Shown here piece by piece: positions 1 to 64,000 of a stretch of DNA of 64,000 nt. The stretch spans positions 54,803-118,802 of the IMG/VR virus record IMGVR_UViG_3300036766_002280. The stretch is one strand, 5' to 3'. The notes under the pieces are model-generated. The model did not search any database. It saw nothing but the letters and a program-made list of their open reading frames with translations, and was not told the DNA's origin. Position 1 is the stretch's first letter; the number at the start of each line of letters is the position of its first letter. This stretch comes from a virus (Duplodnaviria > Heunggongvirae > Uroviricota > Caudoviricetes). The position numbers were made by a program, and so were the translations under genes.

Positions 1-861
1 GCAGGTCTAGATTGGGAAGTTGAACTCCAGAGAATCTATGCTGGAGACGGGCAGCTTCTTATCGAGGACAAGAAAGCGGTCGTTAGAAAAGATAAAAATG
101 CGGTTTTAGGGGTGGTTGGCAATCAATATCGTCCTCTTCAGAACAGTGAGGCATTTTCTTTCTTAGATTCGTTAGTGGGAAAGGAATCTGCCGTGTATCA
201 TACAGCAGGGGCTCTTGGAAAAGGGGAGAAAATTTGGATTCTTCTAAAATTCCCTGAAGTTATGCGTATTCTGAAAGACGATGTGGTTGAAAAGTATTTC
301 TTGGTTACCAATTCTCACGATGGAACATCTTCCATTCAGCTCCTTTATACGCCGATTCGAGTTGTTTGTCAGAATACTCTTCATCAGGCATTGTATACAG
401 CTGAAGCAAAGGATCAGGTTATGAAGGTTCGGCACAGTGCCAGCACAATGACAAGATTGGATGATCTTAGAAATGTTTTGATGAAGGCAGATCAGTTTTG
501 GAACCAGATGCAGACTGATTCAGCCAGAATTCTTCAGCGTAAGATCAGCTACGAAGAAATGGATTCCTATTTTAGGAAATCCCTTCAAGTGGTTGAAACT
601 GAGGGCGAGATTAGCAAACAGGCAATGAAGACCTTGATGGGAATTCATGAGCTTGCTGAGACAGGACTGGGAACCGAGATCGAAGGTGTTAAAGGTACTT
701 TGTGGGGAGCTTACAACGCTGTAGTCGAATTCGTTGACCTCTACAGACCGGCTAAGAGTAAGAAGTTTGAAGAGACAGCCAAAGTGGATTCAGTCCTTTT
801 TGGTAGTGGCAGAGTAATCAAAGAGCGGGCATGGGATGAAGCTCTTGCGTTGGTTTCCTAA
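1..861 (+). CDS. DUF932-like phage/plasmid protein (5' end outside window)
   Basis: Frame 1 is open from base 1 to the stop at 861, so the listed M at 112 is internal. Overall resemblance to the DUF932/TIGR03299 family, judged by eye only. Confidence 0.4.
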   Translation, partial: AGLDWEVELQRIYAGDGQLLIEDKKAVVRKDKNAVLGVVGNQYRPLQNSEAFSFLDSLVGKESAVYHTAGALGKGEKIWILLKFPEVMRILKDDVVEKYFLVTNSHDGTSSIQLLYTPIRVVCQNTLHQALYTAEAKDQVMKVRHSASTMTRLDDLRNVLMKADQFWNQMQTDSARILQRKISYEEMDSYFRKSLQVVETEGEISKQAMKTLMGIHELAETGLGTEIEGVKGTLWGAYNAVVEFVDLYRPAKSKKFEETAKVDSVLFGSGRVIKERAWDEALALVS

Positions 862-885
862 CGTAACAAACGTAACAAAACTATT

Positions 886-920
886 CTACCCTGCTCTTTC
901 GAGCAGGGTAGCTTTTGTTC
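886..920 (+). terminator. rho-independent terminator
   Basis: Stem ctaccctgctc / gagcagggtag with a tttc loop, followed by cttttgtt. Confidence 0.7.
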
Positions 921-949
921 TTGATTTTGTATTTTGATTATTGTATAAT
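921..949 (+). promoter_or_regulatory. sigma70-like promoter TTGATT-17-TATAAT (variant of the repeated cassette)
   Basis: ttgatt at 921-926 and tataat at 944-949 with a 17-bp spacer, upstream of the 994 gene. Confidence 0.5.
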
Positions 950-993
950 ATAACAATGGAAGAACATTCGTTCTGGATTGGAGGAAAAAGAAA

Positions 994-1392
994 ATGTCAG
1001 ATTTTATCAAATTTACTAATCGAATTTGGATTTCTCCAGTAGGAGAAATTGTAGAAATGGTTACTGGAGATCAACATAGTAATTATGCTGGAAGATATTA
1101 TGCGGGAAAAGGTATTGTTTTAACTCCGTTTGAAGCTATGGAAAGATTTCTTAACGAAGGGTGGATTAGAGTTCAGAGCGATGGAAATAGGGTATCCTTA
1201 GAAGGAATCGAGTTGGCACTTAGTTCAAGAGGAGATTTTGTTTTTAGGCTTGTACCGAATTTTAAACAATTAGTGCTTATGTTTTTTGATACTGGAAAAT
1301 TCAAACTAGTACCACGAGAGCAAGTTGAAGGATGGTCTTGGGATTCGATTGTAAAAGAAGCAAGAAAAGGGTTGATAGCTTTTGGAGAATAA
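994..1392 (+). CDS. hypothetical protein
   Basis: 132-aa ORF with an AGGAAAAAG RBS-like stretch upstream. Confidence 0.5.
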   Translation: MSDFIKFTNRIWISPVGEIVEMVTGDQHSNYAGRYYAGKGIVLTPFEAMERFLNEGWIRVQSDGNRVSLEGIELALSSRGDFVFRLVPNFKQLVLMFFDTGKFKLVPREQVEGWSWDSIVKEARKGLIAFGE

Positions 1393-1406
1393 CTGGAAGA
1401 AACTTC

Positions 1407-1628
1407 ATGGAGGAACTTAAAATGGAAAAGAAAAAACAAGCCCTAAAGATGATAATGGTTAAAGTTACAGACCTGTGCCCGCTGCCTTGGAAGATTTTAT
1501 TTCTGTTATCGAAAGCAATTGAAAAGAAATGGACGAAACCTTACGTAGGGTTCTGGGAACAAAACAAGAAAACGTACTTTATGGTTAACGCAGGGTATTA
1601 CCATGTCGGTATCAGAATCTTCAAGTAG
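1407..1628 (+). CDS. hypothetical small protein
   Basis: In-frame ATG inside the 1332..1628 ORF, with a weak RBS. The upstream part overlaps the 994 gene. Confidence 0.3.
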   Translation: MEELKMEKKKQALKMIMVKVTDLCPLPWKILFLLSKAIEKKWTKPYVGFWEQNKKTYFMVNAGYYHVGIRIFK

Positions 1629-1637
1629 GAGATTTCA

Positions 1638-2273
1638 ATGTTTAAATATTTGTCAGATCTAGAAGGCACTAAAATGACCTTCAAAGTTATTAAAACTTAC
1701 CATAGTATTAAAAGATACGAAAGAGAAGATTATGCCCCTGTATCTGAGGAAGATGTCTATGATAAGGTAGAAGAGGCACTTCCCGAATTAGAAAAAAGCT
1801 GGATAGACAGAAATGGGTCCGTTGATTATTTTAAAGAACTTTTTTCTGGCATAATTACATCCAGATCTTTGAAATTGAATATTGTGATTGATGTTCGTCT
1901 GGATACTCAGACAATGAAACCGGCCATTATTATTACAACAGTAATGATCAAAGATAAATTTGTTCCGAAGAACATTAGATATATTCGATACTTAGTTTCA
2001 AAAAGGCAATCTCCGGCACAGATTAAGGACAAAGTATACTTAGATGGATCTGCTTTGTTGGCTTGCGATAGTACAGAAGGATTGGAAGATTTTCTTTTAG
2101 AAGATTTGAAATTCAGAGATTTAGAGCAAGATGTTGAGAATGGATCTATTGCAATGTACAGAGGAAAGGATGGTCTTGTTTACTGCGTAGATAATAGAGG
2201 AGATGGATTGTTCTACATTGTCGATATAAATTTTTCACAAGTATTTCCGGAATTTGTAATTAACCTAGATTAA
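1638..2273 (+). CDS. hypothetical protein
   Basis: 211-aa ORF with RBS gtaggagatttcaATG. Confidence 0.55.
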   Translation: MFKYLSDLEGTKMTFKVIKTYHSIKRYEREDYAPVSEEDVYDKVEEALPELEKSWIDRNGSVDYFKELFSGIITSRSLKLNIVIDVRLDTQTMKPAIIITTVMIKDKFVPKNIRYIRYLVSKRQSPAQIKDKVYLDGSALLACDSTEGLEDFLLEDLKFRDLEQDVENGSIAMYRGKDGLVYCVDNRGDGLFYIVDINFSQVFPEFVINLD

Positions 2274-2283
2274 GGAGATTTCT

Positions 2284-2472
2284 ATGCTTAGAGCAAATCT
2301 ATATTTTGAAGTTCCTGGATCTGAAATGTCGATAACTGAGCAGCATATTGGATTATACTTAATGTTAGGGGTTATCGGGATTATAATTTGTTGTGTAGTT
2401 ATTTTGCAATTGATGGAAAATTATGAAAAATCTAGACCGCAAACAGAGGAGGGGCAAGATGCAAAAAATTAG
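2284..2472 (+). CDS. small membrane protein
   Basis: RBS taaggag. Hydrophobic segment LYLMLGVIGIIICCVVILQL. Confidence 0.5.
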   Translation: MLRANLYFEVPGSEMSITEQHIGLYLMLGVIGIIICCVVILQLMENYEKSRPQTEEGQDAKN

Positions 2473-3304
2473 ACATGCCATTTTTGAGACCAACAGTTCA
2501 AGTTCTCATAGCATTAGCGTTAAAGATCTGGAGATCTCAGAAATGCTGGATACAGGCTTACTTCCAGATGAGAGTGGATATATTGTTCTAACTGGTGGAC
2601 AGTTTGGTTGGGAATGGGAAGCCTACAACGATGCCTATACGAAGGCGAATTATTGTGCTGTTGATCAGATTGGTAATAGAGATAATCTGGAAATGTTGAA
2701 GAAGGTCCTTCGGGAACAAACAGCTGCCAAGGATGTTATCATCAAGGTTTCTACAGATTACAATTCTGATTTTCATAGCTATATCGACCACGATAGCGAA
2801 GGAACTTCAAACTATGCTTTTACATCAGAGGAAAAGCTTCGAGATTTCATTTTTAATAAACGATCTTTCTTGTTCACGGGAAATGGTAATTCTGAAGCTC
2901 CACCCAATTTTTATGATGTGGATCCAGGAGTTGTTTTCAAATACGAAATGAGAATCGAAGGTTTGGATACTAAATCGTATAAGTTTGGTGCTAAACCAAA
3001 AAAAGAAGAACTACAGAAAGCCATTGAATGTCTTATGCAATTTCATCCTTTAACGAAGGAAAGTACTTTCCATCAAAGGATGGAAGGCAAGGACTTTGAT
3101 CTCTGTACGCGGAATCAAAAGACTATCGATGGAAGAATGATCAATTCTTTTTCGAAGTTGAGCAAAAAGGTTATTCGATTGTTCAAGAAAAAAAGCCAGT
3201 ATTCGAAGGACGAAAAAGAAGTTTATCTTGGAAACATGGTCTTTGAAGAAAAGGATCTTCCATTTTCGATATCAAAGATCGAGGAAACGGTAGTGTTAAA
3301 ATGA
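2459..3304 (+). CDS. hypothetical protein
   Basis: Start chosen at the internal ATG with RBS gaggagg. The ORF continues to 3304. Confidence 0.5.
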   Translation: MQKIRHAIFETNSSSSHSISVKDLEISEMLDTGLLPDESGYIVLTGGQFGWEWEAYNDAYTKANYCAVDQIGNRDNLEMLKKVLREQTAAKDVIIKVSTDYNSDFHSYIDHDSEGTSNYAFTSEEKLRDFIFNKRSFLFTGNGNSEAPPNFYDVDPGVVFKYEMRIEGLDTKSYKFGAKPKKEELQKAIECLMQFHPLTKESTFHQRMEGKDFDLCTRNQKTIDGRMINSFSKLSKKVIRLFKKKSQYSKDEKEVYLGNMVFEEKDLPFSISKIEETVVLK

Positions 3305-4179
3305 TCAAGTACCAGAATGGAAATACCGAAGTTACTATTCTTGATGATGGAACCAAAATCCGGGAATACTCAGGTATTCCTAAGCCTGTATTCCCGGAAT
3401 CCATAGATATCAAGATAACTAATTATTGCGATCTTGGATGTGCCTATTGTCATGAAATGTCTACAACGGAAGGGGTTCATGCCAATTTGGTTCATTTAAT
3501 CGATAAGCTGGAAGATCTTCCTGTTGGTACTGAATTGGCTATTGGAGGAGGTAATCCTTTATCTCATCCGTTTATAAAGCATTTTCTTTGGTGTTTAACA
3601 GGGCAAGGTTTTATTCCAAATCTGACTGTTAACCAAGGGCATGTGAAAAGATTTGAGGCTGTTCTGGCATCTATTATTTCGATGGGGCATATTAAAGGTC
3701 TTGGCATATCGGTTCTTAATTCTAAAAATCTTTCTTGTTTAGATTTGATTCGATCTTTGACCAGTAATATTGTTTACCATGTGATTGCGGGAAAAGACAA
3801 AGTCGAAGTCATGGACGATATTTTGAAGTATGATCCAAATGCTAAAATTCTTATTCTTGGGTTCAAGCATTACGGTCGTGGTCTTTCGTTTTATAACGAG
3901 GGTATCAACGAAGAACTCAAACGATGGAAGATGTATTTGGCTCGTTATTTTGGCAAGTGTATTATTTCGTTTGATAATCTGGCCATTGAGCAACTGAGGG
4001 TAAAAAGGTTTTTTACTCAAAAAGGATGGGACAAGTTTTACATGGGGGACGACTTTACGTTCTCGATGTATATCGATGCTATTAAAGAAGAGTTTGCTCC
4101 CACCAGCAGGAGTTCAAACAGGACAAGTTGGAATAACCTTTCAATAAAAGATTACTTTGGAGGATCAGTATGTACCTAA
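3301..4179 (+). CDS. radical SAM-like protein
   Basis: CDLGCAYC (CX3CX2C) followed by AIGGGNP, which resembles the GGEP SAM-binding motif. Start overlaps the upstream stop (ATGA). Confidence 0.45.
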   Translation: MIKYQNGNTEVTILDDGTKIREYSGIPKPVFPESIDIKITNYCDLGCAYCHEMSTTEGVHANLVHLIDKLEDLPVGTELAIGGGNPLSHPFIKHFLWCLTGQGFIPNLTVNQGHVKRFEAVLASIISMGHIKGLGISVLNSKNLSCLDLIRSLTSNIVYHVIAGKDKVEVMDDILKYDPNAKILILGFKHYGRGLSFYNEGINEELKRWKMYLARYFGKCIISFDNLAIEQLRVKRFFTQKGWDKFYMGDDFTFSMYIDAIKEEFAPTSRSSNRTSWNNLSIKDYFGGSVCT

Positions 4180-4301
4180 TCTGGGCAGGGTTTGGGTTGA
4201 GTTTGATTTTTGGGCTTATTATTTATGTAAGCTATAAACAAGGGTACGAAGATGGAGAAAAGAATGCTAAGAAGGAAGCCAGTAGGTTAAAATCTGTATG
4301 A
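4170..4301 (+). CDS. small membrane protein (43 aa)
   Basis: RBS tttggagga. One hydrophobic helix. Stop overlaps the next start (ATGA). Too short for the ORF track cutoff. Confidence 0.4.
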   Translation: MYLIWAGFGLSLIFGLIIYVSYKQGYEDGEKNAKKEASRLKSV

Positions 4302-4714
4302 AGAAAAAGACTTTATCTTTGCTGACAGATATTGGATCTGCTCTGAAGTTTTATTTCTATAACTGGACTTTTCTTATTAATGGTTCTTGTATAGCTTTCG
4401 TCTGGTATGAAAATTATAAAGGGTTTGATTACAATGCCGAAAGAAATTCTATTGCTTTAGTGATATCTTTTTTTATTATGGCAATGCACTTCAACGGTCA
4501 ATTAATGGATCTAACTCGATCAAAAACTGCTGATTTTAGAAAGTGGTTAGATAAATATAAAGAACTTTGTGCAGAACAATCAGAGATAATTACTAGAATA
4601 CATAATGAAAATCAAATTTTGCTAGAGATGTTAGAGAAGTTTAAACAGGCAAATAGTAAACTTTACGCAGAAAATGAAAGTCTTCATCAACGTTTAGAAA
4701 AAGGGTACGAGTAG
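4298..4714 (+). CDS. membrane protein with C-terminal coiled coil
   Basis: Hydrophobic stretch IAFVWY...LVISFFIMAMHF, then a heptad-like region. Confidence 0.5.
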   Translation: MKKKTLSLLTDIGSALKFYFYNWTFLINGSCIAFVWYENYKGFDYNAERNSIALVISFFIMAMHFNGQLMDLTRSKTADFRKWLDKYKELCAEQSEIITRIHNENQILLEMLEKFKQANSKLYAENESLHQRLEKGYE

Positions 4715-4753
4715 GGTTTAGTAGCCGACGGGCTACTAAAAGGATAGTGTCTA

Positions 4754-4978
4754 ATGAAAAATAGAGACGACAGAGAAAAAATTCATATGAGTACTGGGAC
4801 TGAAAAAGATCAGTTGGCTAAGGATTTAACAGAATTCATGGAAGGGTTTTTCCTTTCTAGATTTATTCGTGGAATAGGGCATAATGAAGGTTACCACGGC
4901 ATGGTTCTGAGTATGCCAGTAGAAGTTTTTTCCGATGAAGTTTTGAAATTTTTAGAGACGAAAAAGAAGTTGGTTTGA
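4754..4978 (+). CDS. hypothetical protein
   Basis: 74-aa ORF with RBS aaaagga. Confidence 0.4.
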   Translation: MKNRDDREKIHMSTGTEKDQLAKDLTEFMEGFFLSRFIRGIGHNEGYHGMVLSMPVEVFSDEVLKFLETKKKLV

Positions 4979-5146
4979 AAGAAAAGTGCTTTGGAAAAGC
5001 TTCTAGACCGCAGAACGAGGATATCGTTAAAAAGTGATTTTTCAACTTGGAATTGCCATAATAATGATTGTGTATATGGGATGTCTTTTTGCTAATGCCT
5101 ATGAGGCATGGAAGAGACAAAATGAAAGATACAAAGAACGGGATAA

Positions 5147-5383
5147 GTGGTTAAACAAATGAGTATAGAAAAAGAAAAAACTGTAAAAGAATTGCTTGAT
5201 GATATTATTCAAACAGCAAAAGAACTTCAAGCTCTACAGAAATCAAGTCCAAATGAATTTGGAAAACGAGAAGCCAATGTTCTATCAAATGTGGATTCAA
5301 AATTATACGAAGTCAAGCTAGAAATCAGCGTTACTTCGAAAACGAAAAAAGTAATGGCAAAAAAATATGAGGACGAATTCTAA
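5147..5383 (+). CDS. hypothetical protein
   Basis: 78-aa Lys/Glu-rich ORF. Confidence 0.35.
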   Translation: MVKQMSIEKEKTVKELLDDIIQTAKELQALQKSSPNEFGKREANVLSNVDSKLYEVKLEISVTSKTKKVMAKKYEDEF

Positions 5384-5384
5384 A

Positions 5385-5828
5385 ATGAAAAAAGAAACGG
5401 TAGATAAAATTTTTAAAAAATTAATCAAAGAATCTCTTTGTCAGGGAAAAGAAACAGATAAATTAGTCCACGAAGCTTTAGCTCGTGGAGGTAGAACTTT
5501 GGTACTAGATGAGAATATTATGGAGTTAAGGGATCTTCTAAGAAATAAAAACTATACAGTTAACGTGGCACATGGAGTCGACGCTGAAATATTGGAAGAT
5601 CAAGTTAGAAATCATATTTTTCTTACAAATAATGCCTCAGATTTTGATGATGAAGATTTGCAAAAACTTTGTTATTACGGATTAGTTCTTACCCCTAATC
5701 CTAATGATTTTGATTCAAAATTGATGGCAGATGCTATCGAAAAAGTTCTAATGCAAGCTAATTTTGCAGGAAATCTAATACAGACGTGGCAGATTACGCA
5801 GGATTATAAATTCAGTAAAGTGAGATAA
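5385..5828 (+). CDS. DUF5615/Mut7-C-like PIN-fold protein (paralog of 10174..10575)
   Basis: VLDENIMELRDLLRNKNYTV...HIFLTNNASDFDDED fits the DUF5615 pattern (L-DENL...L...G-V......IL.T-D-DF). Confidence 0.45.
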   Translation: MKKETVDKIFKKLIKESLCQGKETDKLVHEALARGGRTLVLDENIMELRDLLRNKNYTVNVAHGVDAEILEDQVRNHIFLTNNASDFDDEDLQKLCYYGLVLTPNPNDFDSKLMADAIEKVLMQANFAGNLIQTWQITQDYKFSKVR

Positions 5829-5886
5829 TGGGTTGATGAGTACCCGTATATACCCCAATGTAAAATATCATGGATGAGGAGTAGAA

Positions 5887-7149
5887 ATGCCCATACAACA
5901 AGTATCTTTCGATGCTAGATCAAAGGTTCCAGTCAAGATCTGGACTAATGATATAGATGTCAAAACAAAAACTCAGTTAGATAATCTTGCAACAATGCCT
6001 TTTATTTTCCCTCATATTGCGGTTATGGCTGATTGCCATCTTGGAAAAGGAGCTACCATTGGATCAGTTATTCCTTGTCGTGGAGCTGTAATTCCTGCAT
6101 CAGTTGGAGTTGATCTTGGATGTGGAATGTCCGCAGCAAAATTGAATTTAAAGGTGGAAGAGCTTCCTGATACTCTTCATCCTGTTCGATTAGAAATTGA
6201 ACGATTAGTTCCTCATGGAAGAAGCGATGGTGGAGGACGAGGAGACTACGGAGCTTGGGGAGACCTTCCTGCTGATGTTGCTCAAGCCTGGTTTCATGAA
6301 CATTGGGGAGGTTCGACTTTACAAGCAAGATTAGATGCCATAGGAGTAGTTCATCCAGGTATTGTAAAAAAGCCTGTTAACGCGGAAAGGCATCTTGGAA
6401 CTCTTGGAACAGGAAATCATTTTGTAGAAGTGTGCTTTGATGAAAACAATGATATATGGGTTATGTTACATTCTGGTAGCCGTGGCATTGGCAACCGTAT
6501 TGGAACATATTTTATCGAATTAGCAAAGAAAGATATGAAGAAGTGGTTTATCAACTTACCGGATGAAGATCTTGCTTATCTGCCTGAAGGGTCTGATAAT
6601 TTCAATGATTATGTTCAAGCTGTGTCATGGGCTCAGGACTTTGCGAAGGCAAACAGAGAAATCATGCTGAAAAGAACTTTACGGGCGTTGTCAACTACTA
6701 TTCCTGTTTACAGAGACGGGCATAAAGATCTTCTGGTTCAGGATTCGATCATAGATTGTCATCATAACTATTTGATTCAAGAACATCACTTCGATCAAAA
6801 TGTCTGGGTTACCCGCAAGGGGGCAATTCGAGCACGGGTGGGAGATCTTGGGATTATACCCGGAAGTATGGGCACGGGTAGTTTTATTGTGGAAGGTAAG
6901 GGAAATCTTCAATCGTTTCACTCATGCTCCCACGGGGCAGGCAGAAGAATGAGTCGTGGAGAAGCTGCGCGTACCTTTACTGTTGAAGATCTTATAAAGC
7001 AAACGGATGGAATTGAATGCAAAAAGGATTTAAGCATTATCGACGAAATACCGGGAGCTTACAAAGATATTTATACAGTAATGGAAAATCAAAGTGATTT
7101 GGTTTCAATTAAGCATAAACTTCTGCAGATTATAAACGTAAAAGGGTAA
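5887..7149 (+). CDS. rtcB: RtcB-family RNA 3'-phosphate ligase
   Basis: Motifs GTLGTGNHFVEV, HSGSRGIGN, CHHNY and HSCSHGAGR. Length 420 aa is typical. RBS gaggag. Confidence 0.85.
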   Translation: MPIQQVSFDARSKVPVKIWTNDIDVKTKTQLDNLATMPFIFPHIAVMADCHLGKGATIGSVIPCRGAVIPASVGVDLGCGMSAAKLNLKVEELPDTLHPVRLEIERLVPHGRSDGGGRGDYGAWGDLPADVAQAWFHEHWGGSTLQARLDAIGVVHPGIVKKPVNAERHLGTLGTGNHFVEVCFDENNDIWVMLHSGSRGIGNRIGTYFIELAKKDMKKWFINLPDEDLAYLPEGSDNFNDYVQAVSWAQDFAKANREIMLKRTLRALSTTIPVYRDGHKDLLVQDSIIDCHHNYLIQEHHFDQNVWVTRKGAIRARVGDLGIIPGSMGTGSFIVEGKGNLQSFHSCSHGAGRRMSRGEAARTFTVEDLIKQTDGIECKKDLSIIDEIPGAYKDIYTVMENQSDLVSIKHKLLQIINVKG

Positions 7150-7211
7150 TCAAAAGTATAATAAATCAAAAAATCAAAAGTATATTTGATAAAATAACAA
7201 AGGAGAGTAAA

Positions 7212-7808
7212 ATGGTAAAATGGATTGCACTTGGAATTCTGGGAATTTTTGTATTAGTTGGAATGGGTACTTGTAGTTTTGGGGTGGAGACCTATAATTC
7301 TCTGGTGGCTGAAAGAGAAATGGTTAAACAAAAACTATCTCAGGTTCAGAATGTTTATCAACGACGTAATGATTTACTTCCAAATCTTGTTGAGATTGTT
7401 TCAGGTTATGCAAAGCACGAGCATAATACTTTGACAGATGTTATTACGGCAAGAAGTAAAGCAAGTGCTATTACAATTGATCCTTCAAAAGTTACTCCAA
7501 AACAGTTAGCGGCATTTCAAAGTTCTCAGGGTGAAATCAGTCAAGCTCTTGGTCGTTTAATGGTGGTATCAGAGCAGTACCCTAACTTGAAAGCTGATAC
7601 TCAGTTTATCAACTTACAATCCCAGGTAGAAGGAACGGAAAATCGTATTGCTGTGGAAAGAAGAGAATTTAACTTAGCTGCACAAAGGTTTGATACTCAT
7701 ATCGCTATATTTCCAACAATGATAATTGCTAGAGCTTTTGCTTTTGTTGAATACCCATATTTTCAAGCAGAAGTCGGCGTAGAAAAAGCACCCAAAATTA
7801 AGTTCTAA
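7212..7808 (+). CDS. lemA: LemA family membrane protein
   Basis: N-terminal TM helix. YNSLVAERE...YQRRNDLLPNLVEIVSGYAKHEHNTLTDV is the LemA signature. Confidence 0.8.
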   Translation: MVKWIALGILGIFVLVGMGTCSFGVETYNSLVAEREMVKQKLSQVQNVYQRRNDLLPNLVEIVSGYAKHEHNTLTDVITARSKASAITIDPSKVTPKQLAAFQSSQGEISQALGRLMVVSEQYPNLKADTQFINLQSQVEGTENRIAVERREFNLAAQRFDTHIAIFPTMIIARAFAFVEYPYFQAEVGVEKAPKIKF

Positions 7809-7819
7809 AAAGGAAATAA

Positions 7820-8371
7820 ATGCAAAACAGTAATCATCTTCGTTTGATGGAAGCTATGGAAGAATATCGGGATCAACTTAATTTGACTAGATGCGACTTC
7901 CGAGTAATCTATCCTTATAATGCTGAAATAAGATCAATGGAACATTTATTTAGAATTGTAAATTATCCTGACTTTTCTGTAGAAGAAATAATTGAGCAGC
8001 TTATTTTTTGGAAGACAGTATTGGAATCAACGAGAGGTTGTGTTTCTAGTGTGATTGAATGCGTGAAACAAAATTCAAGTAGCCCGCCTTGTTGTGTTAT
8101 AGGTCCAGCAACTTATTCGGCAGCTGATTTTGCACCTATTTCACAGGAGCAAGAAAGAGCTTTTAGAATTGTTTCGGACATTAGATTTGCTCAGAACCTA
8201 GATTGGCCATCAACTCCTTCTAGACAACGGTATAATTGTAGTTTTTGCTCTGAAAAAGATCTTGAGAATTTTTACACTTCTAAGAGAGGAAATATTGCTT
8301 GTCCAAAATGCTTCAAAGAACGGGAGGCAAGGCATCTTGCCAAGGAGAAAAAAGTAAATGCAAACATTTGA
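7820..8371 (+). CDS. hypothetical protein with C-terminal zinc ribbon
   Basis: CSFCSEKD...CPKC motif. Confidence 0.45.
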   Translation: MQNSNHLRLMEAMEEYRDQLNLTRCDFRVIYPYNAEIRSMEHLFRIVNYPDFSVEEIIEQLIFWKTVLESTRGCVSSVIECVKQNSSSPPCCVIGPATYSAADFAPISQEQERAFRIVSDIRFAQNLDWPSTPSRQRYNCSFCSEKDLENFYTSKRGNIACPKCFKEREARHLAKEKKVNANI

Positions 8372-8507
8372 TGTTACTCTTACAATGAAGGTCCTGGCTG
8401 AGACAGAAAAAGAAGCTGAAAAAGAATTGAATCGCATGATTAACGATATGGACTACTTTGTTACCCTCGTTAAGGATTCAGTTTCCTTACATTTGTCACA
8501 GGAATAG
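8358..8507 (+). CDS. hypothetical small protein (49 aa)
   Basis: RBS aaggagaaaaaagtaaATG. Below the ORF track cutoff. Confidence 0.35.
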   Translation: MQTFDVTLTMKVLAETEKEAEKELNRMINDMDYFVTLVKDSVSLHLSQE

Positions 8508-8508
8508 A

Positions 8509-9225
8509 ATGAGACTTCGTTTACTTTCGATTTTGATTTGGCTAATAAGTTTTTCTACGTTCTCTTCAGCAGGAGAGTATGACCATCCAGAAGGTAGAGT
8601 AAATGATTTTGCTCATATTTTAAGCATCAGAACGAAGAATATACTGGAAGCAAGATTACGTGACTTTGATAAAAAAACAAGTGTAGAAATTATTATTGTT
8701 ACTCTTCCAAAGTTAGATGGCAGGCCAATCGAAGATGTTACTATCGAAATTGCAAAGAAGTGGAAGATTGGTAAAAAGGATAAAAATAATGGAGTTCTTT
8801 TCACAATTGCTCCACATGATCATAAAGCAAGATTGGAAGTTGGCTACGGTCTAGAACCTATTATAACTGATGCCACTGCGAAAGGTATTTTACACAATGA
8901 TGTATTACCTTATTTTAAGAAAAGTGATTGGGATGGAGGAATAACTGCCGGGATCGATAAAGTTATGGAGCTTGTATCGAAGGATAAAACTTTAGCAGGA
9001 GTGATCTTTACCGATACTCTTGAAAAAGATTTATCGCTTTCAGGCTGGGAAGTGTTCTGGATTGCTTTAGGGGTAGCAATTCTTCTTCTGATAATGCTTG
9101 CTATTTTTGGAGTGGATGGCCTAGCTTTCATTGGCATCATATTGAATGCTATTTTGTCTGGTCGAAAAGATAAAGGATATTCAGGAAAAGGTGGTGGATT
9201 TGGAGGTGGAGGTTCTAGTGATTAA
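8509..9225 (+). CDS. TPM-domain (TLP18.3/Psb32-like) protein with C-terminal TM and Gly-rich tail
   Basis: Signal-like N-terminus MRLRLLSILIWLISFSTFSSA when started at the ATG at 8509. TPM-like core, TM helix and GGGFGGGG tail. Sits directly after LemA, a common pairing. Confidence 0.6.
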   Translation: MRLRLLSILIWLISFSTFSSAGEYDHPEGRVNDFAHILSIRTKNILEARLRDFDKKTSVEIIIVTLPKLDGRPIEDVTIEIAKKWKIGKKDKNNGVLFTIAPHDHKARLEVGYGLEPIITDATAKGILHNDVLPYFKKSDWDGGITAGIDKVMELVSKDKTLAGVIFTDTLEKDLSLSGWEVFWIALGVAILLLIMLAIFGVDGLAFIGIILNAILSGRKDKGYSGKGGGFGGGGSSD

Positions 9226-9487
9226 GAATTTAATTGTAATTGTTATCGTAGGTTTGGCACTATGGAGCTGCGAAGATACTGGTCCTCTTAAAGAAGAAAC
9301 TTCGAATAATCCAGATTATCATGTAGCTTTTCTTTTTGAGTACGAGCACTGTCGAGTTTATCGTTTTCATGATAAGCGGCACTATCATTTCTTTACAAAT
9401 TGCTCCGGTACAATGTCAGATCTTGCTCAAAATAAGAATAGTATTTATCCTGATGAAATTCCAACCAATCACCAACCACGGAGGTAA
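9219..9487 (+). CDS. putative lipoprotein
   Basis: GTG start after GGAGG. Signal VIKNLIVIVIVGLALWSC. Confidence 0.3.
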
Positions 9488-9489
9488 AA

Positions 9490-9825
9490 ATGAATAAAAA
9501 GCACTATCACAAAAGCTGTGGAGGCTTATTAACTTTAAAACAGGGAGATCTTCGTTGTTCCAGACATGGGGTTATTAAACGAGGAATTAAACATAAGGAA
9601 GGAGATTCTTTAGATGACTCGACATTACTTGGATTCTTGGGAGGATTTTTGGCTGGTGAAATACTGTCTAGTTCCGTTTTTAGTTCTGCTGGGGACGATG
9701 ACAGTTCTTATTCTGGGGGTGGTGGCGATAGTGGTGGTGGCGGTTCTTCTGATAGTTGGAGTGACTCTTCAAGTGGCGGCGGTAGTGATTCTGGCTCCGG
9801 TGCTGGCGGCACGGGAGGGGATTAA
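9490..9825 (+). CDS. Gly/Ser/Asp-rich low-complexity protein with N-terminal Cys/His cluster
   Basis: RBS ggaggtaaaaATG. The overlapping hydrophobic frame 9614..9853 is considered less likely. Confidence 0.4.
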   Translation: MNKKHYHKSCGGLLTLKQGDLRCSRHGVIKRGIKHKEGDSLDDSTLLGFLGGFLAGEILSSSVFSSAGDDDSSYSGGGGDSGGGGSSDSWSDSSSGGGSDSGSGAGGTGGD

Positions 9826-9852
9826 AGCAATCGTAAAGGCATTCAGAAAATA

Positions 9853-10104
9853 ATGTCCGATAATAAAATTCTTATCTCCAAAGTAAAGCAAGCCGTTAAT
9901 CTTTCTCTCTACGAAGCGGGAAAGATTCTGTATGAAAGTTTTTGTGGTTTACCCGAATACGAAGTTGTCGGAGACAAAGTGGTTAGAAAAATTTCGTGGG
10001 AAAAGTTATCAGCCAAGTCTCAGGAGCTTTACATGGGTTTGGCATCAGCTTTGATACAAGAGCAAATGAAAAGATTAAAACTGGATTTTGAAGAATTTTA
10101 TTAA
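9853..10104 (+). CDS. hypothetical protein
   Basis: 83-aa ORF. Confidence 0.4.
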   Translation: MSDNKILISKVKQAVNLSLYEAGKILYESFCGLPEYEVVGDKVVRKISWEKLSAKSQELYMGLASALIQEQMKRLKLDFEEFY

Positions 10105-10129
10105 AATAAAAGATTTTTCTTGATTTTGG

Positions 10130-10159
10130 TAAACTGGTTATATTATAATATGATTTTTA
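10130..10159 (+). promoter_or_regulatory. sigma70-like promoter (cassette variant)
   Basis: ttgatt ... tataat, about 15 bp upstream of the 10174 ATG. Confidence 0.45.
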
Positions 10160-10173
10160 CTTGGAATTAGAAA

Positions 10174-10575
10174 ATGAAAGTAATTGATAAAATTAATTTA
10201 TCTGGATTTTTAACAGGCATGTCAAGAGGGGTTGTTGTTCTTGATGAGAATTTGATTGTATTAAAAGATTCTTTGAGGGACGAGCACATCAAAGTAATTA
10301 TTCCAGAAAGGTTTTTAACAGATGATGCTATAAAACATCAACTTCTTTCTCATCGAATTTTGATTACAAATAATTCAGCAGATTTTGTAGAGGATGCTAC
10401 TGCTATTGAGTATGGAATTATTGCTACTGAAAATATCAAGTTCAAGGATAATTTGAAACTGTCAAAAATGATTTCAAAAGCTATAGTAAAGTTTGATCTC
10501 TGGTCTCATCAATCTGGTTTTATTTTAACGTTACAATCAGATGGCAAACATGATTTTAAGGTTCTTCCACGGTAA
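10174..10575 (+). CDS. DUF5615/Mut7-C-like PIN-fold protein (paralog of 5385..5828)
   Basis: VVLDENLIVLKDSLRDEHIKV...RILITNNSADFVED. Confidence 0.45.
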   Translation: MKVIDKINLSGFLTGMSRGVVVLDENLIVLKDSLRDEHIKVIIPERFLTDDAIKHQLLSHRILITNNSADFVEDATAIEYGIIATENIKFKDNLKLSKMISKAIVKFDLWSHQSGFILTLQSDGKHDFKVLPR

Positions 10576-10581
10576 AGGAAC

Positions 10582-11547
10582 ATGACAAATTTCAAAGAAA
10601 AAACTTATGATGTTGGCGTAATTATCGGAAGATTTCAGGTACCTGAGCTTCACGATGCACATAAGTATTTGATTGATCGTGTGATTGCAAAACACAAACG
10701 AGTTATTATTCTAATTGGAGTAACATCAACTCTCGGCACAAAAAGTAATCCACTTGATTTTCCTTCAAGAGTTGGGCTGTTTAAAGAGTATTTAACGAAA
10801 TTTGAAACAAGAATAATTCTTCATCCACTAACTGATGTGCCGGGAAATGATGAGGTCTGGAGTAAACAACTAGATCGTATCGTCAGAAGCGTTATTCCTC
10901 TTGGCACAGTTTCGCTCTACGGCGGAAGAGATTCTTTTATTAGGCATTACTCAGGTGGATTTGATACCTACGAGTTAGGATTTGAAAGCGATTCAGAGGG
11001 AAAGAAAATGAGAAAAGAATGTAGTCAAGTTCTTATTGATAGTAGAGATTTTAGAGCAGGTCAAATCTATCAGTCTCAAAATCAATTTCCAAAAGTATTT
11101 CCTACAGTTGATATCGCAGTGGTTCGACAGGGAGACATTGGCTTAGAGGTCTTAATGGGACTAAAGCCAAATCATAATGGCTTTAGTTTTCCCGGTGGGT
11201 TTGCGGACCCTACAGATGAGAACTACCAAGAAACAGCTAGAAGAGAATTATCGGAAGAAGTGGATGTGGAAATTGATTTATTTCTTCGATGTGTCGGGAG
11301 CTATCGAATAGCTGATCCACGTTACACTGGAGAAGAAAGAATTATAACAACTTTGTTTCTAGCTGATTATGTTTTTGGATCTGGGGCACCAAAATCTGAG
11401 TTCATAGAAACAGAATGGTTTAAGTTAGATCCTTCAAATTTAGGATTTGTGGCGGACAACCACAAACAATTATTTTTGGATATAGTTCAGTTTTGTAGAG
11501 ATTTTAATATCAAAAGGAAGACAAAAAGTAAGGAAGGAAGAGTTTGA
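10582..11547 (+). CDS. bifunctional NMN adenylyltransferase / Nudix hydrolase (NadM/NatV-like)
   Basis: N-terminal nucleotidyltransferase GRFQVPELHDAH (GRFQPxHxGH-like). C-terminal Nudix box GGFADPTDENYQETARRELSEEVDV. Confidence 0.75.
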   Translation: MTNFKEKTYDVGVIIGRFQVPELHDAHKYLIDRVIAKHKRVIILIGVTSTLGTKSNPLDFPSRVGLFKEYLTKFETRIILHPLTDVPGNDEVWSKQLDRIVRSVIPLGTVSLYGGRDSFIRHYSGGFDTYELGFESDSEGKKMRKECSQVLIDSRDFRAGQIYQSQNQFPKVFPTVDIAVVRQGDIGLEVLMGLKPNHNGFSFPGGFADPTDENYQETARRELSEEVDVEIDLFLRCVGSYRIADPRYTGEERIITTLFLADYVFGSGAPKSEFIETEWFKLDPSNLGFVADNHKQLFLDIVQFCRDFNIKRKTKSKEGRV

Positions 11548-12941
11548 AACTTAATACCAAAGCAAAATCAGACGTACTCACCCACGGTGGAGGAAATGCA
11601 AAATGGGTATCACCAGAACTGATGTTAAAGCGATCTGTTTGTGCCTGCCTTTTATGGGAAAATGAATTTTACGAAGATGGAGAAACCATTACTAAAAGAA
11701 TCAAATCCTTAGTTCCACAGTGTGATCCTCAGTTTGTTTCTGAGCTTGCAATTGAGGCAAGAACAGTAATGAATCTCCGTCATGTTCCTTTACTGCTTGC
11801 AGTGGAAATGACCAAGTATGCTATACACAAGAAGTATGTAGCCATGACCTTGGAAAAGATTATTCAACGTCCTGATGAAATTACTGAGTATCTGGCAATT
11901 TACTTCGGAGGAAGCGATAGAAGGGTTCTGAAAAGTAAACTTTCTAAACAAAGTAAAAAAGGTTTACGAGCGGCATTCTACAAGTTCAATGAATACTCCT
12001 TAGCGAAGTACAACCAAGATGGAGGAATCAAGTTACGAGATGCACTGTTTCTTGTTCATGCCAATCCAAAAACTGAGGCTCAGGCAGATCTGTTCAAAAG
12101 ATTAGCTGACAAGGAATTAAAAACTCCTGATACTTGGGAAGTGGCACTTAGTGCTGGTGCAAATAAGAAAGAAACTTTTCTTCGTTTGATACAAGAAAAG
12201 AAACTTGGGGCACTTGCGTTTCTTAAGAATCTTCGTGGCATGCATGAATCTGGAGTTTCCGAATCAGTTGTAGCCGAATACATAGCGAATGTGGATCTGT
12301 CCAAAGTATTACCATTTAGGTTTATTTCAGCGGCAAGGATGGTTCCTCAGTGGGAATCCGTAATAGACATCGGATTCTTAAGACGTACCACCCAGATGCC
12401 GAAATTGAAAGGAAAAACGGTAGTAATTATCGATGTCTCTGGAAGTATGTATGGTTCTAGGGTGAGTGCAAAATCTGATATGACCAGAGCCTTAGCGGCT
12501 TGTGCTTTAGCGGCTATTTGCAGAGAACTTTGTGAAACCTCTTCTATCTATGCAACAGCAGGTAATGATGGAATGAGAATTCATAAGACTGTTTTAGTTC
12601 CAAGCCGTCATGGAATGGCTTTAGTGGATGCAATTCATTCCCTGTCTCATCCTCTTGGTGGAGGTGGTATCTTTCTTAAACAGGTTATGGACTATGTTCG
12701 TACTCAAGAAAAGACAGCAGATAGAACAATCATTATCACGGATGAGCAGGATTGTTCTCAAGGGGAAGAAGATAGTCCTTCTCGGGCGCTGCCTCTTGGC
12801 ACTGGATATCTGATTAACGTTGCTTCTAATCAATTCGGAATTGGGTATGATAGGTGGACTCACTTTGATGGTTTTTCTGAATCAATCATGACCTATCTTA
12901 TCGAAGCTGAAAAATGGAAATTAGCTTACAATAGAAAATAG
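11544..12941 (+). CDS. rsr: Ro60-like (TROVE) protein with C-terminal vWA/MIDAS domain
   Basis: C-terminal vWA with MIDAS DVSGSM, then ...TDEQD. Length 465 aa and N-terminal region are compatible with TROVE. A structured ncRNA candidate follows immediately. Confidence 0.5.
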   Translation: MKLNTKAKSDVLTHGGGNAKWVSPELMLKRSVCACLLWENEFYEDGETITKRIKSLVPQCDPQFVSELAIEARTVMNLRHVPLLLAVEMTKYAIHKKYVAMTLEKIIQRPDEITEYLAIYFGGSDRRVLKSKLSKQSKKGLRAAFYKFNEYSLAKYNQDGGIKLRDALFLVHANPKTEAQADLFKRLADKELKTPDTWEVALSAGANKKETFLRLIQEKKLGALAFLKNLRGMHESGVSESVVAEYIANVDLSKVLPFRFISAARMVPQWESVIDIGFLRRTTQMPKLKGKTVVIIDVSGSMYGSRVSAKSDMTRALAACALAAICRELCETSSIYATAGNDGMRIHKTVLVPSRHGMALVDAIHSLSHPLGGGGIFLKQVMDYVRTQEKTADRTIIITDEQDCSQGEEDSPSRALPLGTGYLINVASNQFGIGYDRWTHFDGFSESIMTYLIEAEKWKLAYNRK

Positions 12942-12944
12942 CTC

Positions 12945-13440
12945 GAGCAGCGTAGATATGGGTTACTTCGATAAAGTTGGTTCAAATCCAATCGACCCTA
13001 GTGCGAAGGCAATAGGATTTGGTAAACCTGTAACGAATGTTCTCTCTAGCAATAAATTGATTCTTGAGCGGTGTAGAATTCAGGTACTTCCCGTTAATGA
13101 GCTTTTCCTGAAGTCGATTGTTCCCTCAAGACAAGAACTTTCAAATATAGCGGGCGGTGTAGACAAGGGTTACTTCATACGAGAACTGCCGTCTCGTAAG
13201 AGACTCAGAGGTTCGATTCCTCTCCGAGCCGAAAGGCCAGGTGGCGAAGTGGTTAACGCAGCAGATAGAATCCCTTATCGATTGTTCCCCCGCTAGGCAA
13301 GGCAAGGCAGGACAGACAATCAGTGGATAAGTATCCAGGTTGTTCCGAGCCTTTAGGTGCTGGCGCAGTGTAGAATTCAGGTACTTCCCGTTAAGGAGCC
13401 TTTCCTGAAGTCGATTGTTCTCGCCAGCACTTTTTGTTTT
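12945..13440 (+). ncRNA. Y-RNA-like structured ncRNA(s) with tRNA-like modules
   Basis: Non-coding gap after the rsr-like gene. Two near-identical 55-nt hairpin modules (13069-13124 and 13366-13420). T-arm mimic agaggTTCGATTcctct (13207-13223). D-arm-like ggccaggtggcgaAGTGGTTAAcgc (13235-13260). Terminal stem gtgctggcg/cgccagcac plus TTTTTGTTTT. Confidence 0.45.
13357..13440 (+). terminator. rho-independent terminator closing the ncRNA region
   Basis: gtgctggcg ... cgccagcac stem followed by a T-run at 13431-13440. Confidence 0.55.
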
Positions 13441-13474
13441 AAGGAATACTTTCCAGTAGAACTTTTGGAGGAGT

Positions 13475-14077
13475 ATGGAGCAATTTAGTATTTCAGTAAA
13501 AGATTATTTAAAAAAATTAATGGCTGTTGGTAATTTTGTAAGAGCTGAGAAATCAAGTTTTTCAGATTCACTAGATTATTTAAAATCTAAAAATTTCGAT
13601 TTTGTTTTGATAGGTGGTCTGGCAACATCACATTATTCTCCTCCTAGACTTACGGAAGATATTGATATTTTTTTAGAAAATGAACAAAAATTGGAAGAAT
13701 TCAAAAGGCTTTCTTTAGGAGAAGTTAAATGGATTAGAAAACATGCATTTATTTGTTCTGGAATTGAAGTAGAAGTTTTAACTCCTGAATTTTTAAGTAT
13801 TCCTTCTAAAATTTCGGATTATGTTTTTAGTACTAAAGTAGAAAAATCTTCTGGACTTTTTATTCCTTCTCCAGAAGGTGTTCTTCTGCTAAAACTTGAA
13901 GCCTTGAGAGATTTTCCAGACAAGCAAGATATCTACAATATAATTAAAACTCAAGGACAAAGTTTAGATCTTGAAATTGTAAAAAGTTTAACATCAGAAA
14001 AAGGAAGATTATTTTTAGACGAGGTAGTTAAAAATTTAAAGATTTTTCTAGAAGATCGATTAGAAGAAGAAGCTTAA
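13475..14077 (+). CDS. hypothetical protein, possible nucleotidyltransferase fold
   Basis: FVLIGGLATSHY...RLTEDIDIFL resembles minimal-NTase/AbiEii-like motifs. Weak. Confidence 0.3.
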   Translation: MEQFSISVKDYLKKLMAVGNFVRAEKSSFSDSLDYLKSKNFDFVLIGGLATSHYSPPRLTEDIDIFLENEQKLEEFKRLSLGEVKWIRKHAFICSGIEVEVLTPEFLSIPSKISDYVFSTKVEKSSGLFIPSPEGVLLLKLEALRDFPDKQDIYNIIKTQGQSLDLEIVKSLTSEKGRLFLDEVVKNLKIFLEDRLEEEA

Positions 14078-14097
14078 CAAAGGAAAGGAAGAAACGT

Positions 14098-15495
14098 ATG
14101 CGTAAAAATCTTTTGCTTTTGACGGATAGTTACAAGTTTTCTCACTGGAAACAATATCCTCCGGGAACGGAAAAAGTATTTTCTTACTTTGAATCAAGAG
14201 GTGGAGATTTTGAACGAACCATATTCTTTGGGCTGCAATACTTTTTGAAGGAATATCTTGAAGGATGCTCTTTTTCAGAAACAGATATTGCGCAAGCTAG
14301 AGTCTATGTTGAAGCACATATTGGACCTGGCATCTTCAACGAAGAGGGCTGGCAATATATTTTGAGGGAGCACAAGGGTAAGTTACCAGTCAAAATCCAG
14401 GCCGTCCCAGAAGGAATGTCAGTTCCAACGTCAAACGTTTTGATGACGATCGAAAATACGGATCCAAAATGCTTTTGGTTGACCAACTATCTGGAGACTT
14501 TACTTGTTCAAGTTTGGTATCCTACAACTGTGGCTACCCTTTCAAGAGAAATGAAAGAAGTTCTAACGGGGTATCTGGAAGAAACAGGAGATCCTGCTTT
14601 AGTTAATTTTAAACTTCATGATTTTGGATTCAGAGGAGTTAGTTCGGTAGAAAGTGCTGGTATCGGTGGAGCAGCTCATCTTGTAAACTTTATGGGCACG
14701 GATACAGTTCAAGCACTTGTGGTAGCAAATGATTATTACAATGAGCCAATGGCTGGATTTAGTATTCCTGCGGCAGAGCATTCTACGATTACAAGTTGGG
14801 GGCGTCATAATGAGGTCAAGGCCTTCGATAACATGATTACTCAATTTCCAAAAGGATTGGTTGCTGTGGTATCGGACTCTTACGATATCTATCGAGCCTG
14901 CGCTGTTCTTTGGGGAACGGAATTAAGAGACAAGGTTCTTGCCCGGGATGGAGTACTCATCATCAGACCTGATTCTGGGGAAGCAACTGAAGTTATTCCA
15001 CGAGTTTTAAAAACTCTTGGAAGTGCCTTTGGATATGAATTGAACAAGAAAGGTTACAAAGTTCTTAACCCAAAAGTAAGAGTTATTCAAGGAGATGGAG
15101 TTGATTACGATTCCATGCATGAGATTCTGTCCGTAATGAAACGGGATGGATGGAGTGCTGATAATATCGCCTTCGGAATGGGAGGGGCTTTACTGCAGAA
15201 GTTGAACCGGGATACGCAAAAGTTTGCCTTTAAATGCTCGAGCGTCACTATCAATGGGATAGAGCAGGATGTATTTAAAGAACCAGCGGATACTCCTTGG
15301 AAGAAATCAAAAGCAGGTAGACTTAAACTTTGCAAGGGATCGATGGGTGGGAAAATTGTTTGGTATACCACCCAAGAATCTACTCCGTATCATACTCATT
15401 CAAAGGATATGCTAGAAACTGTATTTTTGAATGGAGAAATTGTAAAGACGTATTCATTTGCAGAGGTTCGCGCCAATGCGAAGATAGAGGAATAA
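14098..15495 (+). CDS. nadV: nicotinamide phosphoribosyltransferase (NAMPT/NadV)
   Basis: 465 aa. FGFRGVSS, VVSDSYDIY, IRPDSGEATEV and QGDGVD are typical of the NAMPT/PBEF family. Confidence 0.85.
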   Translation: MRKNLLLLTDSYKFSHWKQYPPGTEKVFSYFESRGGDFERTIFFGLQYFLKEYLEGCSFSETDIAQARVYVEAHIGPGIFNEEGWQYILREHKGKLPVKIQAVPEGMSVPTSNVLMTIENTDPKCFWLTNYLETLLVQVWYPTTVATLSREMKEVLTGYLEETGDPALVNFKLHDFGFRGVSSVESAGIGGAAHLVNFMGTDTVQALVVANDYYNEPMAGFSIPAAEHSTITSWGRHNEVKAFDNMITQFPKGLVAVVSDSYDIYRACAVLWGTELRDKVLARDGVLIIRPDSGEATEVIPRVLKTLGSAFGYELNKKGYKVLNPKVRVIQGDGVDYDSMHEILSVMKRDGWSADNIAFGMGGALLQKLNRDTQKFAFKCSSVTINGIEQDVFKEPADTPWKKSKAGRLKLCKGSMGGKIVWYTTQESTPYHTHSKDMLETVFLNGEIVKTYSFAEVRANAKIEE

Positions 15496-15500
15496 TAGTA

Positions 15501-15641
15501 ATGTATAGAGTTATTTTTTGCGATTACACGATATTGGAAAAACAGTTGAATGAAGCAGAAAAAAAGGGTTACGAAGTAATTCATCTTAGCTATGATTCGA
15601 ACGAATCACAATTCATAATTGTTTGTAAAAATTCTGAATAG
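15501..15641 (+). CDS. hypothetical small protein (46 aa)
   Basis: RBS gaggaataatagtaATG. Confidence 0.25.
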   Translation: MYRVIFCDYTILEKQLNEAEKKGYEVIHLSYDSNESQFIIVCKNSE

Positions 15642-15643
15642 TT

Positions 15644-15731
15644 GGAAGGCTGGCTGAGTCCGGTTTAAAGCGCTAGTTTTGAGAACTAGAGAAGGTAAAA
15701 TCTTCCGTGGGTTCGAATCCCACGCCTTCCT
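15644..15731 (+). tRNA. tRNA-Ser (anticodon TGA), type II with long variable arm
   Basis: Acceptor ggaaggc/gccttcc. Anticodon stem ctagt/actag with loop ttTGAga. Variable arm gaag-gtaaaat-cttc. T-arm gtgggTTCGAATcccac. No encoded CCA. Confidence 0.7.
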
Positions 15732-15743
15732 TGCTTGCTTGAA

Positions 15744-15820
15744 TGGACTGTAGCTCAGCTGGCTAGAGCAGTTTCCCTATAAGAGACAGGTCGTTGGTTC
15801 GAGTCCAACCAGTCCAACCA
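15744..15820 (+). tRNA. tRNA, anticodon TAT (Ile-like), CCA encoded
   Basis: Acceptor tggactg/cagtcca + a + CCA. D-arm gctc-agctggcta-gagc. Anticodon stem gtttc/gagac with loop ccTATaa (unusual C33). T-arm gttggTTCGAGTccaac. Confidence 0.6.
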
Positions 15821-15857
15821 TAAGATTTTTTAGTGATAAAACTTACAAAGGAGAACA

Positions 15858-16370
15858 ATGCTGATACCATTTAGAGATGAAGCAGAAACGAACGCCTGGA
15901 ATGAAATGCACCTTGTTTTTTGGAAGTATGAATTGTCGGCGGTTCAAGTTCTTGGAATAGCCAACTATCTTGAATATACCACAAGGCTGCTGATTTCAAA
16001 AACAGAAAGTGACCATAATAAAGCAGAACGGATTGAGAAGTGGATTGACGGCATAACCATATCTAGAGCATCAAAAGCTCAAAATATCGACCCACCTTCC
16101 AAAGAATGCAGAGCTACCACAAAAGCCATCGCAATAATAATTTTCAGAAAGCACAATCTTATTCCAGATGCTATCGATACTGAAAAAGAAGGTCTTCTCC
16201 TGCGGTATGATAACGCCATCAATCATCGTAATATGTTTATCGAAGTTACAAAAGATCTGACAACCAATGCTGTGGTAGAGGAAAACAGTGTAATTCTTTC
16301 AGCTCCTAAAAATATTCTGCTTACAAACGACGATATCAAACAGATAATTGAAGTCTGGACGGAACCCTAA
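15858..16370 (+). CDS. hypothetical protein
   Basis: RBS aaaggagaacaATG. Confidence 0.5.
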   Translation: MLIPFRDEAETNAWNEMHLVFWKYELSAVQVLGIANYLEYTTRLLISKTESDHNKAERIEKWIDGITISRASKAQNIDPPSKECRATTKAIAIIIFRKHNLIPDAIDTEKEGLLLRYDNAINHRNMFIEVTKDLTTNAVVEENSVILSAPKNILLTNDDIKQIIEVWTEP

Positions 16371-16373
16371 CAA

Positions 16374-16679
16374 ATGGAACAATTCTGCGCACTATGCAGA
16401 CAATCCTTTGATGTTGAAGATAGTAAAGGAGTTGTTGCACATCTAGAGCTGGAACATCCTGTTCCAGCTGGAGGATTTAGATTTTTCTTTGAAGGTAGAA
16501 TCTTCTTTTCTAATAGGGCATCTATGCTGGTGCTGGACATAGTAGCTCTGACTGGTGGAAGTATTACTAATCAGGTGTTTGAACAACGTGGTGGTGAGAG
16601 ATTTTACTTAAGTCATTTAAGTTCTGTGGATCTTACTCATGAGCCACATTTGTATATTTGTATTTCTGCAACTTACTAG
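16374..16679 (+). CDS. hypothetical protein
   Basis: 101-aa ORF. Confidence 0.4.
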   Translation: MEQFCALCRQSFDVEDSKGVVAHLELEHPVPAGGFRFFFEGRIFFSNRASMLVLDIVALTGGSITNQVFEQRGGERFYLSHLSSVDLTHEPHLYICISATY

Positions 16680-16704
16680 TTACTAGCTAAATTGAAAGGT
16701 TAAA

Positions 16705-17832
16705 ATGTCATCTGTATACCCTCTGTTAAATAATTCTCTACTTATCGAACTTCTGCAGGACAACGCCGAACAAAAAATAAATGAAATTGTGCAAAAATGG
16801 GAAGAACCTCATCGATTCTATCATTCGTTCGATAACCATCTTCGTAAGCTCTTGGACATGATTGATAATATCAAATCAGAGCAGATAGAAGATTTGGAAG
16901 GAGTGATTAACGACGTAGCTTACTATTTGGATATACTGCGAGTAATTGCAGTCTTCCACGATGTGTTTTATGATCCCATGAGTAAGCAGAATGAAGAGTT
17001 ATCAGTTCAATATTTTAAACGAGTTTGTACGAATACAATCCACCCAGCTTATAATATCATTGTAGAAGCTATCGAAGATACAAAATATCATCAACCTCGA
17101 AATCCTTTTTCCAGAGCTTTTTGTGAGTTGGACCTTTTTGATCTTATTCATGGCAGTTTGAAATCTATTTTAGCTAACGAGATCCTTTTATTTAAAGAGT
17201 ACCAATTTTGTGATTACTCGTTGTACAAGGAAGGACGAGTAAAGTTCTTGAGAAAGTTTGTTGACGATCATACCGGTAAGAAATTAGGACGATACCACAT
17301 TATCATGTCTGATTTACAAGCACAAATTTTTGAACAATATATAGAATATATCGAGCATCGGGTTCCTCATATCGGAGTTTACGCAGGGTCATTCAATCCT
17401 TTTCATAAGGGGCATTTAAACATTCTTCAAAAGGCGGAAAAAGTTTTTGATAAAGTAATTATTGCTTTGGGGCTTAATCGTGTTAAAGATATCGTCAAAG
17501 TAGGGGATTCTCAATGGAGGCAGAAAATGATTAAAGATCTTCTTCCCTACCATCAGGTGGAAGAATTTACTGGTTTTCTTGCAGACTATTTACGAAGTAA
17601 ATGCGAGCATTCCCGTATTACACTAATTCGTGGTCTCCGAAATGGTGATGATTTTTCTTATGAACTTCTCCAGCATAGATTCTTGCAGGATCAATTTCCT
17701 AGTATCAGCGTTATCTGGATTCCCTGCGATAGAGAGTACGATTACATTTCGTCTTCAGCTATTAGACAAATTGAATGGATAGATCCTAAAGCAACATTGC
17801 CTTACGTTGTCCAATCAATGAGAAAAGACTAA
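16705..17832 (+). CDS. HD-domain / NadD-like nucleotidyltransferase fusion protein
   Basis: C-terminal GVYAGSFNPFHKGHLNIL matches (H/T)xGH cytidylyltransferase-like NadD/NMNAT. N-terminal half has an HD-like AVFHDVFYDP motif. Confidence 0.55.
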   Translation: MSSVYPLLNNSLLIELLQDNAEQKINEIVQKWEEPHRFYHSFDNHLRKLLDMIDNIKSEQIEDLEGVINDVAYYLDILRVIAVFHDVFYDPMSKQNEELSVQYFKRVCTNTIHPAYNIIVEAIEDTKYHQPRNPFSRAFCELDLFDLIHGSLKSILANEILLFKEYQFCDYSLYKEGRVKFLRKFVDDHTGKKLGRYHIIMSDLQAQIFEQYIEYIEHRVPHIGVYAGSFNPFHKGHLNILQKAEKVFDKVIIALGLNRVKDIVKVGDSQWRQKMIKDLLPYHQVEEFTGFLADYLRSKCEHSRITLIRGLRNGDDFSYELLQHRFLQDQFPSISVIWIPCDREYDYISSSAIRQIEWIDPKATLPYVVQSMRKD

Positions 17833-17896
17833 TGTTTAATGCTATTGATAATGCCCCTTTAAAATTGAAAAATGGCTCTTTGGGATGAAGTAGACT

Positions 17897-18241
17897 ATGC
17901 CCTACAAAGTCAAGTTATCAAAAGTACAGTTAGATATACTTAGAAGATTGTACAATGATTTTGATAATCATATAATTGTAGTTAGGGAACGTACTGGTTA
18001 CGGACTTAGATCCTATTACAGATTTTTAAACGCTCCGCAAGACAAAGTTACTTTAACTCCTTTGAAGAATCTTTGTGATAGACAAATGTTAATTGTTAAT
18101 GCCAATGGGGCATGTTCTATTACTACCAAGGGAAAAGATTTTATGTATCTAGTTCAGAAACGAGATGAATTGAATCAGGAATTGAAACAATTGGAGGATG
18201 ATTTCAAACGACGTTATGCAAAACAAGTTAAAGCTCAGTAA
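17897..18241 (+). CDS. hypothetical protein (tandem paralog A)
   Basis: KLSKVQLDILRRLYNDFDN. Paralogous to the next gene. Confidence 0.45.
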   Translation: MPYKVKLSKVQLDILRRLYNDFDNHIIVVRERTGYGLRSYYRFLNAPQDKVTLTPLKNLCDRQMLIVNANGACSITTKGKDFMYLVQKRDELNQELKQLEDDFKRRYAKQVKAQ

Positions 18242-18557
18242 ACTACAAATAGCAATCTTAAAACGTTTATACAATGATTCTATCGATGGAATTGTTGCAA
18301 TACCTAGTAGTACTGGAACTTTGTTTAAGTTTAGACAGGAGCCACAGGAATTCATTCGATTCGATACTATGAATAGTTTAAGAAAGACTGGACTGCTTTC
18401 CTACAACGAAGATGGAACGTATTTCGATTTGAGTTCTAATGGGTTAGTTTTTGTAGTCAACCAGAAGAAAAGAGAAGAAGCCAGTATCTTCAAAGCTATT
18501 ATTGCCCGGATACCGAAGGAATTACGAGAACCTAAACGGAAGTACTTTAAAGGATAA
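18216..18557 (+). CDS. hypothetical protein (tandem paralog B)
   Basis: KLSKLQIAILKRLYNDSIDG. Start placed at the in-frame ATG at 18216. Confidence 0.4.
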   Translation: MQNKLKLSKLQIAILKRLYNDSIDGIVAIPSSTGTLFKFRQEPQEFIRFDTMNSLRKTGLLSYNEDGTYFDLSSNGLVFVVNQKKREEASIFKAIIARIPKELREPKRKYFKG

Positions 18558-18579
18558 TAAGAAGACTAGAAAATAATCC

Positions 18580-26917: not shown

Positions 26918-28546
26918 ATGATTATCGAGCTGAATAAAAATCTGATGAAGAAAGTCAAAGAGGCTTTCCAGAAAAATAAGTTGACTAAGGCTGTAGAGTA
27001 TCTGGAATATCGTGGGGATAGCTGGATAGTCGATGATAAAGTGGAACTGGAACATTCTCGACTGGAGAAAGAGGCTCTTCCCATTCTGTATGAGGTAGCA
27101 AAAGCTGATAATAATCGAAGTCTAATGATGCTCTTGACTACGCTCTTGAACGTAATTAAAGATCCAGTAAAAAGTAAAATTGGAAGTTTAAAGGCACTGG
27201 AACCTGGCTTGATCGAATACATCAAACAGGATGCTATTGATGGATGGTTATACCAAATGAATGAGGATGATATTCTGCTTCCGTATCTTGTCCGGGAAAT
27301 AGAATATCATGCTGGTACTGCCCGCTTACAGGAGTCTCCATTCGTTTCCATGTCCTTGTCTGCTAATATGGCTGAGAATAGGGATGGTGGGAAAAAGGAT
27401 TACAGATCTGCAATCTTGGTTTTTCGTGCGGATGATATTGTCCGTAAAACCATTCCAGAACTTCTTTCCGAAAAAAATTTTTTTAAAGAAACTCCGGAGC
27501 TAAAAAAGAATTATATGGAGCATTTTGAACTGTTCAAAAAATATCGTCCTATGTTTGGAAAACAGTTTTTTGCAGAAGGAAAAGGAACAATCGATGCTTC
27601 GATTTACTGGGATAGAAAGATAGTTGAATTTCCCGGGAACGAACCAATAAAAGTTATAAACGATGAAGAAATTATTGAACGAACTTTCAAGGAAGTAGTA
27701 GACAATAATTTCTGGACTGAATGTGGAGTGGAAGAAGGATTTGATCTCTATCCGTATCACTGTTATATTTATTCTTTTCACTTATCTTTGCATGAGCATA
27801 TTTGGGTTCATGTTAGCAGAATGAAACCTTACAAATACGATAAGTCCTTGAGAGAGAAGTTAGTTCTTCCTGATGACCACCGGGATCTGATTGAGGTTCT
27901 AACTATGGATATGGAAGTCTTACTGGACGATATTGTAAAAGGAAAATCAGGTGGTACGAGTATTCTTTGTGTTGGGGAACCTGGTCTTGGAAAAACGCTA
28001 ACGGCAGAAGTTTATTCAGAAGTTATCGGCCGACCTTTGTATCGAATTCATTCTGGACAGCTCGGTACTGGAGCAAAGGCGGTGGAAGAAAATCTGGAAA
28101 TCATTCTTAAACGTGCCGAAAGATGGGGAGCTGTTCTTCTTCTGGATGAGGCAGATGTTTACATTCGTGTTCGTGGAAATGATATTGAACATAATGCAGT
28201 GGTGGCTTCGTTTTTAAGGACGTTGGAATACTTTTCTGGGCTTATGTTTATGACCACTAACAGAGCGAATGACGTGGACGATGCCATTCAATCCCGATGC
28301 ATAGCTACAGTGAAGTATGAAATTCCTGATGCCGAGCATGCAAAAATGATTTGGAAAGTTTTATCTACTCAGTTTAAAATCGAATTGAGCTCGAAGTTGA
28401 TTGACGAACTAGTTAAAAAGTTTCCAAAGATTACTGGGCGGGATATCAAAGAGCTTTTGAAGTTAACATCGAAGTATGTTAGCAGGAAGGAGGTACCTTA
28501 TTCAGTTGAGGTGTTTCGCAAATGTGCCATGTTTCGAGGCATCTAA
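26918..28546 (+). CDS. AAA+ ATPase with N-terminal domain of unknown function
   Basis: Walker A VGEPGLGKT. Walker B LLLDEADV. Sensor-1 TTNR. Arg finger region SRC. Confidence 0.7.
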   Translation: MIIELNKNLMKKVKEAFQKNKLTKAVEYLEYRGDSWIVDDKVELEHSRLEKEALPILYEVAKADNNRSLMMLLTTLLNVIKDPVKSKIGSLKALEPGLIEYIKQDAIDGWLYQMNEDDILLPYLVREIEYHAGTARLQESPFVSMSLSANMAENRDGGKKDYRSAILVFRADDIVRKTIPELLSEKNFFKETPELKKNYMEHFELFKKYRPMFGKQFFAEGKGTIDASIYWDRKIVEFPGNEPIKVINDEEIIERTFKEVVDNNFWTECGVEEGFDLYPYHCYIYSFHLSLHEHIWVHVSRMKPYKYDKSLREKLVLPDDHRDLIEVLTMDMEVLLDDIVKGKSGGTSILCVGEPGLGKTLTAEVYSEVIGRPLYRIHSGQLGTGAKAVEENLEIILKRAERWGAVLLLDEADVYIRVRGNDIEHNAVVASFLRTLEYFSGLMFMTTNRANDVDDAIQSRCIATVKYEIPDAEHAKMIWKVLSTQFKIELSSKLIDELVKKFPKITGRDIKELLKLTSKYVSRKEVPYSVEVFRKCAMFRGI

Positions 28547-28689
28547 TGAAGTACCTAATGAAGAATGTCGAGAGGAATTGCCTCATAGAAAAGATTTGTT
28601 GGATAAAACTAAGAAGGTAAAAGTATCAGAGGATGTAAAGAAGTTTTTGGCTTACATAAAAACACCCAAAAAAGAATTGGAGGGTAAGA

Positions 28690-28898
28690 TGTCTGAAAAG
28701 TTAATTGAACGTGGAGCTACAGAAATTTTTAAATTCAATAAAGATGGTATTCGAGTAAGTTTCAAGGTGATCATAGCTAAGAAATCAAAGAAGAAAGACG
28801 TCTGGTTTTTTATTGATCAGCCAGGTAATAAAAAATTTAGGATCATGCAATGTCTTAGCTATGGTAAGTCATTACATGTCAATTTCAGAGAAGAATAG
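28690..28898 (+). CDS. hypothetical protein
   Basis: Strong RBS ggagggtaagATG. The upstream part of the 28476..28898 ORF overlaps the AAA gene. Confidence 0.4.
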
Positions 28899-28909
28899 GA
28901 GAAAACAAA

Positions 28910-29122
28910 ATGAGAAAATTTGGTCCAAAAACAGCTGATCATCCATCAGTAGGGGAACCATGTCCGGCTTGTAAAGTGTCATTCAAAGAAGGGGATTTTA
29001 CGACCCTTGTGGTTCTTGGTCCAGGCAATGATCCAGAGGAACAAACAAAAGCCAAAGAGGGAAGACCTTATAATGCAGTTGCAGTTGAAGTGCATTGGAA
29101 GTGTTCAGGAGGCATTGAATAA
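28910..29122 (+). CDS. hypothetical protein
   Basis: RBS aggagaaaacaaaATG. Confidence 0.45.
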   Translation: MRKFGPKTADHPSVGEPCPACKVSFKEGDFTTLVVLGPGNDPEEQTKAKEGRPYNAVAVEVHWKCSGGIE

Positions 29123-29123
29123 T

Positions 29124-29219
29124 ATGAACCAAGAAGAAGCCTACAAAGAAGTAGTTGAAATGTTATTAGAAAAACTGCCTTCTGTAGCAATCTTGCATAA
29201 AATGATGGGGGAAAGATGA
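29124..29219 (+). pseudogene. 5' gene fragment duplicating the start of the 29574 gene
   Basis: MNQEEAYKEVVEMLLEKLPSV is identical to the start of 29574..29966. It lies within an ~85-bp direct repeat (29096-29180 versus 29551-29635). Confidence 0.45.
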
Positions 29220-29530
29220 TGAAGACAACAAGTAAGATAATAATCACATTAATTATAGCAGTGGTGTTATTAGCAGGATTACCTACGCCGAGTAATGCTG
29301 CTGGGAAAGACCAGTATTCACGCCTACCTGATTTAAAAGAAGCTTCGTATTACTTGGTAGTTTATAGTCGCCCCCAAACTATTGGTATCCCAGATGATCA
29401 TAGATATGTTTTAGCAGGGCCTTTAGTCAACATAGGCGCTTGTGGTGAGCTGATGAGAGAATTTATACGCGCAGGACATCCAATCTATTTTTATGTTACT
29501 TGTGAAGATAGTTTAAAAAAGGAAAAATAG
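29216..29530 (+). CDS. secreted protein (signal peptide)
   Basis: KIIITLIIAVVLLAGLPTPSNAAG. Lies between the two copies of the 85-bp repeat. Confidence 0.5.
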   Translation: MMKTTSKIIITLIIAVVLLAGLPTPSNAAGKDQYSRLPDLKEASYYLVVYSRPQTIGIPDDHRYVLAGPLVNIGACGELMREFIRAGHPIYFYVTCEDSLKKEK

Positions 29531-29573
29531 AGATGAAACTAATTATTGAAACGTTCAGGAGGCATTGAATAAT

Positions 29574-29966
29574 ATGAACCAAGAAGAAGCCTACAAAGAA
29601 GTAGTTGAAATGTTATTAGAAAAACTGCCTTCTGTTGTGCAAAAAGTTATCACAATAAGAGGAATGGACCAAAGATGGTTTTTAGACGAATATGATTTGA
29701 ACCAAACCAGCATATCATTAAAACTTATTCGTCCAAGTTATGGCAGTGGTTGTGAGGAAGATTGCGAGTATATCTATGTTCCAGCTTCAGTTTTGTGGGA
29801 TGATAATTGGACAGTAGAATACGAACAAAAATTTAAGTTGGAAGTAGAAAAACAACAAAAAGAAAGTCAAAGACAGAAGCAGACACTTGCCGCTGAAGAA
29901 ATACGGAAAGAGAAAAAAGAGTACGAACGATTAAAAAAGCGATTTGAAAGCGATCCTACGACATAG
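29574..29966 (+). CDS. hypothetical protein with Lys/Glu-rich C-terminus
   Basis: RBS ggaggcattgaataatATG (duplicated in the repeat). Confidence 0.5.
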   Translation: MNQEEAYKEVVEMLLEKLPSVVQKVITIRGMDQRWFLDEYDLNQTSISLKLIRPSYGSGCEEDCEYIYVPASVLWDDNWTVEYEQKFKLEVEKQQKESQRQKQTLAAEEIRKEKKEYERLKKRFESDPTT

Positions 29967-29979
29967 GAGAGGAGAGTCT

Positions 29980-30228
29980 ATGGCATATCCACCACCTTAT
30001 TTGATTTTCTGGGAGAAAACTAAAAACTGGGCAGGAGTTACTCATTACAATTTTGTTAGTGGAAGATGGGTTTTTAAGGTTGAAGCCCTTTTCTCTATCT
30101 GGCATTGGTCTGTCTACCAAATGGATAAAAAAGGGCATCAAAAGTTTGGTGCTTCTGGGGATGCCTTTACATCAAGCAAAGCAAAGAATATGGCAGAAAC
30201 AGTATTTCGGCTTTACACAGAAAAATAA
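29980..30228 (+). CDS. hypothetical protein
   Basis: RBS ggagaggagagtctATG. Confidence 0.4.
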   Translation: MAYPPPYLIFWEKTKNWAGVTHYNFVSGRWVFKVEALFSIWHWSVYQMDKKGHQKFGASGDAFTSSKAKNMAETVFRLYTEK

Positions 30229-30271
30229 CTACTCCCTCCTAATTTGGATTAAAACTTAGTTAATTTTGTCC

Positions 30272-30300
30272 TTGATTTTTGATTCCAGTTATATTATAAT
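30272..30300 (+). promoter_or_regulatory. repeated consensus promoter cassette copy
   Basis: ttgatt at 30272-77 and tataat at 30295-300. Confidence 0.6.
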
Positions 30301-30332
30301 ATAGTTAAATAAATATTTGATTGGAGCCAACA

Positions 30333-30557
30333 ATGAATTTTGAAATACGACCAACTAAAAAGGTAACCCTGTACTCAGTAGTTTCCAAAACGAGTGAAGG
30401 AAATATAATGGTTGTTGATGGATTAACCAAAATGCAGGCATCGCTGGCTTGTAAGAAAATAAACGTAGTTCTAAAGGAAGCAGTCAAGGAAGCTAAGGCA
30501 AAGCAGAAGAAGATCTATACGGCACAGCCTACGAAGTTTAAAAGAGTGGAGGAGTAA
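30333..30557 (+). CDS. hypothetical protein
   Basis: ATG after ttggagccaacaATG. Confidence 0.45.
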   Translation: MNFEIRPTKKVTLYSVVSKTSEGNIMVVDGLTKMQASLACKKINVVLKEAVKEAKAKQKKIYTAQPTKFKRVEE

Positions 30558-30558
30558 G

Positions 30559-30831
30559 ATGAAGAATTGGTTACGTAATCTACTAAGTGCGGGCAAGAAT
30601 AAATTTGAACTTTCTTTTTGTGAAAGTAGCTTAGCAACTTCTATCTCAAAATGGCATATCAGGGAACTAACAAGGGAAGGTAGAAAACCAGGTGGTGGGG
30701 CGGATTCTACCGCCTTGTGTGGCAGGAAAGTTGATTGGGATTTGAATGTTAAACTGACAGAATTCCATCTTGAAAATAATACGTGCAGCAAATGTCAAAA
30801 TGAATTCAAACTAAAAATGAATGTTAAATAA
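30559..30831 (+). CDS. hypothetical Cys-containing protein
   Basis: RBS gagtggaggagtaagATG. Contains CGRK...CSKCQNEF. Confidence 0.45.
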   Translation: MKNWLRNLLSAGKNKFELSFCESSLATSISKWHIRELTREGRKPGGGADSTALCGRKVDWDLNVKLTEFHLENNTCSKCQNEFKLKMNVK

Positions 30832-30841
30832 GGAGGATACC

Positions 30842-31141
30842 ATGAGCAACATGCAAAAAGACAAGGAACAACTGCTTCGAGATCAACTTGCAGTGCTAAA
30901 AATTAAAGAGACTAAAATAGAAAATCAGATTAAGAACGAGAAAAGGAAAAAACGAGAGCAGGAAGAACTGATGAGAGAGAAAGAGATTCAGGATTTTAAA
31001 AAGGAACTTGAAAGGTCCTGTGGAACTGTTGGACACCCCAAAGCTGATCTGCTTTTTGAAAAAGCATGGGATAGAGGTGAATCTGAAGGGTTCCATAGTG
31101 TGAAAGAAGTGTACGAAGATCTTTCTGAACTGCTGGTATGA
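30842..31141 (+). CDS. coiled-coil protein
   Basis: RBS taaggaggataccATG. Confidence 0.45.
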   Translation: MSNMQKDKEQLLRDQLAVLKIKETKIENQIKNEKRKKREQEELMREKEIQDFKKELERSCGTVGHPKADLLFEKAWDRGESEGFHSVKEVYEDLSELLV

Positions 31142-31161
31142 AACAATTAAAGGAGGATAAA

Positions 31162-31626
31162 ATGGAAAGGGAAATTCCGAATACGTTACAGGCTCATTTG
31201 TATCTTCATTGTGGAAAATGTCTAAACGAATTACCAAAAGGTATTTCAGCAAGAGAATACTCTCAGCTTGAAGTAGGTTATACTAAGCTAGGTTTTCAAG
31301 TATGGTGCAGGCGTCATGAATGTAATGTTATGCACGTTGATTTCCAAGGACAAACTCATCCTGCAAATTTAACAGCAGCGGATGGATCCAAAGCAAAAGA
31401 AAGGAAAGGAAAAATGATAAACAAAGTTAAAAAGGAAAAGTTAAGTACTTTTGAGCTGATCACAAATCAAATGATTGAAAAGTCAAAAGAGAATTTTGAA
31501 AGGGCTAAAGGAATCGATAACTATGGGGATATGGCCTTCTTGGACGGTCTTATTCATGGGTATGAACAGGGTCTTGTCAATTACGAAATTGATTGTAACG
31601 AGCGTGTCAAAGAAGCGAAGGTATGA
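31162..31626 (+). CDS. hypothetical protein
   Basis: RBS aaggaggataaaATG. Confidence 0.45.
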   Translation: MEREIPNTLQAHLYLHCGKCLNELPKGISAREYSQLEVGYTKLGFQVWCRRHECNVMHVDFQGQTHPANLTAADGSKAKERKGKMINKVKKEKLSTFELITNQMIEKSKENFERAKGIDNYGDMAFLDGLIHGYEQGLVNYEIDCNERVKEAKV

Positions 31627-31670
31627 CTTACTTTAAGGTCTTAGTTACCACTTAACAGGAGGAAATCAAA

Positions 31671-32315
31671 ATGGGATATCGAACGGGAACGTATAACGAG
31701 GAACTTCGTGAGAATATGAACAAGGCTTTTAATGATATGAGGAAAGTTGGATTTATTGCAAGGCAAGATTTTTCTTGTTGCCAGAGCTGTGCTGGATCTG
31801 AACTTGCAAGGGAAGCCGCTAAACGAGTTCAAGCAGGCAAGACAGTAAATGGGGTGGTTTATTACCATCACCAGGATGCCGAGGGAAGAAACGAGGGAAG
31901 AAACTTTTATCTTGCTTACGGAGAGGTGGATTCAGATAAAATTGGTAAGATCAGAATGGATACGAAGACAGTTGGAGAACGAGTTTGTGAGATTCTGAAG
32001 AAGCATAACGTGCCTTTTGAATGGGATGGAACTTCTAAATCTAGAATTTTAATAACTCAAAAAACCTTTGTGTCTGCTAAACTAACAGAAGCAATGTCGG
32101 ATACAATAAGTGAAGTAAAAATGGCATTTGGGAAACCGGTTTGTAAATTGGTTGGAGAAGATGGAAATGTCTTTAGTATTATCGGAAGGGTTTCGCAGGC
32201 TTTGAAAAGAGCCAACCAGAGAGAAAAGGCGGCTGAGTTTGTTGATAAAGCTACCCATAGCAAAAGTTATGATGCTGTTTTAGCTCTCTGTTTCGACTAT
32301 GTAGAAGTAAGGTAA
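31671..32315 (+). CDS. hypothetical protein
   Basis: RBS aggaggaaatcaaaATG. Confidence 0.5.
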   Translation: MGYRTGTYNEELRENMNKAFNDMRKVGFIARQDFSCCQSCAGSELAREAAKRVQAGKTVNGVVYYHHQDAEGRNEGRNFYLAYGEVDSDKIGKIRMDTKTVGERVCEILKKHNVPFEWDGTSKSRILITQKTFVSAKLTEAMSDTISEVKMAFGKPVCKLVGEDGNVFSIIGRVSQALKRANQREKAAEFVDKATHSKSYDAVLALCFDYVEVR

Positions 32316-32323
32316 TTTTGACC

Positions 32324-32352
32324 TTGATTTTTATTTCTAGTTATATTATAAT
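32324..32352 (+). promoter_or_regulatory. repeated consensus promoter cassette copy
   Basis: ttgatt at 32324-29 and tataat at 32347-52. Confidence 0.55.
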
Positions 32353-32383
32353 ATAGTTAAATAATTAATTGGAGGAAATTAAG

Positions 32384-32653
32384 ATGATGACCAATGAGCA
32401 AGAAACGAAAATGTTTGGGGAAACGGTAGAAGAAATGTTGAAAAATAAAAAGGACTATCTTGGTAATTCAGAATATGCCATGATGATTCTAAGCGATGCT
32501 AAATCAGTTCTTAAGTCGTTTGAAGACAAGGAACGGGCTCGTCAATACATTAACAAGGCAAAATATTTCATACATCTTGATATGGTGCAAGATAGGGAAC
32601 TTCAAGATTGGATGAGTAAAGCAAATAGTCTTATCAGTAGTGGTAAGAGGTAG
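32384..32653 (+). CDS. hypothetical protein
   Basis: ATG 7 nt after the cassette RBS ggagga. Confidence 0.45.
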   Translation: MMTNEQETKMFGETVEEMLKNKKDYLGNSEYAMMILSDAKSVLKSFEDKERARQYINKAKYFIHLDMVQDRELQDWMSKANSLISSGKR

Positions 32654-32698
32654 TAAATAATAACAATCTAACAATCAAACGAAACGAAGGAGAACAAA

Positions 32699-33124
32699 AT
32701 GAAAATATTTATGATTATCTTTACGATGACTTTATTGGTTGGCTGTGGATCAACCAAAACGAACTTGATCACAATGGATAATAATGCTCCTGACGTTGTC
32801 AAGTCCGTCAACGATTTTCCGAAACAGAGTTTAACGGCGAGTGAAGTTTCAAAGAATGGGTATATTCGGATTATCTCTCGTTCAGCCAGTGGTCAAGAAC
32901 CTTATTCAGCTTTAGAAGCGGCTAGGATAGAAGCTCAGAAGAATGTTCTGGCTACCTTGAAAGGCGGATCGATTGAAGCTACTGAGCTGGTCAATACTGG
33001 GGTTCTTACAGAAGATCAGGTCAAGAGAATTATATCTGGCAACGTTCGGACTTTTGATTGTGGAGCTTTCTACGACCAAATGACCCGTACTGGCTATGCT
33101 TGCATGGAACTTCCGCTGAAGTAA
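32699..33124 (+). CDS. lipoprotein
   Basis: Lipobox LLVGCGS. Confidence 0.5.
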   Translation: MKIFMIIFTMTLLVGCGSTKTNLITMDNNAPDVVKSVNDFPKQSLTASEVSKNGYIRIISRSASGQEPYSALEAARIEAQKNVLATLKGGSIEATELVNTGVLTEDQVKRIISGNVRTFDCGAFYDQMTRTGYACMELPLK

Positions 33125-33201
33125 CTTCCTGGGGCTGCCGAGTGGTTCGGGATAAGTGGGAGTTCAACTCTCCCCAGCCCTCTTACAAAGGAGAAACGGA
33201 A

Positions 33202-33291
33202 ATGAGTAAAAATGATATAGCAAAGGAATGGTTCAAGGTATGGGTATTATTAGCCTTTGCTGGATTTTTGGTAATCCTAAAGTGGTATTAG
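33202..33291 (+). CDS. small membrane peptide (29 aa)
   Basis: RBS aaaggagaaacggaaATG. Confidence 0.25.
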   Translation: MSKNDIAKEWFKVWVLLAFAGFLVILKWY

Positions 33292-33316
33292 TGTTCACTG
33301 TAACAAGGAGGGTAAA

Positions 33317-33685
33317 ATGAAAATCTACGAAGGAAGTCGTGCCAATCCAGAAGAAGAAACAGCATCAGACGTACTTGTAACAGTTAATGGAAATCCTCTT
33401 AGTCCAGCTCCTTCATTAAAGATTGTTAACCACTCTCCGACAGGATTTGCATGGGGTTATTATGGCAGCGGACCGGCTCAACTGGCTTTGGCAATTTTGC
33501 TAGATTGCATGGAGGACAAAGATATTGCCACAAGGTATTATCAAGATTTCAAATCCGAGGTCGTATCCCAGTTTGGGGATAAATGGAAAATTACCGAAGC
33601 AGAGATACAAGATTTTTTATTCAGTAAAATAAAAATACCAAACTTAAACTCAAACGCACCATCAAATGAAGGAGATCTATCATGA
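33317..33685 (+). CDS. hypothetical protein
   Basis: RBS aaggagggtaaaATG. Confidence 0.5.
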   Translation: MKIYEGSRANPEEETASDVLVTVNGNPLSPAPSLKIVNHSPTGFAWGYYGSGPAQLALAILLDCMEDKDIATRYYQDFKSEVVSQFGDKWKITEAEIQDFLFSKIKIPNLNSNAPSNEGDLS

Positions 33686-33855
33686 AGAGACTGTTAATAT
33701 CGTCCATGTTGATTCTTACTCTCTTAGTCATCGGAGGAGAATTTCAGATTACTATCGTAAAAGTTAAAATCTTGACCCAGAAGATGGTCAGTATTGTCCT
33801 TCCTGAAGTTCACAAACTAGCTCAGCAGGCGGAGGAGATTTCAAATGGAAAATGA
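33682..33855 (+). CDS. small signal/membrane peptide (57 aa)
   Basis: MKRLLISSMLILTLLVIGG. Confidence 0.3.
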   Translation: MKRLLISSMLILTLLVIGGEFQITIVKVKILTQKMVSIVLPEVHKLAQQAEEISNGK

Positions 33856-34891
33856 TATTACGTTTACTATCGATGATCTAGTTATAGGTATAGAATACGA
33901 ACCTCAATTTACTTTTTTGAGGTATCCAAACCATAGGGTAGATTTTGTTGAAAATGATCATGTTGTATCGAAGTCGGCTGATCGGTTTGTAGCTGATTTC
34001 GTAATGGAACCACGATCTATTTTGCCTATAGTTATAATAGCAGTCAATACAAAAGTTATAATAGCAGTCAATACAAACTATTACCCACGATACATACAAT
34101 TGGACGGAAAAGTAAGAAAACTATTTAGAAATATCTCTGTAGATAGAACAAATTTGGAAATAAAAACTAACCCTACCTGTTTGAGGAATCTTCGTTTTGA
34201 AATTGAAGCTGCTGATCTTTGTCTACAAGATTATACTGTTATGCTTAAACAAAATGTTGGATCTACAGGAATTTTTTTTCCTCGATCAAGATTATGCTTA
34301 GAGGAGATGGTAGTTGTTCCTATTGAAAGTTCTAATTATATGTATCGCTTTAGCTTAGACAAGAGACGTATAGCACTTGATTCAAAGCCAGTGCTTATAA
34401 AACCTTTTATTAAGACTAGTTACCGCAAGTTCGAATTAGGTAAGTTCACTCCATCGAAACATGTTAACATTTCTTTTGAGCGTTACAGAAATAGAAGAAT
34501 TAAAGCATGGACAGGAGTTAATAATACTTCTTATCGAGGGATTCTTTTTAAAAACATTACTGGCTCTATTCATGGAAGACTCCACCTCACAGTGCCATAT
34601 AATTTTACAGATTATGAAGGATTAGCAAACGTAGTGGTGGATTGTGCTAACAATGGTCTGTTTGATAATGTACATCATTCTGAATGCCATTCTCAAAAGA
34701 ATTACGAGTTTTTAGATCCTAATTTTAATTTTAATCTGGAAAAGGTGAACGAAGTATCTATGTTTACATCGTATGAGGTGATATCAGCATTTCTTGCTGA
34801 ATGGTGGAATAACAATCCAATGCTCGCTCCAATTCATTTAGGGTTTGTTGGTAGGCCTGGAAAGTATAGACAGGTAACTAAATTGCTTTAA
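33845..34891 (+). CDS. hypothetical protein
   Basis: 348-aa ORF. Contains an exact 21-bp tandem duplication at 34035-34076 (VIIAVNTK/VIIAVNTN). Confidence 0.5.
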   Translation: MENDITFTIDDLVIGIEYEPQFTFLRYPNHRVDFVENDHVVSKSADRFVADFVMEPRSILPIVIIAVNTKVIIAVNTNYYPRYIQLDGKVRKLFRNISVDRTNLEIKTNPTCLRNLRFEIEAADLCLQDYTVMLKQNVGSTGIFFPRSRLCLEEMVVVPIESSNYMYRFSLDKRRIALDSKPVLIKPFIKTSYRKFELGKFTPSKHVNISFERYRNRRIKAWTGVNNTSYRGILFKNITGSIHGRLHLTVPYNFTDYEGLANVVVDCANNGLFDNVHHSECHSQKNYEFLDPNFNFNLEKVNEVSMFTSYEVISAFLAEWWNNNPMLAPIHLGFVGRPGKYRQVTKLL

Positions 34892-34904
34892 TAAATTTTT
34901 GATA

Positions 34905-34931
34905 TTGATTTTTTATTTTTTATATTATAAT
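34905..34931 (+). promoter_or_regulatory. sigma70-like promoter (cassette variant)
   Basis: ttgatt at 34905-10 and tataat at 34926-31, with a 15-bp spacer. Confidence 0.35.
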
Positions 34932-35176
34932 ATATAGCAATGAATCAAACAAAAGCTAGAATTCAGGAACTTTTGGAAACCATGGACGTACCAAAAGAAA
35001 GAAAAACTGATTATTGTTGGCTTTTAGGAAATGTTGGAATTCGAAATTCTGACCATCCGAATTTTAGTGAAATTCGTATTCTACTAGTTGGAGTAATTCG
35101 TTCAGGCATAAAGTAGCATCACGTATCAATCATGGTTTAAAAATCGCATATATAAACTTAAAAGGAGGAATAATAC

Positions 35177-35482
35177 ATGGTTAGACCAGTTTCTAAAATC
35201 TTTAAAGGCAGGCAACGTTATTGTGATCAGTGTGGAAAGAGGTACTTGAGAAGGAACCTAGAGGAACGTTGGTTTTGTGACGTTGATCTTAAACTTTGGG
35301 TTAAACGAATAATTAAAGTCTGCATGACCTGCAGTCACCTGAAAGGAGTAAAGCATGTTAGTAGTGAATTTGATAGACCGGCTTGGAGCGATACGACAAA
35401 GATTAGCGAACATCTCCATTACAGTCGCTCAGTTAGTAGGGGAAGTGGATCTGGTGGGACAGGAACTGGCAACACTAAGTAG
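35177..35482 (+). CDS. zinc-finger protein
   Basis: RBS aaaaggaggaataatacATG. Contains CDQCGK...CMTCSH. Confidence 0.45.
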   Translation: MVRPVSKIFKGRQRYCDQCGKRYLRRNLEERWFCDVDLKLWVKRIIKVCMTCSHLKGVKHVSSEFDRPAWSDTTKISEHLHYSRSVSRGSGSGGTGTGNTK

Positions 35483-35567
35483 CTCAGGTCCGCCTATACC
35501 ACAAATTATTCAGTCAGAGTGGAAAGACCTGCCAAAAAATCGTAGTCGTAAAAAAGTTAAAGCTAAA

Positions 35568-35834
35568 ATGGTTTCTTGTCCAAAATGCGATTATGAAGGT
35601 CCATCAAGGGATGCCTTATGGCAGCACAAGAAGACGCACCATCCTGAGACAATCCAATCTAAGAAAAAGAAAAACTGGAAACCTCGTAAGTTTTCTGTTA
35701 AGAAGATTCAAAAAATTATGGAGGACGCAAAAACTTTATCTACGAAAGACGTTTGTAAAAAGTTTAAGGTAGCTCCTTACAATATCTATCGTTGGAAAAA
35801 ACAAGTTGAAAATGGAATAACTTTAACTCATTGA
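35568..35834 (+). CDS. C2H2-like zinc-finger / HTH protein
   Basis: CPKCDYEG...HKKTHH, then a helix-turn-helix-like YNIYRWKKQ. The upstream in-frame part (35355-) overlaps the previous gene. Confidence 0.35.
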   Translation: MVSCPKCDYEGPSRDALWQHKKTHHPETIQSKKKKNWKPRKFSVKKIQKIMEDAKTLSTKDVCKKFKVAPYNIYRWKKQVENGITLTH

Positions 35835-36322
35835 AAAAAGAACTAGGATATCCTAAAAAAAAGATAGGATTTACTGGAACTCGATCGGGATTGACAAGGG
35901 ATCAATTCAACTCTCTTTTTAGTCTTTTGACTGAGAAGGGAGTTGAAGAGTTTCATCATGGGGATTGTATCGGAGCGGATGCCCGAGTACACCACTTAAT
36001 TGTCGATCATTTTCCCGATTGTAAAATAATTATTCACCCACCAAAAGATTCTAAGTATAGAGCTTTTTGTTGGGATGAGAAAAAAGCTCACTTAAAGTTG
36101 TGTGACCTTCGTCCTGAAAAGGATTATCTGGAACGCAATCAAGATATCGTGGATGAATGTGATATCTTGATTGCCACTCCAAAAGAGGTAAAAGAAGTAC
36201 TGCGCAGCGGAACTTGGTCTACCGTTAGATACGCTTCTAAAGTAGGTAAATCATCGATTATTGTCTACCCTGACGGGAGTATCTCAAAAGAGAGAGTTAG
36301 AACAGTTCGATGGGTTGATTAA
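35831..36322 (+). CDS. SLOG/DprA-like Rossmann-fold protein (DUF2493-like)
   Basis: GFTGTRSGLT...HHGDCIGADA resembles SLOG/LOG family motifs. TTG start overlaps the upstream TGA. Confidence 0.35.
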   Translation: MKKELGYPKKKIGFTGTRSGLTRDQFNSLFSLLTEKGVEEFHHGDCIGADARVHHLIVDHFPDCKIIIHPPKDSKYRAFCWDEKKAHLKLCDLRPEKDYLERNQDIVDECDILIATPKEVKEVLRSGTWSTVRYASKVGKSSIIVYPDGSISKERVRTVRWVD

Positions 36323-36369
36323 ATCTAGTCTAAACAAATAGATCATCTTAGCGCTTGAAGGAGAGAGGC

Positions 36370-36519
36370 ATGGAAGAGTTTATTAAGGGCTTTGAATTTG
36401 GTCTTGGTTTTATGGTTGGTTTAATTATATTTTTTACTATAACTTTTATTTTTGTATTTGTTTTAGATTACTGGGGACAGATACAAGATCGTAAAATGGA
36501 GGAGAAAAGAAAACAATAG
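36370..36519 (+). CDS. small membrane protein (49 aa)
   Basis: RBS gaaggagagaggcATG. One TM helix. Confidence 0.3.
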   Translation: MEEFIKGFEFGLGFMVGLIIFFTITFIFVFVLDYWGQIQDRKMEEKRKQ

Positions 36520-36562
36520 TGTAGTACCTTTTACAATTGTGTTCACAAGAATATAAAATTCC

Positions 36563-36591
36563 TTGAATTTAAAACTGAATTATATTATAAT
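36563..36591 (+). promoter_or_regulatory. sigma70-like promoter (cassette variant TTGAAT-17-TATAAT)
   Basis: ttccttgaatttaaaactgaattatattataat. Confidence 0.5.
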
Positions 36592-36635
36592 AGGATCAAG
36601 GAATCAAAAACGAAACAGAGAGGGGTGTTTAATAA

Positions 36636-36986
36636 ATGATTAAAAAGGTAACAACATTTCAATTACCAGAAGATTTGAAAAGACAAGTGGTATCTGCTTC
36701 AGTCGCAAAACAAATATCAATGTCAGAATTTCTTACTGAAACAGTTTCCCATATTCTTAGGTTCAAGAAGGAAGTACCAATTCCCAAACTGTCGAGACAA
36801 CACGAAGCTTTGATTTACACATCAGTTCTGATACCAGAAAGTATTTTAGATCAGGCTAGATTTAAAGCATATCAGAATAAAGTCTCGCTTGGAGATTTTT
36901 TCCGTTATTGTCTCCAAGAGTCAGTTCAATGCCCTTCTGCAGCTAATAGGGTGAGAATTAAGCGACCTGCTACAGCTGCTGCTTAA
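36636..36986 (+). CDS. hypothetical protein
   Basis: 116-aa ORF. Confidence 0.45.
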   Translation: MIKKVTTFQLPEDLKRQVVSASVAKQISMSEFLTETVSHILRFKKEVPIPKLSRQHEALIYTSVLIPESILDQARFKAYQNKVSLGDFFRYCLQESVQCPSAANRVRIKRPATAAA

Positions 36987-37046
36987 TTTGTAGAACCTAA
37001 AAAACAAAAGTATATATACTATGATGGTATATATATATTTTCTAAA

Positions 37047-37110
37047 ACCTTTCAAAGTGATTATTCGTTAATTGGATAACATTTTGAAAGGTTTTTTATT
37101 TTAAGAATCC
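37047..37110 (+). terminator. rho-independent terminator
   Basis: aaaacctttcaaa ... tttgaaaggtttt stem, then a T-run. Confidence 0.6.
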
Positions 37111-37136
37111 GCGCAGGAGTAATTCATGGAGACCAA

Positions 37137-37883
37137 ATGGTAGTCGGAGAAATTTACAATCTTATTCAGGGCGAAGGCAAGTTAACAGGTAAGGCATCCA
37201 TTCTGATTCGTACGATTGGTTGTAACCTAAGATGCGAGTGGACAGACGCAGAAGGTCATACAACTATCTGTGATACTCCATTTGCTTCATGGCATCCTGA
37301 AAAGGGTAAGAACATGACGGCAGAAGAGATTCTGCAAGAATGTTCAAAGAATCCACTTATTCGGTATGTTATTATTAGCGGAGGCGAGCCATTTTTACAG
37401 AAAGACATCAAAGAGGTTACAAACCTGTTGATGGAGCATAACTACCATGTTACAATCGAAACTGCTGGAACTCTCTACATACAAGGATTAAGATGTAATC
37501 TTCTGTCAGTAAGTCCGAAATTGTTTAACTCCTATCCAAAGAATTATCCAGAACGTAGTATTCATTTTAAAGGTAATGAAAGACAATTTCAAAATCTAAG
37601 TCTGTTGATAAAAGAGTCTGGAGAAGGGCAGGATTGGCAGCTTAAGTTTGTAGTTAATCACTCGAGTGATGAAGTTTACATCGATGATTTTCTTCGAGAG
37701 TACCAGAAGTTTGTTCCTTCCCTAGCCCATTCCAACGATTACATCTATCTCATGCCAGAAGGTATTACATCCGATGAGCTGAACAAATCAGCAGCCTTGT
37801 GTCAACAGATTGCTATCCGCCGTGGATGGAATTACAGCGACAGAATTCATATTCGTATTTACGGATCAATCAGAGGAGTATAA
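37137..37883 (+). CDS. queE: 7-carboxy-7-deazaguanine synthase QueE (radical SAM)
   Basis: GCNLRCEWTD...ICDTPF Cys cluster and IISGGEPF SAM motif. Size 248 aa. Confidence 0.7.
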   Translation: MVVGEIYNLIQGEGKLTGKASILIRTIGCNLRCEWTDAEGHTTICDTPFASWHPEKGKNMTAEEILQECSKNPLIRYVIISGGEPFLQKDIKEVTNLLMEHNYHVTIETAGTLYIQGLRCNLLSVSPKLFNSYPKNYPERSIHFKGNERQFQNLSLLIKESGEGQDWQLKFVVNHSSDEVYIDDFLREYQKFVPSLAHSNDYIYLMPEGITSDELNKSAALCQQIAIRRGWNYSDRIHIRIYGSIRGV

Positions 37884-37886
37884 TAA

Positions 37887-38120
37887 GTGAAAACAAAAGA
37901 ATTGATTGAGATAATTCAAACTCTTGATCCATCCGGAGAGACTGATATAACAGGTAACCAGATAAAAGTTTTGTATATGACTGATAAAATTTGTAAACTA
38001 AGCTTCGAATTAGATTGGTATGTAAACAAGGATCTTGTTTTTAAAGGTTCTAGTAGTTTGTTTGATGCCCTAGCTAATACTATGAAAAGTAACTTCAGAA
38101 TATCCATTATAGAAAGGTAA
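37887..38120 (+). CDS. hypothetical protein
   Basis: GTG start 4 nt after the queE stop. Confidence 0.35.
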   Translation: MKTKELIEIIQTLDPSGETDITGNQIKVLYMTDKICKLSFELDWYVNKDLVFKGSSSLFDALANTMKSNFRISIIER

Positions 38121-38123
38121 TAA

Positions 38124-38513
38124 ATGTATCCAGCAGAAGAATTTAAAAAGAATTTTAAAGCTGATTTGACCTATGTAGATCCAGGTATTAGAAAAGTGAT
38201 TGAAAAATTTGTGGAGCAGTATAATTCAGCTCCAGTTCCAGTTCCATTTCTGGTAGACGGGTACGATTGTGCTGTAGAAGTAACTTCTTACCAAGAAAAT
38301 AAATCTAGTATTACTGGCCCTGTTTTTACCTGGGAAGTTAGAATCAATAATTCTTTTTATGAGGTAAACCATTATGTCGTATGGAAATTTGAAGGTCTTC
38401 CTTTTCAAATAAGAAAACTAGACTATTTTATATGCATGAGTTGCAGTATGGAGAAACTGAGAAAAGATCAAGTGTCAGATCATCTTTGTGGTGGTATTAA
38501 TAAAAATATTTAA
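38124..38513 (+). CDS. hypothetical protein
   Basis: 129-aa ORF. Confidence 0.45.
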   Translation: MYPAEEFKKNFKADLTYVDPGIRKVIEKFVEQYNSAPVPVPFLVDGYDCAVEVTSYQENKSSITGPVFTWEVRINNSFYEVNHYVVWKFEGLPFQIRKLDYFICMSCSMEKLRKDQVSDHLCGGINKNI

Positions 38514-38530
38514 AGTGAGGAAAATAATAA

Positions 38531-39003
38531 TGTCGATAGTAACAGTATCCAAACGTATTGAGCTTGATTATGGCCATACCCTTCCAAACCATTATTCATT
38601 TTGTAATCAGCTTCATGGACACCGGGGATTTGTGGAAGCTTATGTGACCGGAGTTGTAGTCGATACACCAGGAGACAGTAGTCAGGGAATGGTTTTAGAT
38701 TTTACAATCTTGAAGAAGACCATGATGGATAAAGTTCATGGTCTTCTTGATCATGGATTTGCCGTCTGGAAAGATGACAAAGAGGATTTGGACTTCGTCG
38801 TTAAACGCAATACACGTTTTCTTATTACAAACGAGCCGCCTACCGCAGAGTTTTTAGTCAAGTGGGCTTACTCCCAGATCGTATCAGGATTACCCTCCGC
38901 TCTCACTCTAGATAAAGTTATCTGGTATGAGACTCCAACTTCAGCAGCTTATTATACAAGAGAAGACTGGCTGGAAGATACCGTTCTTAAGATTACAGTA
39001 TAA
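38531..39003 (+). CDS. queD: 6-carboxy-5,6,7,8-tetrahydropterin synthase QueD
   Basis: CNQLHGHRG (CxxxHGH) plus a Glu/His catalytic pattern. RBS gtgaggaaaataataATG. Confidence 0.75.
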
Positions 39004-39054
39004 TACATAAACGTTTATACAATCAAATACACAAGTTGAGAAGGGAAAATAGTC

Positions 39055-39885
39055 ATGACTAAACGATTATGGATGCCTTTATGGGTAGCAGATTGGGTGA
39101 TAGACACTATGCAACTCACATGCAAACAGGAAGCAATTTACTTACGAATGGTGATGCAATACTGGATGCAAGGATTTCTGACTTCTGATAAAACTGTGCT
39201 ATCAAGGATAGCAAGAATAGCTGACTTAGATCCTGACCTAGATGTAGTACTACAGTACTTCACCCTGCAAGAAGATGGTTTGTACCATCACAAACGAATT
39301 GACAAAGAACTTATTAAAACCAACAAGATACAGGTTGATAGATCAAACGCTGCAAAAGCAAGCTGGTTGAATCGTAGATGCAAATCAGATGCAAATGCAA
39401 ATGCAAAGGCAGATGCAAATCAAATACAAAGTCCATGCAAAGTCGATATATCTTATAATCATAAGGTTCATGCCTCTAAAGAGACATCTCCAACCTCTGA
39501 AAACACAGAGGTTGACCCTCCCTCAAAGAAGTCTTTTTCCGAAGATTCAAAAGAGTTGATTCTTGCCGGATACCTTCTTGAGATGATCCACAAAAGAACT
39601 CCTAACACAAAAGCTGATTTACAAGAGTGGGCAAAACATATCGACCTTCTTCTTAGAATCGATAAGGCCGACTTTAAAGAAGTTGAAGAAGTTATTGAAT
39701 GGGCTCATACTTGGGAAGGGGAAGGTACTTTTAATTGGTACTCCAACATTCGTAGTGCTATTAAACTAAGACAAAAATATGATAAACTTTTACTTGATAT
39801 GAAAACTCATAAAAGTGGAAGTATAAATAAGTCTCCCAAAAGAACATCCAATATACCAGGTGGAGTGATAAGATCTACTAACTAA
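39055..39885 (+). CDS. DUF1376-domain protein (replication-associated)
   Basis: N-terminal WMPLWVADWVIDTMQLTCKQEAIYLRMVMQYW pattern. Confidence 0.4.
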   Translation: MTKRLWMPLWVADWVIDTMQLTCKQEAIYLRMVMQYWMQGFLTSDKTVLSRIARIADLDPDLDVVLQYFTLQEDGLYHHKRIDKELIKTNKIQVDRSNAAKASWLNRRCKSDANANAKADANQIQSPCKVDISYNHKVHASKETSPTSENTEVDPPSKKSFSEDSKELILAGYLLEMIHKRTPNTKADLQEWAKHIDLLLRIDKADFKEVEEVIEWAHTWEGEGTFNWYSNIRSAIKLRQKYDKLLLDMKTHKSGSINKSPKRTSNIPGGVIRSTN

Positions 39886-39902
39886 AAAGAGAGAATCAAA
39901 TT

Positions 39903-40481
39903 GTGGAAGGCTTAGATCCGAATAGGGCAGAAGTTAAAAAAGCAGTTGAACTTTTTTTGCAAGGTAAAAGTTTGTTTCTCCATGGTTGTTATGGAAGTGG
40001 TAAAACTGAGCTTATAAAATTACTACAACAATCGACAAAGGAAGAATCTATTTTTACTATTCCCTCTCAGTTGATACAACGATTCAAGGAGTTAATGCAG
40101 GAATCTCAAGTTTACTTACCTGAATACAAATGTTATGTAGATCAAAATCAGAAACATAGTGGTGGTGGGGACAAGAACATCTTCGAATCGGAATCGGAGT
40201 TGAAGCATGTGTACCAACATGTTAAAGTTTTATTCTTTGATGATTTTGGTTCTCACTACAGTACCGAATTTACGGAAAGTATTTTATTTGATCTGTTCGA
40301 TTATAGATACTCACATAGAAATTCATTGATTACTGTATTTTCAAGCAACTACTCTTTAGATCAAATCAACAATGCTAAAAATGAAAATACTGCAAGAATC
40401 GGAAGTCGAATTCAAGAATGGACTACATCAATCGACATGGGAACTATAGATTACCGCAGAAGTGAAAAATCAACGTTCTAG
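39903..40481 (+). CDS. DnaC/IstB-like helicase-loader ATPase
   Basis: Walker A LHGCYGSGKTEL. Walker B VLFFDDFG. Confidence 0.55.
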   Translation: MEGLDPNRAEVKKAVELFLQGKSLFLHGCYGSGKTELIKLLQQSTKEESIFTIPSQLIQRFKELMQESQVYLPEYKCYVDQNQKHSGGGDKNIFESESELKHVYQHVKVLFFDDFGSHYSTEFTESILFDLFDYRYSHRNSLITVFSSNYSLDQINNAKNENTARIGSRIQEWTTSIDMGTIDYRRSEKSTF

Positions 40482-40508
40482 ATTAAGTAGACTGAAGGGT
40501 GGGTTGGT

Positions 40509-41120
40509 ATGAGCTTAAAAACCATTGTAATTCTGCTTAGTGGCAAGCAAGGGTCGGGCAAGAGTAGTATACAAAAAGAATTGTCCAGCGTTCTAAAGGA
40601 GTGTACTGGATCTTTTTCTTACTCGTTAAACTTTGCAGATATATTGTACGAAATGCATGATGCCGTTTTAGCGATCTTACATCAGTATATCCCTGCAAGA
40701 TCTATTGTAAAGGATGGCCCCTTGATGCAATTACTAGGCAGCGACTGGGCAAGACAGACCATCGATTATGATATCTGGGTTAAGTGCTTGAAAGCAAAAA
40801 TGTTGAAGATTGAAAACGAATATCGTTTTCTTCATTCTTCTCCACAATTATATTTTATCATCGGAGACTGCAGATTCGAAAATGAATTTGATGCTTTCCC
40901 AGATGATGATTTTAAGCGTGTTTATAAAATCAGATTAGAAGCTCCAGAACAAATTCGTAAGAACAGATGCTCCATGTGGAGGGAGAATTCTACTCACATA
41001 TCGGAAACGAACCTGGATACCTACGCCGAAAATTTTAAATTTGATTTGTACCTGGATACGAATGAGAATTCAATACAAGCTTGTTTAACTAGTATCAAAG
41101 AGGTAGTACTAGAGAAATGA
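40509..41120 (+). CDS. P-loop nucleotide kinase-like (dNMP-kinase-like)
   Basis: IVILLSGKQGSGKSS. Confidence 0.4.
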   Translation: MSLKTIVILLSGKQGSGKSSIQKELSSVLKECTGSFSYSLNFADILYEMHDAVLAILHQYIPARSIVKDGPLMQLLGSDWARQTIDYDIWVKCLKAKMLKIENEYRFLHSSPQLYFIIGDCRFENEFDAFPDDDFKRVYKIRLEAPEQIRKNRCSMWRENSTHISETNLDTYAENFKFDLYLDTNENSIQACLTSIKEVVLEK

Positions 41121-41159
41121 AAGTTTTTAAACCATTTTGCTGAATAGGATTTTGTACGT

Positions 41160-42116
41160 ATGAGCTTTTTTGATAACAAACCAACTATTCCTTCCCAGCT
41201 TCCTCTTCCAGGAACAAACGCAATCATTGTCCCAGAACCAAAAACAGAAGTCAAAGCAGAAGTAGAAGTATCAGCCCCAACTTTTACGATACCAGAGAAT
41301 AAAGATATTTTATTGTTGATAGATTTTAATGCCGTGCTATGGCGTTCTGTTTCAGCGTATGAGAATTTATCCTTTCACGGGGAGCCAACGGGCGGCGTGT
41401 ACGGATTTGCAACTTATTTTGTAAAATTAATGGATCTTCACAAACCTACTATGATCGCTGTCTGCGAAGATAAGAGACCATATTTGAGGGAACTAAATTA
41501 CCCTCAATTTAAGCAGAACCGAATAAAGCCACATGATGAGCACGCTTTAATGCGTTTTCAGAAATCCAAGGCGTATTGCGAAGAATTTCTGGCTATTTTG
41601 AACGTTCCATTGTGGGCAATCCAGGGGTTGGAAGCCGATGATTTGATTGCCGCAGCTTGTAATGCGAATCAGGATAAGTTTGGGAAGATTGTAATAGCTA
41701 GCAACGATGATGATTTTTATCAGTTGTTTATCTACTCGAATGTGGTCATGCAGAAAAGCAAATGCGTTTACGGATTACAAGATTTCCAAACTGAATTTCC
41801 AGACGTAGATGCGAAAGACTGGGGAAAGGTAATTGTCATGTCTGGTACCCATAACGGCCTACCAGGTTTGAAAGGAGTGGGAAGGAAAACAGCAATTAAG
41901 ATCTTAAAAAGTGGAAAATTTGAAGAGACTTACCAATCAAACAAGGTAGTAATGGATCTTTACTTTGCTTTAGTGAAGATGCCATACAAAGATGTAATAC
42001 TTCCTCCATTTGTTAAAGCAGTCTATAATGAACGTAGGATTCTTAATTTCTTTACTAGATTTGGTATAACTTTAACACAACATATGCGGGATTCTTTGGA
42101 TTTATTGAATCGTTGA
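41160..42116 (+). CDS. 5'-3' exonuclease / flap endonuclease (FEN, RNase H-like)
   Basis: LLLIDFNAVLWRS, GGVYGF and LEADDLIAAAC acidic clusters. H3TH-like GLPGLKGVGRKTA. Confidence 0.75.
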   Translation: MSFFDNKPTIPSQLPLPGTNAIIVPEPKTEVKAEVEVSAPTFTIPENKDILLLIDFNAVLWRSVSAYENLSFHGEPTGGVYGFATYFVKLMDLHKPTMIAVCEDKRPYLRELNYPQFKQNRIKPHDEHALMRFQKSKAYCEEFLAILNVPLWAIQGLEADDLIAAACNANQDKFGKIVIASNDDDFYQLFIYSNVVMQKSKCVYGLQDFQTEFPDVDAKDWGKVIVMSGTHNGLPGLKGVGRKTAIKILKSGKFEETYQSNKVVMDLYFALVKMPYKDVILPPFVKAVYNERRILNFFTRFGITLTQHMRDSLDLLNR

Positions 42117-42132
42117 ACAGTATATAACGATT

Positions 42133-42840
42133 ATGGGTAAATTCATAGACATGATAGGGCAAGTTTTTGGTAGATGGACTGTATTGTCTTACCATCATAC
42201 CGATAAATGGGGAAATGCCTATTGGTTGTGTCGCTGTATCTGCGGCACAGAAGTTGTTGTCGCAGGGCACAATCTTCGACGTGGTCATTCTAGATCTTGT
42301 GGTTGTTTGAATAGAGAAATAGTAAAAGAGTTAGCAAAAGAAAAATTTACAACTCACGGATTATCAGAGCATCCACTTTACGGTGTCTGGGGGATGATGA
42401 ATGACCGATGTAACAATCCAGACAACAAAGATTACCACAACTACGGTGGCCGAACTGTTCCGATCGTTACGTGCGATCGATGGCATCAGGACAATCCAGA
42501 TGGACTACAAAACTTCATTACGGACATGTATCCAACATATAAACCAGGCCTGACCATAGAAAGAACAGAAAACGACTCAGACTACAACGCCGAAAACTGC
42601 ACCTGGGCCACCATGAAAGAACAATCTAATAATAAACGAAATACTAGGTTTGTTGCCTACCAAGGCAAAGAAATAACATTAACTCAGTTGATAGACATAA
42701 CAGGTACGACAATTCCCAGACATGTTTTAGATGATAGAATCTTTGTATGGAAATGGCCTATCGAGAAAGCATTGACAACTCCAGTACGTAAGAGTACAAA
42801 AACGAAGGAGAACGAAAGAGTAAGAAATCAAAATGAGTGA
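42133..42840 (+). mobile_element. freestanding homing-endonuclease-like gene, copy 1
   Basis: MGKFIDMIGQVFGRWTVL...WLCRCICGTEVVV...SCGC, then NYGGR...NCTWATMKEQSNN. Three about 85-90% identical copies in the window. Confidence 0.5.
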
Positions 42841-42987
42841 TATAGGGAGGTAAGATGGTTATTTTTATAAAATATTTGAGGACTAGAAAACCCCCTGAGT
42901 TTTCAGCCTCAGTGGTAGTTCACTGGAGTTGGAAATTATTGAGGAAAATATTCAAGCGATAGATAGTTTGTAAAGGGGTAGTTCACT

Positions 42988-44385
42988 GTGGCTGAAAAAA
43001 TATCAGGCTCTTTTCAAGAGAATTTATTGACGTTGTTGTGCTTCGACGATAAGGCAGCACCGTTAATTATTAATACCATTCCGTTAGAACTTTATGAATC
43101 ATCTTTTTACAGAGAAGTAGCATCTGCTGCCTCAAATTTTTATCTTGAATTCAAAAAGCCCATTGCAGAGCATTTGCCAGATGTTATTGATCATCTTCTG
43201 AATTCTAAAGATACGCGTAAGGCAGATATCTATGCTCAGATTGTTAATAATCTTTACGATACCAAAGATATAATCAATCGCGAATACATCTTAAAAGAGT
43301 TGGCTAAGTTTGTTCGACAGCAGCAGTTAAAGTTATCGATAAAACAGGCAGTAGATTTTGTTAACAATGGAAAGATAGATGAAGCTGAAGCTGTATTAGA
43401 AAAAGCAAAAAAGAATCGTTTAACTATTTTTGATCCTGGAACAAGACTTACTGATTTTGAAAAGATATTCAGTGCTTTCAATATAGCAGATATGTTTATC
43501 CCGATCGGGATCAAGGAATTAGATGATTTAGGCGTTGCCCCAGCTCCAAAAGAATTGTTCGTCTTTATTGGGCGTTCAGGGGCGGGAAAAACCTGGTTTT
43601 TGATTCACGTTGCCAAGTTTTGTCTGCTTCAAAGAAAAAAGGTTTTACACGTAACTTTGGAAATGAGCGAAGCCCGGGTTAGTATTCGGTATATGCAATC
43701 GTTGTTCGGCATCAGTAAAGTGGCTGGAGATAAAAAGATGGCTAACTTCGAACGAAATGAATCTGGTTATTTGAGTAATGTAACTTTTGATACGGTAAAT
43801 TTTAAGCATTCTTTACGAGATGAAGATATTAAAAAGTTTATCATGGAAAAGAAATTTTGGAAGAGAAAGCCAAACCTTTTTATTAAAGAATTTCCTACAT
43901 CTAGTTTAACTATTCAACAACTCAATGCTTACATGGACCATTTAGAATCCCTTTATAATTTTATTCCTGACGTAGTAATGATAGACTATCCAGATCTAAT
44001 GAATATTGATGGGGCTAATTTACGAGTAGATACAGGACAGATTTTTAAGCAATTACGTGGAATCGCCGTAGAGCGAAATTGCGCTGTTGTAGTCCCATCT
44101 CAGACTAATAGGGTGGGAGAGGACGTTAAGCTAATTACTCGTAGACATTTGGCAGAAGATTTTTCCAAGGTCATGATTGCTGACAACTTAATAACCTTCA
44201 ATCAGACCAAAAAGGAACGAGAAGACGGAATTGCCAGATTGTATGTAGATAAGGGAAGAAATGATAGAACAGGAGATTTAATTCTTATTGCTCAAAATTA
44301 TGGAGCAGGGCAGTTCTGCACGTCCTCCATAAGAGCTTCTATGGACTATGATCCAACAACTGCTGCTATGAAAGCTTCATCGTGA
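42988..44385 (+). CDS. DnaB-like replicative helicase
   Basis: C-terminal RecA fold: FVFIGRSGAGKTWFLIH and VVMIDYPDLM. GTG start after aggggtag. Confidence 0.65.
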   Translation: MAEKISGSFQENLLTLLCFDDKAAPLIINTIPLELYESSFYREVASAASNFYLEFKKPIAEHLPDVIDHLLNSKDTRKADIYAQIVNNLYDTKDIINREYILKELAKFVRQQQLKLSIKQAVDFVNNGKIDEAEAVLEKAKKNRLTIFDPGTRLTDFEKIFSAFNIADMFIPIGIKELDDLGVAPAPKELFVFIGRSGAGKTWFLIHVAKFCLLQRKKVLHVTLEMSEARVSIRYMQSLFGISKVAGDKKMANFERNESGYLSNVTFDTVNFKHSLRDEDIKKFIMEKKFWKRKPNLFIKEFPTSSLTIQQLNAYMDHLESLYNFIPDVVMIDYPDLMNIDGANLRVDTGQIFKQLRGIAVERNCAVVVPSQTNRVGEDVKLITRRHLAEDFSKVMIADNLITFNQTKKEREDGIARLYVDKGRNDRTGDLILIAQNYGAGQFCTSSIRASMDYDPTTAAMKASS

Positions 44386-45950
44386 TTTCAAAACAAGCCA
44401 TAGATGAGTTTATGAATACCCAGTTAGAGGATTGGTCCTGGGTTAAAGAGATTCCGGAAGAAGAACTCCTGCCAGAAGTAAAGAAGTTTTTTCCTCATTA
44501 TGAGATTCCTGATCTGAAACCGTATAAACACCAACTTGCTTCTTTGATTTTGGCATTTGCGAATAAAGAGTTTCTATTCTTTCTTGACATGGGGCTCGGT
44601 AAGTCGAGGATCATTATAGAATACCTAACTTGGTTAAAGTGGAAGAAACGACTCAAGAAAGTAGTAGTTCTTGTTCCGAACACTGTTGTCATTGCAAACT
44701 GGGAAGATGAGATTAAATTATTTTCCAGTGGCACTTTAAAAACTATTGGTATCTATGGGACGGAAGAAGAACGCCGTCAAAAACTAGCCAATCCAGACGG
44801 AGACATGTACCTTCTATCTTATTCTGCCCTTCAACAAGTATTAAGTGTTAGAGATAAAAGAACGGGTAAGTTAACGCCTCATGAACCAAAGATAAGAGCC
44901 TTTGTTAAGAGATTTAATACCGTAGTCTTTGATGAGATTCATAACTGCAAAAACAAAGAAACGTTAACCTTTAGATTGTGTAATCAGATCGCCAAAGTTT
45001 GTGAGTACAGATATGGATTAACTGGAACTCCATTTGGTAGGGATGTTACTGATTTGTGGTCTCAGTTTTATTTGATAGATAGGGGAAAGACTTTAGGAAC
45101 TACCCTTGGATTATTTAGAGAATCTTTTTTCAACGTTACAACAAATTATTTTAACATAAAAGAGTATAAGTTTCGAAAAGAGCTTGAACCAGTTCTAAAC
45201 AAGAGACTGCTTAATAAATCGATTCGATATTCTAAGGATGAGGCCGATCTTGGAATTCCTCCTACTGTTTCAGAAAAGATAACAGTTAGGTTATCACAAG
45301 AGGCAAAAGTTCATTATCAGGCGGCAGTTAAAAAACTAAAGTCAAGTTTTGGAAATCAGACTGAGATAAAGAATTCTTTTATTCGATGTCGGCAGATTAC
45401 ATCAGGATTTTTCCCGTATGAGAAAGAAGATGGAAGCAGGGCGATTCATAGGTTTGCAGAGAATCCAAAACTTCAGGCACTAGAGTATTTAATTAAGTCT
45501 GTATCTGACAATGACAAGATAGTTATTTTTAATGAGTTCACTTTCAGCGGGGATATGATAAGCGAGATGTTAGATCGATTAGAGATCAAACATGTTCGTT
45601 TGTATTCTGGCACTGCTGAAAGAGATAAACTAACTGCGAAGCACAGATTTAGAGAGGAAGATTGTAAAGTATTTTTAGCCAATTCTAAATCAGGTAATGC
45701 TGGGTTAAATTTGCAGATAGCAAACTATGTGGTGTTCTTTGAGAGCCCGGTAAGTCCGATTATCCGCAAACAGGCAGAAGAGCGTGTGCCACGTCCTGGC
45801 CAAACTAAAACAACTTTTATGTACGATCTAATTGTTAAAGGTAGCGTAGATGAGAGAGTTCTATCGTTTATCCGTGAGGGGAAGAACTTGTTCGAAGCAT
45901 TATTAGAAAACCCAAATACGCTCGAGGATATGAATGATGTCAACTCATGA
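44382..45950 (+). CDS. SNF2-family helicase/ATPase
   Basis: FLDMGLGKS (motif I), VVFDEIHNCKN (DExH) and C-terminal helicase motifs. Confidence 0.7.
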   Translation: MISKQAIDEFMNTQLEDWSWVKEIPEEELLPEVKKFFPHYEIPDLKPYKHQLASLILAFANKEFLFFLDMGLGKSRIIIEYLTWLKWKKRLKKVVVLVPNTVVIANWEDEIKLFSSGTLKTIGIYGTEEERRQKLANPDGDMYLLSYSALQQVLSVRDKRTGKLTPHEPKIRAFVKRFNTVVFDEIHNCKNKETLTFRLCNQIAKVCEYRYGLTGTPFGRDVTDLWSQFYLIDRGKTLGTTLGLFRESFFNVTTNYFNIKEYKFRKELEPVLNKRLLNKSIRYSKDEADLGIPPTVSEKITVRLSQEAKVHYQAAVKKLKSSFGNQTEIKNSFIRCRQITSGFFPYEKEDGSRAIHRFAENPKLQALEYLIKSVSDNDKIVIFNEFTFSGDMISEMLDRLEIKHVRLYSGTAERDKLTAKHRFREEDCKVFLANSKSGNAGLNLQIANYVVFFESPVSPIIRKQAEERVPRPGQTKTTFMYDLIVKGSVDERVLSFIREGKNLFEALLENPNTLEDMNDVNS

Positions 45951-46563
45951 TGGGCTAGTAGATGATTTAGCTAACTCATTTGACCCACTTCTAAATGCAG
46001 TGTTTAAAACTCCACCACTGGGTTCTCAACTTCTAACTAGAGGAGTTCCTATTCCAGATCTGTTGGTGATAAAGAAATCCTACAATCAACCGAATGTTCG
46101 AATCTACGAGGTCAAGAGACAGAGATCAGATTTTAGAGACGATGTCAAACGTGGTAAGTGGGAAAGCTATCTTCCCTTCTGCGATAGATTTTATTTTGCT
46201 TTAGGACCAGAAGTGGGAGAGTGGAGAGATCTTCTTGCTGGAACAACAGCAGGAGTTATGGTCAAGAAGGGATCTGGGTGGAGCACTGTTCGTGCGGCTC
46301 AAAAAAATCCTCATCGTAAGCCTTGGCCTGAACAAGTTCTATTCGCTTTAATATTTTGTCGTTTAGACCAGAGAGGTATATCGAGATTAACCAGGATTGA
46401 AGCGGAAAGAGAGATCCTTCTTAAAAATGAGGTTAGAGAAGCGTATAAACTTCTTAATCGTTCCATCAAGTTACGATTGAGAGATGTTCAGAAAAAAGAA
46501 GAAGCTTTGTATTTAAAAATGAGAAATTTTGAAATGAAAATAAAGGACCAACAACCACTTTAA
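45934..46563 (+). CDS. VRR-NUC / PD-(D/E)xK nuclease-like
   Basis: D...EVK arrangement after an SNF2 gene, a typical pairing. Weak. Confidence 0.35.
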   Translation: MMSTHDGLVDDLANSFDPLLNAVFKTPPLGSQLLTRGVPIPDLLVIKKSYNQPNVRIYEVKRQRSDFRDDVKRGKWESYLPFCDRFYFALGPEVGEWRDLLAGTTAGVMVKKGSGWSTVRAAQKNPHRKPWPEQVLFALIFCRLDQRGISRLTRIEAEREILLKNEVREAYKLLNRSIKLRLRDVQKKEEALYLKMRNFEMKIKDQQPL

Positions 46564-46569
46564 GGGTAT

Positions 46570-47550
46570 ATGTTTGACGTAAGAAAATTTTTAGCCTTTC
46601 ATAATATTGAGATTAGAGAAAAGGGTCATAACGTTGGTAAGGGCAACATAAATGTCTGTTGTCCTTTTTGCATTAAAAGTGGAAGGGGTGACGACGATTT
46701 TCATATGGGAATTAACCTGACTACGCTTGTTTACGGGTGCTGGAGGGACTCGGTTCATCGAGGTAGAAAAATTGAACGATTGGTCCGGGCTTTAATAGAT
46801 TGCTCTTATGAAGAGGCAAATACAATCGTTCATGGGGTTGCTCTGCTGGAGGAAACAGATTTTGCCAGTTTGACTAAAAATTTATGGAATGAAAACAACG
46901 AAGAGCAAGAGACGAAAAAAAATATAAAAAAGGACTTGATTTTTCCAAAAGACTTCGTTAATATATGTCCTTCGGGTTTGACCTCCAGATTTTATTCTTA
47001 CCTTCAAAGTAGAGGATTCGATGACGTTTCCTTGCTCATTAAAAAATACGAATTACGATGCTGCCTATCTGGAAAATGGAAAAATAGGGTTATTATTCCG
47101 TTGTTCTTTGAAGGGGAGTTAGTTTCCTGGACAGGTAGAAGTCTTTATGATGATGCTTTTTTAAGGTACCAAGATTTAAGCGTAGAAGAAAGTATTATTC
47201 ATCCTAAACAGTTTTTGCTCAATTACGATAATCTACTAAAAGGAGGTGAAATTTTATTCGTTTGTGAAGGACCATTCGATGCTTTGAAAGTTGATTTCTA
47301 TATGCCAGAAAGTCATCGCTCAACGTGCCTATTCACTAAGGCTATGACGGAGAATCAACTTTACTTACTTAGGAATCTAAGCAAAGTTTTTAAATGTGTT
47401 AAAATTTTACTTGACGAAGATGCTTTGAGTTCTTCAATTAATATAGCGGGAGAACTGGCCTTTCTTAAGAATGTAGAATTTTTGTCTTTACCTGATGAAA
47501 TCAAAGACCCGGGCAATCTCACAAAACAACAAGTGCTATGTCTTATGTAG
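46570..47550 (+). CDS. DNA primase (CHC2 zinc finger + TOPRIM)
   Basis: CPFCIKSGRGDDDFHM..GCWRDSVH and LFVCEGPFDALKV. Confidence 0.7.
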   Translation: MFDVRKFLAFHNIEIREKGHNVGKGNINVCCPFCIKSGRGDDDFHMGINLTTLVYGCWRDSVHRGRKIERLVRALIDCSYEEANTIVHGVALLEETDFASLTKNLWNENNEEQETKKNIKKDLIFPKDFVNICPSGLTSRFYSYLQSRGFDDVSLLIKKYELRCCLSGKWKNRVIIPLFFEGELVSWTGRSLYDDAFLRYQDLSVEESIIHPKQFLLNYDNLLKGGEILFVCEGPFDALKVDFYMPESHRSTCLFTKAMTENQLYLLRNLSKVFKCVKILLDEDALSSSINIAGELAFLKNVEFLSLPDEIKDPGNLTKQQVLCLM

Positions 47551-47563
47551 AAGGAATTATTTT

Positions 47564-48202
47564 ATGTTGTCCGCAATGCATCGTCCAAGAATTATTTTGT
47601 TTCAATCAAGTAGACCTAGAATTATTTCATTTCAATCTCATAGACCTAGAATAAAACAGTTTTGGTATAGGCCCGACTGGGAAGGGCTGTATAAGAATTA
47701 TGCTAGTAAGCAGATTGTAAATAACCTATGGAAGTATTCAAACATCGGCTATGGAGTAGATGATCTAGTCCAAGAAGCATGGGTTGTTTTCGAACGGTGT
47801 AAAACTAAGTATCAGGTTTTCGAAGCCAGACATTTTATGGCTTTGTACAAAAGAAGTCTTCATTCCAGGTTATACGACCTTGCCATAAAATCCTCTCAAG
47901 AAAATAACTTCGTTAGAGCTACAGAATCTATCGAAGAGTATTTGATAGAAAAGAGTGTTTATTCCTACAACGATGGTCCATTACGAGTTCTTTTGAAGAA
48001 AGCCCCAAAAGAAGTACAGGATGTTATGAAATTCGTTTTAGATTCCCCTACAGAATTTCTTGAGGGATTTTTATCTCGTTCCAAAAATCTATTAAGTAAT
48101 CAGGAGCTTTGTAAATTTCTAGGATATGATTGTCAAAAAATAAATCTCATAAAAATTTTTAAAGATTACTTCCGAAGTCCATCAGAAGATACGTATATAT
48201 AG
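47564..48202 (+). CDS. sigma-70 family (ECF-like) factor candidate
   Basis: Region-2-like DDLVQEAWVVFERC and a C-terminal HTH-like segment. Has three 33-bp tandem repeats at the N-terminus. Confidence 0.35.
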   Translation: MLSAMHRPRIILFQSSRPRIISFQSHRPRIKQFWYRPDWEGLYKNYASKQIVNNLWKYSNIGYGVDDLVQEAWVVFERCKTKYQVFEARHFMALYKRSLHSRLYDLAIKSSQENNFVRATESIEEYLIEKSVYSYNDGPLRVLLKKAPKEVQDVMKFVLDSPTEFLEGFLSRSKNLLSNQELCKFLGYDCQKINLIKIFKDYFRSPSEDTYI

Positions 48203-48247
48203 TTAAGAAGAACTAGTATAGTTTTTGATTTTTTGATGGAGGTAAGG

Positions 48248-48925
48248 ATGGGGATTAGAGCCGAGTTTGAGCAGCTAGTCAGCATGCGTCAGGGTAAGGC
48301 GCAAGATCTATACGATTACACTCTCTTACTGATCGAAGAGACTGATAAGTTCATTGGTACTGACGATGAAAAATTTAATAAGTTATCCAACGAAGCAAAG
48401 CTTTATTTAAACGATGCCGTAATAAGATACAATAAACGAGAACCTCTTCCCGCCCTTCCGCTTGAACCTAGTCAAATATCACCAGAAAAAGAAAAATCAC
48501 TAATTCCAGTAGAAGCCGTATCAGCAGAACCAAAATTAAAACTTTCCACTGCGGACGTTAGAAAAGTTATTTGTCAGAACACTTCTTTTTCCTTGGACAA
48601 TATCAAGCAAAAGTTAATTGACCAAGGAATTGATTTTAAAGCGTCAACCTTGAACACCCTTTATACCGACACCAGGTCAACAATCAAGGTCCTGTCAGTA
48701 ATGGGCAAACTCAAGATCGACCTTGAAATCAAACTAGAAGATAAGAAAACAAAAACTGGGTTGCTTCGTGAGATTATTTGTAGTCACGAAGATTTCAAAG
48801 TTAGTCAGATCAAGCAGGAAGCTCAAAAACAAAATTTAGATTGTCCTGATTCAACCATATCTGTTGTGTATTCCGATACCAAAGCAACTTTAAAAATTTT
48901 GCGAAGTTTAAATTTAGTTGAGTAA
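48248..48925 (+). CDS. hypothetical protein with internal duplicated ~60-aa module
   Basis: RBS ggaggtaaggATG. Confidence 0.45.
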   Translation: MGIRAEFEQLVSMRQGKAQDLYDYTLLLIEETDKFIGTDDEKFNKLSNEAKLYLNDAVIRYNKREPLPALPLEPSQISPEKEKSLIPVEAVSAEPKLKLSTADVRKVICQNTSFSLDNIKQKLIDQGIDFKASTLNTLYTDTRSTIKVLSVMGKLKIDLEIKLEDKKTKTGLLREIICSHEDFKVSQIKQEAQKQNLDCPDSTISVVYSDTKATLKILRSLNLVE

Positions 48926-48929
48926 CGAT

Positions 48930-49622
48930 ATGGGTAAATTCATAGACATGATAGGACAGATTTTTGATCGATTAACTGTATTGTCCTTCAGTCATTACGA
49001 TAAATGGGGAGCAGCGTGCTGGTTGTGCCGCTGTATCTGCGGCACAGAAGTTGTTGTCGCAGGGTACAATCTTCGAAGCGGAAATACTAGATCTTGTGGT
49101 TGTCTGAAAGTTGAATTAGCTATTGAACTTTCTACAACTCACGGATTATCATCGCATCCACTTTATAATGTTTGGGGGAATATGAACTATCGGTGTAACA
49201 ATCCAGATAACGAAGATTATCACAACTATGGTGGCCGAGCTGTTCCGATCGCTGTCTGCGATCGTTGGCATCAAGACAATCTAGATGGGTTAGTTAACTT
49301 TATTACGGACATGTATCCAACGGATAGGTTTGGAAACCAATACAAAGCAGGCTTGACCATCGAAAGAACAGAAAACAACTCAGACTACAACGCCGAAAAC
49401 TGCACCTGGGCCACAGCTAAGGAACAAAATAATAATCGAAGAGATACTAGGTTTATTACCTACCAAGGTAAAGAAATAACATTAACTCAGTTAATAGACG
49501 TAACAGGTACGAAGATTCCCAGAAGAATCTTATATGATAGAATCTTTGTACGGAAATGGCCTATCGAGAAAGCATTGTCAACACCAGTACAAAAACGTAA
49601 GAGTAATAAGAAAATAACTTAG
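48930..49622 (+). mobile_element. freestanding homing-endonuclease-like gene, copy 2
   Basis: MGKFIDMIGQIFDRLTVL...WLCRCICGTEVVVAG. Confidence 0.5.
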
Positions 49623-49634
49623 AGAAGTAATATT

Positions 49635-50234
49635 ATGAAAGAAAAATTTATACCAAAACTACTAGAACCTTTGAATGTTAATAATCCATTATTCAAAAAG
49701 TTGGAATCAATACATAGAATTAGATGCGAAATTCTGGGAATTGATTTAACTGATCCAGAGAATGAAAGAACTCCTTTTAGATGCGCTAAGGCAGATTGGG
49801 AACAATTTCAAGACCTACCTTTAAACTTTACTATTTTTGATAATCGTGGTTATGATGAAATGGTAGTGAAGCCAAACATACCTTTTGCTTCCTTTTGTCA
49901 GCATCATTTACTTCCTTATTTTGGATCATGCAGTATTGGGTATATTCCACATGAAAGTGTTTGCGGATTGTCTAAGCTAACAAGAATAGTAAAATCTAAA
50001 TCAAAAGGGGCTTCTTCGCAAGAATGGCTTACAGAAAGTATAATAGATTTTCTAGCAGGAAAACTTAATCCAGTAGGGATTATAGTAATTATGAAAGCAA
50101 GGCATACTTGTGAGACTTGCAGAGGGGCATTCAACGATCATGAAGATAGTCATTTTATTACCTCTGCGGTAAGAGGGGTTTTCAAGGATGATGTGAATGC
50201 CAAATCAGAATTTTTGAGTTTACTTAGACTATGA
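49635..50234 (+). CDS. folE: GTP cyclohydrolase I FolE
   Basis: FCQHHLLPYFGSCSIGYIPH. Size 199 aa. Confidence 0.8.
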   Translation: MKEKFIPKLLEPLNVNNPLFKKLESIHRIRCEILGIDLTDPENERTPFRCAKADWEQFQDLPLNFTIFDNRGYDEMVVKPNIPFASFCQHHLLPYFGSCSIGYIPHESVCGLSKLTRIVKSKSKGASSQEWLTESIIDFLAGKLNPVGIIVIMKARHTCETCRGAFNDHEDSHFITSAVRGVFKDDVNAKSEFLSLLRL

Positions 50235-51103
50235 AAAATTCTATGACCCCAGAAGAATTATATCAGACTTACCCACCTCAAAAGAATTTTAGACTTCTTC
50301 TTGATTCAGGAGCCTATACTGCTTGGACGAAGGCAAAAACAATCGATATTGATGAGTACATCAGTTTCCTTAAAAAGTTTGATCCTTACATGGAATGTTA
50401 TATTAGTTTGGATGTTATTCCAGAAAAGTTAGGACATGAAGAAGTAGAATTTTCTGCCCAAAAAAGTTATGATAATTATATGTATATGCGGGAAAAAGGA
50501 TTGGCTCCTATACCAGTATTCCATCAAGGAGAAAAGTTTAAGTGGTTGGAAAAGATGCTTGAAGCTGGCGCAGATTACATTGGAGTTTCTCCAATGGACG
50601 ATATGGTAAACAGAGTTAAACTAGATTGGTTCGATGCAGTCTTTGATCGTTTGACAGATTCTACTGGGGAGCCAGTTATCAAAACTCATGGATTTGGATT
50701 GACATCCACCTTTCTTTTACTACGTTACCCGTTTTATAGTGTTGATTCTTCTGCCTGGTTAATGTTAGCTACTCATGGAGGAATCTACGTTCCTGTTAAA
50801 ACGAATGGGGAATATGATTATACAAAGTCAGCTAGCAGAATAAATATCTCAGATAGATCTTCTTTCAAAACAAAAAGAGAAATGCATTATTTGACTTTGA
50901 ATGAATATGCAAAGGTAGAGATAGATAAGTATTTTGCTTTGAAAGGATTTACTTTCGAAGAACTTGCGACTGACTATAAAAAGCGATGTGAGATAAACGC
51001 AGTTTATTTCCATGACTTTGAAAACGCTTTACCAGATAGAAAATTTAATAAACGGTTGATTCGTTCTAAAATAAAACTAGGGGTAAGTGAAGTCCAGACA
51101 TGA
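50231..51103 (+). CDS. dpdA: DpdA-like tRNA-guanine-transglycosylase-family protein
   Basis: TIM-barrel TGT-like LLLDSGAYTAW (DSGGFQ-like). Located next to FolE. Confidence 0.55.
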   Translation: MKNSMTPEELYQTYPPQKNFRLLLDSGAYTAWTKAKTIDIDEYISFLKKFDPYMECYISLDVIPEKLGHEEVEFSAQKSYDNYMYMREKGLAPIPVFHQGEKFKWLEKMLEAGADYIGVSPMDDMVNRVKLDWFDAVFDRLTDSTGEPVIKTHGFGLTSTFLLLRYPFYSVDSSAWLMLATHGGIYVPVKTNGEYDYTKSASRINISDRSSFKTKREMHYLTLNEYAKVEIDKYFALKGFTFEELATDYKKRCEINAVYFHDFENALPDRKFNKRLIRSKIKLGVSEVQT

Positions 51104-51333
51104 AAACAAGAATTTATTTAGTAACAGGATTTTGTAGGCAGCATAATAGGGCTTTAACGCTGGCTAAAGCGCAGCATCGATTGTTATCCTACTATTACCA
51201 TAAAGAAGGTAAGATCAAGGACGATCACATACCTATTTACGTAAATATCGGGTATGTTGACAGAAGTATCAAAGATGAACCAGAGATAGTCGATCCTGAT
51301 CAGGAAGTCAAGGATTTGGAAACAGCAAGATGA
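51100..51333 (+). CDS. hypothetical protein
   Basis: ATGA overlap with dpdA. Confidence 0.4.
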   Translation: MKTRIYLVTGFCRQHNRALTLAKAQHRLLSYYYHKEGKIKDDHIPIYVNIGYVDRSIKDEPEIVDPDQEVKDLETAR

Positions 51334-51431
51334 CTCCTTTGTACAAAACTAAATTCGTTTTAAATGCTTTAGAAGTGGGTCAAATCAATATTAACTGATG
51401 CAGTAAAAAGTTTCATACAGGGGGAAATCAA

Positions 51432-52493
51432 ATGATCAGAGAAGAGTTGTTAAAGAAGTTAAATTATACCAAGTCCTGTCTTTCTAATCAATCACAGGTT
51501 CCTGTTCTTTCTCATTTTTGTTTTGATGATACAAAGATCATGACCTTTAATGGGGCTCAAGGAATTATGGTAGATTTCAATTCCGGAGTTAAAGGATGTA
51601 TTCCTGGTGATATGCTTTATAAATTGATTAGCAGTTATGCTAGTCCGGATATTAAAATGATTCCTGCAGATAAAGAAGTAACTGTTGAAGCAAGCAACTC
51701 TTCGATGAAGTTAAAAACTTTGCCACAAGCAGATTTTCCTTTTAAGATGCCTGAGTTGAAAGATATTCCATCGTTTGAGATTACTCAAGAATTTTTTCAG
51801 GGTATTTCTAAATGTTTGTTCGCATCAGGAGATGATGCTTCAGAGTTGATGCAGTTTGGGGTTACCTTGGTAGTAACGGCAGAAAGATCTGCCCTGTATG
51901 CTACTGACAAAAAAAGAGTTTCCAGATTTATTCTTTCCAAGGCATTGGGTATTACTCCGTTTAAATTGATTATGCCTAAAACATTTTGCGAACTCTTGGT
52001 TAAGGTGTCTTCAGATTTCAATTCTGGAACAATCTATGTTGGGGATACTTTTATTTTTCTTCAATGTAGTGGAGTGGGATTGTATTCAAAATTTGTTAAG
52101 AATGCCCCACTTTTTGATTTTGAAAACCATTCTTTCCCTTATGAGTCGAATGATAAAGTAAAGTTTCAAGCAGTGCCAGATTCTTTCATCAGCTGTGTAG
52201 AAAGAAGTTTAATTCTGTTATCAGGAGAAATGGACTTAGAAATTTGTGCAGAAATTTCAGGGACAATTCTTTTGCTTAGCACTAGAAATAGTTTTGGAGA
52301 AGTTAACGATCAGATAATTTTCAAAGAAGATATGGGAACATTGGGTTTTAAATGCAATCCTGAATTTCTAAAACAAGCCCTATCTTCTATCGATCAAATT
52401 TTCTTTATGAGAACCATCGGTTCGGATGGGCTTAGCGTAGTATCTATTTCAGGACGTAAGGATAATTTTGTCCATGATCTTCATAGCTTCTAA
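51432..52493 (+). CDS. sliding clamp (beta-clamp-like) candidate
   Basis: 353 aa, located beside the polymerase and clamp loader. Weak direct similarity. Confidence 0.4.
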   Translation: MIREELLKKLNYTKSCLSNQSQVPVLSHFCFDDTKIMTFNGAQGIMVDFNSGVKGCIPGDMLYKLISSYASPDIKMIPADKEVTVEASNSSMKLKTLPQADFPFKMPELKDIPSFEITQEFFQGISKCLFASGDDASELMQFGVTLVVTAERSALYATDKKRVSRFILSKALGITPFKLIMPKTFCELLVKVSSDFNSGTIYVGDTFIFLQCSGVGLYSKFVKNAPLFDFENHSFPYESNDKVKFQAVPDSFISCVERSLILLSGEMDLEICAEISGTILLLSTRNSFGEVNDQIIFKEDMGTLGFKCNPEFLKQALSSIDQIFFMRTIGSDGLSVVSISGRKDNFVHDLHSF

Positions 52494-52501
52494 GGTGGCA
52501 T

Positions 52502-55132
52502 TTGGCTTTCTTTTTTGCTTCAAGAGCAACAAAACAGGTGGAAGTCAATACTCCCTTACAGAATTTTTCCTATCAGCTTCAGTGTAAGGTTTGTCCTTTA
52601 GATAAAGCTCATCAATCTAAAATGATGGCATCAGGAAGTTTGGATCCTGATGTGTATTTTCTTGGTATCTCTCCCTCACAAATAGATTACGAAAAAGGAT
52701 CTCCGTTTATGGACGAAGAGGGATTCTTTATTCGGAATATGATTAAAAAATTCTTCGAATCTATTTACTACCCAGAAGAATGGACTTCTTTTAGCCAGCA
52801 GGATATGAAAATAACTGGCAAGCCTTTTGCATCTAAAGTAAGATTTAACAATTGTCTTAGATGCGATAAGGATGGTAATCCTACCGAACATGAGATCAAT
52901 TGCTGCAAAAAGTTTTTAGAGGATGATGTTGAAAAAACGAAGCCTAAAATTATTATTGGCTTTGGAGAAATACCGCTTAAGACTGTTGTAAAAGTAAATG
53001 GAATAGGGGACTGGAGAGGAAGAAAGGTTCCAGTTAAAATTGGAAGTCATACTTGTTGGTATTTTCCAATTCAAGATGTAGCTCCTATACTAGATCGTAA
53101 AAAGAAATCAAAGTTTCCTAGTTTCAAAGACGATTGGGAAAAGTTACTTGAATTCGATTTTAAGCGCATAGCAGAGTTCCTACGTTATCTACCAGCTTTT
53201 CCTCCAGTCTTAGAAGACCCTTCAGCATTTGAAAAGAATATCACTATCAATTTTGGCAAGACTAAAGCAGATCTTGACCAAGTTAGATTAAAACTGGAGC
53301 ATTTCAAAAAGTTTCCTGACTTGGCTTTAGACATTGAAACGAATAGTAAGTTACGTCCTTATTGTGCTGATGGAAGAATTATAACAATGGCCATTGGAAC
53401 GTATGATGAAGTCTATGCCTTTCCGATAGAGCATCCTGATTGTTGGAATGGGGACTACACAGAAATTTTAGCTTTAGTTAAAGACTTTTTATTGAATTCT
53501 GGTGTTAAGATCTGTCACAACGTTAAGTTTGAATTGGAATGGTTGCTTTGGAAGTTTGGTAAGGATGTGCTATTCAAAACTAAATGGGGCTGTACCATGG
53601 CTCAAGCCTTTCATATCGATGAAAGAGTATCGAAAACAAGTGAAAGCATGTTAAGTCTGAATAGGCTTTGTCTATTGTATTTCGGATTCAAATTGAAGGA
53701 TCAAAGTACTGTAGATACAAAGAACATTCTTAGAAGTACTTTACAAGATATTTTGATTTATAATGGAATGGATGTCAAATATACTTATGGTATTTATAAA
53801 ATTCAGGGAGACACAATAGATAAGTCCTTGTATCCAATTTATGATCATAGTATTGATACGTCAAGAACTTTGGCTATCACTCAAAATAGTGGCATTCCTG
53901 TAAACCATGAGAAGGTAGCTTCGATATCTTTCAAGCTAAAAACTGAGATTGATAAGATATCCAATGAAATAAGTCTTTTACCGGAAGTAAAGCAATTTGA
54001 AAAAAATAGGGGAGCTTTCAATTTCGATAGCTCTGAGCATTTAGTAACTGTGTTTAGGGATATTTTGAAGTTAGAATCTGTGAAGTCTACAAAGAAGAAA
54101 GTAGATGGTTTCAGCACTGACAAAGAGGTTCTGGATATTTTTGCTGCTCAAGGAATTAAAATTGCCAAACTAGTTAAAGATTATAGGGAGCTAAACAAAC
54201 TAAAGTCTACTTATGTAGATTCCCTTCCTGCTTTGTCATCGTTTGATAAGAAACTGCATTCTAATTTCCATAATCTTTTTGTTAGCACAGGAAGGCTTTC
54301 AAGTGCCGATCCAAACATGCAGAATTTTCCAAAAAGAAAGAATTCGTATGTTAGAGAAGTTATCTATGCTCCTTCAGGGTATGTACTCTTATCTGCTGAC
54401 TATGGGCAGATAGAAGCCAGATGTATTGCTATGGCTAGTAGGGACAAAGTCTTTACGAAAATGATCTGGGATAATTACGATGTTCATATGGACTGGGCAT
54501 TGAAAGCAGTAAAAAGAAATCCTAGTTATGGAAAAGCATCAAGTGTATCTGAGTTTGAGAACGATAAGAAGCTGGCAAAGAGTTACAGAAGCTTGATCAA
54601 AAATAAACTGGTATTTCCCTGGTTCTATGGGGCTTCAAAGTATTCTGTTGCTAGGGATCTTGGCTTCTCTGACGAGGATAGAGATTATCTGTTTGATTTG
54701 TATTGGCAAATCTTCGAAGGAGTAAAAAAATGGCAGGAGAATCTTGTTTCTTTTTATGATCGTTATGGTTATGTTACTACTTTAACTGGTAGGAGAAGAC
54801 ACGCTCCTTTAACCAAGAATGAGCTTCTGAACGCTCCTATTCAGGGTACTTCAAGTGATATAGTGGTTAACGCCATGAACAGGTTGGGAAGGATTGCCTA
54901 TGAGACAGATCAACCTCATCTTCATCCAGTACTGAATATCCATGATGACTTGACCTTTTTGATACCAGTTAAAAGTTTAGAACAGGACATTGATATTATT
55001 GCTAGAGAAATGTGTACAGTTCCTTATGATTTTGTAAATGTTCCGATATCAATTGAAATGAGCGTTGGAAAAGATTGGTTTAAAATGGAAGAGTTAGAAA
55101 CGTTTGATTCTAGACAGTTTGAAAAATCATAG
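52502..55132 (+). CDS. family A DNA polymerase with 3'-5' exonuclease and N-terminal UDG-family-4-like domain
   Basis: Exo I LALDIETNS. Motif A LSADYGQIEARCIA. Motif C NIHDDLTFL. N-terminus VYFLGISPSQIDYEKGSPFMDEEGFFIRNMI resembles UDG family 4 (GEAPG..GxPFxGxxGxxL) with a degenerate active site. TTG start after aaggtgg. Confidence 0.85.
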   Translation: MAFFFASRATKQVEVNTPLQNFSYQLQCKVCPLDKAHQSKMMASGSLDPDVYFLGISPSQIDYEKGSPFMDEEGFFIRNMIKKFFESIYYPEEWTSFSQQDMKITGKPFASKVRFNNCLRCDKDGNPTEHEINCCKKFLEDDVEKTKPKIIIGFGEIPLKTVVKVNGIGDWRGRKVPVKIGSHTCWYFPIQDVAPILDRKKKSKFPSFKDDWEKLLEFDFKRIAEFLRYLPAFPPVLEDPSAFEKNITINFGKTKADLDQVRLKLEHFKKFPDLALDIETNSKLRPYCADGRIITMAIGTYDEVYAFPIEHPDCWNGDYTEILALVKDFLLNSGVKICHNVKFELEWLLWKFGKDVLFKTKWGCTMAQAFHIDERVSKTSESMLSLNRLCLLYFGFKLKDQSTVDTKNILRSTLQDILIYNGMDVKYTYGIYKIQGDTIDKSLYPIYDHSIDTSRTLAITQNSGIPVNHEKVASISFKLKTEIDKISNEISLLPEVKQFEKNRGAFNFDSSEHLVTVFRDILKLESVKSTKKKVDGFSTDKEVLDIFAAQGIKIAKLVKDYRELNKLKSTYVDSLPALSSFDKKLHSNFHNLFVSTGRLSSADPNMQNFPKRKNSYVREVIYAPSGYVLLSADYGQIEARCIAMASRDKVFTKMIWDNYDVHMDWALKAVKRNPSYGKASSVSEFENDKKLAKSYRSLIKNKLVFPWFYGASKYSVARDLGFSDEDRDYLFDLYWQIFEGVKKWQENLVSFYDRYGYVTTLTGRRRHAPLTKNELLNAPIQGTSSDIVVNAMNRLGRIAYETDQPHLHPVLNIHDDLTFLIPVKSLEQDIDIIAREMCTVPYDFVNVPISIEMSVGKDWFKMEELETFDSRQFEKS

Positions 55133-55164
55133 AAGAATCTTAAACTTAGAGAAAGGAACGTAAA

Positions 55165-55983
55165 ATGGAAAAATATTCTTTTGGAAGTCAAGTAACTGAT
55201 CATCAGGCAGTTATACTTAAAAATCCAGATATTCTGAATCCAATTAAATGTTTGAATCATGGTTTTGTTCGCTTGGTTGATTGGTTCGGGGATGATAAGT
55301 CTATTGTAGACGCAGCACGAGTTAGTTACAATAAACATGAGATAGTTAAAACAGAAGAAGAAGATAAAAAGTTAATCAACTATTTGTTAAAGAATTTACA
55401 TACTACTCCGTTTGAGATGATTTCTTTTAAGTTCCACTGCCGTATGCCAATCTTTGTAGCAAGACAGTGGATCAGACATAGAACAGCAAAAGTTAATGAG
55501 CTCTCTGGACGCTATTCAGTAATGAAGGATGACTTTTACGAACCAGATTTCGAGCAGATTAAGCATCAATCAAAATCCAATAAACAAGGAAGAGATGACG
55601 AAGCATTTTTTAAGGATGAGTACAAGGCAAGGTTTGTTGATGAGCTGAAGAAAGATCAGTCAACGGTTTATGCTCATTATGAATCCTATATCAACGACGA
55701 TATGGCAAAGGAGCTAGCTAGAATTAATCTACCGTTGTCGTTGTATACGGAGTGGTATTGGAAGATGGATCTTCATAATTTGTTTCATTTTCTTAAACTT
55801 CGTCTAGACAGCCATGCTCAGTATGAAATAAGAATTTTTGGGCAGGCTATGGCTCATCTGGTTAAGAAAGTTGTTCCACTTGCCTATGAAGCTTTCGAAG
55901 AGCATATTTTATATGCAAAGAAATTTTCAAGAAGCGAATGGCAGAGGATTTTAGAGATGAATCCAAATCTGAAAGGTTTGTAA
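55165..55983 (+). CDS. thyX: flavin-dependent thymidylate synthase ThyX
   Basis: RHRTAKVNELSGRYS (ThyX motif RHRxxxxxxxSxRY). Confidence 0.85.
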   Translation: MEKYSFGSQVTDHQAVILKNPDILNPIKCLNHGFVRLVDWFGDDKSIVDAARVSYNKHEIVKTEEEDKKLINYLLKNLHTTPFEMISFKFHCRMPIFVARQWIRHRTAKVNELSGRYSVMKDDFYEPDFEQIKHQSKSNKQGRDDEAFFKDEYKARFVDELKKDQSTVYAHYESYINDDMAKELARINLPLSLYTEWYWKMDLHNLFHFLKLRLDSHAQYEIRIFGQAMAHLVKKVVPLAYEAFEEHILYAKKFSRSEWQRILEMNPNLKGL

Positions 55984-55984
55984 A

Positions 55985-56473
55985 ATGAATATCAAAATAG
56001 ATGATTCATACTGGTTAAGAATAGCAACTACAATCGGATACGCCTCATCTTGTCGGGTAGGTATAGGAACGGTTCTAATTAAAAATAGAAAGATTGTAGG
56101 AACTGGATTCGTTGGAAGTATTTCAGGAGATAATCATTGTTCTGATGTTGGTTGTTTGATGGTAGAGAACTATGGTATCCAAGGATCTAGTAGTTCTGGA
56201 AAATCTTGCATTAGAACCATTCATTCCGAGTTGAATGCAATTCTTCATTCTAAAGAAAGAGGGGATACAGATGGGTGGCTGGAATGTTATACGACTTACC
56301 AACCATGTCTTTCGTGTCTAAAGGCTTTGCTAACAATTGGAGTTAGAAAGATAGTATTTGAAAAGCCATACAAAGATATTTGGAGAGATGAGTATATAAA
56401 AGAGTCTTACTTGTTTAAGACCGATTATGAAAGTGATGGAAGATCTTTAGTCAATATGTATATGTCTCCATGA
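55985..56473 (+). CDS. dCMP deaminase
   Basis: HSELNAI ... PCLSCLKAL zinc motifs. Confidence 0.8.
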   Translation: MNIKIDDSYWLRIATTIGYASSCRVGIGTVLIKNRKIVGTGFVGSISGDNHCSDVGCLMVENYGIQGSSSSGKSCIRTIHSELNAILHSKERGDTDGWLECYTTYQPCLSCLKALLTIGVRKIVFEKPYKDIWRDEYIKESYLFKTDYESDGRSLVNMYMSP

Positions 56474-56494
56474 TGAAAAGTTGAATAAGTTAAA

Positions 56495-57028
56495 ATGAAT
56501 AACAAGGACTTGACGGTTATAAATATTTTTGGTGGGCCAGGTTCTGGTAAGTCAGCAACAGCATCCGGATTGTTTCATCGAATGAAAGTAGAAGGAGATT
56601 CTGTTGAGTTGGTAACAGAGTACGCAAAGGATCTGGTATGGGAGGAACGTTTTAAATTCATGCCTGATCAAGATTATGTAATGGCAAAACAGAATAGACG
56701 ACTACGCCGTTTAGTTGGTAAAGTAAAATATGCTATAACGGATTCCCCTTTGTTACTTAGTATTACCTATTCCCCACTAACATTTCCAGAGTCGTTTAAA
56801 ACTTTTTGCGTTGATGTTTTCAAAAGTTACAATAATATAAGTATATATTTGAAAAGGTTCCATGGCTATCAATTGGATGGTCGAAGGCAAGATGAGGAGC
56901 AAGCTAACGTGGTTTCTTTATCAATTCAAAATATGTTGAATGAATACCATGTTGAACACTGCGCTCTTGAAACTAATTCAACTACAGTAGCTGATATTAT
57001 TGCCTACCTTCGATCGTTTAGAACCTAG
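56495..57028 (+). CDS. P-loop nucleoside/nucleotide kinase-like
   Basis: INIFGGPGSGKSATAS. Confidence 0.4.
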   Translation: MNNKDLTVINIFGGPGSGKSATASGLFHRMKVEGDSVELVTEYAKDLVWEERFKFMPDQDYVMAKQNRRLRRLVGKVKYAITDSPLLLSITYSPLTFPESFKTFCVDVFKSYNNISIYLKRFHGYQLDGRRQDEEQANVVSLSIQNMLNEYHVEHCALETNSTTVADIIAYLRSFRT

Positions 57029-57067
57029 CACAAAATAATTAACATTTTTAAGAAAAGGAAACTAATC

Positions 57068-58051
57068 ATGGCAATTTTTGGAGCTTCTAGTACCGGTGAC
57101 TCAGCCTCAGAAGTGGTAGATCTTCATGTTAAGTATAGGCCTACCGTTTTAGACGCGGTAATAGGGCAAGATGCAACGGTCAATTCTATCAAGGGATTGT
57201 TTAAAGAAAACAAAATTCCTCATGCTATTTTATTTACGGGACCTTCAGGAACTGGGAAAACTACTCTAGCCAGGATTATAGCTAGGACATTGAAAGTTCA
57301 TTCTTATGACATACTCGAAAGAGATGCCGCAATCTACTCTGGGGTGGAGGACATGCGCCATCTGATTGAGGGGTTAAAATACACTGGTATGGGCGGATCC
57401 GGGATCAAGTTTATTATACTTGATGAGTGTCACCAATTATCGAAGGCATCTTGGAACTCAATTCTAAAGGAATTAGAAGAACCACCAATTCATGTTTATT
57501 GGGTTTTATGCACAACTGATCCTACGAAAGTTCCTGACACCATTAAAACACGATGTCATTCTTATACTCTGAAGAGTGTAAAGTTAGATGATTTGAGGGA
57601 TTTACTTGATTACGTCTGCGCCGAAGAAAAGATTATCCTTCCAGAAGGTGCCGCAGAAATTATTGCCAGAAATGCAGATGGTAGTCCGAGGAAAGCTTTA
57701 GTTGGTCTGTCACAATCTCGACATTGCCAGACAAAGGAAGACGTTATTAAAGTTTTAGAATCGATAGACAACTCTGGGGATGTTCTAGATTTATGCAGGT
57801 TGCTGGTCGATAGGGGGCCACGGTGGGAGAAGGTCAAGAAAATATTCACAGTCTTGAAAGATGCCAATCCCGAAGGTATTAGAATCCAAATTGTAGGCTA
57901 TCTCATGTCCTGTATTCTGAAGGCAAACTTAGAAAAAGAAACTGCCAGATTTTTGACTATTCTGCAAAATTTTGATAATCCGATTTATCATAATACTGGC
58001 ATGGCTACCTTGATGTTATCTGTCGGCAACGTTATTCTAAACGATGAGTAA
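57068..58051 (+). CDS. clamp-loader AAA+ ATPase (DnaX/gp44-like)
   Basis: HAILFTGPSGTGKTTLAR, ILDECHQLS and TRC. Confidence 0.75.
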   Translation: MAIFGASSTGDSASEVVDLHVKYRPTVLDAVIGQDATVNSIKGLFKENKIPHAILFTGPSGTGKTTLARIIARTLKVHSYDILERDAAIYSGVEDMRHLIEGLKYTGMGGSGIKFIILDECHQLSKASWNSILKELEEPPIHVYWVLCTTDPTKVPDTIKTRCHSYTLKSVKLDDLRDLLDYVCAEEKIILPEGAAEIIARNADGSPRKALVGLSQSRHCQTKEDVIKVLESIDNSGDVLDLCRLLVDRGPRWEKVKKIFTVLKDANPEGIRIQIVGYLMSCILKANLEKETARFLTILQNFDNPIYHNTGMATLMLSVGNVILNDE

Positions 58052-58055
58052 CGAT

Positions 58056-58733
58056 ATGGGAAATACACGTAAAGATATGACAGGACAAATTTGTGATCGA
58101 TGGACTGTATTGTCCTACTATCATTCTGATAAATGGAGTAGTTACTGGAACTGCCGCTGCATCTGCGGCACAGAAGCTGTTGTCGCAGGAGGAGATCTTC
58201 GGCGTGGCCATACTAGATCTTGTGGTTGTTTGAAAGTTGAATTAGTTATCGAACGTTTGACAACTCACGGTCTATCATCGCATCCTCTCTACGGTGTTTG
58301 GTGGGAAATGAACTATCGGTGTAATAATTCTAATCATGATGAATACCACAACTACGGTGGTCGAGCTGTTCCGATCGCTGTCTGCGATCGATGGCATCAA
58401 GACAATCCAGATGGGTTAGCTAACTTCATTACGGACATGTACGATACATACAAAGCAGGCTTGACCATCGAAAGAAAAGAAAACAACTCAGGTTATTCAA
58501 AAGAAAATTGCCGCTGGGCCACCATGAAGGAGCAACAGAATAATCGAAGAGATACTAGGTTTATTGCCTATCAAGGCAGAGAAATAACTTTAACTCAGTT
58601 AATAGACATAACAGGTACGACAATTCCTAGAAGTATCTTAGATGATAGAATCTTTGTATGGAAATGGCCTGTCGAAAAAGCATTAACAACCCCAGTACAA
58701 AAACGAAGGAAAAATAGTAAGAAATCAAAATGA
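58056..58733 (+). mobile_element. freestanding homing-endonuclease-like gene, copy 3
   Basis: MGNTRKDMTGQICDRWTVL...WNCRCICGTEAVVAGG. Confidence 0.5.
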
Positions 58734-58791
58734 GTAAAAACAATACAACAATTGTTTCAGTATATATAAGAATAAGAAAGGGAAAGGGAAA

Positions 58792-59277
58792 ATGCAGATT
58801 ACAATTGAACAAGCAAAAGAGTTGTTAATGATTGACAAGCATAATCTTGACCAAGAATGTATGTCTCAGTCTGATATCTTTTTCAGGATTGAAGAACAAG
58901 TTGCTATGGCAATAAGTTTGAAGGATCATGCTAAAGAAAATCTTACTCAAGTCGATGCTAACCTTGCAAAAGAAATTAGACAAGCTGCTGAAACCAATTC
59001 TATTAAATTGACGGAAGCTAAGATACAGGAATTAATTGTAACGGATGAAAAGCATAGCAAAGCAATGCAGGAAGCTATAAAAGCAAAGTATGAATCTGAT
59101 ATGTGGATGAACATGAAGGAAGCTTTTGCGCAAAGGTCTTCTATGCTGAAAGAAATGTGTAACCTATACTTAGCTGGCTACTATGTACGAGACTCCGTTA
59201 AAGCAAAAACAGATGCTATTGAGTACTCTCAAAATAGACAGCTTATCAATGAACGGAGAAAGAAGTTAAATGAATGA
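58792..59277 (+). CDS. hypothetical coiled-coil protein
   Basis: RBS gggaaagggaaaATG. Confidence 0.45.
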   Translation: MQITIEQAKELLMIDKHNLDQECMSQSDIFFRIEEQVAMAISLKDHAKENLTQVDANLAKEIRQAAETNSIKLTEAKIQELIVTDEKHSKAMQEAIKAKYESDMWMNMKEAFAQRSSMLKEMCNLYLAGYYVRDSVKAKTDAIEYSQNRQLINERRKKLNE

Positions 59278-59488
59278 GCTGCTGAAATGGGTATTAGCTT
59301 GGCCACTTGTAGCTATATTGTTTTTATTCGCTATCTACTTAGTAAGTAGAATTGTGTTTATTGGCTACTTTAAAACGAAGGACGAGTTTCAAAATCGTAA
59401 CGTAACTACAACTACAACTACAATTATAAAGAAAGAGGAGAAGAAAAATGCAGCAGAAAAAGTTCGAGTACAAGAAGAGAAACGCTGA
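59270..59488 (+). CDS. small membrane protein
   Basis: One TM helix. Confidence 0.35.
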   Translation: MNELLKWVLAWPLVAILFLFAIYLVSRIVFIGYFKTKDEFQNRNVTTTTTTIIKKEEKKNAAEKVRVQEEKR

Positions 59489-60515
59489 TCAGATTAAAAA
59501 AAGAGCTGCTCAGGCAGGAGGAAGAAGAGATGGAATTGTAAAAGATGATTTCAAGGTCTTTACTCCAAAAGATAAGGATAACAGACTTAGATTTCTTCCA
59601 CCAACTTGGGAGTCTTCAGAACATTATGGATTTGATATCTATGTTCATTATGGAATTGGTCCTGATAATGGGCAGTATCTTTGTCTAGCCAAAATGAAGA
59701 ATTCTATGTGCCCAATTTGCGAAGAACGACATCGAGCTGAATCAGAGAAGTTAACTGATTATGCCAAGGAGTTAAATCCGGTTAAGAGAGTTCTTATTTG
59801 GCTGATTGATCGAGATCAGGAAGATGATGGTCCAAAAATTTGGGCTATGCCTTGGACAATAGACAGAGATATAAGTAAATTATCAGTGGAGGAAAAAGGA
59901 GCTCAAGCTGGGTCGTTTCTTCCCATTGATGATCCTGATGAAGGGTACGATGTTGAATTCGAACGTAAAGGAAAAGGTATCCAAACAGAATTCATAGGAT
60001 TAAGAATTGCCAGAAGGGCTTCTTCGTTAGGAAATCAAACATGGTTAGATTATGTGGTAGAACATCCATTACCTTCCTGTTTGAATTTTCAAGAGTATGA
60101 GTATATTCAAAATGTTTTTAATGCCAAACCAGTTCCTAAAGATGCTACTACTACAGAAAAGGATAGTAAAGAATCCAAACCTGAAAATTCTCAATCTAAT
60201 TCTTCGTCAAAGACCTCTTCGTTTGAACAGGCTACCTCTTTACCAGAATCTAATCCTAAACTAGATTTTACTTTCGAACAGATTTCTTCTTTAGAGAAGG
60301 ACGATCTTGTTGAGCTAGCTTTAGAGTACAAAATGATTACTCCAGTGGAATCTAAAATTCTTTCTATTGAGCAACTTTTTATAAGAATTTGTTCGAAAGG
60401 CGGTATAGTTATTCCTGGTAAAGAAGAAAAGAAGGAAGAGCCTAAAAAGGAAGAATCTAAAAAATTATCTTACAAGGATAAGTTGAAAAAGATTAAAGAG
60501 GAAGAAGGTGTTTAA
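59448..60515 (+). CDS. ssDNA-binding-protein-like (gp32-like?) with acidic/Ser-rich C-terminus
   Basis: Basic N-terminus, CLAKM...CPICEERH zinc-like site and acidic tail. Weak. Confidence 0.3.
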   Translation: MQQKKFEYKKRNADQIKKRAAQAGGRRDGIVKDDFKVFTPKDKDNRLRFLPPTWESSEHYGFDIYVHYGIGPDNGQYLCLAKMKNSMCPICEERHRAESEKLTDYAKELNPVKRVLIWLIDRDQEDDGPKIWAMPWTIDRDISKLSVEEKGAQAGSFLPIDDPDEGYDVEFERKGKGIQTEFIGLRIARRASSLGNQTWLDYVVEHPLPSCLNFQEYEYIQNVFNAKPVPKDATTTEKDSKESKPENSQSNSSSKTSSFEQATSLPESNPKLDFTFEQISSLEKDDLVELALEYKMITPVESKILSIEQLFIRICSKGGIVIPGKEEKKEEPKKEESKKLSYKDKLKKIKEEEGV

Positions 60516-60540
60516 CTTTCACAAAGAATGAGAGGCAGAC

Positions 60541-61632
60541 ATGGAAAAAGTTGAAAGAGTAAAATTGAATACAACAACAGCTCCTATCGAAGTAATTACC
60601 CAATCCGAAAGATTGGGTAATTACTTTTTTAAGGAAAAGGCAGTAGATTTTATTGCCTCAGGATGCGTTCTTCTTGATAATGTTATGGGAGGAGGATATC
60701 CAGTTGGAAGAGTTGTTAACATTGTAGGGGATAAAAGCACAGGAAAAACTTTGCTGGCTATTGAAGTTTGTGCCAACTTTCGACAAAAATTTTCTGAAGG
60801 CAAGATTTATTATCATGAAGCTGAATCGGCTTTCGATAAACCTTATGCGGAACTGCTTGGTCTTCCTGTGAACTCAATAGAATTTGTCCGGGATTTGGAA
60901 CCTGGAAAACTTAGTGAGGTGGAACTGAAGGAGCTGGCAACTGTTGAAGGACTATTCAAAAAGCTAGATGAGATCATCACAGAAAAATCTAAAAAGAAAA
61001 GTAAGATTCCAGCTCTATACATCATTGATTCTTTGGATGCCCTCTCAGATAAGGCAGAGCAAGAACGTGAGATGGGGGAAGGAACCTATGGAGCTAATAA
61101 GGCTAAAGCAATGTCCGAGATGTTCCGCAGGATGATTACAAAGGCAGGAAGTGTTCATCTTACTATTATTTTTATTTCCCAGATACGAGATAAGATCGGG
61201 GTCATGTTTGGTAGGAAATGGGATCGTTCTGGAGGGCATGCTCTTGATTTTTATGCTTCGGTCGTGTTATACTTAGCTGAAGTTGAAAAGATAAAAAAGA
61301 CTATTCGTGGAGTTGAGCGTGTTATAGGAGTTTGGATCAAAGCTAATGCTGAGAAGAATAAAATAGGATTACCATTCAGAAACTGCGAATTTCCTATTCT
61401 TTTTGGATATGGAATTGATGAAACTGCTGCTTGCTTGTATTGGCTAAAAACAGTTAAAGGGCTAGAAGAAATTGGTTTTGATTCAAAAATGGGAGACGCT
61501 GATATATATAGTTTAGCTAATGATCTTCGTGCTGCAAAAAATATGGATATGATTAAAAAAATTGTAGACCATAGCAAAAATTTGTGGATCGAAATCGAGA
61601 AAGAATTTCTACCTGTCAGCACAAAGTACTAG
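60541..61632 (+). CDS. RecA/UvsX-like recombinase
   Basis: Walker A VGDKSTGKT, IIDSLDAL and RecA-like layout. Confidence 0.65.
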   Translation: MEKVERVKLNTTTAPIEVITQSERLGNYFFKEKAVDFIASGCVLLDNVMGGGYPVGRVVNIVGDKSTGKTLLAIEVCANFRQKFSEGKIYYHEAESAFDKPYAELLGLPVNSIEFVRDLEPGKLSEVELKELATVEGLFKKLDEIITEKSKKKSKIPALYIIDSLDALSDKAEQEREMGEGTYGANKAKAMSEMFRRMITKAGSVHLTIIFISQIRDKIGVMFGRKWDRSGGHALDFYASVVLYLAEVEKIKKTIRGVERVIGVWIKANAEKNKIGLPFRNCEFPILFGYGIDETAACLYWLKTVKGLEEIGFDSKMGDADIYSLANDLRAAKNMDMIKKIVDHSKNLWIEIEKEFLPVSTKY

Positions 61633-61668
61633 TTAAGAAATCTATTTTTAGATTTTTTAATTTTGTTA

Positions 61669-61695
61669 TTGATTTTATTTTTATTATATTATAAT
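61669..61695 (+). promoter_or_regulatory. sigma70-like promoter (cassette variant)
   Basis: ttgatt at 61669-74 and tataat at 61690-95. Confidence 0.35.
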
Positions 61696-61751
61696 ATTAC
61701 CTTTAAATCAATTTGAAACGTTGCTTAGAGGTCTTATAAAGGAGAAGTAAA

Positions 61752-62621
61752 ATGGAAAAAGATATACCAATTCGTAGGATGGTAGTGTTAGGTATTCGGG
61801 CTGCAACTGCGATTGTTGTTTTAGTAGTTGGTTTGAATATTTTCTTTGGTTCCTGGTATACGGTCTCACCTGGGCATAGAGGGGTTATAGTTCGTTTAGG
61901 GGCAGTTCAAAAAGGAGTTTCAGGAGAAGGATTTCATTGGAAATTACCATGGTTGGATACAATTGAGAATATGGATGTAAGAGTACAAAAGGATCCTGTT
62001 AAAGCCGACGCAGCTTCCCACGACTTACAGATTGTCACAACTCAAGTGGTTGCTAACTATTATGTCATTCCAGAGAAAGCGGATGAAGTATTTCAGAAAC
62101 TAGGTTTTGGATACGCTGATACAGTTATTTCTCCAGCCCTTCAGGAAATTGTTAAGGCAGTCACAGCAAAGTATTCTGCTGAAGAGCTAATCACTAAACG
62201 AGCATTAGTTAAATCTCAAATCAAAGAGTTGTTAGTAGAGAGACTTCTTACTTACAATGTTACGCTTGTAGATATTTCGATAGCAGATTTCAATTTTGCA
62301 AAGTCCTTTAATGATGCTATCGAAGCGAAGCAGGTTGCAGAACAACAAGTTGCTACTTCTAGAAACACTCTAGAGCAGATAAAAGTAGAAGCTCTTTCAG
62401 CTATTGCAACAGCTCATGGGCAGGCAGAGTCTAGATTGGAAATAGCTCGTGCTGAGGCTGAAGCAAACAGATTAAAATTGCTTTCTTTAACTCCCCAGTT
62501 AATTCAGTATGAAGCGATAAGGAAATGGGATGGAGAACTTCCAACCTTTGTAGGTGGTACTGGTATTCCTTTTATCGGCGATGTTAGTAAGTTAAAAAAA
62601 GAAAAAAAATCGGATGATTGA
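61752..62621 (+). CDS. SPFH/band-7 (prohibitin/HflK-like) membrane protein
   Basis: N-terminal TM helix. VSPGHRGVIVRLGAV...LDTIENMDVRVQ. Confidence 0.7.
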   Translation: MEKDIPIRRMVVLGIRAATAIVVLVVGLNIFFGSWYTVSPGHRGVIVRLGAVQKGVSGEGFHWKLPWLDTIENMDVRVQKDPVKADAASHDLQIVTTQVVANYYVIPEKADEVFQKLGFGYADTVISPALQEIVKAVTAKYSAEELITKRALVKSQIKELLVERLLTYNVTLVDISIADFNFAKSFNDAIEAKQVAEQQVATSRNTLEQIKVEALSAIATAHGQAESRLEIARAEAEANRLKLLSLTPQLIQYEAIRKWDGELPTFVGGTGIPFIGDVSKLKKEKKSDD

Positions 62622-63807
62622 CCTATCTGTTGAACAGCGTAAAGCCTATGATTCTATGATGGATTTCCTGAAATCATATTTTAATAGGGACCCTACGCAT
62701 CCATACTTTGTTTTAAGCGGAGTTGCTGGTTCTGGCAAAACTTCCATTCTAGGATTACTTTATAATGATCTGATAGCCAAAGAATACAAGAAAGTTGCCG
62801 TTCTTGCTTTTACTGGGCGGGCTGCATCGGTTCTTAGACGAAAAGGAATTCCTACCGCTTCTACAATTCATTCCTTTCTTTATAAGCCCATATACGATAA
62901 TTATAAAAGATTGATCGGCTGGAAAAAGAAAATGGATATTCCAGAGGAACGAGAAGCTCTTCTTACTCAAAATAACTGCATCATAATCGATGAGTCAAGC
63001 ATGGTATCAGAGAAGATTTTTATGGACCTAATCGAAACTGCCCTGCCGATTCTTTTTGTAGGAGATAGTGAGCAGCTTCCCCCTGTTGAAGATGTCGCTA
63101 AAAATTTTGAGTTGATGCAAAATCATAATTTCTTGTTAACGGAAATTCATAGGCAGGCTTGGAATAACCCAATCATCAAATTGAGTAAAGAGATACGCGA
63201 AAACAATCGATACGATAGACGTTTAGAAGATATTCAGCACATTAAATACATTCGGAAGTATGAGCTCTACAAAAACGACGGGTTGAAAAAAATCTACAAC
63301 TTTGTAGATGTGATTTTATGCCGATACAATAAAACAAGGATGGATTTCAATAACAATATGAGGGCTTTACTAGGATTCAGTGGAACTTTTGCTACGGTAG
63401 GAGAAACTATTATCTGTCTAAAAAATGATCTTATAAAGGATCTCATGTTTTACAACGGCGAGCGATTTGAAGTTGTCCGCGTATCGGAGCCTTTCAAATA
63501 TGAAAATACTGGATTAATGTGCAGGGAATATGATCTAAAAAGTATTGAATTCGATAAATTTTATGCCAACATCCCAATTTCAGAAAGTAGTTGGGATACC
63601 ACGGACTGGAGCAAGGAACGCAACAATACTAACAAAGGGGTAGGGTATTTTACTTTTGGTTATGTAATGACCACTCATAAAGCGCAGGGAAGCGAATTTT
63701 CTAATACCTTGTTTATCGATGAAGGGGATAATCGTCACAACGATCAGCGACGTTTTAGATATACAGCTGTTACTCGGGCAAAAGAAAGAATTATTATAGG
63801 ATTATAG
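62614..63807 (+). CDS. Dda/RecD-like SF1B DNA helicase
   Basis: LSGVAGSGKTS, IIDESSMVS and C-terminal TTHKAQGSEF...YTAVTRAKERIII. Confidence 0.75.
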   Translation: MIDLSVEQRKAYDSMMDFLKSYFNRDPTHPYFVLSGVAGSGKTSILGLLYNDLIAKEYKKVAVLAFTGRAASVLRRKGIPTASTIHSFLYKPIYDNYKRLIGWKKKMDIPEEREALLTQNNCIIIDESSMVSEKIFMDLIETALPILFVGDSEQLPPVEDVAKNFELMQNHNFLLTEIHRQAWNNPIIKLSKEIRENNRYDRRLEDIQHIKYIRKYELYKNDGLKKIYNFVDVILCRYNKTRMDFNNNMRALLGFSGTFATVGETIICLKNDLIKDLMFYNGERFEVVRVSEPFKYENTGLMCREYDLKSIEFDKFYANIPISESSWDTTDWSKERNNTNKGVGYFTFGYVMTTHKAQGSEFSNTLFIDEGDNRHNDQRRFRYTAVTRAKERIIIGL

Positions 63808-63808
63808 C

Positions 63809-64000
63809 ATGTGCCTAAACAAAAATATGCTTTGTGCTAAGTGCGGTGGGTTAACAGGAAAAAGGGGTGTCAGCGTACATCTTAATAAGGATTTAACCCC
63901 CGAACAGAACATGCATTTACTGCAAGACGCTTTTGCTAAAGTACTTAATCCTGAATTAAAAATTCCAGAAGAGTTTTATTGCATTTGTAGAATAGGATAA
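63809..64000 (+). CDS. hypothetical protein (3' end outside window)
   Basis: ORF runs off the window end. Confidence 0.3.
   Translation: MCLNKNMLCAKCGGLTGKRGVSVHLNKDLTPEQNMHLLQDAFAKVLNPELKIPEEFYCICRIG

What the first reader, a model, noticed from the sequence alone, without database searches (positions are those of the whole stretch)
5887..15820. Ro60-like TROVE/vWA protein + Y-RNA-like tRNA-mimic region + RtcB + two tRNAs
A TROVE/vWA protein (MIDAS DVSGSM, 465 aa) is followed by a ~480-nt ORF-poor region with tRNA-like modules. RtcB ligase lies 4.5 kb upstream and two tRNAs lie 2.2 kb downstream. In Salmonella and Deinococcus, rsr, Y RNA and rtcB form one operon, and Y RNAs contain tRNA-like domains. 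In phages such a set is usually read as RNA repair or counter-defence against anticodon nucleases.
Basis: partly seen in the sequence, partly recalled or inferred. Interest (0 to 1): 0.6.

Follow-up and report, generated by a model that had tools for sequence, protein, structure and literature searches.

The report
Phage Ro60 protein with four Y RNAs
A giant-phage genome segment encodes a Ro60-type ring-shaped RNA-binding protein followed directly by four small structured Y RNA genes, two of them carrying tRNA-like arms; this kind of RNA-handling module is already known from bacteria and a few phages, but standard annotation missed the RNAs here.

Summary
ORF 11544-12941 is a full-length Ro60/Rsr orthologue. 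It passes the Pfam TROVE threshold, has a DVSGS MIDAS motif, and its AlphaFold model matches only Ro60 rings, best the Thermus phage phiLo phiRo60.

The 533-nt gap after it holds four tandem Y RNA genes on the same strand: 12942-13049, 13063-13130, 13149-13294 and 13360-13427. Each has a covarying closing stem, a bulged pyrimidine, a GG/CC step, a conserved internal loop (5' YGYA, 3' GAUUGUU) and a second covarying stem. Module 3 carries the YrlA-type T arm, acceptor-like hairpin and D arm. Module 1 has a clear T arm only. Modules 2 and 4 are short.

A covariance model built here finds these four and nothing else in the 64 kb. It also finds about 490 copies beside TROVE genes in about 180 phage, metagenome and bacterial loci, all on the gene's strand.

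Rfam's YrlA model scores module 3 at only 15.9 bits against a threshold of 69. RtcB lies 4.4 kb away with eight or so ORFs between, and is adjacent to such arrays in only 15 of 169 related loci. NAD+ salvage genes flank rsr.

Verdict: a new, unannotated member of a known kind. Moderate to low interest.

The parts
11544..12941 (+). rsr: Ro60/Rsr orthologue (TROVE HEAT-repeat ring plus C-terminal vWA domain with MIDAS motif DVSGS at residues 297-301)
   Evidence: Pfam TROVE 64.9 bits against a gathering score of 23. PHROG 850 'RNA-binding protein', E = 8e-37. Best PDB sequence hit is Thermus phage phiLo phiRo60 (9KOP/9L5Y), E = 5.5e-19. AlphaFold2 model pLDDT 85.5; the top 13 Foldseek PDB hits are all Ro60, with TM 0.72 to phiRo60 and 0.69 to D. 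radiodurans Rsr. D297, S299, G300 and S301 are invariant in 30 homologues.
12942..13049 (+). Y RNA module 1 (108 nt). Starts at the base after the rsr stop codon. Has a T-arm-like hairpin at 12976-12992 (loop UUCAAAU); the D-like region is degenerate.
   Evidence: R1 score 31.2 bits, E = 6e-5 in 337 kb and 1.4e-7 locally; it was not used to build the model. Aligns with the long modules.
13063..13130 (+). Y RNA module 2 (68 nt, short form with no tRNA-like part): CUUGAG/CUCAAG closing stem, GGUGUAGA, UUCAGG/CCUGAA second stem, UCGAUUGUUCC
   Evidence: R1 score 65.4 bits (it was a seed of the model). MAFFT alignment A1 with 14 modules from other loci. Predicted fold.
13149..13294 (+). Y RNA module 3 (146 nt, YrlA-like long form): V hairpin 13179-13197, T arm 13207-13223 (loop UUCGAUU), acceptor-like hairpin about 13224-13241, D arm 13244-13259 (loop AAGUGGUUAA)
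   Evidence: R1 score 51.0 bits, E = 4e-10; not a seed. Aligns over its whole length with 16 long modules from other loci. RNAalifold on that alignment recovers both stems, the T arm and the acceptor-like hairpin. Rfam YrlA scores only 15.9 bits.
13360..13427 (+). Y RNA module 4 (68 nt, short form, 88% identical to module 2). Its closing stem can extend to 13357-13430 (GUGCUGGCG/CGCCAGCAC).
   Evidence: R1 score 61.8 bits (it was a seed). Direct repeat D1. Fold z-score -3.96. The G-C to A-U change at the GG/CC step relative to module 2 keeps the pair.
13431..13440 (+). U-run (UUUUUGUUUU) directly after the module 4 closing stem; a possible intrinsic terminator for the natV-rsr-Y RNA transcript
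   Evidence: Read directly from the sequence. A run of four or more T follows 40 of 201 related modules within 14 nt, against 10 of 201 upstream. Function is inferred.
12958..13296 (+). Spurious 112-aa ORF lying over modules 1-3
   Evidence: Called as a gene in public annotation. No Pfam hit. Its only match among 5.8 billion proteins is itself. No tblastn match in 169 related loci.
5887..7149 (+). RtcB RNA ligase; a possible but loosely linked functional partner
   Evidence: Pfam RtcB E = 2e-122, full length. RtcB homologues lie directly beside the TROVE/Y RNA array in 6 of 80 metagenome and 9 of 64 bacterial loci.
10582..11547 (+). NatV-like bifunctional NMN adenylyltransferase/Nudix protein; its stop overlaps the rsr start (TTGA)
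   Evidence: Pfam NUDIX 45 bits. NCBIfam NMNAT/Nudix families at E = 2e-19 but far below their cut-offs. PHROG cytidyltransferase plus MutT.
13475..14077 (+). 200-aa minimal nucleotidyltransferase-fold protein directly after the Y RNA array; not a conserved partner
   Evidence: Weak Pfam matches to DUF2204, DUF6036 and AbiEii. Only three homologues found, none next to a TROVE gene.
14098..15495 (+). NadV/NAMPT (nicotinamide phosphoribosyltransferase)
   Evidence: Pfam NAPRTase E = 4.5e-58 plus NAMPT_N E = 3e-38. NCBIfam NF006629 scores 633 bits against a cut-off of 405.
15644..15731 (+). tRNA-Ser(UGA)
   Evidence: ARAGORN. Rfam tRNA 56.4 bits.
15744..15820 (+). tRNA-Ile(UAU)
   Evidence: ARAGORN. 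Rfam tRNA 58.3 bits.

Best explanation
This is a phage-borne Rsr (Ro60)-Y RNA module.

**Shown here.** The 465-aa protein is a Ro60 ring protein. The four downstream elements are Y RNA genes with a conserved, covarying Ro60-binding-type stem and internal loop.

**Inferred from sequence.** natV, rsr and the four RNAs are probably made as one transcript. The evidence is the TTGA overlap of natV and rsr, module 1 starting at the base after the rsr stop, gaps of 13 to 65 nt between modules, and a U-run after module 4. The transcript would then be cut into individual RNAs.

**Inferred from the family's biochemistry** (Xenopus Ro60, D. radiodurans Rsr/Yrn1/PNPase, Salmonella YrlA, Thermus phage phiLo phiRo60).
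- Each Y RNA binds the outer face of the Rsr ring through the conserved element: 5' G-G-Y-G-Y-A-G-A with 3' U-C-G-A-U-U-G-U-U-C-C.
- The variable upper part acts as the effector-binding or gating module. It is a tRNA-like fold in module 3, a partial one in module 1, and a plain hairpin in modules 2 and 4.
- The most likely effector is the host 3'-5' exoribonuclease PNPase. The phage ribonucleoprotein would then redirect or dampen host RNA decay and handle damaged or misfolded structured RNA during infection.

The nearby RtcB ligase, two tRNA genes and NAD+ salvage genes place it in an auxiliary, probably counter-defence, gene block.
For: **Protein.** TROVE above the Pfam threshold, MIDAS motif DVSGS, and PHROG 850. 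The closest solved relative is phage phiRo60 by sequence and by fold, and all 13 significant PDB fold hits are Ro60.

**RNA.**
- Four modules share motifs, with compensatory changes in the closing stems.
- On the MAFFT alignment A1, 92% of cells are paired against 40-50% when the partner is slid. All 17 pairs show changes on both sides, and 0 of 500 shuffles reach the observed values.
- On 150 further copies (alignment A3, fitted to the model), 95% are paired against 40-52%.
- RNAalifold independently recovers both stems, the T arm and the acceptor-like hairpin on the long modules.
- R1 hits number 4 in the window, 57 in viral loci, 201 in metagenome loci, 210 in bacterial loci, 11 in three contigs that carry the two closest TROVE proteins (two further contigs in that search, fetched for the NTase homologues, gave none) and 15 in cultured phages. 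Every one is on the TROVE strand and almost all are within about 1.5 kb of the gene.
- Related long modules hit Rfam YrlA at 31-37 bits, E = 1e-4 to 7e-3.

**Literature.**
- YrlA-type Y RNAs lie next to Ro60 genes in 254 bacteria and 22 phages; defining motifs are GNCGAAN0-1G and YUAY (PMC4201824).
- phiRo60 binds two phage-encoded Y-like RNAs, forms ternary complexes with host PNPase and slows its activity (PMC12135203).
- Y RNAs lie 3' of rsr in Salmonella (bioRxiv 10.1101/312249).
Against: - No expression, processing or binding data exist for this phage.
- Rfam's curated YrlA model does not recognise the window RNAs: 15.9 bits against a gathering score of 69.
- The 5' motif departs from the published GNCGAAN0-1G at one or two positions (GCGUAGA, GGUGUAGA, AGUGUAGA).
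- Module 1 scores low (31 bits), has one mismatch in its closing stem and a degenerate D region, so it may be decaying.
- The effector is unknown. The PNPase link is extrapolated from three other systems. In phiLo the effect was inhibition of PNPase, whereas in Deinococcus it was specialisation for structured RNA, so the direction of the effect cannot be predicted.
- The host is unknown.
Confidence: 0.85

Rival explanations
1. RNA-repair and decoy reading. Rsr and the Y RNAs act as cofactors of the phage RtcB ligase to reseal tRNAs cut by host anticodon nucleases. The tRNA-like Y RNAs act as competitive decoys for those nucleases, and the two phage tRNAs replace depleted host species.
For: - RtcB is present 4.4 kb upstream on the same strand.
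- RtcB sits directly beside the TROVE/Y RNA array in 15 of 144 metagenome and bacterial loci.
- The Salmonella rsr-yrlBA-rtcBA operon is induced by cleaved tRNAs, and its authors suggest YrlA may inhibit the anticodon nuclease (PMC7790460).
- Jumbo-phage TROVE proteins have been read as RNA-repair platforms (PMC7824862).
- tRNA genes are common near TROVE genes in the viral loci.
Against: - RtcB is separated from rsr by about eight ORFs, including unrelated LemA and TPM genes.
- None of the 25 IMG/VR relatives has RtcB within 6 kb.
- All genes in the window are on the + strand, so shared orientation carries no information.
- No RtcA was found among the ORFs scanned.
- Two of the four Y RNAs have no tRNA-like part.
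- No role of Rsr or Y RNA in ligation has been shown in any system.
Confidence: 0.3
2. The intergenic repeats are not Y RNAs. They are decayed tRNA genes, or generic phage intergenic stem-loops such as terminators or regulatory repeats.
For: - T-arm-like sequences occur in modules 1 and 3.
- A U-run follows module 4.
- In other phages, pieces of such modules have been annotated or called as tRNAs: CcrColossus 'tRNA-Gln', and an ARAGORN tRNA-Asn call in phage Olaya.
Against: - ARAGORN and Rfam call no tRNA in 12942-13474.
- The T arm precedes the D arm, the permuted order typical of YrlA, and both are enclosed by the conserved stem and internal loop.
- Modules 2 and 4 have no tRNA-like part yet share the same ends.
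- The element occurs about 490 times, only beside TROVE genes and only on their strand, and nowhere else in the 64-kb window.
Confidence: 0.03
3. The region encodes the 112-aa protein of ORF 12958-13296, and the repeats are features of coding sequence.
For: An ATG-initiated ORF exists and is called by public gene callers.
Against: - Its only match among 5.8 billion proteins is itself.
- No Pfam hit.
- It covers only modules 1-3 of a four-module repeat whose conservation follows RNA pairing, not codons.
- A similar orphan ORF is called on the opposite strand over the array of a related locus, L178.
Confidence: 0.02

Closest known systems
Thermus phage phiLo phiRo60 with Yrl1/Yrl2 (PDB 9KOP, 9L5Y; Hu et al., NAR 2025, PMC12135203)
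   Same: A phage-encoded Ro60 ring with a vWA/MIDAS domain. It is the best sequence hit (E = 5.5e-19) and the best fold hit (TM 0.72) to the window protein. Several Y-like RNAs are encoded next to the gene. It was shown experimentally to bind them and to form PNPase complexes.
   Different: Only 22% identity. The phiLo RNAs lie upstream, number two, and were defined by a CGAA motif in a bulge. Here four RNAs lie downstream, with GYGUAGA on the 5' side and CGA(U/A)UGUUC on the 3' side, and two carry tRNA-like arms. The phage type, the likely host and the gene neighbourhood all differ.
Salmonella Typhimurium rsr-yrlB-yrlA-rtcBA operon (Chen 2013/2014; Hughes 2020, PMC7790460)
   Same: Same gene order: rsr followed 3' by Y RNAs. 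It pairs a short Y RNA without a tRNA-like domain (YrlB) with a long tRNA-like one (YrlA). An RtcB ligase lies in the neighbourhood.
   Different: In the window RtcB is upstream, 4.4 kb away, with unrelated genes between. No RtcA or RtcR was seen. There are four Y RNAs rather than two. The flanking genes are NAD+ salvage genes. The window RNA fails the Rfam YrlA threshold.
Rfam RF02553 YrlA / bacterial YrlA family (Chen et al. 2014, PMC4201824)
   Same: Module 3 has the family's layout: a 5'/3' stem carrying the Ro60-binding motif, YUAY (here UUAC) opening the V region, then T arm, acceptor-like hairpin and D arm with the GG of the D loop. It is encoded within 4 kb of rsr on the same strand.
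   Different: It scores 15.9 bits against a gathering score of 69. The 5' motif differs from GNCGAAN0-1G at one or two positions. The 3' strand UCGAUUGUUCC is strongly conserved in this clade, whereas Chen et al. recognised only the 5' strand in the Salmonella and M. smegmatis RNAs.
Deinococcus radiodurans Rsr/Yrn1/PNPase (RYPER)
   Same: A Ro60 ring (fold TM 0.69) bound to a modular Y RNA that tethers an exoribonuclease. This is the mechanistic template for the proposed function.
   Different: A separate Y RNA lineage with a different order of tRNA-like elements, in a cellular stress-response context. PNPase involvement is untested here.
Metazoan Ro60 with Y RNAs (for example Xenopus Ro60, PDB 1YVP)
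   Same: The same protein fold. The same RNA plan: a long terminal stem with a bulged or internally looped conserved helix plus a variable upper module, and two to four Y RNA species per organism.
   Different: No tRNA-like module in animals. Animal Y RNAs are Pol III transcripts with a La-binding U tail. Protein identity is 15-18%.

Membership tests
Ro60/Rsr (TROVE plus vWA ring proteins) | TROVE (HEAT-repeat) domain at or above Pfam's gathering score | tested here: met
   PF05731 scores 64.9 bits against a gathering score of 23. All 120 listed homologues carry PF05731.
Ro60/Rsr (TROVE plus vWA ring proteins) | C-terminal von Willebrand A domain with a MIDAS DxSxS motif | tested here: met
   DVSGS at residues 297-301. 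D297, S299, G300 and S301 are invariant in 30 homologues. The predicted beta-alpha-beta domain spans 288-442. The Pfam vWA_Ro60 match alone is below threshold: 21.5 against 27.7 bits.
Ro60/Rsr (TROVE plus vWA ring proteins) | Whole-chain fold of solved Ro60 rings | tested here: met
   AlphaFold2 model with pLDDT 85.5 and pTM 0.80. Foldseek PDB ranks 1-13 are all Ro60: 9KOP TM 0.72, 2NVO 0.69, human 9NEN 0.68, Xenopus 1YVP about 0.6. The next hit has E = 2.5e-3 and TM 0.16.
Ro60/Rsr (TROVE plus vWA ring proteins) | Binds Y RNA and misfolded RNA | not testable with these tools
   Needs EMSA or co-immunoprecipitation.
Y RNA (general) | Encoded next to the Ro60 gene on the same strand (the bacterial and phage rule) | tested here: met
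   All four modules lie 1-486 nt after the rsr stop on the + strand. About 490 related copies are all on the TROVE strand.
Y RNA (general) | The 5' and 3' ends pair into a long stem interrupted by a conserved bulge or internal loop, with a variable upper module | tested here: met
   Closing stem, bulged pyrimidine, GG/CC step, 4 x 7 internal loop, second stem. 92-95% of cells are paired against 40-52% in slid controls, and every pair shows changes on both sides. RNAalifold agrees.
Y RNA (general) | Bound by the cognate Ro60 in vivo | not testable with these tools
   Needs RNP immunoprecipitation from infected cells.
Bacterial YrlA/YrlB-type Y RNA (Chen et al. 2014) | GNCGAAN0-1G motif near the 5' end | tested here: inconclusive
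   The window modules read AGCGUAGA, GGUGUAGA, GGUGUAGA and AGUGUAGA, which is one or two departures (C to U, A to U). Relatives in the same R1 family include exact matches, such as GGCGAAGA in L012, and GGUGAAGA.
Bacterial YrlA/YrlB-type Y RNA (Chen et al. 2014) | Conserved YUAY at the start of the V region | tested here: met
   UUAC in modules 1 and 3. Modules 2 and 4 have GUAC. TACTTC is invariant in alignments A1 and A2.
YrlA (Rfam RF02553) | Score at or above the curated gathering score (69 bits) | tested here: not met
   Module 3 scores 15.9 bits, E = 2.8, and the alignment of its stem is misregistered. The other modules give no hit. Relatives' long modules score 31-37 bits.
YrlA (Rfam RF02553) | tRNA-like domain in the order T arm, acceptor-like hairpin, D arm, with a T loop UUCRAnn and the GG of the D loop | tested here: met
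   Module 3: T arm 13207-13223 (UUCGAUU), hairpin about 13224-13241, D arm 13244-13259 (AAGUGGUUAA). It aligns with 16 long relatives, whose T arm covaries. Module 1 has only a clear T arm (12976-12992). Modules 2 and 4 have none.
rsr-Y RNA-rtcBA RNA repair operon | RtcB (and RtcA) encoded in the same operon, adjacent to rsr and the Y RNAs | tested here: not met
   RtcB is present but 4.4 kb upstream with about eight intervening ORFs. No RtcA was found among the 46 window ORFs scanned against Pfam, NCBIfam or PHROGs. RtcB is adjacent in 15 of 169 related loci.
NARP2-type phage NAD+ reconstitution (Nampt plus Nmnat/Nudix), considered for the flanking genes only | Nampt plus a bifunctional NMN adenylyltransferase/Nudix protein encoded together | tested here: met
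   NAMPT scores 633 bits against a cut-off of 405. The NatV-like ORF has an NMNAT-type N-terminus (E = 2e-19, below the equivalog cut-offs) and a Pfam NUDIX domain (45 bits against 21). The pathway is described in bioRxiv 10.1101/2024.02.11.579819. Activity was not tested.

The most novel reading that the evidence does not exclude
The module may be one arm of a single counter-defence operon, natV-rsr-Y RNA x4-NTase-nadV, with RtcB and two tRNAs nearby. In this reading, rebuilding NAD+ and protecting RNA are co-expressed. The tRNA-like Y RNAs would act as decoys for host tRNA-targeting nucleases, while the Rsr/Y RNA particle blocks host PNPase.

A second modest novelty is the short, tRNA-less Y RNAs (modules 2 and 4). 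They belong to a large unrecognised class, about a third of the roughly 490 copies found here, that shares the Ro60-binding element with YrlA. The arrays in which they occur reach eight copies. No current annotation resource detects either.
Probability: 0.15. Interest if true: 0.6.

Novelty: new member of a known kind. Interest (0 to 1): 0.35.

Why it matters
Ro60 and Y RNAs are conserved from bacteria to humans, where Ro60 is a lupus and Sjogren autoantigen, yet their function is still poorly defined. Phage copies are an attractive experimental handle, and only one (Thermus phage phiLo) has been studied.

This window adds a jumbo-phage example (212-kb contig) with four Y RNAs of two architectures, in a context that hints at anti-defence use. 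That context is translational coupling to NAD+ salvage genes, with RtcB and tRNA genes nearby.

In practice, the work shows three annotation failures:
- Rfam's YrlA model misses this widespread clade.
- Gene callers place orphan ORFs over the arrays.
- Some GenBank phage records label parts of such RNAs as tRNAs.

The simple covariance model built here recovers about 490 copies with complete strand and position specificity. This is an annotation and family-extension result, not a new kind of system.

Tried and rejected
- **Rfam at gathering threshold on the whole window.** Only the two tRNAs were found.
- **Rfam in E-value mode on 12800-13600.** YrlA gave 15.9 bits with a misregistered stem; the other weak hits are chance.
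- **Megablast of 10500-15900 against 50,697 phage records.** No match, so no close cultured relative.
- **Whole-region fold of 12930-13450.** z-score -0.86, uninformative. Single-module folds have z-scores of -0.4 to -4.0. Thermodynamics alone would not have supported the RNAs; covariation did.
- **A first regex-plus-stem scan.** Far too unspecific: 261 hits, mostly noise. It was replaced by the covariance model.
- **A suspected fifth mini-module at 13303-13352** (AAGGC...GCCUU, GGACAGA, UUGUUCC). The model does not support it: 2.2 bits with filters off. It is recorded only as a possible remnant or hairpin.
- **Conserved neighbours.** tblastn of 16 neighbouring window proteins against 169 related loci found only RtcB (15 loci) and NatV plus NAMPT (1 locus). 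The NTase, LemA, TPM and small ORFs are not conserved partners.
- **The NTase.** Three homologues, with no informative PDB or PHROG hit.
- **Promoter and terminator consensus scans.** At background level.
- **Literature access.** The supplementary tables of Chen et al. 2014 and two Wolin-lab reviews were not available in the library, so I could not check which 22 phages were already listed.

Full report
**1. What is at the coordinates**

The window is a stretch of phage DNA with every sizeable ORF on the + strand. It encodes a family A DNA polymerase, a DnaB-like helicase, a UvsX-like recombinase, a Dda-like helicase, ThyX and a clamp loader. None is closer than about 34% identity to any deposited phage. 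Exact-sequence look-ups place three of its proteins on a contig of 211,832 bp, which is jumbo-phage size.

- RtcB at 5887-7149 (Pfam E = 2e-122).
- A 465-aa TROVE protein at 11544-12941.
- tRNA-Ser(UGA) at 15644-15731 and tRNA-Ile(UAU) at 15744-15820.

Between RtcB and the TROVE gene lie LemA, an unknown ORF, a TPM-domain protein, four small orphans and a 321-aa NMNAT/Nudix (NatV-like) protein. After the intergenic stretch come a 200-aa nucleotidyltransferase-fold ORF and a strong NAMPT/NadV.

The NatV-like stop and the TROVE TTG start overlap as TTGA, behind a strong Shine-Dalgarno sequence.

**2. The protein is a Ro60/Rsr orthologue**

- The MIDAS motif DVSGS is present and invariant among 30 homologues.
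- PHROG 850 'RNA-binding protein' matches end to end at E = 8e-37.
- The only PDB sequence hits are the crystal and cryo-EM structures of Thermus phage phiLo phiRo60, E = 5.5e-19.
- An AlphaFold2 model (pLDDT 85.5) gives Foldseek hits 1-13 that are all Ro60: phiRo60 TM 0.72, D. radiodurans Rsr 0.69, human 0.68 and Xenopus about 0.6. A sharp drop follows.
- More than 7,700 homologues exist. The closest is 59% identical, so this lineage is not closely sampled.

**3. The intergenic stretch holds four tandem Y RNA genes**

Reading 12942-13474 shows four units. Each begins with a short stem strand, then G-G/A-Y-G-U-A-G-A, a second stem strand and (U)UACUUC. Each ends with the complementary second strand, UCGA(U/A)UGUUC(C/U)C and the complementary first strand.

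The closing stems differ but stay complementary: CUCGAG/CUCUAG, CUUGAG/CUCAAG, AGCGGG/CCCGCU and CUGGCG/CGCCAG.

The same architecture turned up next to TROVE genes in 25 IMG/VR loci whose proteins are 41-57% identical.

- A MAFFT alignment of 16 short modules (two from the window) supports a hand-drawn structure. It has an 8-bp closing stem, a bulged pyrimidine, a 2-bp GG/CC step, an internal loop and a 7-bp second stem.
- On that alignment, 92% of cells are paired against 40-50% when the partner is slid. All 17 pairs have changes on both sides, and 0 of 500 shuffles reach any measure.
- The GG/CC step itself covaries. For example, module 2 has G-C where module 4 has A-U.
- RNAalifold on 18 long modules independently returns both stems. 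It extends the second stem by the G of UAG pairing with the C of UCG, which leaves a 4 x 7 internal loop. It also returns a covarying T arm and an acceptor-like hairpin.

**4. Specificity of the model**

Covariance model R1 (68 positions, 15 base pairs) finds exactly four hits in the 64-kb window, all on the + strand:

| Module | Coordinates | Bits | Seed of the model? |
|---|---|---|---|
| 2 | 13063-13130 | 65.4 | yes |
| 4 | 13360-13427 | 61.8 | yes |
| 3 | 13149-13294 | 51.0 | no |
| 1 | 12942-13049 | 31.2 | no |

Elsewhere it finds:
- 57 hits in the 25 viral loci.
- 201 hits in 67 of 80 metagenome loci. Twelve of the 13 empty loci have under 500 nt of upstream sequence.
- 210 hits in 64 bacterial loci from Acidobacteriaceae, Caulobacterales, Hyphomicrobiales and others.
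- 11 hits in three contigs that carry the two closest proteins; two NTase-homologue contigs searched in the same call gave none.
- 15 hits in cultured phages: Xanthomonas phage Olaya 5, Caulobacter phage CcrColossus 8, and crAss-like cr112_1 2. Ralstonia phage RsoM2USA had none.

Every hit is on the TROVE strand. In the metagenome set 194 lie upstream and 7 downstream of the gene, and none lies inside it. Arrays hold 1-8 copies. Lengths are bimodal: 50-80 nt, and 120-140 nt with tRNA-like arms. On 150 of these copies 95% of cells pair, against 40-52% in slid controls.

The window's downstream placement is the minority arrangement. It is shared with L001/L026, L002, the crAss-like phage and Salmonella.

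**5. Relation to the known YrlA family**

Chen et al. (PMC4201824) defined bacterial YrlA by three things: a 5' GNCGAAN0-1G motif, a conserved YUAY opening the V region, and T, acceptor-like and D stem-loops in that order. They found it within 4 kb of Ro60 on the same strand in 254 bacteria and 22 phages.

- Module 3 has all the structural elements: V hairpin 13179-13197, T arm 13207-13223 with UUCGAUU, hairpin about 13224-13241, and D arm 13244-13259 with AAGUGGUUAA.
- Module 1 has a clear T arm (12976-12992) but a degenerate D region.
- Modules 2 and 4 have a plain hairpin, comparable in that respect to Salmonella YrlB.
- The 5' motif here (GYGUAGA) is one or two substitutions from the published consensus. 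Some relatives match it exactly.
- Rfam's curated model gives module 3 only 15.9 bits against a gathering score of 69. It gives relatives' long modules 31-37 bits, E = 1e-4 to 7e-3.

So by curated threshold these are not YrlA members. By architecture and graded similarity they are a divergent branch of the same family.

**6. Rivals**

- **tRNA genes.** The elements are not tRNA genes. ARAGORN and Rfam call none there, and the arm order is permuted.
- **Coding sequence.** The 112-aa ORF over modules 1-3 is an orphan whose only match is itself. It is nevertheless called in public annotation, and a similar orphan ORF lies on the opposite strand over the array in L178.
- **Fifth module.** A suspected fifth mini-module at 13303-13352 is not supported.

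**7. How it probably works**

*Shown:* the identity of the protein, and the conservation and covariation of the RNAs.

*Inferred from sequence:* natV, rsr and the four RNAs form one transcript. The evidence is the TTGA overlap, the absence of any gap between the rsr stop and module 1, and gaps of 13-65 nt between modules. The transcript would end at the 9-bp GC-rich extension of the module 4 stem followed by UUUUUGUUUU. Such U-runs follow 20% of related modules, against 5% in the upstream control.

*Inferred from the family:*
- Each Y RNA binds the ring through the conserved loop and helix.
- The upper module engages an effector. In D. radiodurans and Salmonella that effector is PNPase.
- For the one phage studied, phiRo60 plus its Y-like RNAs form ternary complexes with host PNPase and cut its activity by about 70-76% (PMC12135203).

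I therefore favour a phage ribonucleoprotein that re-tunes host exoribonucleolytic decay and handles structured or damaged RNA.

The repair or decoy idea (RtcB cofactor, decoy for an anticodon nuclease) remains open and is not exclusive. RtcB is adjacent to such arrays in 6 of 80 metagenome and 9 of 64 bacterial loci, but in 0 of 25 viral loci, and here it is 4.4 kb away. The Salmonella authors themselves list both possibilities.

**8. Novelty and verdict**

Phage Ro60 genes with adjacent Y RNAs have been known since 2014, were noted in jumbo phages (PMC7824862), and were characterised structurally in 2025.

This locus is a new, unannotated member. Its modest distinguishing points are four tandem RNAs of two architectures placed 3' of rsr, and a position between NARP2-type NAD+ salvage genes. 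That pathway is described in bioRxiv 10.1101/2024.02.11.579819. A similar NatV plus NAMPT neighbourhood recurs in only one other locus, L082.

The broader by-product is a model that recovers about 490 copies that Rfam misses. It also exposes mis-annotations as ORFs or tRNAs. This is useful but not a conceptual surprise. Interest 0.35.

Noticed in passing
window 10582-11547 and 14098-15495: A NatV-like NMNAT/Nudix gene and a strong NAMPT/NadV gene bracket rsr and the Y RNAs, giving NARP2-type NAD+ reconstitution gene content. natV overlaps the rsr start as TTGA. NatV plus NAMPT also lie 3.4 kb upstream of the TROVE gene in locus L082 (197-kb contig).
   Followed up: partly
window 13475-14077: A 200-aa minimal nucleotidyltransferase-fold ORF (weak DUF2204, DUF6036 and AbiEii matches) sits directly after the Y RNA array. 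Only three homologues were found among 5.8 billion proteins, none beside a TROVE gene. In L109-L111 its homologue is followed by a weak HAD_PNKP-domain gene.
   Followed up: partly
L181 2124-2288 (Caulobacter phage CcrColossus) and L180 2823-2958 (Xanthomonas phage Olaya): In CcrColossus the GenBank feature 'tRNA-Gln' (L181 2128-2195) lies inside one of eight Y RNA modules upstream of its TROVE gene, and ARAGORN does not call it. In Olaya, ARAGORN calls a tRNA-Asn (2824-2894) inside a Y RNA module. The tRNA-like parts of Y RNAs are being mislabelled as tRNAs, and none of the four records inspected annotates any Y RNA.
   Followed up: partly
window 12958-13296; L178 7562-7837 (minus strand): Gene callers place orphan 'hypothetical protein' ORFs over Y RNA arrays, on either strand.
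   Followed up: yes
loci L026-L176: Y RNA arrays beside rsr reach 6-8 copies in some metagenome, Acidobacteriaceae and Caulobacterales loci. About a third of the copies are short forms without a tRNA-like domain. I did not find arrays of this size described in the papers I could read.
   Followed up: partly
window 15744-15820: The phage tRNA-Ile has a UAU anticodon rather than the usual bacterial CAU/lysidine solution for AUA codons. ATA makes up 23% of Ile codons in the window's ORFs, and the window's G+C content is 37%.
   Followed up: no
window 7212-9225: A LemA / unknown / TPM-domain gene trio, typical of a bacterial membrane-associated cluster, sits directly after RtcB in a phage genome.
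   Followed up: no
window 42133-42840 and 48918-49622: Two 75%-identical, Cys-rich proteins of about 235 aa with no Pfam match are inserted in the replication module, next to two more ORFs of 230-235 aa (47495-48202 and 48233-48925). They may be homing-endonuclease-like selfish genes.
   Followed up: partly
window 13295-13359: The 65-nt spacer between modules 3 and 4 holds a small hairpin (UGGAU AAGU AUCCA, about 13324-13337) and a degenerate copy of the 3' motif (GGUUGUUCCGAGCC). It may be the remnant of a fifth module, but the model does not support one.
   Followed up: yes
window 61752-62621: A Band-7/SPFH protein is encoded at the far end of the window. The literature (Burroughs and Aravind, cited in bioRxiv 10.1101/312249) links Band-7 proteins, a tRNA-like RNA and RtcB. 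No such RNA was looked for beside it.
   Followed up: no
loci L001, L005, L011, L023 (viral contigs): Clusters of up to 14 tRNA genes lie within a few kb of the TROVE gene in several phage contigs, so rsr and the Y RNAs often sit in or beside phage tRNA islands.
   Followed up: no

What the first reader, a model, noticed from the sequence alone, without database searches (positions are those of the whole stretch)
10582..17832. Phage-encoded NAD+ salvage/reconstitution set: NAMPT plus two NMNAT-type adenylyltransferases
The island holds NAMPT (14098-15495), an NMNAT-Nudix fusion (10582-11547, like KVP40 NadV/NatV) and a second HD+NadD-like enzyme (16705-17832), all within 7 kb. By established knowledge, phage Nampt plus Nmnat (NARP2-type) rebuilds NAD+ from nicotinamide. 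That is the product left by NAD-depleting defences such as Thoeris, DSR, SIR2-type enzymes and some CBASS effectors. The HD-domain + NadD-like fusion is not part of the canonical pair and could feed a different precursor (NaMN or NR).
Basis: partly seen in the sequence, partly recalled or inferred. Interest (0 to 1): 0.65.

Follow-up and report, generated by a model that had tools for sequence, protein, structure and literature searches.

The report
Jumbo-phage NAD+ salvage gene pair
A large phage carries the already known two-enzyme route for rebuilding NAD+ from nicotinamide; the supposed third NAD enzyme is instead an uncharacterised phosphodiesterase-like domain fused to a coenzyme-A-type adenylyltransferase.

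Summary
All three ORFs are at the stated coordinates and are intact. ORF 14098-15495 is a true Nampt. It scores 633 bits on the NCBIfam equivalog (cutoff 405) and is 52% identical to human NAMPT and 45% to KVP40 NadV. ORF 10582-11547 is a divergent NadM-type NMNAT fused to a Nudix domain. Its motifs are present, and its best structural matches are the solved NadM-Nudix enzymes. Together they form a NARP2-type NAD+ salvage pair, which is already described and common in large phages. In 76 of 80 related viral loci the two genes lie within 10 kb of each other. Here a Ro60/Y-RNA-like/nucleotidyltransferase insert separates them.

Verdict: a new member of a known kind, plus one modest unexplained lead.

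The parts
10582..11547 (+). Bifunctional NadM-type NMN adenylyltransferase (about residues 1-165) fused to a Nudix hydrolase (about residues 165-321). This is the Nmnat component of the NARP2-type pair.
   Evidence: PF00293 matches residues 190-284 at 1.4e-11. Several PRK05379 'bifunctional NMNAT/Nudix' models match at E down to 1.9e-19, below their cutoffs. phrog_395 and phrog_1198 also match. The best PDB sequence hits are 2QJT and 2QJO. The best fold hits are 2QJO, 2QJT and 2R5W at E 1e-17 to 1e-15 across both domains. In the family alignment the motifs are GRFQ(16-19), LHDAH(23-27), R144 and the Nudix box at 205-229 with an intact RExxEE.
14098..15495 (+). Nicotinamide phosphoribosyltransferase (Nampt/NadV). 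This is the first step of the NARP2-type pair.
   Evidence: PF18127 matches at 3e-38 and PF04095 at 4.5e-58. NF006629 scores 633 bits against a cutoff of 405. phrog_448 matches at 5.6e-167. Human NAMPT matches at 1.5e-158 with the LHDFG, AAEHST, IIRPDSG, IQGDGV and FGMGG motifs identical. Identity is 52% to human NAMPT and 45% to KVP40 NadV.
16705..17358 (+). N-terminal HD-superfamily, phosphodiesterase-like domain of the fusion protein. Substrate unknown.
17359..17832 (+). C-terminal CoaD/PPAT-like adenylyltransferase domain of the fusion protein. It is not NadD-like.
11544..14077 (+). Intervening block that splits the NAD pair. It holds Ro60/TROVE-vWA (11544-12941), a non-coding stretch with Y-RNA-like repeats (about 12943-13430) and a Pol-beta-type nucleotidyltransferase (13475-14077). 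It is context, not part of the NAD pathway.
   Evidence: TROVE matches at 1e-17 and vWA_Ro60 at 2.4e-4. DUF2204, DUF6036 and AbiEii match weakly. phrog_850 'RNA-binding protein' matches at 8e-37. YrlA matches below threshold. Repeats were found. In 76 of 80 related viral loci NAMPT lies within 10 kb of NMNAT-Nudix, nearly always immediately downstream.
15644..15820 (+). tRNA-Ser(TGA) and tRNA-Ile(TAT), lying between NAMPT and the HD-PPAT-like gene. Context only.
   Evidence: Rfam RF00005 scores 56.4 and 58.3 bits. ARAGORN finds both.

Best explanation
The region belongs to a large phage. The window has a phage-type replication module, and the contig is about 212 kb. The region encodes a NARP2-type NAD+ salvage pair.

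The proposed pathway is inferred from the characterised homologues. Nampt (14098-15495) condenses nicotinamide with PRPP to give NMN. The N-terminal NadM-type domain of the 10582-11547 protein adenylylates NMN with ATP to give NAD+. Its C-terminal Nudix domain hydrolyses ADP-ribose (and NAD(H)) to AMP plus ribose-5-phosphate, which host Prs can turn back into PRPP. The net effect is to rebuild NAD+ from nicotinamide, the product left behind by NAD+-cleaving defences.

The pair is normally adjacent. Here a Ro60/Y-RNA-like/nucleotidyltransferase block has been inserted between the two genes.

The third gene (16705-17832) is not a second NMNAT. It is a member of a large, mainly Bacteroidota family in which a phosphodiesterase-like HD domain is fused to a catalytically intact PPAT (CoaD)-like adenylyltransferase. 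It was probably captured from a Cytophagales-type host lineage.

My best guess for its chemistry has low confidence, about 0.45 within this explanation. The HD domain releases or trims a phosphate-bearing precursor. The C-terminal domain then transfers AMP from ATP onto it. The acceptor is most plausibly 4'-phosphopantetheine, giving dephospho-CoA. That would make it a cofactor-salvage accessory that sometimes travels with phage NAD/ADP-ribose gene islands.
For: Shown by tools:
- The ORFs are intact.
- Nampt is above its curated cutoff and has all aligned catalytic motifs.
- The NMNAT-Nudix architecture, motifs and fold are present.
- Of the 80 closest viral NMNAT-Nudix loci, 76 have NAMPT within 10 kb, nearly always directly downstream. 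Prs occurs in 23, Macro in 12, SLOG in 13, Sir2 in 9 and NADAR in 6.
- The nearest GenBank relative, the huge phage LR756502.1, has the two genes adjacent.
- No Prs/Adps, PnuC or NadR was found among the window ORFs that were scanned.
- The window is phage-like. It encodes a UvsX-like recombinase, a Dda-like helicase, a clamp loader, a processivity factor, an SSB and three HNH endonucleases.

For gene 3:
- The PPAT catalytic residues are conserved. Their roles are taken from PMC12784347 and PMC3764209.
- The closest HD-domain relatives are almost all fused to PF01467.
- The full-length fusion was found in at least 80 bacterial species, mostly Cytophagales and Sphingobacteriales.
- Both canonical (TxGH, N106) and HxGH-type PPAT-like genes lie beside NAD genes in phages: Mx1, L142, L144-146, L189 and L200, and L015, L020, L024 and L036.
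- One PPAT-like gene has CoaE within two genes.

From the literature: NARP2 is Nampt plus Nmnat. It counters Thoeris and other NAD+-depleting systems, and is present in about 1.1% of phages (10.1101/2024.02.11.579819). NadV and NadM are described as the phage NAD+ salvage apparatus (PMC9503650).
Against: No enzyme activity or infection phenotype can be tested here.

The NMNAT domain is highly divergent. It has no Pfam PF01467 hit at E below 0.01, and it scores 70 bits against the 354-449-bit cutoffs of the PRK05379 equivalogs. In the second nucleotide-binding motif the window has SEGKKMR, where 23 of the 24 aligned homologues have (S/E)(G/S/A)(T/S)xxR. The near-invariant Thr is Lys here, so activity could be reduced.

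No Prs is encoded nearby, so the pathway depends on host PRPP.

For gene 3, the CoaD model score is just below its cutoff. The pantetheine-contact residue Asn106 is replaced (L327), T15 is His, and there is a family-specific invariant Cys. The acceptor may therefore not be phosphopantetheine. In bacteria the immediate neighbours give no consistent functional signal.
Confidence: 0.75

Rival explanations
1. The HD-plus-adenylyltransferase protein is a second, NadD-like NMN/NaMN adenylyltransferase that opens another entry into NAD+ (from NaMN or NR). It would be analogous to NadD-YqeK (HD) pairs and fusions.
For: The domain has HxGH (HKGH) rather than the TxGH of CoaD. NadD, NadM and NadR models do match weakly at the N-terminus. 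The gene lies 1.2 kb downstream of NAMPT. PPAT-like genes recur next to NAMPT, NadM-Nudix and Prs in other phages. L144-146 carry NMNAT-Nudix, a PPAT-like gene and Prs, with no NAMPT within 10 kb.
Confidence: 0.15
2. The NAD genes are general auxiliary metabolic genes. They raise NAD+ supply for phage replication rather than being a dedicated counter-defence.
For: NARP2 raised NAD+ even in cells without a defence system, and it consumes PRPP. NadV is found in about a third of jumbo phages. The genes lie among other metabolic and repair genes. Snow-virus surveys report NAMPT, nadM and coaD as abundant AMGs.
Against: Expression of NARP2 demonstrably overcame type I Thoeris and other NAD+-depleting systems. 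The two roles are not mutually exclusive, so this changes the emphasis rather than the mechanism.
Confidence: 0.3
3. The HD-PPAT-like protein, and possibly the Nudix domain, belongs functionally to the interleaved RNA-repair set (RtcB, Ro60, Y-like RNAs, nucleotidyltransferase, tRNAs). It would process RNA ends or nucleotide caps (NAD or dephospho-CoA caps) rather than free cofactors.
For: The NMNAT-Nudix stop overlaps the Ro60 start by 4 nt. RtcB lies within 10 kb of NMNAT-Nudix in 5 of 80 related loci. Thg1-like genes lie within 10 kb of PPAT-like genes in 8 of 39 viral loci. Fold hits for the Nudix domain include NudC bound to NAD and to dephospho-CoA. HD domains of CCA-adding enzymes act on RNA ends (own knowledge).
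Against: HIGH-motif nucleotidyltransferases of the PPAT/NMNAT type act on small phosphorylated metabolites (established knowledge). Ro60 is near NMNAT-Nudix in only 1 of 80 loci, and no HD domain is near it in any. Large-phage accessory islands mix unrelated functions.
Confidence: 0.1
4. The NMNAT domain of the 10582-11547 protein is degenerate, and only the Nudix (ADP-ribose/NAD pyrophosphatase) half works. In that case Nampt would rely on host NadD or NadR to finish NAD+ synthesis.
For: The window has a unique Thr-to-Lys change in the SGTxxR motif and Ala in HxGH. The NMNAT half has weak profile scores and lower model confidence in residues 130-170.
Against: Ala at the Gly position is common across the conserved family. 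GRFQ, H24, H27 and R144 are retained, and the family is under clear conservation at 50% mean column identity. The fold is predicted confidently for residues 10-130.
Confidence: 0.12

Closest known systems
NARP2 (NAD+ reconstitution pathway 2): Vibrio phage KVP40 NadV (Nampt) + NatV (Nmnat-Nudix)
   Same: The same two enzyme types. The window Nampt is 45% identical to KVP40 NadV over its full length. The second protein has the same NMNAT-plus-Nudix architecture as described for NatV. The predicted chemistry is the same: Nam + PRPP -> NMN -> NAD+.
   Different: The Nmnat-Nudix belongs to a divergent subfamily shared with Cytophagaceae and Chitinophagales bacteria and with huge phages. It is only 21-26% identical to the NadM-Nudix proteins of GenBank phages. 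I did not locate NatV itself; the KVP40 gene I compared (KVP40.0211, annotated nadR) aligns only over the NMNAT domain. The pair is split by an RNA-repair insert. No activity data exist.
Bacterial NadV / NadM-Nudix (/Prs) salvage: Synechocystis slr0787 (PDB 2QJO) and Francisella NadM-Nudix (2QJT, 2R5W)
   Same: These are the best sequence and fold matches for the 10582-11547 protein, across both domains. The GRFQ..HxGH and Nudix-box motifs are shared.
   Different: Identity is about 20%. There is a two-residue insertion in the GRFQP-HxGH motif (GRFQVPELHDAH), and the protein is shorter (321 aa against about 340). Scores are far below the equivalog cutoffs. No Prs is encoded in the window.
Phosphopantetheine adenylyltransferase (CoaD/PPAT, TIGR01510; e.g. 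E. coli 1B6T, S. aureus 4NAH)
   Different: It is fused to an N-terminal HD/PDE-like domain. It has HxGH instead of TxGH, Ser for T10, Leu/Met in place of Asn106, and an invariant Cys before the ISSS motif. It scores just under the CoaD cutoff, and NCBI names the family only 'adenylyltransferase/cytidyltransferase family protein'.
   Same: An HD-superfamily domain is combined with a HIGH-motif adenylyltransferase.
   Different: The domain order is reversed. The transferase is PPAT-like, not NadD-like. The HD domain gives no YqeK-type match: PRK07152 matches only residues 223-281, the transferase N-terminus. Knowledge of the YqeK family is my own and was not tested here.
NARP1 (Adps + Namat) and NARP3 (PnuC + NadR)
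   Same: These are phage pathways that also rebuild NAD+.
   Different: No Prs-like Adps, PnuC or NadR was found in the scanned window ORFs. The window protein is 52% identical to human Nampt, whereas SpbetaL1 Namat is 36%. It is therefore the PRPP-using type.

Membership tests
NARP2 (phage Nampt + Nmnat) | A Nampt-clade (PRPP-using) nicotinamide phosphoribosyltransferase, not a Namat | tested here: met
   NF006629 scores 633 bits against a cutoff of 405. Identity is 52% to human NAMPT and 45% to KVP40 NadV. Published Namat is 36% identical to human Nampt. No Adps/Prs-like gene was found in the scanned window ORFs. The selectivity-clamp residues were not examined individually.
NARP2 (phage Nampt + Nmnat) | An Nmnat homologue encoded in the same phage | tested here: met
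   ORF 10582-11547 has the NadM-type NMNAT plus Nudix architecture by profile, PDB sequence search and fold search. The HxxH, GRFQ and R144 motifs are present. It lies 2.55 kb upstream of NAMPT on the same strand.
NARP2 (phage Nampt + Nmnat) | Produces NAD+ from nicotinamide, PRPP and ATP, and rescues the phage from NAD+-depleting defences | not testable with these tools
   Needs enzymology and infection assays. Inferred only from KVP40 and SBSphiJ knock-in data.
NadM-Nudix bifunctional enzyme (PRK05379) | Reaches the curated equivalog score | tested here: not met
   The best match is NF003786 at 70.1 bits against a cutoff of 397. This is a divergent subfamily with 2920 relatives at E<=1e-5.
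NadM-Nudix bifunctional enzyme (PRK05379) | N-terminal (H/T)xGH and C-terminal SxxxxR nucleotide-binding motifs, plus a Nudix box GX5EX7REUXEEXGU | tested here: inconclusive
   HDAH (24-27) and R144 are present. The Nudix REx2EE (221-226) is intact. The Thr of SGTxxR is Lys in the window only, and the Nudix box has a one-residue insertion and G->D at the last Gly.
NadM-Nudix bifunctional enzyme (PRK05379) | Two-domain fold like 2QJO and 2QJT | tested here: met
   The top six Foldseek PDB hits are 2QJO, 2QJT and 2R5W at E 5.5e-17 to 2e-15 over about 345 columns. The model has pLDDT 84. TM is only about 0.4 because the domain orientation differs.
NadD (NaMN adenylyltransferase), for ORF 16705-17832 | Best and full-length match to NadD models or structures | tested here: not met
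CoaD / PPAT (TIGR01510), for the C-terminal domain of ORF 16705-17832 | Reaches the curated equivalog score | tested here: not met
   95.3 bits against a cutoff of 103.3. This is a near miss.
CoaD / PPAT (TIGR01510), for the C-terminal domain of ORF 16705-17832 | Catalytic and ATP/phosphate-binding residues H18, K42, R88, R91 and S128-S130 | tested here: met
   H237, K261, R309, R312 and S349-351 align with these residues and are invariant or nearly so in the family. Residue roles are from PMC12784347.
CoaD / PPAT (TIGR01510), for the C-terminal domain of ORF 16705-17832 | Conserved pantetheine-contact residues (P8-G9, A37, L73, L74, N106) and the TxGH motif | tested here: inconclusive
   G9, L73 and L74 are conserved, A37 is Gly, and P8 is Ala or Pro. 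N106 is replaced by L327 (Leu, Met, Phe, Val, Tyr or Ala in the homologues aligned), and T15 is His. The residue list is from PMC3764209.
CoaD / PPAT (TIGR01510), for the C-terminal domain of ORF 16705-17832 | Adenylylates 4'-phosphopantetheine; is the organism's essential CoaD | not testable with these tools
   Needs an assay or complementation.
HD superfamily phosphohydrolase/phosphodiesterase, for the N-terminal domain of ORF 16705-17832 | H...HD...D metal-binding motif and the HD fold | tested here: met

The most novel reading that the evidence does not exclude
The HD(PDE-like)-PPAT-like fusion, and the stand-alone PPAT-like genes found beside NAMPT, NadM-Nudix, Prs, Sir2 and NADAR in other phages, may mark an unrecognised accessory arm of phage cofactor reconstitution.

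In this reading, a phosphodiesterase step frees a phosphorylated precursor and the PPAT-like domain re-adenylylates it. The precursor could be 4'-phosphopantetheine released from holo-ACP or from degraded CoA. It could also be a ribose-5-phosphate or ADP-ribose-derived compound, given that the gene lies directly upstream of Prs in L019, L020 and L024.

Phages would then rebuild a second ADP-containing cofactor (dephospho-CoA/CoA), or an ADP-ribose intermediate, alongside NAD+. That would imply that host defences or infection deplete it.
Probability: 0.12. Interest if true: 0.7.

Novelty: new member of a known kind. Interest (0 to 1): 0.35.

Why it matters
The Nampt + Nmnat-Nudix pair adds a divergent example of NARP2, probably from a phage infecting Bacteroidota. 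NARP2 is a pathway already shown to defeat NAD+-depleting immunity. This example extends the host range of the idea but does not change it.

The useful correction is that the third enzyme is not another NAD enzyme. It belongs to a large, uncharacterised two-domain family (HD/PDE-like plus PPAT-like) that is widespread in Cytophagales and Sphingobacteriales.

PPAT-like genes turn up repeatedly inside phage NAD/ADP-ribose islands. Neither the full-text search nor the main survey of viral NAD+-ADPr systems that I checked mentions this. If that association is functional, it would point to a second cofactor that phages replenish during infection. It would also give the bacterial family a testable function.

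Tried and rejected

2. Guilt by association in bacteria. I fetched 80 genome loci and clustered the neighbours, then ran Pfam on 135 immediate neighbours. Only lineage-specific synteny appeared: S15/pnp in Mucilaginibacter, PTPS/GTP cyclohydrolase I in some Cytophagales, and acyl-ACP thioesterase in 5 immediate neighbours. No NAD or CoA genes appeared, so the result was uninformative.

3. An AcpH-like identity for the HD domain. No Pfam ACP_PD hit appeared at E<=1, and there were no informative PDB sequence hits; the best was the uncharacterised BH2835 at E 0.2. This stays a speculation.

4. The AAA_28 hit of ORF 56495-57028 as a nicotinamide-riboside kinase. PHROGs calls it thymidylate kinase, and it sits between dCMP deaminase and the clamp loader. 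Rejected as an NAD gene.

5. Direct comparison with KVP40 NatV. The gene I found annotated as an NMN adenylyltransferase (KVP40.0211, 'nadR') aligns only over the NMNAT domain (hhalign probability 72%) and appears to be NadR-like. NatV itself was not located.

6. Microcystis 'phage' MaAM05 coaD. The locus carries ribosomal protein genes, nusG and secE, so it looks like bacterial sequence and was ignored.

7. Sigma-70 promoter and terminator scan. There was no terminator excess over shuffles and only a slight promoter-like excess (52 found against 39.7, sd 6.2, in shuffles). The model is also unsuited to Bacteroidota.

8. Literature. No paper in the library combines PPAT, NAMPT and phage, and none mentions COG4339.

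Full report
OBSERVATION. An independent assembly of the same sequence (Logan SRR11714510) carries identical gene calls. The longest contig holding these proteins is 211,832 bp.

The window looks viral. Genes are dense and nearly all on one strand. There are many ORFans and a phage-type replication module. The module includes family-A polymerase with an N-terminal UDG-like domain, DnaB-like helicase, primase, processivity factor, clamp loader, SSB, UvsX-like recombinase, Dda-like helicase, ThyX and dCMP deaminase. There are also three HNH endonuclease paralogues. The closest GenBank relatives of the NAD genes are 460-735-kb 'uncultured phage' genomes.

NAMPT. ORF 14098-15495 matches PF18127 and PF04095. 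It exceeds the curated cutoff of the NCBIfam equivalog NF006629 (633 bits against 405). It aligns end to end with human NAMPT structures at E 1.5e-158 with 52% identity, and with the biochemically characterised KVP40 NadV at 45% identity.

The motifs that carry the catalytic residues in human NAMPT are identical in the alignment. They are LHDFG with the nicotinamide-selecting Asp, AAEHST with the autophosphorylated His, IIRPDSG, IQGDGV and FGMGG. The residue roles come from established knowledge.

The NARP1 enzyme Namat is reported to share only 36% identity with human Nampt (PMC12774641). No Prs-like Adps gene was found among the window ORFs scanned. So this is the PRPP-using Nampt type.

NMNAT-NUDIX. 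ORF 10582-11547 has a clear C-terminal Nudix domain (PF00293, 1.4e-11). The N-terminal half has no Pfam hit at E below 0.01. It is matched, well below cutoff, only by the 'bifunctional NMN adenylyltransferase/Nudix hydrolase' and archaeal NMNAT models.

The best PDB sequence hits are the two solved NadM-Nudix enzymes, 2QJT and 2QJO. An AlphaFold model (pLDDT 84) returns these same entries as its six best Foldseek hits, at E 5.5e-17 to 2e-15 across both domains.

The protein belongs to a large conserved subfamily, with 2920 relatives at E<=1e-5. It includes Cytophagaceae and Chitinophagales chromosomes. An alignment of 24 members shows GRFQ, (H/T/S/M)x(G/A)H, an (S/E)(G/S/A)(T/S)xxR motif and an intact Nudix RExxEE.

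The window protein keeps H24, H27, R17 and R144. Uniquely, it has Lys in place of the near-invariant Thr (SEGKKMR). This is the one blemish on the catalytic case.

Against GenBank phages it is colinear with annotated NadM-Nudix proteins over about 70-80% of its length, at 21-26% identity.

THE PAIR IN CONTEXT. I fetched the 80 closest viral loci of this NMNAT-Nudix subfamily. NAMPT lies within 10 kb in 76 of them, almost always immediately downstream. Other genes within 10 kb are Prs in 23, a SLOG protein in 13, Macro in 12, Sir2 in 9, NADAR in 6, RtcB in 5 and Ro60 in 1.

So the window contains the standard pair. It has been split by 2.55 kb holding a Ro60/TROVE-vWA gene, a 530-nt non-coding stretch and a nucleotidyltransferase gene. 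The Ro60 start overlaps the NMNAT-Nudix stop by 4 nt.

This pair is what Osterman et al. named NARP2. They showed that it restores NAD+ and overcomes type I Thoeris and other NAD+-depleting systems, and they found it in about 1.1% of phages, with 94% of Nampt phages also encoding Nmnat. An independent survey found NadV in about 33% of jumbo phages, always accompanying NadM. The core of the finding is therefore real but already known.

THE THIRD GENE. The C-terminal domain (residues about 219-375) matches the CoaD equivalog TIGR01510 at E 3.6e-27 over profile positions 2-135 of 155. At 95.3 bits it falls just under the 103.3-bit cutoff. NadD, NadM and NadR models match only the first 35-65 residues, around the shared HxGH motif, at 1e-4 to 1e-8.

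I aligned the domain to E. coli PPAT, having first checked my copy of that sequence against 1B6T. The residues shown by mutagenesis to be essential or important are all conserved: H18, K42, R88, R91 and S128-130 correspond to H237, K261, R309, R312 and S349-351. The G9 and L73/L74 pantetheine contacts are also conserved.

The differences from canonical CoaD are these:
- HxGH instead of TxGH.
- Ser for T10.
- Gly for A37.
- Leu (Leu, Met, Phe, Val, Tyr or Ala in the aligned homologues) in place of the conserved pantetheine-contact Asn106.
- A family-invariant Cys341.

THE FUSION FAMILY. The full-length fusion has hundreds of homologues at about 40-45% identity. NCBI names them 'adenylyltransferase/cytidyltransferase family protein' and JGI names them 'pantetheine-phosphate adenylyltransferase'. 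They occur on bacterial chromosomes of Cytophagales (Microscillaceae, Raineyaceae, Thermonemataceae), Sphingobacteriales (Mucilaginibacter), Kapaibacteria/Ignavibacteria, Lentisphaeria and others.

The closest relatives of the HD domain are almost all fused to PF01467. Beyond them come about-200-aa 'predicted metal-dependent HD superfamily phosphohydrolase' proteins. The two domains therefore work together.

In 80 bacterial loci no NAMPT, NMNAT-Nudix or Ro60 homologue lies within 7 kb, and the neighbours are lineage-specific. The phage most likely acquired the gene from a Bacteroidota host lineage.

IS GENE 3 LINKED TO NAD IN PHAGES? Partly. Of 39 viral loci with PPAT-like genes (17 of them fused to HD), NAMPT and/or NMNAT-Nudix lie within 10 kb in L015, L020, L024 and L036. 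Prs lies directly downstream of the PPAT-like gene in L019 and L020, and within about 1 kb, with one gene between, in L024. Sir2 occurs in four loci and NADAR lies next to the gene in several. Thg1-like genes occur in eight.

Among the genes within two positions, Pfam finds Prs three times, NADAR twice, and ADP-ribosylglycohydrolase, RpiB, SIR2 and CoaE once each. In the other direction, 6 of the 80 NMNAT-Nudix loci, representing four lineages, carry a PPAT-like gene.

Myxococcus phage Mx1 has a PPAT-like gene overlapping a NadM-like gene in the same operon as NAMPT. Both canonical (TxGH, Asn106: Mx1, L142) and HxGH-type (window, L015, L020, L024, L036, L144-146) enzymes take part.

PPAT-like genes are rare in GenBank phages overall, at 53 of 50,697 records. 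The association therefore looks more than random. But large-phage accessory islands are mosaics, and I have no size-matched control. I treat it as a lead.

That canonical CoaD-like genes occupy the same niche, and that one has CoaE within two genes, tilts me towards true PPAT-type chemistry (4'-phosphopantetheine -> dephospho-CoA). The replaced Asn106 and the Prs adjacency keep other acceptors open. The full-text library holds no paper combining PPAT, NAMPT and phage. The survey of viral NAD+-ADPr systems does not mention PPAT. A snow-virome paper lists coaD and coaE among abundant AMGs without linking them to NAD.

MECHANISM (inferred). Nicotinamide released by NAD+-cleaving effectors is joined to host PRPP by Nampt to give NMN, and the NadM domain adds AMP to give NAD+. 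The Nudix domain degrades ADP-ribose to AMP and ribose-5-phosphate, which feeds PRPP synthesis by host Prs, since none is encoded here. Gene 3 probably carries out a separate two-step reaction (phosphodiester cleavage, then adenylyl transfer) on another cofactor precursor.

VERDICT. The NAD pair is a new, divergent member of a known pathway. The 'second NMNAT' is a mis-assignment. The HD-PPAT-like fusion is an uncharacterised family worth a small enzymology project. Interest 0.35.

Noticed in passing
window 11544-13474: A Ro60/TROVE + vWA gene (11544-12941) is followed by about 530 nt of non-coding DNA holding four repeated modules. Each module starts with GTAGA..GG(T)TACTTC and ends with TCGATTGTTC(C/T)C. 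One module (13179-13284) has a perfect tRNA-like T-arm and a sub-threshold YrlA (Y RNA-like) match of 15.9 bits, E 2.4. These are probably phage Y-like RNAs. The 112-aa ORF at 12958-13296 is probably spurious.
   Followed up: partly
window 5887-9225: Just upstream of the NAD genes lie an RtcB RNA ligase (5887-7149, PF01139 at 1.5e-121), then LemA (7212-7808) and a TPM-domain protein (8458-9225). Together with Ro60, the Y-like RNAs and the tRNAs this looks like an RNA-repair set interleaved with the NAD genes. RtcB also lies within 10 kb of NMNAT-Nudix in 5 of 80 related viral loci.
   Followed up: partly
window 13475-14077: A 200-aa Pol-beta-type nucleotidyltransferase lies between the Y-like RNA region and NAMPT. 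It has weak DUF2204, DUF6036 and AbiEii hits at E 2e-4 to 8e-4. It has no PHROG or NCBIfam match, and no homologue in any fetched locus.
   Followed up: partly
window 15644-15820: Two tRNA genes, tRNA-Ser(TGA) and tRNA-Ile(TAT), lie between NAMPT and the HD-PPAT-like gene. Both Rfam and ARAGORN find them.
   Followed up: yes
window 5367-5828 and 10174-10575: Two small paralogous proteins (30% identity over 105 residues, E 6e-9) with no family match. One lies just upstream of RtcB and the other immediately upstream of NMNAT-Nudix.
   Followed up: partly
window 37137-39003 and 49635-51103: A 7-deazaguanine (queuosine-precursor) gene set is present: QueE-like radical SAM (37137-37883), QueD/PTPS (38488-39003), GTP cyclohydrolase I (49635-50234) and a TGT/DpdA-like transglycosylase (50231-51103). 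This suggests modified guanine in the phage DNA. PTPS and FolE are also the commonest non-trivial neighbours of the bacterial HD-PPAT fusion (7-8 of 80 loci), which may be coincidence.
   Followed up: partly
window 42133-42840, 48918-49622, 58044-58733: Three closely similar Cys-rich genes of about 230 aa are scattered through the replication module. The first was scanned and matches phrog_374 'HNH endonuclease' at 4.8e-62; the other two were judged similar by reading their sequences. They are likely homing endonucleases.
   Followed up: partly
window 52502-55132: The family-A DNA polymerase carries an N-terminal uracil-DNA-glycosylase-superfamily domain (PF03167, 1.9e-13) ahead of its 3'-5' exonuclease and polymerase domains.
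   Followed up: no
window 18687-19401: A YdcK-type beta-solenoid repeat protein (18687-19358). Its repetitive coding sequence produces long spurious ORFs in other frames and on the opposite strand (for example 18796-19401, - strand, 201 aa).
   Followed up: no
window 35831-36322: A 163-aa protein matching phrog_289 'GTP-binding domain' (2.1e-9). It resembles the SLOG-type protein that lies between NMNAT-Nudix and NAMPT in 13 of 80 related viral loci. Here it is about 20 kb away from the NAD genes.
   Followed up: no
L020 / L024 / L174 / L186 / L191 / L196-L201 (IMG/VR contigs): A recurrent larger NAD/ADP-ribose island occurs in other phages. The order is NMNAT-Nudix, SLOG, NAMPT, (NADAR), Macro, Sir2, (PPAT-like), Prs, Thg1-like. 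The PPAT-like gene, when present, lies upstream of Prs (directly in L020; one gene between in L024).
   Followed up: partly
L044 (MW495066.1, 'Microcystis phage MaAM05'): The region around its annotated coaD carries rplA, rplK, nusG, secE, tRNA-Trp and a type III secretion secretin gene. It looks like bacterial chromosome rather than phage sequence.
   Followed up: no

Follow-up and report, generated by a model that had tools for sequence, protein, structure and literature searches.

What is encoded between the end of an rsr gene and position 13440 of this phage sequence, where a structured stretch carries hairpins, tRNA-like arms and a mechanically called open reading frame of 112 codons? The window analysed here is the whole 64,000-nt stretch of DNA, and all positions refer to it. 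We found that positions 12941-13430 (+ strand) are very probably an array of four Y RNA genes, whose non-coding products would serve as partners to Ro60/Rsr, the protein specified by the gene immediately in front of them. This gene, which ends at 12941, was the decisive context absent from the first-pass annotation of the region, and our results supported the view that the earlier interpretation was incomplete, not wrong.

Four modules downstream of rsr

The rsr product matched Pfam TROVE (E 1e-17), with a weaker match to the Ro60 vWA domain, and phrog_850 'RNA-binding protein' (E 8e-37). Its best solved structures were those of Ro60 from Thermus phage phiLo (9KOP/9L5Y, E 5.5e-19, residues 12-452), and homologues annotated as TROVE proteins were present in 86 phage records. 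The rsr stop codon (TAG, 12939-12941) abuts the first module on the same strand, and no promoter-like site was found between rsr and the array. The window also encodes an RtcB RNA ligase, 4.4 kb before rsr, and unrelated LemA, TPM and NUDIX genes separate the two; RtcA and RtcR were not among the Pfam/PHROG calls on 26 window ORFs.

Two covariance models were used. R1 is a model of the modules, with B in its seed and A and C excluded, and R2 was built from long (YrlA-type) modules of other loci only. Four modules belonging to one RNA family, A to D, were identified on the + strand (Table 1). The first-pass annotation had claimed two, the duplicated hairpins at 13069-13124 and 13366-13420. Both are present and real, corresponding to B and D, with cores differing at about four positions instead of two or three; A and C have the same core as these hairpins, which brings the number of modules to four. 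The region had rightly been called non-coding, and it would comprise four separate Y RNA genes instead of one structured RNA, each module folding independently when computed. The modules follow a common plan consisting of an outer stem of their own, a bulged nucleotide, a G-G/C-C pair and an asymmetric internal loop with GGYGUA (YGUA core) on the 5' strand and GAUUGUU on the 3' strand; inward of this loop are a 9-bp inner stem and then the box UUACUUC. The pattern GNAGAN5GKTACTTC occurred four times in the window versus 0.02 expected, all four in the array region.

Table 1. Features of the array and its neighbourhood (window coordinates)
Feature	Position	Strand	Description
RtcB RNA ligase gene	5887..7149	+	phrog_1075 'tRNA splicing ligase', E 4e-136
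rsr	11544..12941	+	Ro60/Rsr orthologue, TROVE and vWA domains, 465 aa
Module A	12941..13050	+	predicted YrlA-type Y RNA, reduced tRNA-like domain; R1 and R2 matches
A, outer stem			GCUCGAG/CUCUAGC
A, 5' box	12949-12956		AG-CGUA-GA
A, UUACUUC box	12963-12969		UUAC (12963-12966) directly after inner stem
A, T arm	12976-12992	+	GUUGG-UUCAAAU-CCAAU; pattern search, aligned to R2 T arm
A, acceptor-like hairpin		+	CCUAGUGC-GAAG-GCAAUAGG; by inspection
A, 3' box	13034-13043	+	CGAAUGUUCU
112-aa ORF	12958..13296	+	mechanical ORF finding; spurious; spans modules A, B and C
Module B	13062..13131	+	predicted short YrlB-type Y RNA hairpin, 70 nt; R1 69 bits (seed member)
B, outer stem			CUUGAG/CUCAAG, bulged C, GG/CC pair
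B, internal loop			UGUA versus GAUUGUU
B, inner stem			GA-UUCAGG/CCUGAA-UC; loop opens with UACUUC
Module C	13148..13295	+	predicted full YrlA-type Y RNA; R1 and R2 matches
C, 5' and 3' boxes			GG-UGUA-GA; UCGAUUGUUCC
C, UUACUUC box	13170-13176		UUAC (13170-13173) directly after inner stem
C, V arm	13178-13198
C, T arm	13207-13223	+	AGAGG-UUCGAUU-CCUCU; aligned to R2 T arm
C, acceptor-like hairpin	13224-13241	+	CCGAGCC-GAAA-GGCCAGG; aligned to R2 AS helix
C, D arm	13244-13259	+	GCG-AAGUGGUUAA-CGC (GCGAAGTGGTTAACGC), preceded by UG; aligned to R2 D arm
Spacer C-D	13296..13358	+	small hairpin UGGAU-AAGU-AUCCA and 3'-box-like GGUUGUUCC; read by eye
Module D	13357..13440	+	predicted short Y RNA hairpin, 70 nt, paralogue of B; R1 match 13359-13428, 65.7 bits
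D, extended outer stem	13357-13430	+	GUGCUGGCG/CGCCAGCAC, then UUUUUGUUUU

Modules A and C extend into a circularly permuted tRNA-like domain, composed of a V arm, a T arm, a closed acceptor-like hairpin of 7-8 bp and a D arm. All of these parts are present in module C. In module A the V arm is absent and the D arm weak, R2 leaving the latter mostly unaligned; Yrn1 of D. radiodurans is also without a full D arm (PMC4201824). The canonical T stem-loop described earlier (AGAGG-TTCGATT-CCTCT) is that of module C, and the second T arm, in module A, had been missed. The D-arm-like GCGAAGTGGTTAACGC was found as described, and the GGCCAGG preceding it is the 3' strand of the acceptor-like hairpin, in which five of seven positions are paired, with two mismatches. 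The elements described earlier are thus all in the sequence, and they are not there by chance: the pattern GGTTCRANTCC occurred four times in 64 kb versus 0.14 expected, twice in the array region and twice in true tRNAs.

Modules B and D have neither a T arm nor any other tRNA-like part, and share the internal-loop boxes with A and C. They close, as in the YrlB type, into a loop of about 22 nt (UACUUCCCGUUAAUGAGCUUUU), pyrimidine-rich at both ends and not small. The two copies (13063-13130 and 13360-13427, repeat family D1) are 88% identical over 68 nt; over the 70-nt modules 10 positions differ, eight of which make up four compensated base pairs in the outer helix. The MFE fold of module B reproduced the same stems. 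The MFE of module D was -30.9 kcal/mol (z -4.1), and the z-scores of A, B and C alone were unremarkable (-1.0 to -1.75). In module D, GTGCTGGCG (13357-13365) pairs with CGCCAGCAC (13422-13430), which is followed by TTTTTGTTTT; a U-run occurs after this module only. The terminal stem gtgctggcg/cgccagcac with its T-run, reported earlier as a separate element, is present and proved to be module D's own outer stem. Together with the U-run, this stem is probably also the intrinsic terminator of the rsr-Y RNA transcript.

Two further candidates were rejected. A decayed fifth module at 13296-13358, read by eye as AAGGC-A-GG-ACAGA ... GGUUGUU-CC-GA-GCCUU, was discarded because R1 with filters off gave only 2.6 bits (E 4.4). 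A 3'-box-like GATTGTTCTC inside rsr at 12750 was attributed to chance because it has no 5' partner and no R1 match.

Covariation and distribution of the module family

The RNA structure of the region was supported by covariation, with compensatory base changes conserved in relatives. Across 22 short modules taken from 18 sources, base pairing was seen in 92.1% of cells, versus 40-50% with the partner strand slid, and 19 of 19 pairs showed compensatory changes. None of 500 shuffles reached the observed values, and the result was unchanged on 51 modules. When both strands of the 64-kb window were searched with R1, exactly four matches were obtained, all on the + strand in the array region. Two of them, A (32.9 bits, E 1e-6) and C (52.5 bits), were outside the seed. 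R2, whose seed held no window sequence, matched A with 42.4 bits (E 2e-10) and C with 82.3 bits (E 3e-22), the latter over model positions 1-137 of 137. A comparison of the region with YrlA had been suggested earlier, and this full-length match of module C to a model from other loci bore it out. R2 contains a covarying T arm, 7-bp acceptor-like hairpin (AS helix, covarying in 20 relatives) and D arm.

Megablast and sensitive blastn of the array region gave no match in 50,697 phage records, and relatives were therefore reached through the Rsr protein. R1 gave 51 matches in 21 Rsr-encoding viral loci and the window itself, every one on the same strand as rsr and only one farther than about 500 nt from the gene. 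A search with a 22-nt RNA box, using no protein criterion, retrieved 80 viral loci, 59 of which encode Rsr; in these the median distance between RNA and rsr was 286 nt, and 58 of the 59 had both on the same strand. With R1 and R2, modules were detected beside rsr, always as arrays, in over 100 viral contigs, phages CcrColossus and Olaya, one crAss-like phage and bacterial genomes belonging to several phyla. The copies are tandem, from one to nine per locus, and homologous modules are 65 to 167 nt long. Most relatives have the array on the upstream side of rsr. According to a later paper (PMC12135203), CcrColossus is one of the phages for which Chen et al. 2014 reported Y RNA-like RNAs, and R1 found eight modules in it (JX100810, about 108.5-109.7 kb). 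RtcB directly adjoins rsr in two related loci (L046, L053) and is present in eight bacterial box-carrying loci. The nucleotidyltransferase gene downstream of the array (13475-14077) was considered as a conserved partner and rejected, tblastn finding no homologue in 268 fetched loci.

Alternative readings of the region

Could such modules act independently of Rsr, as repeated terminator or attenuator hairpins, a small mobile repeat, or tRNA-like decoys absorbing the host's tRNA-targeting defence nucleases or tRNA-modifying enzymes? The U-run at the end of module D and the tandem copies, one to nine per locus, would fit, and enzymes that act on tRNAs are known to accept YrlA RNAs as substrates (PMC4201824). 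Moreover, five viral loci (L029, L035, L044, L045, L070) carry modules with no rsr in the fetched DNA. We nevertheless consider this reading unlikely. The U-run is found in D only, modules in the loci are all but confined to the vicinity and strand of rsr, and the published Ro60-binding motif and the YrlA YUAY have their counterparts in the single-stranded boxes with the highest conservation. A decoy is further disfavoured by the structure of the tRNA-like domain, which has no anticodon loop, the usual target of anticodon nucleases. Acting as a decoy may be an additional function of this domain. Similarly, Rsr may not be the sole partner of the modules, since a few viral loci have good modules without rsr in the fetched DNA.

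A tRNA origin was examined separately. ARAGORN and Rfam (gathering threshold and E<=10) found no tRNA, nor any other match, in 12941-13440, in agreement with the earlier description of a tRNA mimic instead of a tRNA, except that the tRNA-like domain belongs to A and C only. A tetraloop caps the acceptor-like stem, and the Y stem stands where the anticodon would be. The array might still be a degenerate tRNA graveyard, made of pseudogenes or fragments from a rearranged phage tRNA cluster without function of their own: the two T arms and the D-like arm resemble tRNA pieces, two true tRNA genes (ARAGORN) lie 2.2 kb downstream, and relatives carry tRNA genes near rsr. However, 20 unrelated loci show conservation and covariation of the T-before-D order, in which a closed acceptor-like hairpin separates the two arms, and the tRNA-like part always sits inside the same non-tRNA scaffold of stem and internal loop. 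B and D, without any tRNA pieces, are yet the best-conserved family members. Linkage to rsr at the strand bias and distance given above is unexpected for decaying tRNAs, and related loci showed compensatory change where random decay should have been seen. These results left the graveyard very improbable. Least credible was that the region is protein-coding, with the 112-codon ORF a real small gene and the repeats a repetitive protein: the ORF has an ATG start and the strand of all neighbouring genes, but, as the first-pass annotation suspected, it is spurious. It belongs to no Pfam family, and a tblastn search of 50,697 phage records at E<=1 returned nothing. It traverses three modules that each fold separately; the lengths of their homologues (65 to 167 nt) differ by amounts not divisible by 3, so that no reading frame is preserved, and substitutions are compensatory in stems instead of following codon positions. 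No such ORF is conserved in most relatives, where the array is upstream of rsr.

Predicted role and comparison with known Y RNA systems

We infer from sequence that the four modules are transcribed and bound by Rsr. The four Y RNAs would be co-transcribed with rsr, transcription would stop at the module D stem and U-run, and the transcript would then be cleaved into individual RNAs. Rsr is predicted to bind the conserved internal loop, with GGYGUAG (a variant of GNCGAAN0-1G) on the 5' strand and UUGUUCC on the 3' strand. The tRNA-like domain of A and C may recruit a host tRNA- or RNA-binding effector, with the exoribonuclease PNPase the likeliest candidate by comparison with the RYPER complexes of Deinococcus and Salmonella and the complex of Thermus phage phiLo. 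Both the identity of the effector, PNPase or another protein, and its role in infection are assumed by analogy with these systems. With its own RtcB ligase also at hand, the phage could by this means steer RNA decay or RNA repair during infection. The short RNAs B and D would probably serve to occupy Rsr, to gate it or to link it to further partners. The boxes GGYGNAG, UUACUUC and UUGUUCC are candidate contacts with Ro60 or effectors. A stretch open to automatic labelling as a hypothetical 112-aa protein very probably holds four RNA genes, and the Y RNA array, Rsr and RtcB would mark the phage as a carrier of an RNA quality-control or repair module. The current understanding of Ro60/Y RNA systems is not overturned by the array.

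YrlA (Chen et al. 2014, RNA 20:1715, PMC4201824; Rfam RF02553) is a bacterial and phage Y RNA with a tRNA-like domain, recognized by binding to Rsr in vivo, Rsr-dependent accumulation and tRNA-type modifications (PMC4201824). Three features published for YrlA (PMC4201824) recur in the array: the V/T/AS/D order, a YUAY with which the V loop opens, and a same-strand position no more than 4 kb from rsr. Like YrlA loci, the array lies next to rsr on the same strand, with more than one Y RNA per locus and phage members including CcrColossus. The long stem of its modules carries a conserved 5' motif where Rsr is presumed to bind; YUAY (UUAC in A and C) opens the V region, and the order of V arm, T arm, closed acceptor-like hairpin and D arm is complete in module C. 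The array differs in its 5' motif, G(G/A)YGUAGA instead of GNCGAAN0-1G, in a box after the inner stem that is extended to a nearly invariant UUACUUC, in a conserved 3' strand CGNUUGUUCC, and in having one inner stem per module versus two in the Rfam consensus.

GNCGAAN0-1G is literally absent from all four modules (A to D read AGCGUAGA, GGUGUAGA, GGUGUAGA and AGUGUAGA) and matches literally in only 4 of 51 family members. The family reads G-G-Y-G-(U/A/C)-A-G at the same position, and two loci of the same covariance family (L012, L013) have GGCGAAG, an exact match; the window motif is therefore a variant with one or two substitutions. UACUUC was at least 96% conserved in the 51 modules. Pairing of the 5' box (GUAG/GAAG) with UUACUUC was considered and rejected: the two lie on the same strand across a 9-bp helix, and they do not covary because UUACUUC is invariant while the 5' box varies.

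RF02553 had no match in 12500-16200 at E<=10 save a spurious one spanning the two true tRNAs, and the metazoan Y RNA family RF00019 was absent among matches up to E 10. On long modules of related loci, CcrColossus and Olaya, RF02553 gave significant scores of 30-54 bits (E 1e-9 to 1e-2), which are below its gathering threshold of 69 bits. The Rfam alignment of one related locus (L019), in which stem 1 of the Rfam model falls on the inner stem of the family and stem 2 of the model is deleted, was regarded as a sub-threshold local optimum, not homology. Judged by sequence and predicted fold, modules A to D are YrlA-type and YrlB-type Y RNAs of a divergent subfamily that falls under the Rfam YrlA threshold. 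This entire Y RNA branch escapes the curated Rfam model, and a better model would considerably raise the number of known Y RNAs. R1 and R2 recovered hundreds of copies from phages and bacteria, including short Y RNAs formerly thought genus-specific. It is possible, if doubtful, that the modules form a distinct and previously unmodelled Y RNA subfamily, with the signature GGYGNAGA, UUACUUC and CGNUUGUUCC, a conserved short YrlB-like class and tandem arrays of 2 to 9 genes next to rsr in many phages and in bacteria of several phyla. In that case the array might provide interchangeable adaptors on one Ro60 ring for different host effectors during infection, and the invariant UUACUUC box could be a new protein-contact or RNA-contact element.

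The published YrlB sequences have no detectable homologues outside their own genus (PMC4201824). Modules B and D resemble YrlB/Yrn2 of Salmonella, M. smegmatis and D. radiodurans (PMC4201824) in being short hairpins beside rsr and a YrlA-type RNA, with the presumed Rsr-binding box and no full tRNA-like domain. Unlike YrlB/Yrn2, short modules such as B and D form a conserved family across many phages and bacteria, and their loop of about 22 nt opens with UACUUC instead of being small and pyrimidine-rich. Thermus phage phiLo (Yrl1/Yrl2; NAR 2025, PMC12135203) similarly combines a phage Ro60 with at least two adjacent Y RNA-like genes, and that system binds host PNPase to give a RYPER-like complex (PMC12135203). 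Among solved structures, phiRo60 is the one nearest to the window's Rsr. In phiLo the RNAs are encoded ahead of the gene and were recognised by a CGAA motif, whereas the predicted array in the window is downstream of the gene and has four members, GUAG in place of CGAA and clear tRNA-like domains. The Salmonella rsr-yrlBA-rtcBA operon (PMC7790460, PMC9879122) likewise has Rsr, Y RNAs and RtcB on one strand; in the window, by comparison, RtcB lies 4.4 kb upstream with unrelated genes between, and the setting is a large phage genome of lytic type.

Four Y RNA modules downstream of rsr

Directly downstream of the Ro60 gene rsr in the window, and strictly linked to it, lie four conserved structured RNA modules (A to D), of which A and C carry a tRNA-like domain. 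In bacteria and phages, Ro60/Rsr works with adjacent non-coding Y RNAs, either YrlA, which has a tRNA-like domain, or short RNAs of the YrlB type (PMC12135203 and PMC4201824). The feature is real, and its reading as phage-encoded Y RNAs beside Ro60, a known kind, is well supported.

The first-pass annotation had described a duplicated hairpin, T-arm and D-arm mimics and a terminal terminator, and all of these elements were found in the sequence of 12700-13700. The near-identical hairpins (13063-13130 versus 13360-13427) shared 88% identity over 68 nt. The T stem-loop AGAGG-TTCGATT-CCTCT was located at 13207-13223 and the D-arm-like GCGAAGTGGTTAACGC at 13244-13259, and the stem GTGCTGGCG/CGCCAGCAC enclosed the second hairpin and was followed by TTTTTGTTTT. 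Comparison of the repeat families D2-D6 with the sequence made four units visible; the two annotated hairpins stood, and the two further units A and C, half of the repeat structure, had been missed. Units A to D had in common a 5' box (YGTAGA, 3-4 nt, GGTTACTTC), a 3' box (CGAWTGTTCY) and an outer stem of their own that closed each unit. The 5' box pattern GNAGAN5GKTACTTC occurred four times in 64 kb (0.02 expected), always within the array region, and the T-loop pattern GGTTCRANTCC four times in the window (0.14 expected), twice within the array region.

The proposal of a tRNA mimic rather than a tRNA was borne out, in that ARAGORN and Rfam gave no call in the array region, even at E<=10, their sole calls being the two true tRNAs downstream. 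The 112-aa ORF at 12958-13296, already doubted in the annotation, was indeed spurious: it had no Pfam family and no phage tblastn match at E<=1, and it crossed three modules whose homologues vary in length regardless of reading frame.

Positions of the RNA modules and neighbouring genes in the window
Feature	Position	Strand	Description
RtcB RNA ligase gene	5887-7149	strand of rsr	
LemA	7212-7808	strand of rsr	downstream of RtcB
TPM-domain protein	8458-9225	strand of rsr	downstream of RtcB and LemA
NUDIX	10582-11547		
rsr	ends 12941, stop codon touching module A	+	465-aa TROVE, Pfam E 1e-17; weaker Ro60-vWA; phrog_850
module A	12941-13050	+	insert with tRNA pieces
module B	13062-13131	+	short duplicated hairpin
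module C	13148-13295	+	insert with tRNA pieces
module D	13359-13428	+	short duplicated hairpin
200-aa protein	13475-14077		weak nucleotidyltransferase matches (DUF2204, DUF6036, AbiEii; E about 2e-4 to 8e-4)
NAMPT	14098-15495		E 5e-58
tRNA-Ser(UGA) and tRNA-Ile(UAU)	15644-15820		adjacent true tRNA genes (ARAGORN)
cytidylyltransferase-like/NMNAT-like protein	16705-17832		

When modules B and D were aligned to R1, a covariance model of the short modules, they showed 10 differences over 70 positions. Four fully compensated outer-helix pairs account for eight of these (U-A to G-C in two pairs, A-U to C-G and G-C to A-U in one each), and just two fell in the remaining inner 52 nt. The outer stems of the tandem copies diverged with pairing kept in each, as would fit units that fold independently and are cut from a single transcript. 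This pattern suggests gene conversion acting on the core, or else selection that favours different outer stems among the tandem copies. An inverted repeat in the 3' end of rsr (12723-12758) also holds GATTGTTCTC, identical to the module D 3' box; this copy is probably due to chance, since it has neither a 5' box nor an R1 match.

Conserved scaffold and tRNA-like domain

A search with the Rsr protein yielded 25 viral loci (41-57% identity), in which Rfam found no YrlA at the gathering threshold. A TTACTTC box was present in nearly all 25, on the rsr strand and within about 500 nt of rsr, usually upstream of the gene and, like in the window, downstream in the two closest relatives. R1 was seeded with an alignment of 22 short modules (A1) from which modules C and A were absent. 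In the A1 structure, an outer stem of 8 bp is followed by a bulge and a 2-bp step, then by an internal loop in which 5 alignment columns (4 nt in most sequences) face 7 nt, and finally by an inner stem of 9 bp. In A1, 92.1% of cells paired, versus 40-50% when the 3' strand was slid by 1-3 columns; both-side changes were seen in 19/19 pairs, and none of 500 shuffles attained the observed values.

Over the whole window and both strands, R1 gave exactly four matches, to B (69 bits), D (65.7), C (52.5) and A (32.9). The window and 21 related loci held 51 matches, all on the rsr strand and with 91.8% of cells pairing. R1 placed eight modules upstream of the TROVE gene in Caulobacter phage CcrColossus and five in Xanthomonas phage Olaya. 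In crAss-like phage cr112_1, region L028 4417-4831 holds two R1 modules, which lie downstream of both the TROVE gene and an HNH endonuclease gene, and after them a 142-nt Rfam tRNA match (4690-4831, 50 bits). This match is absent from the record annotation and may represent a tRNA that carries an insertion. In CcrColossus (JX100810, L026), an annotated tRNA-Gln (locus 1628-1695) lies inside one of the eight R1 modules (1623-1789) upstream of the TROVE gene; it may be a genuine tRNA within the module, or else a Y RNA's tRNA-like domain that was called as a tRNA by mistake.

Modules fell into two size classes, 65-95 nt nearly always without a T arm (2 exceptions) and 108-167 nt with one (1 exception). 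Twenty long modules from other loci were aligned (A3), and a second covariance model, R2, was built from A3 with no window sequence. RNAalifold on A3 predicted a 5-bp T arm that leads straight into a 7-bp hairpin, with a D arm after it, and compensatory changes were present in all three. This arm order equals the YrlA layout V, T, acceptor-like (AS), D published in PMC4201824. R2 scored 82.3 bits (E 3e-22) on module C, which it matched at full length, and 42.4 bits (E 2e-10) on module A. The remaining R2 matches in the window were just two, weak and partial, on true tRNA genes. One was the T arm of tRNA-Ile; the other crossed the tRNA-Ser/tRNA-Ile junction from the first T arm to the second D arm, and Rfam YrlA gave the same false match, a type described by Chen et al. 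(PMC4201824).

On relatives, Rfam YrlA (RF02553) gave significant scores of 30-54 bits, below its threshold of 69, and these fell exactly on long modules (eight loci, CcrColossus and Olaya), which places the family as a divergent YrlA branch. RF02553 gave no match at all on the window modules (to E<=10); the window copies are too divergent for detection by this model.

The conserved boxes were compared with motifs published in the available part of PMC4201824. The 5' strand reads U-G-G-Y-G-(U 59%, A 29% or C 12%)-A-G in the family and GNCGAAN0-1G as published; the box after the inner stem is UACUUC (>=96% conserved), and the published V loop opens with YUAY; for the 3' strand, C-G-N-Y-U-R-U-U-C-C, that part of the paper describes no motif. 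The published 5' motif was matched literally by 4/51 modules and by 0/4 in the window. Since relatives within this model family match it exactly, with GGCGAAG, the 5' motif forms a continuum. The two boxes pair through GG (5' box) and CC (3' box), and this pairing covaries, with AG/CU in modules A and D and GC/GC in L023. As a lead only, the Ro-binding helix of metazoan Y RNAs also has UUG in its 3' strand, and GGGUUAU follows their upper stem directly. The array belongs to a divergent Y RNA subfamily outside the reach of the curated Rfam model.

Linkage to rsr and spread

A search from the RNA side with a 22-nt box (TGGYGNAGAN4RGTTACTTC), applied without a protein criterion, matched >120 viral stretches. 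Among the matches listed, an Rsr homologue was found in 59/80 viral loci, at a median distance of 286 nt from the box (maximum 1249). The box was on the rsr strand in 58 of these 59 loci, and the RNA was upstream of rsr in 45 and downstream in 14. R1 found 181 modules in the 80 loci, in arrays of up to 9. The sole viral locus among them with modules on the opposite strand was L030 (modules 123-405, rsr 610-1278, divergent). Good R1 modules with no Rsr homologue in the fetched DNA occurred at L029 3993-4061, L035 1727-3138 (five modules), L044 4984-5228, L045 2470-2535 and L070 10735-10820. These reached 69.5 bits, with neighbours including a terminase large subunit and a DnaJ-domain protein, and they may be 'orphan' Y RNAs using a distant or host-encoded Rsr.

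Bacterial genomes gave >120 stretches with the box, and by our own estimate many single matches are chance. Among the matches listed, R1 found 123 modules at E<1e-6 and Rsr was present in 49/120 loci. Labelled taxa with confirmed modules were mostly Acidobacteriota, and also Caulobacter, Asticcacaulis and planctomycetes; the family is therefore not confined to phages, and cellular genomes, too, hold the subfamily in abundance. Loci labelled mostly Acidobacteriota (Terriglobia; L189 234-3508, L157, L164, L165, L205 and L213) carried long arrays, with 5 to 8 R1 modules.

Genome context and proposed mechanism

The window looks like part of the genome of a large phage, with every gene on one strand and a GC content of 37%; it encodes DnaB, DNA polymerase, UvsX and a Dda-like helicase. 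Rsr homologues were found in 86 phage records at 39-44% identity, including Xanthomonas phages, CcrColossus and crAss-like phages, and the closest solved structures were those of Thermus phage phiLo Ro60 (9KOP/9L5Y, E 5.5e-19). The array and rsr are flanked by NUDIX, nicotinamide phosphoribosyltransferase (NAMPT) and NMNAT-like genes, which may form a phage NAD+ salvage set. Such sets have been reported to counter NAD-depleting defences. The gene of the 200-aa protein begins 35 nt past the module D U-run; with no homologue in 268 fetched loci, this protein is not a conserved array partner.

The Y RNAs would be co-transcribed with rsr; weak evidence for this is that the + strand has no sigma-70-like site from 12134 to 13559. 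Transcription would end at the module D stem and U-run, a site not listed by a simple terminator scan because the scan demands a loop of 3-8 nt. The transcript would then be processed into single RNAs, with Rsr binding at the internal loop. By analogy, the tRNA-like domain may recruit a host effector, most likely PNPase, given the RYPER complexes of Deinococcus and Salmonella and the phiLo phage complex (PMC12135203 and PMC4201824). During infection, the array and Rsr may also act together with RNA repair of the RtcB type (PMC7824862); the RtcB/LemA/TPM block, Rsr and the Y RNAs look like a phage block for RNA repair or quality control. RtcB directly adjoins rsr in L046 and L053 and occurs in 8 bacterial loci among the matches listed, which recalls the Salmonella rsr-yrlBA-rtcBA operon.
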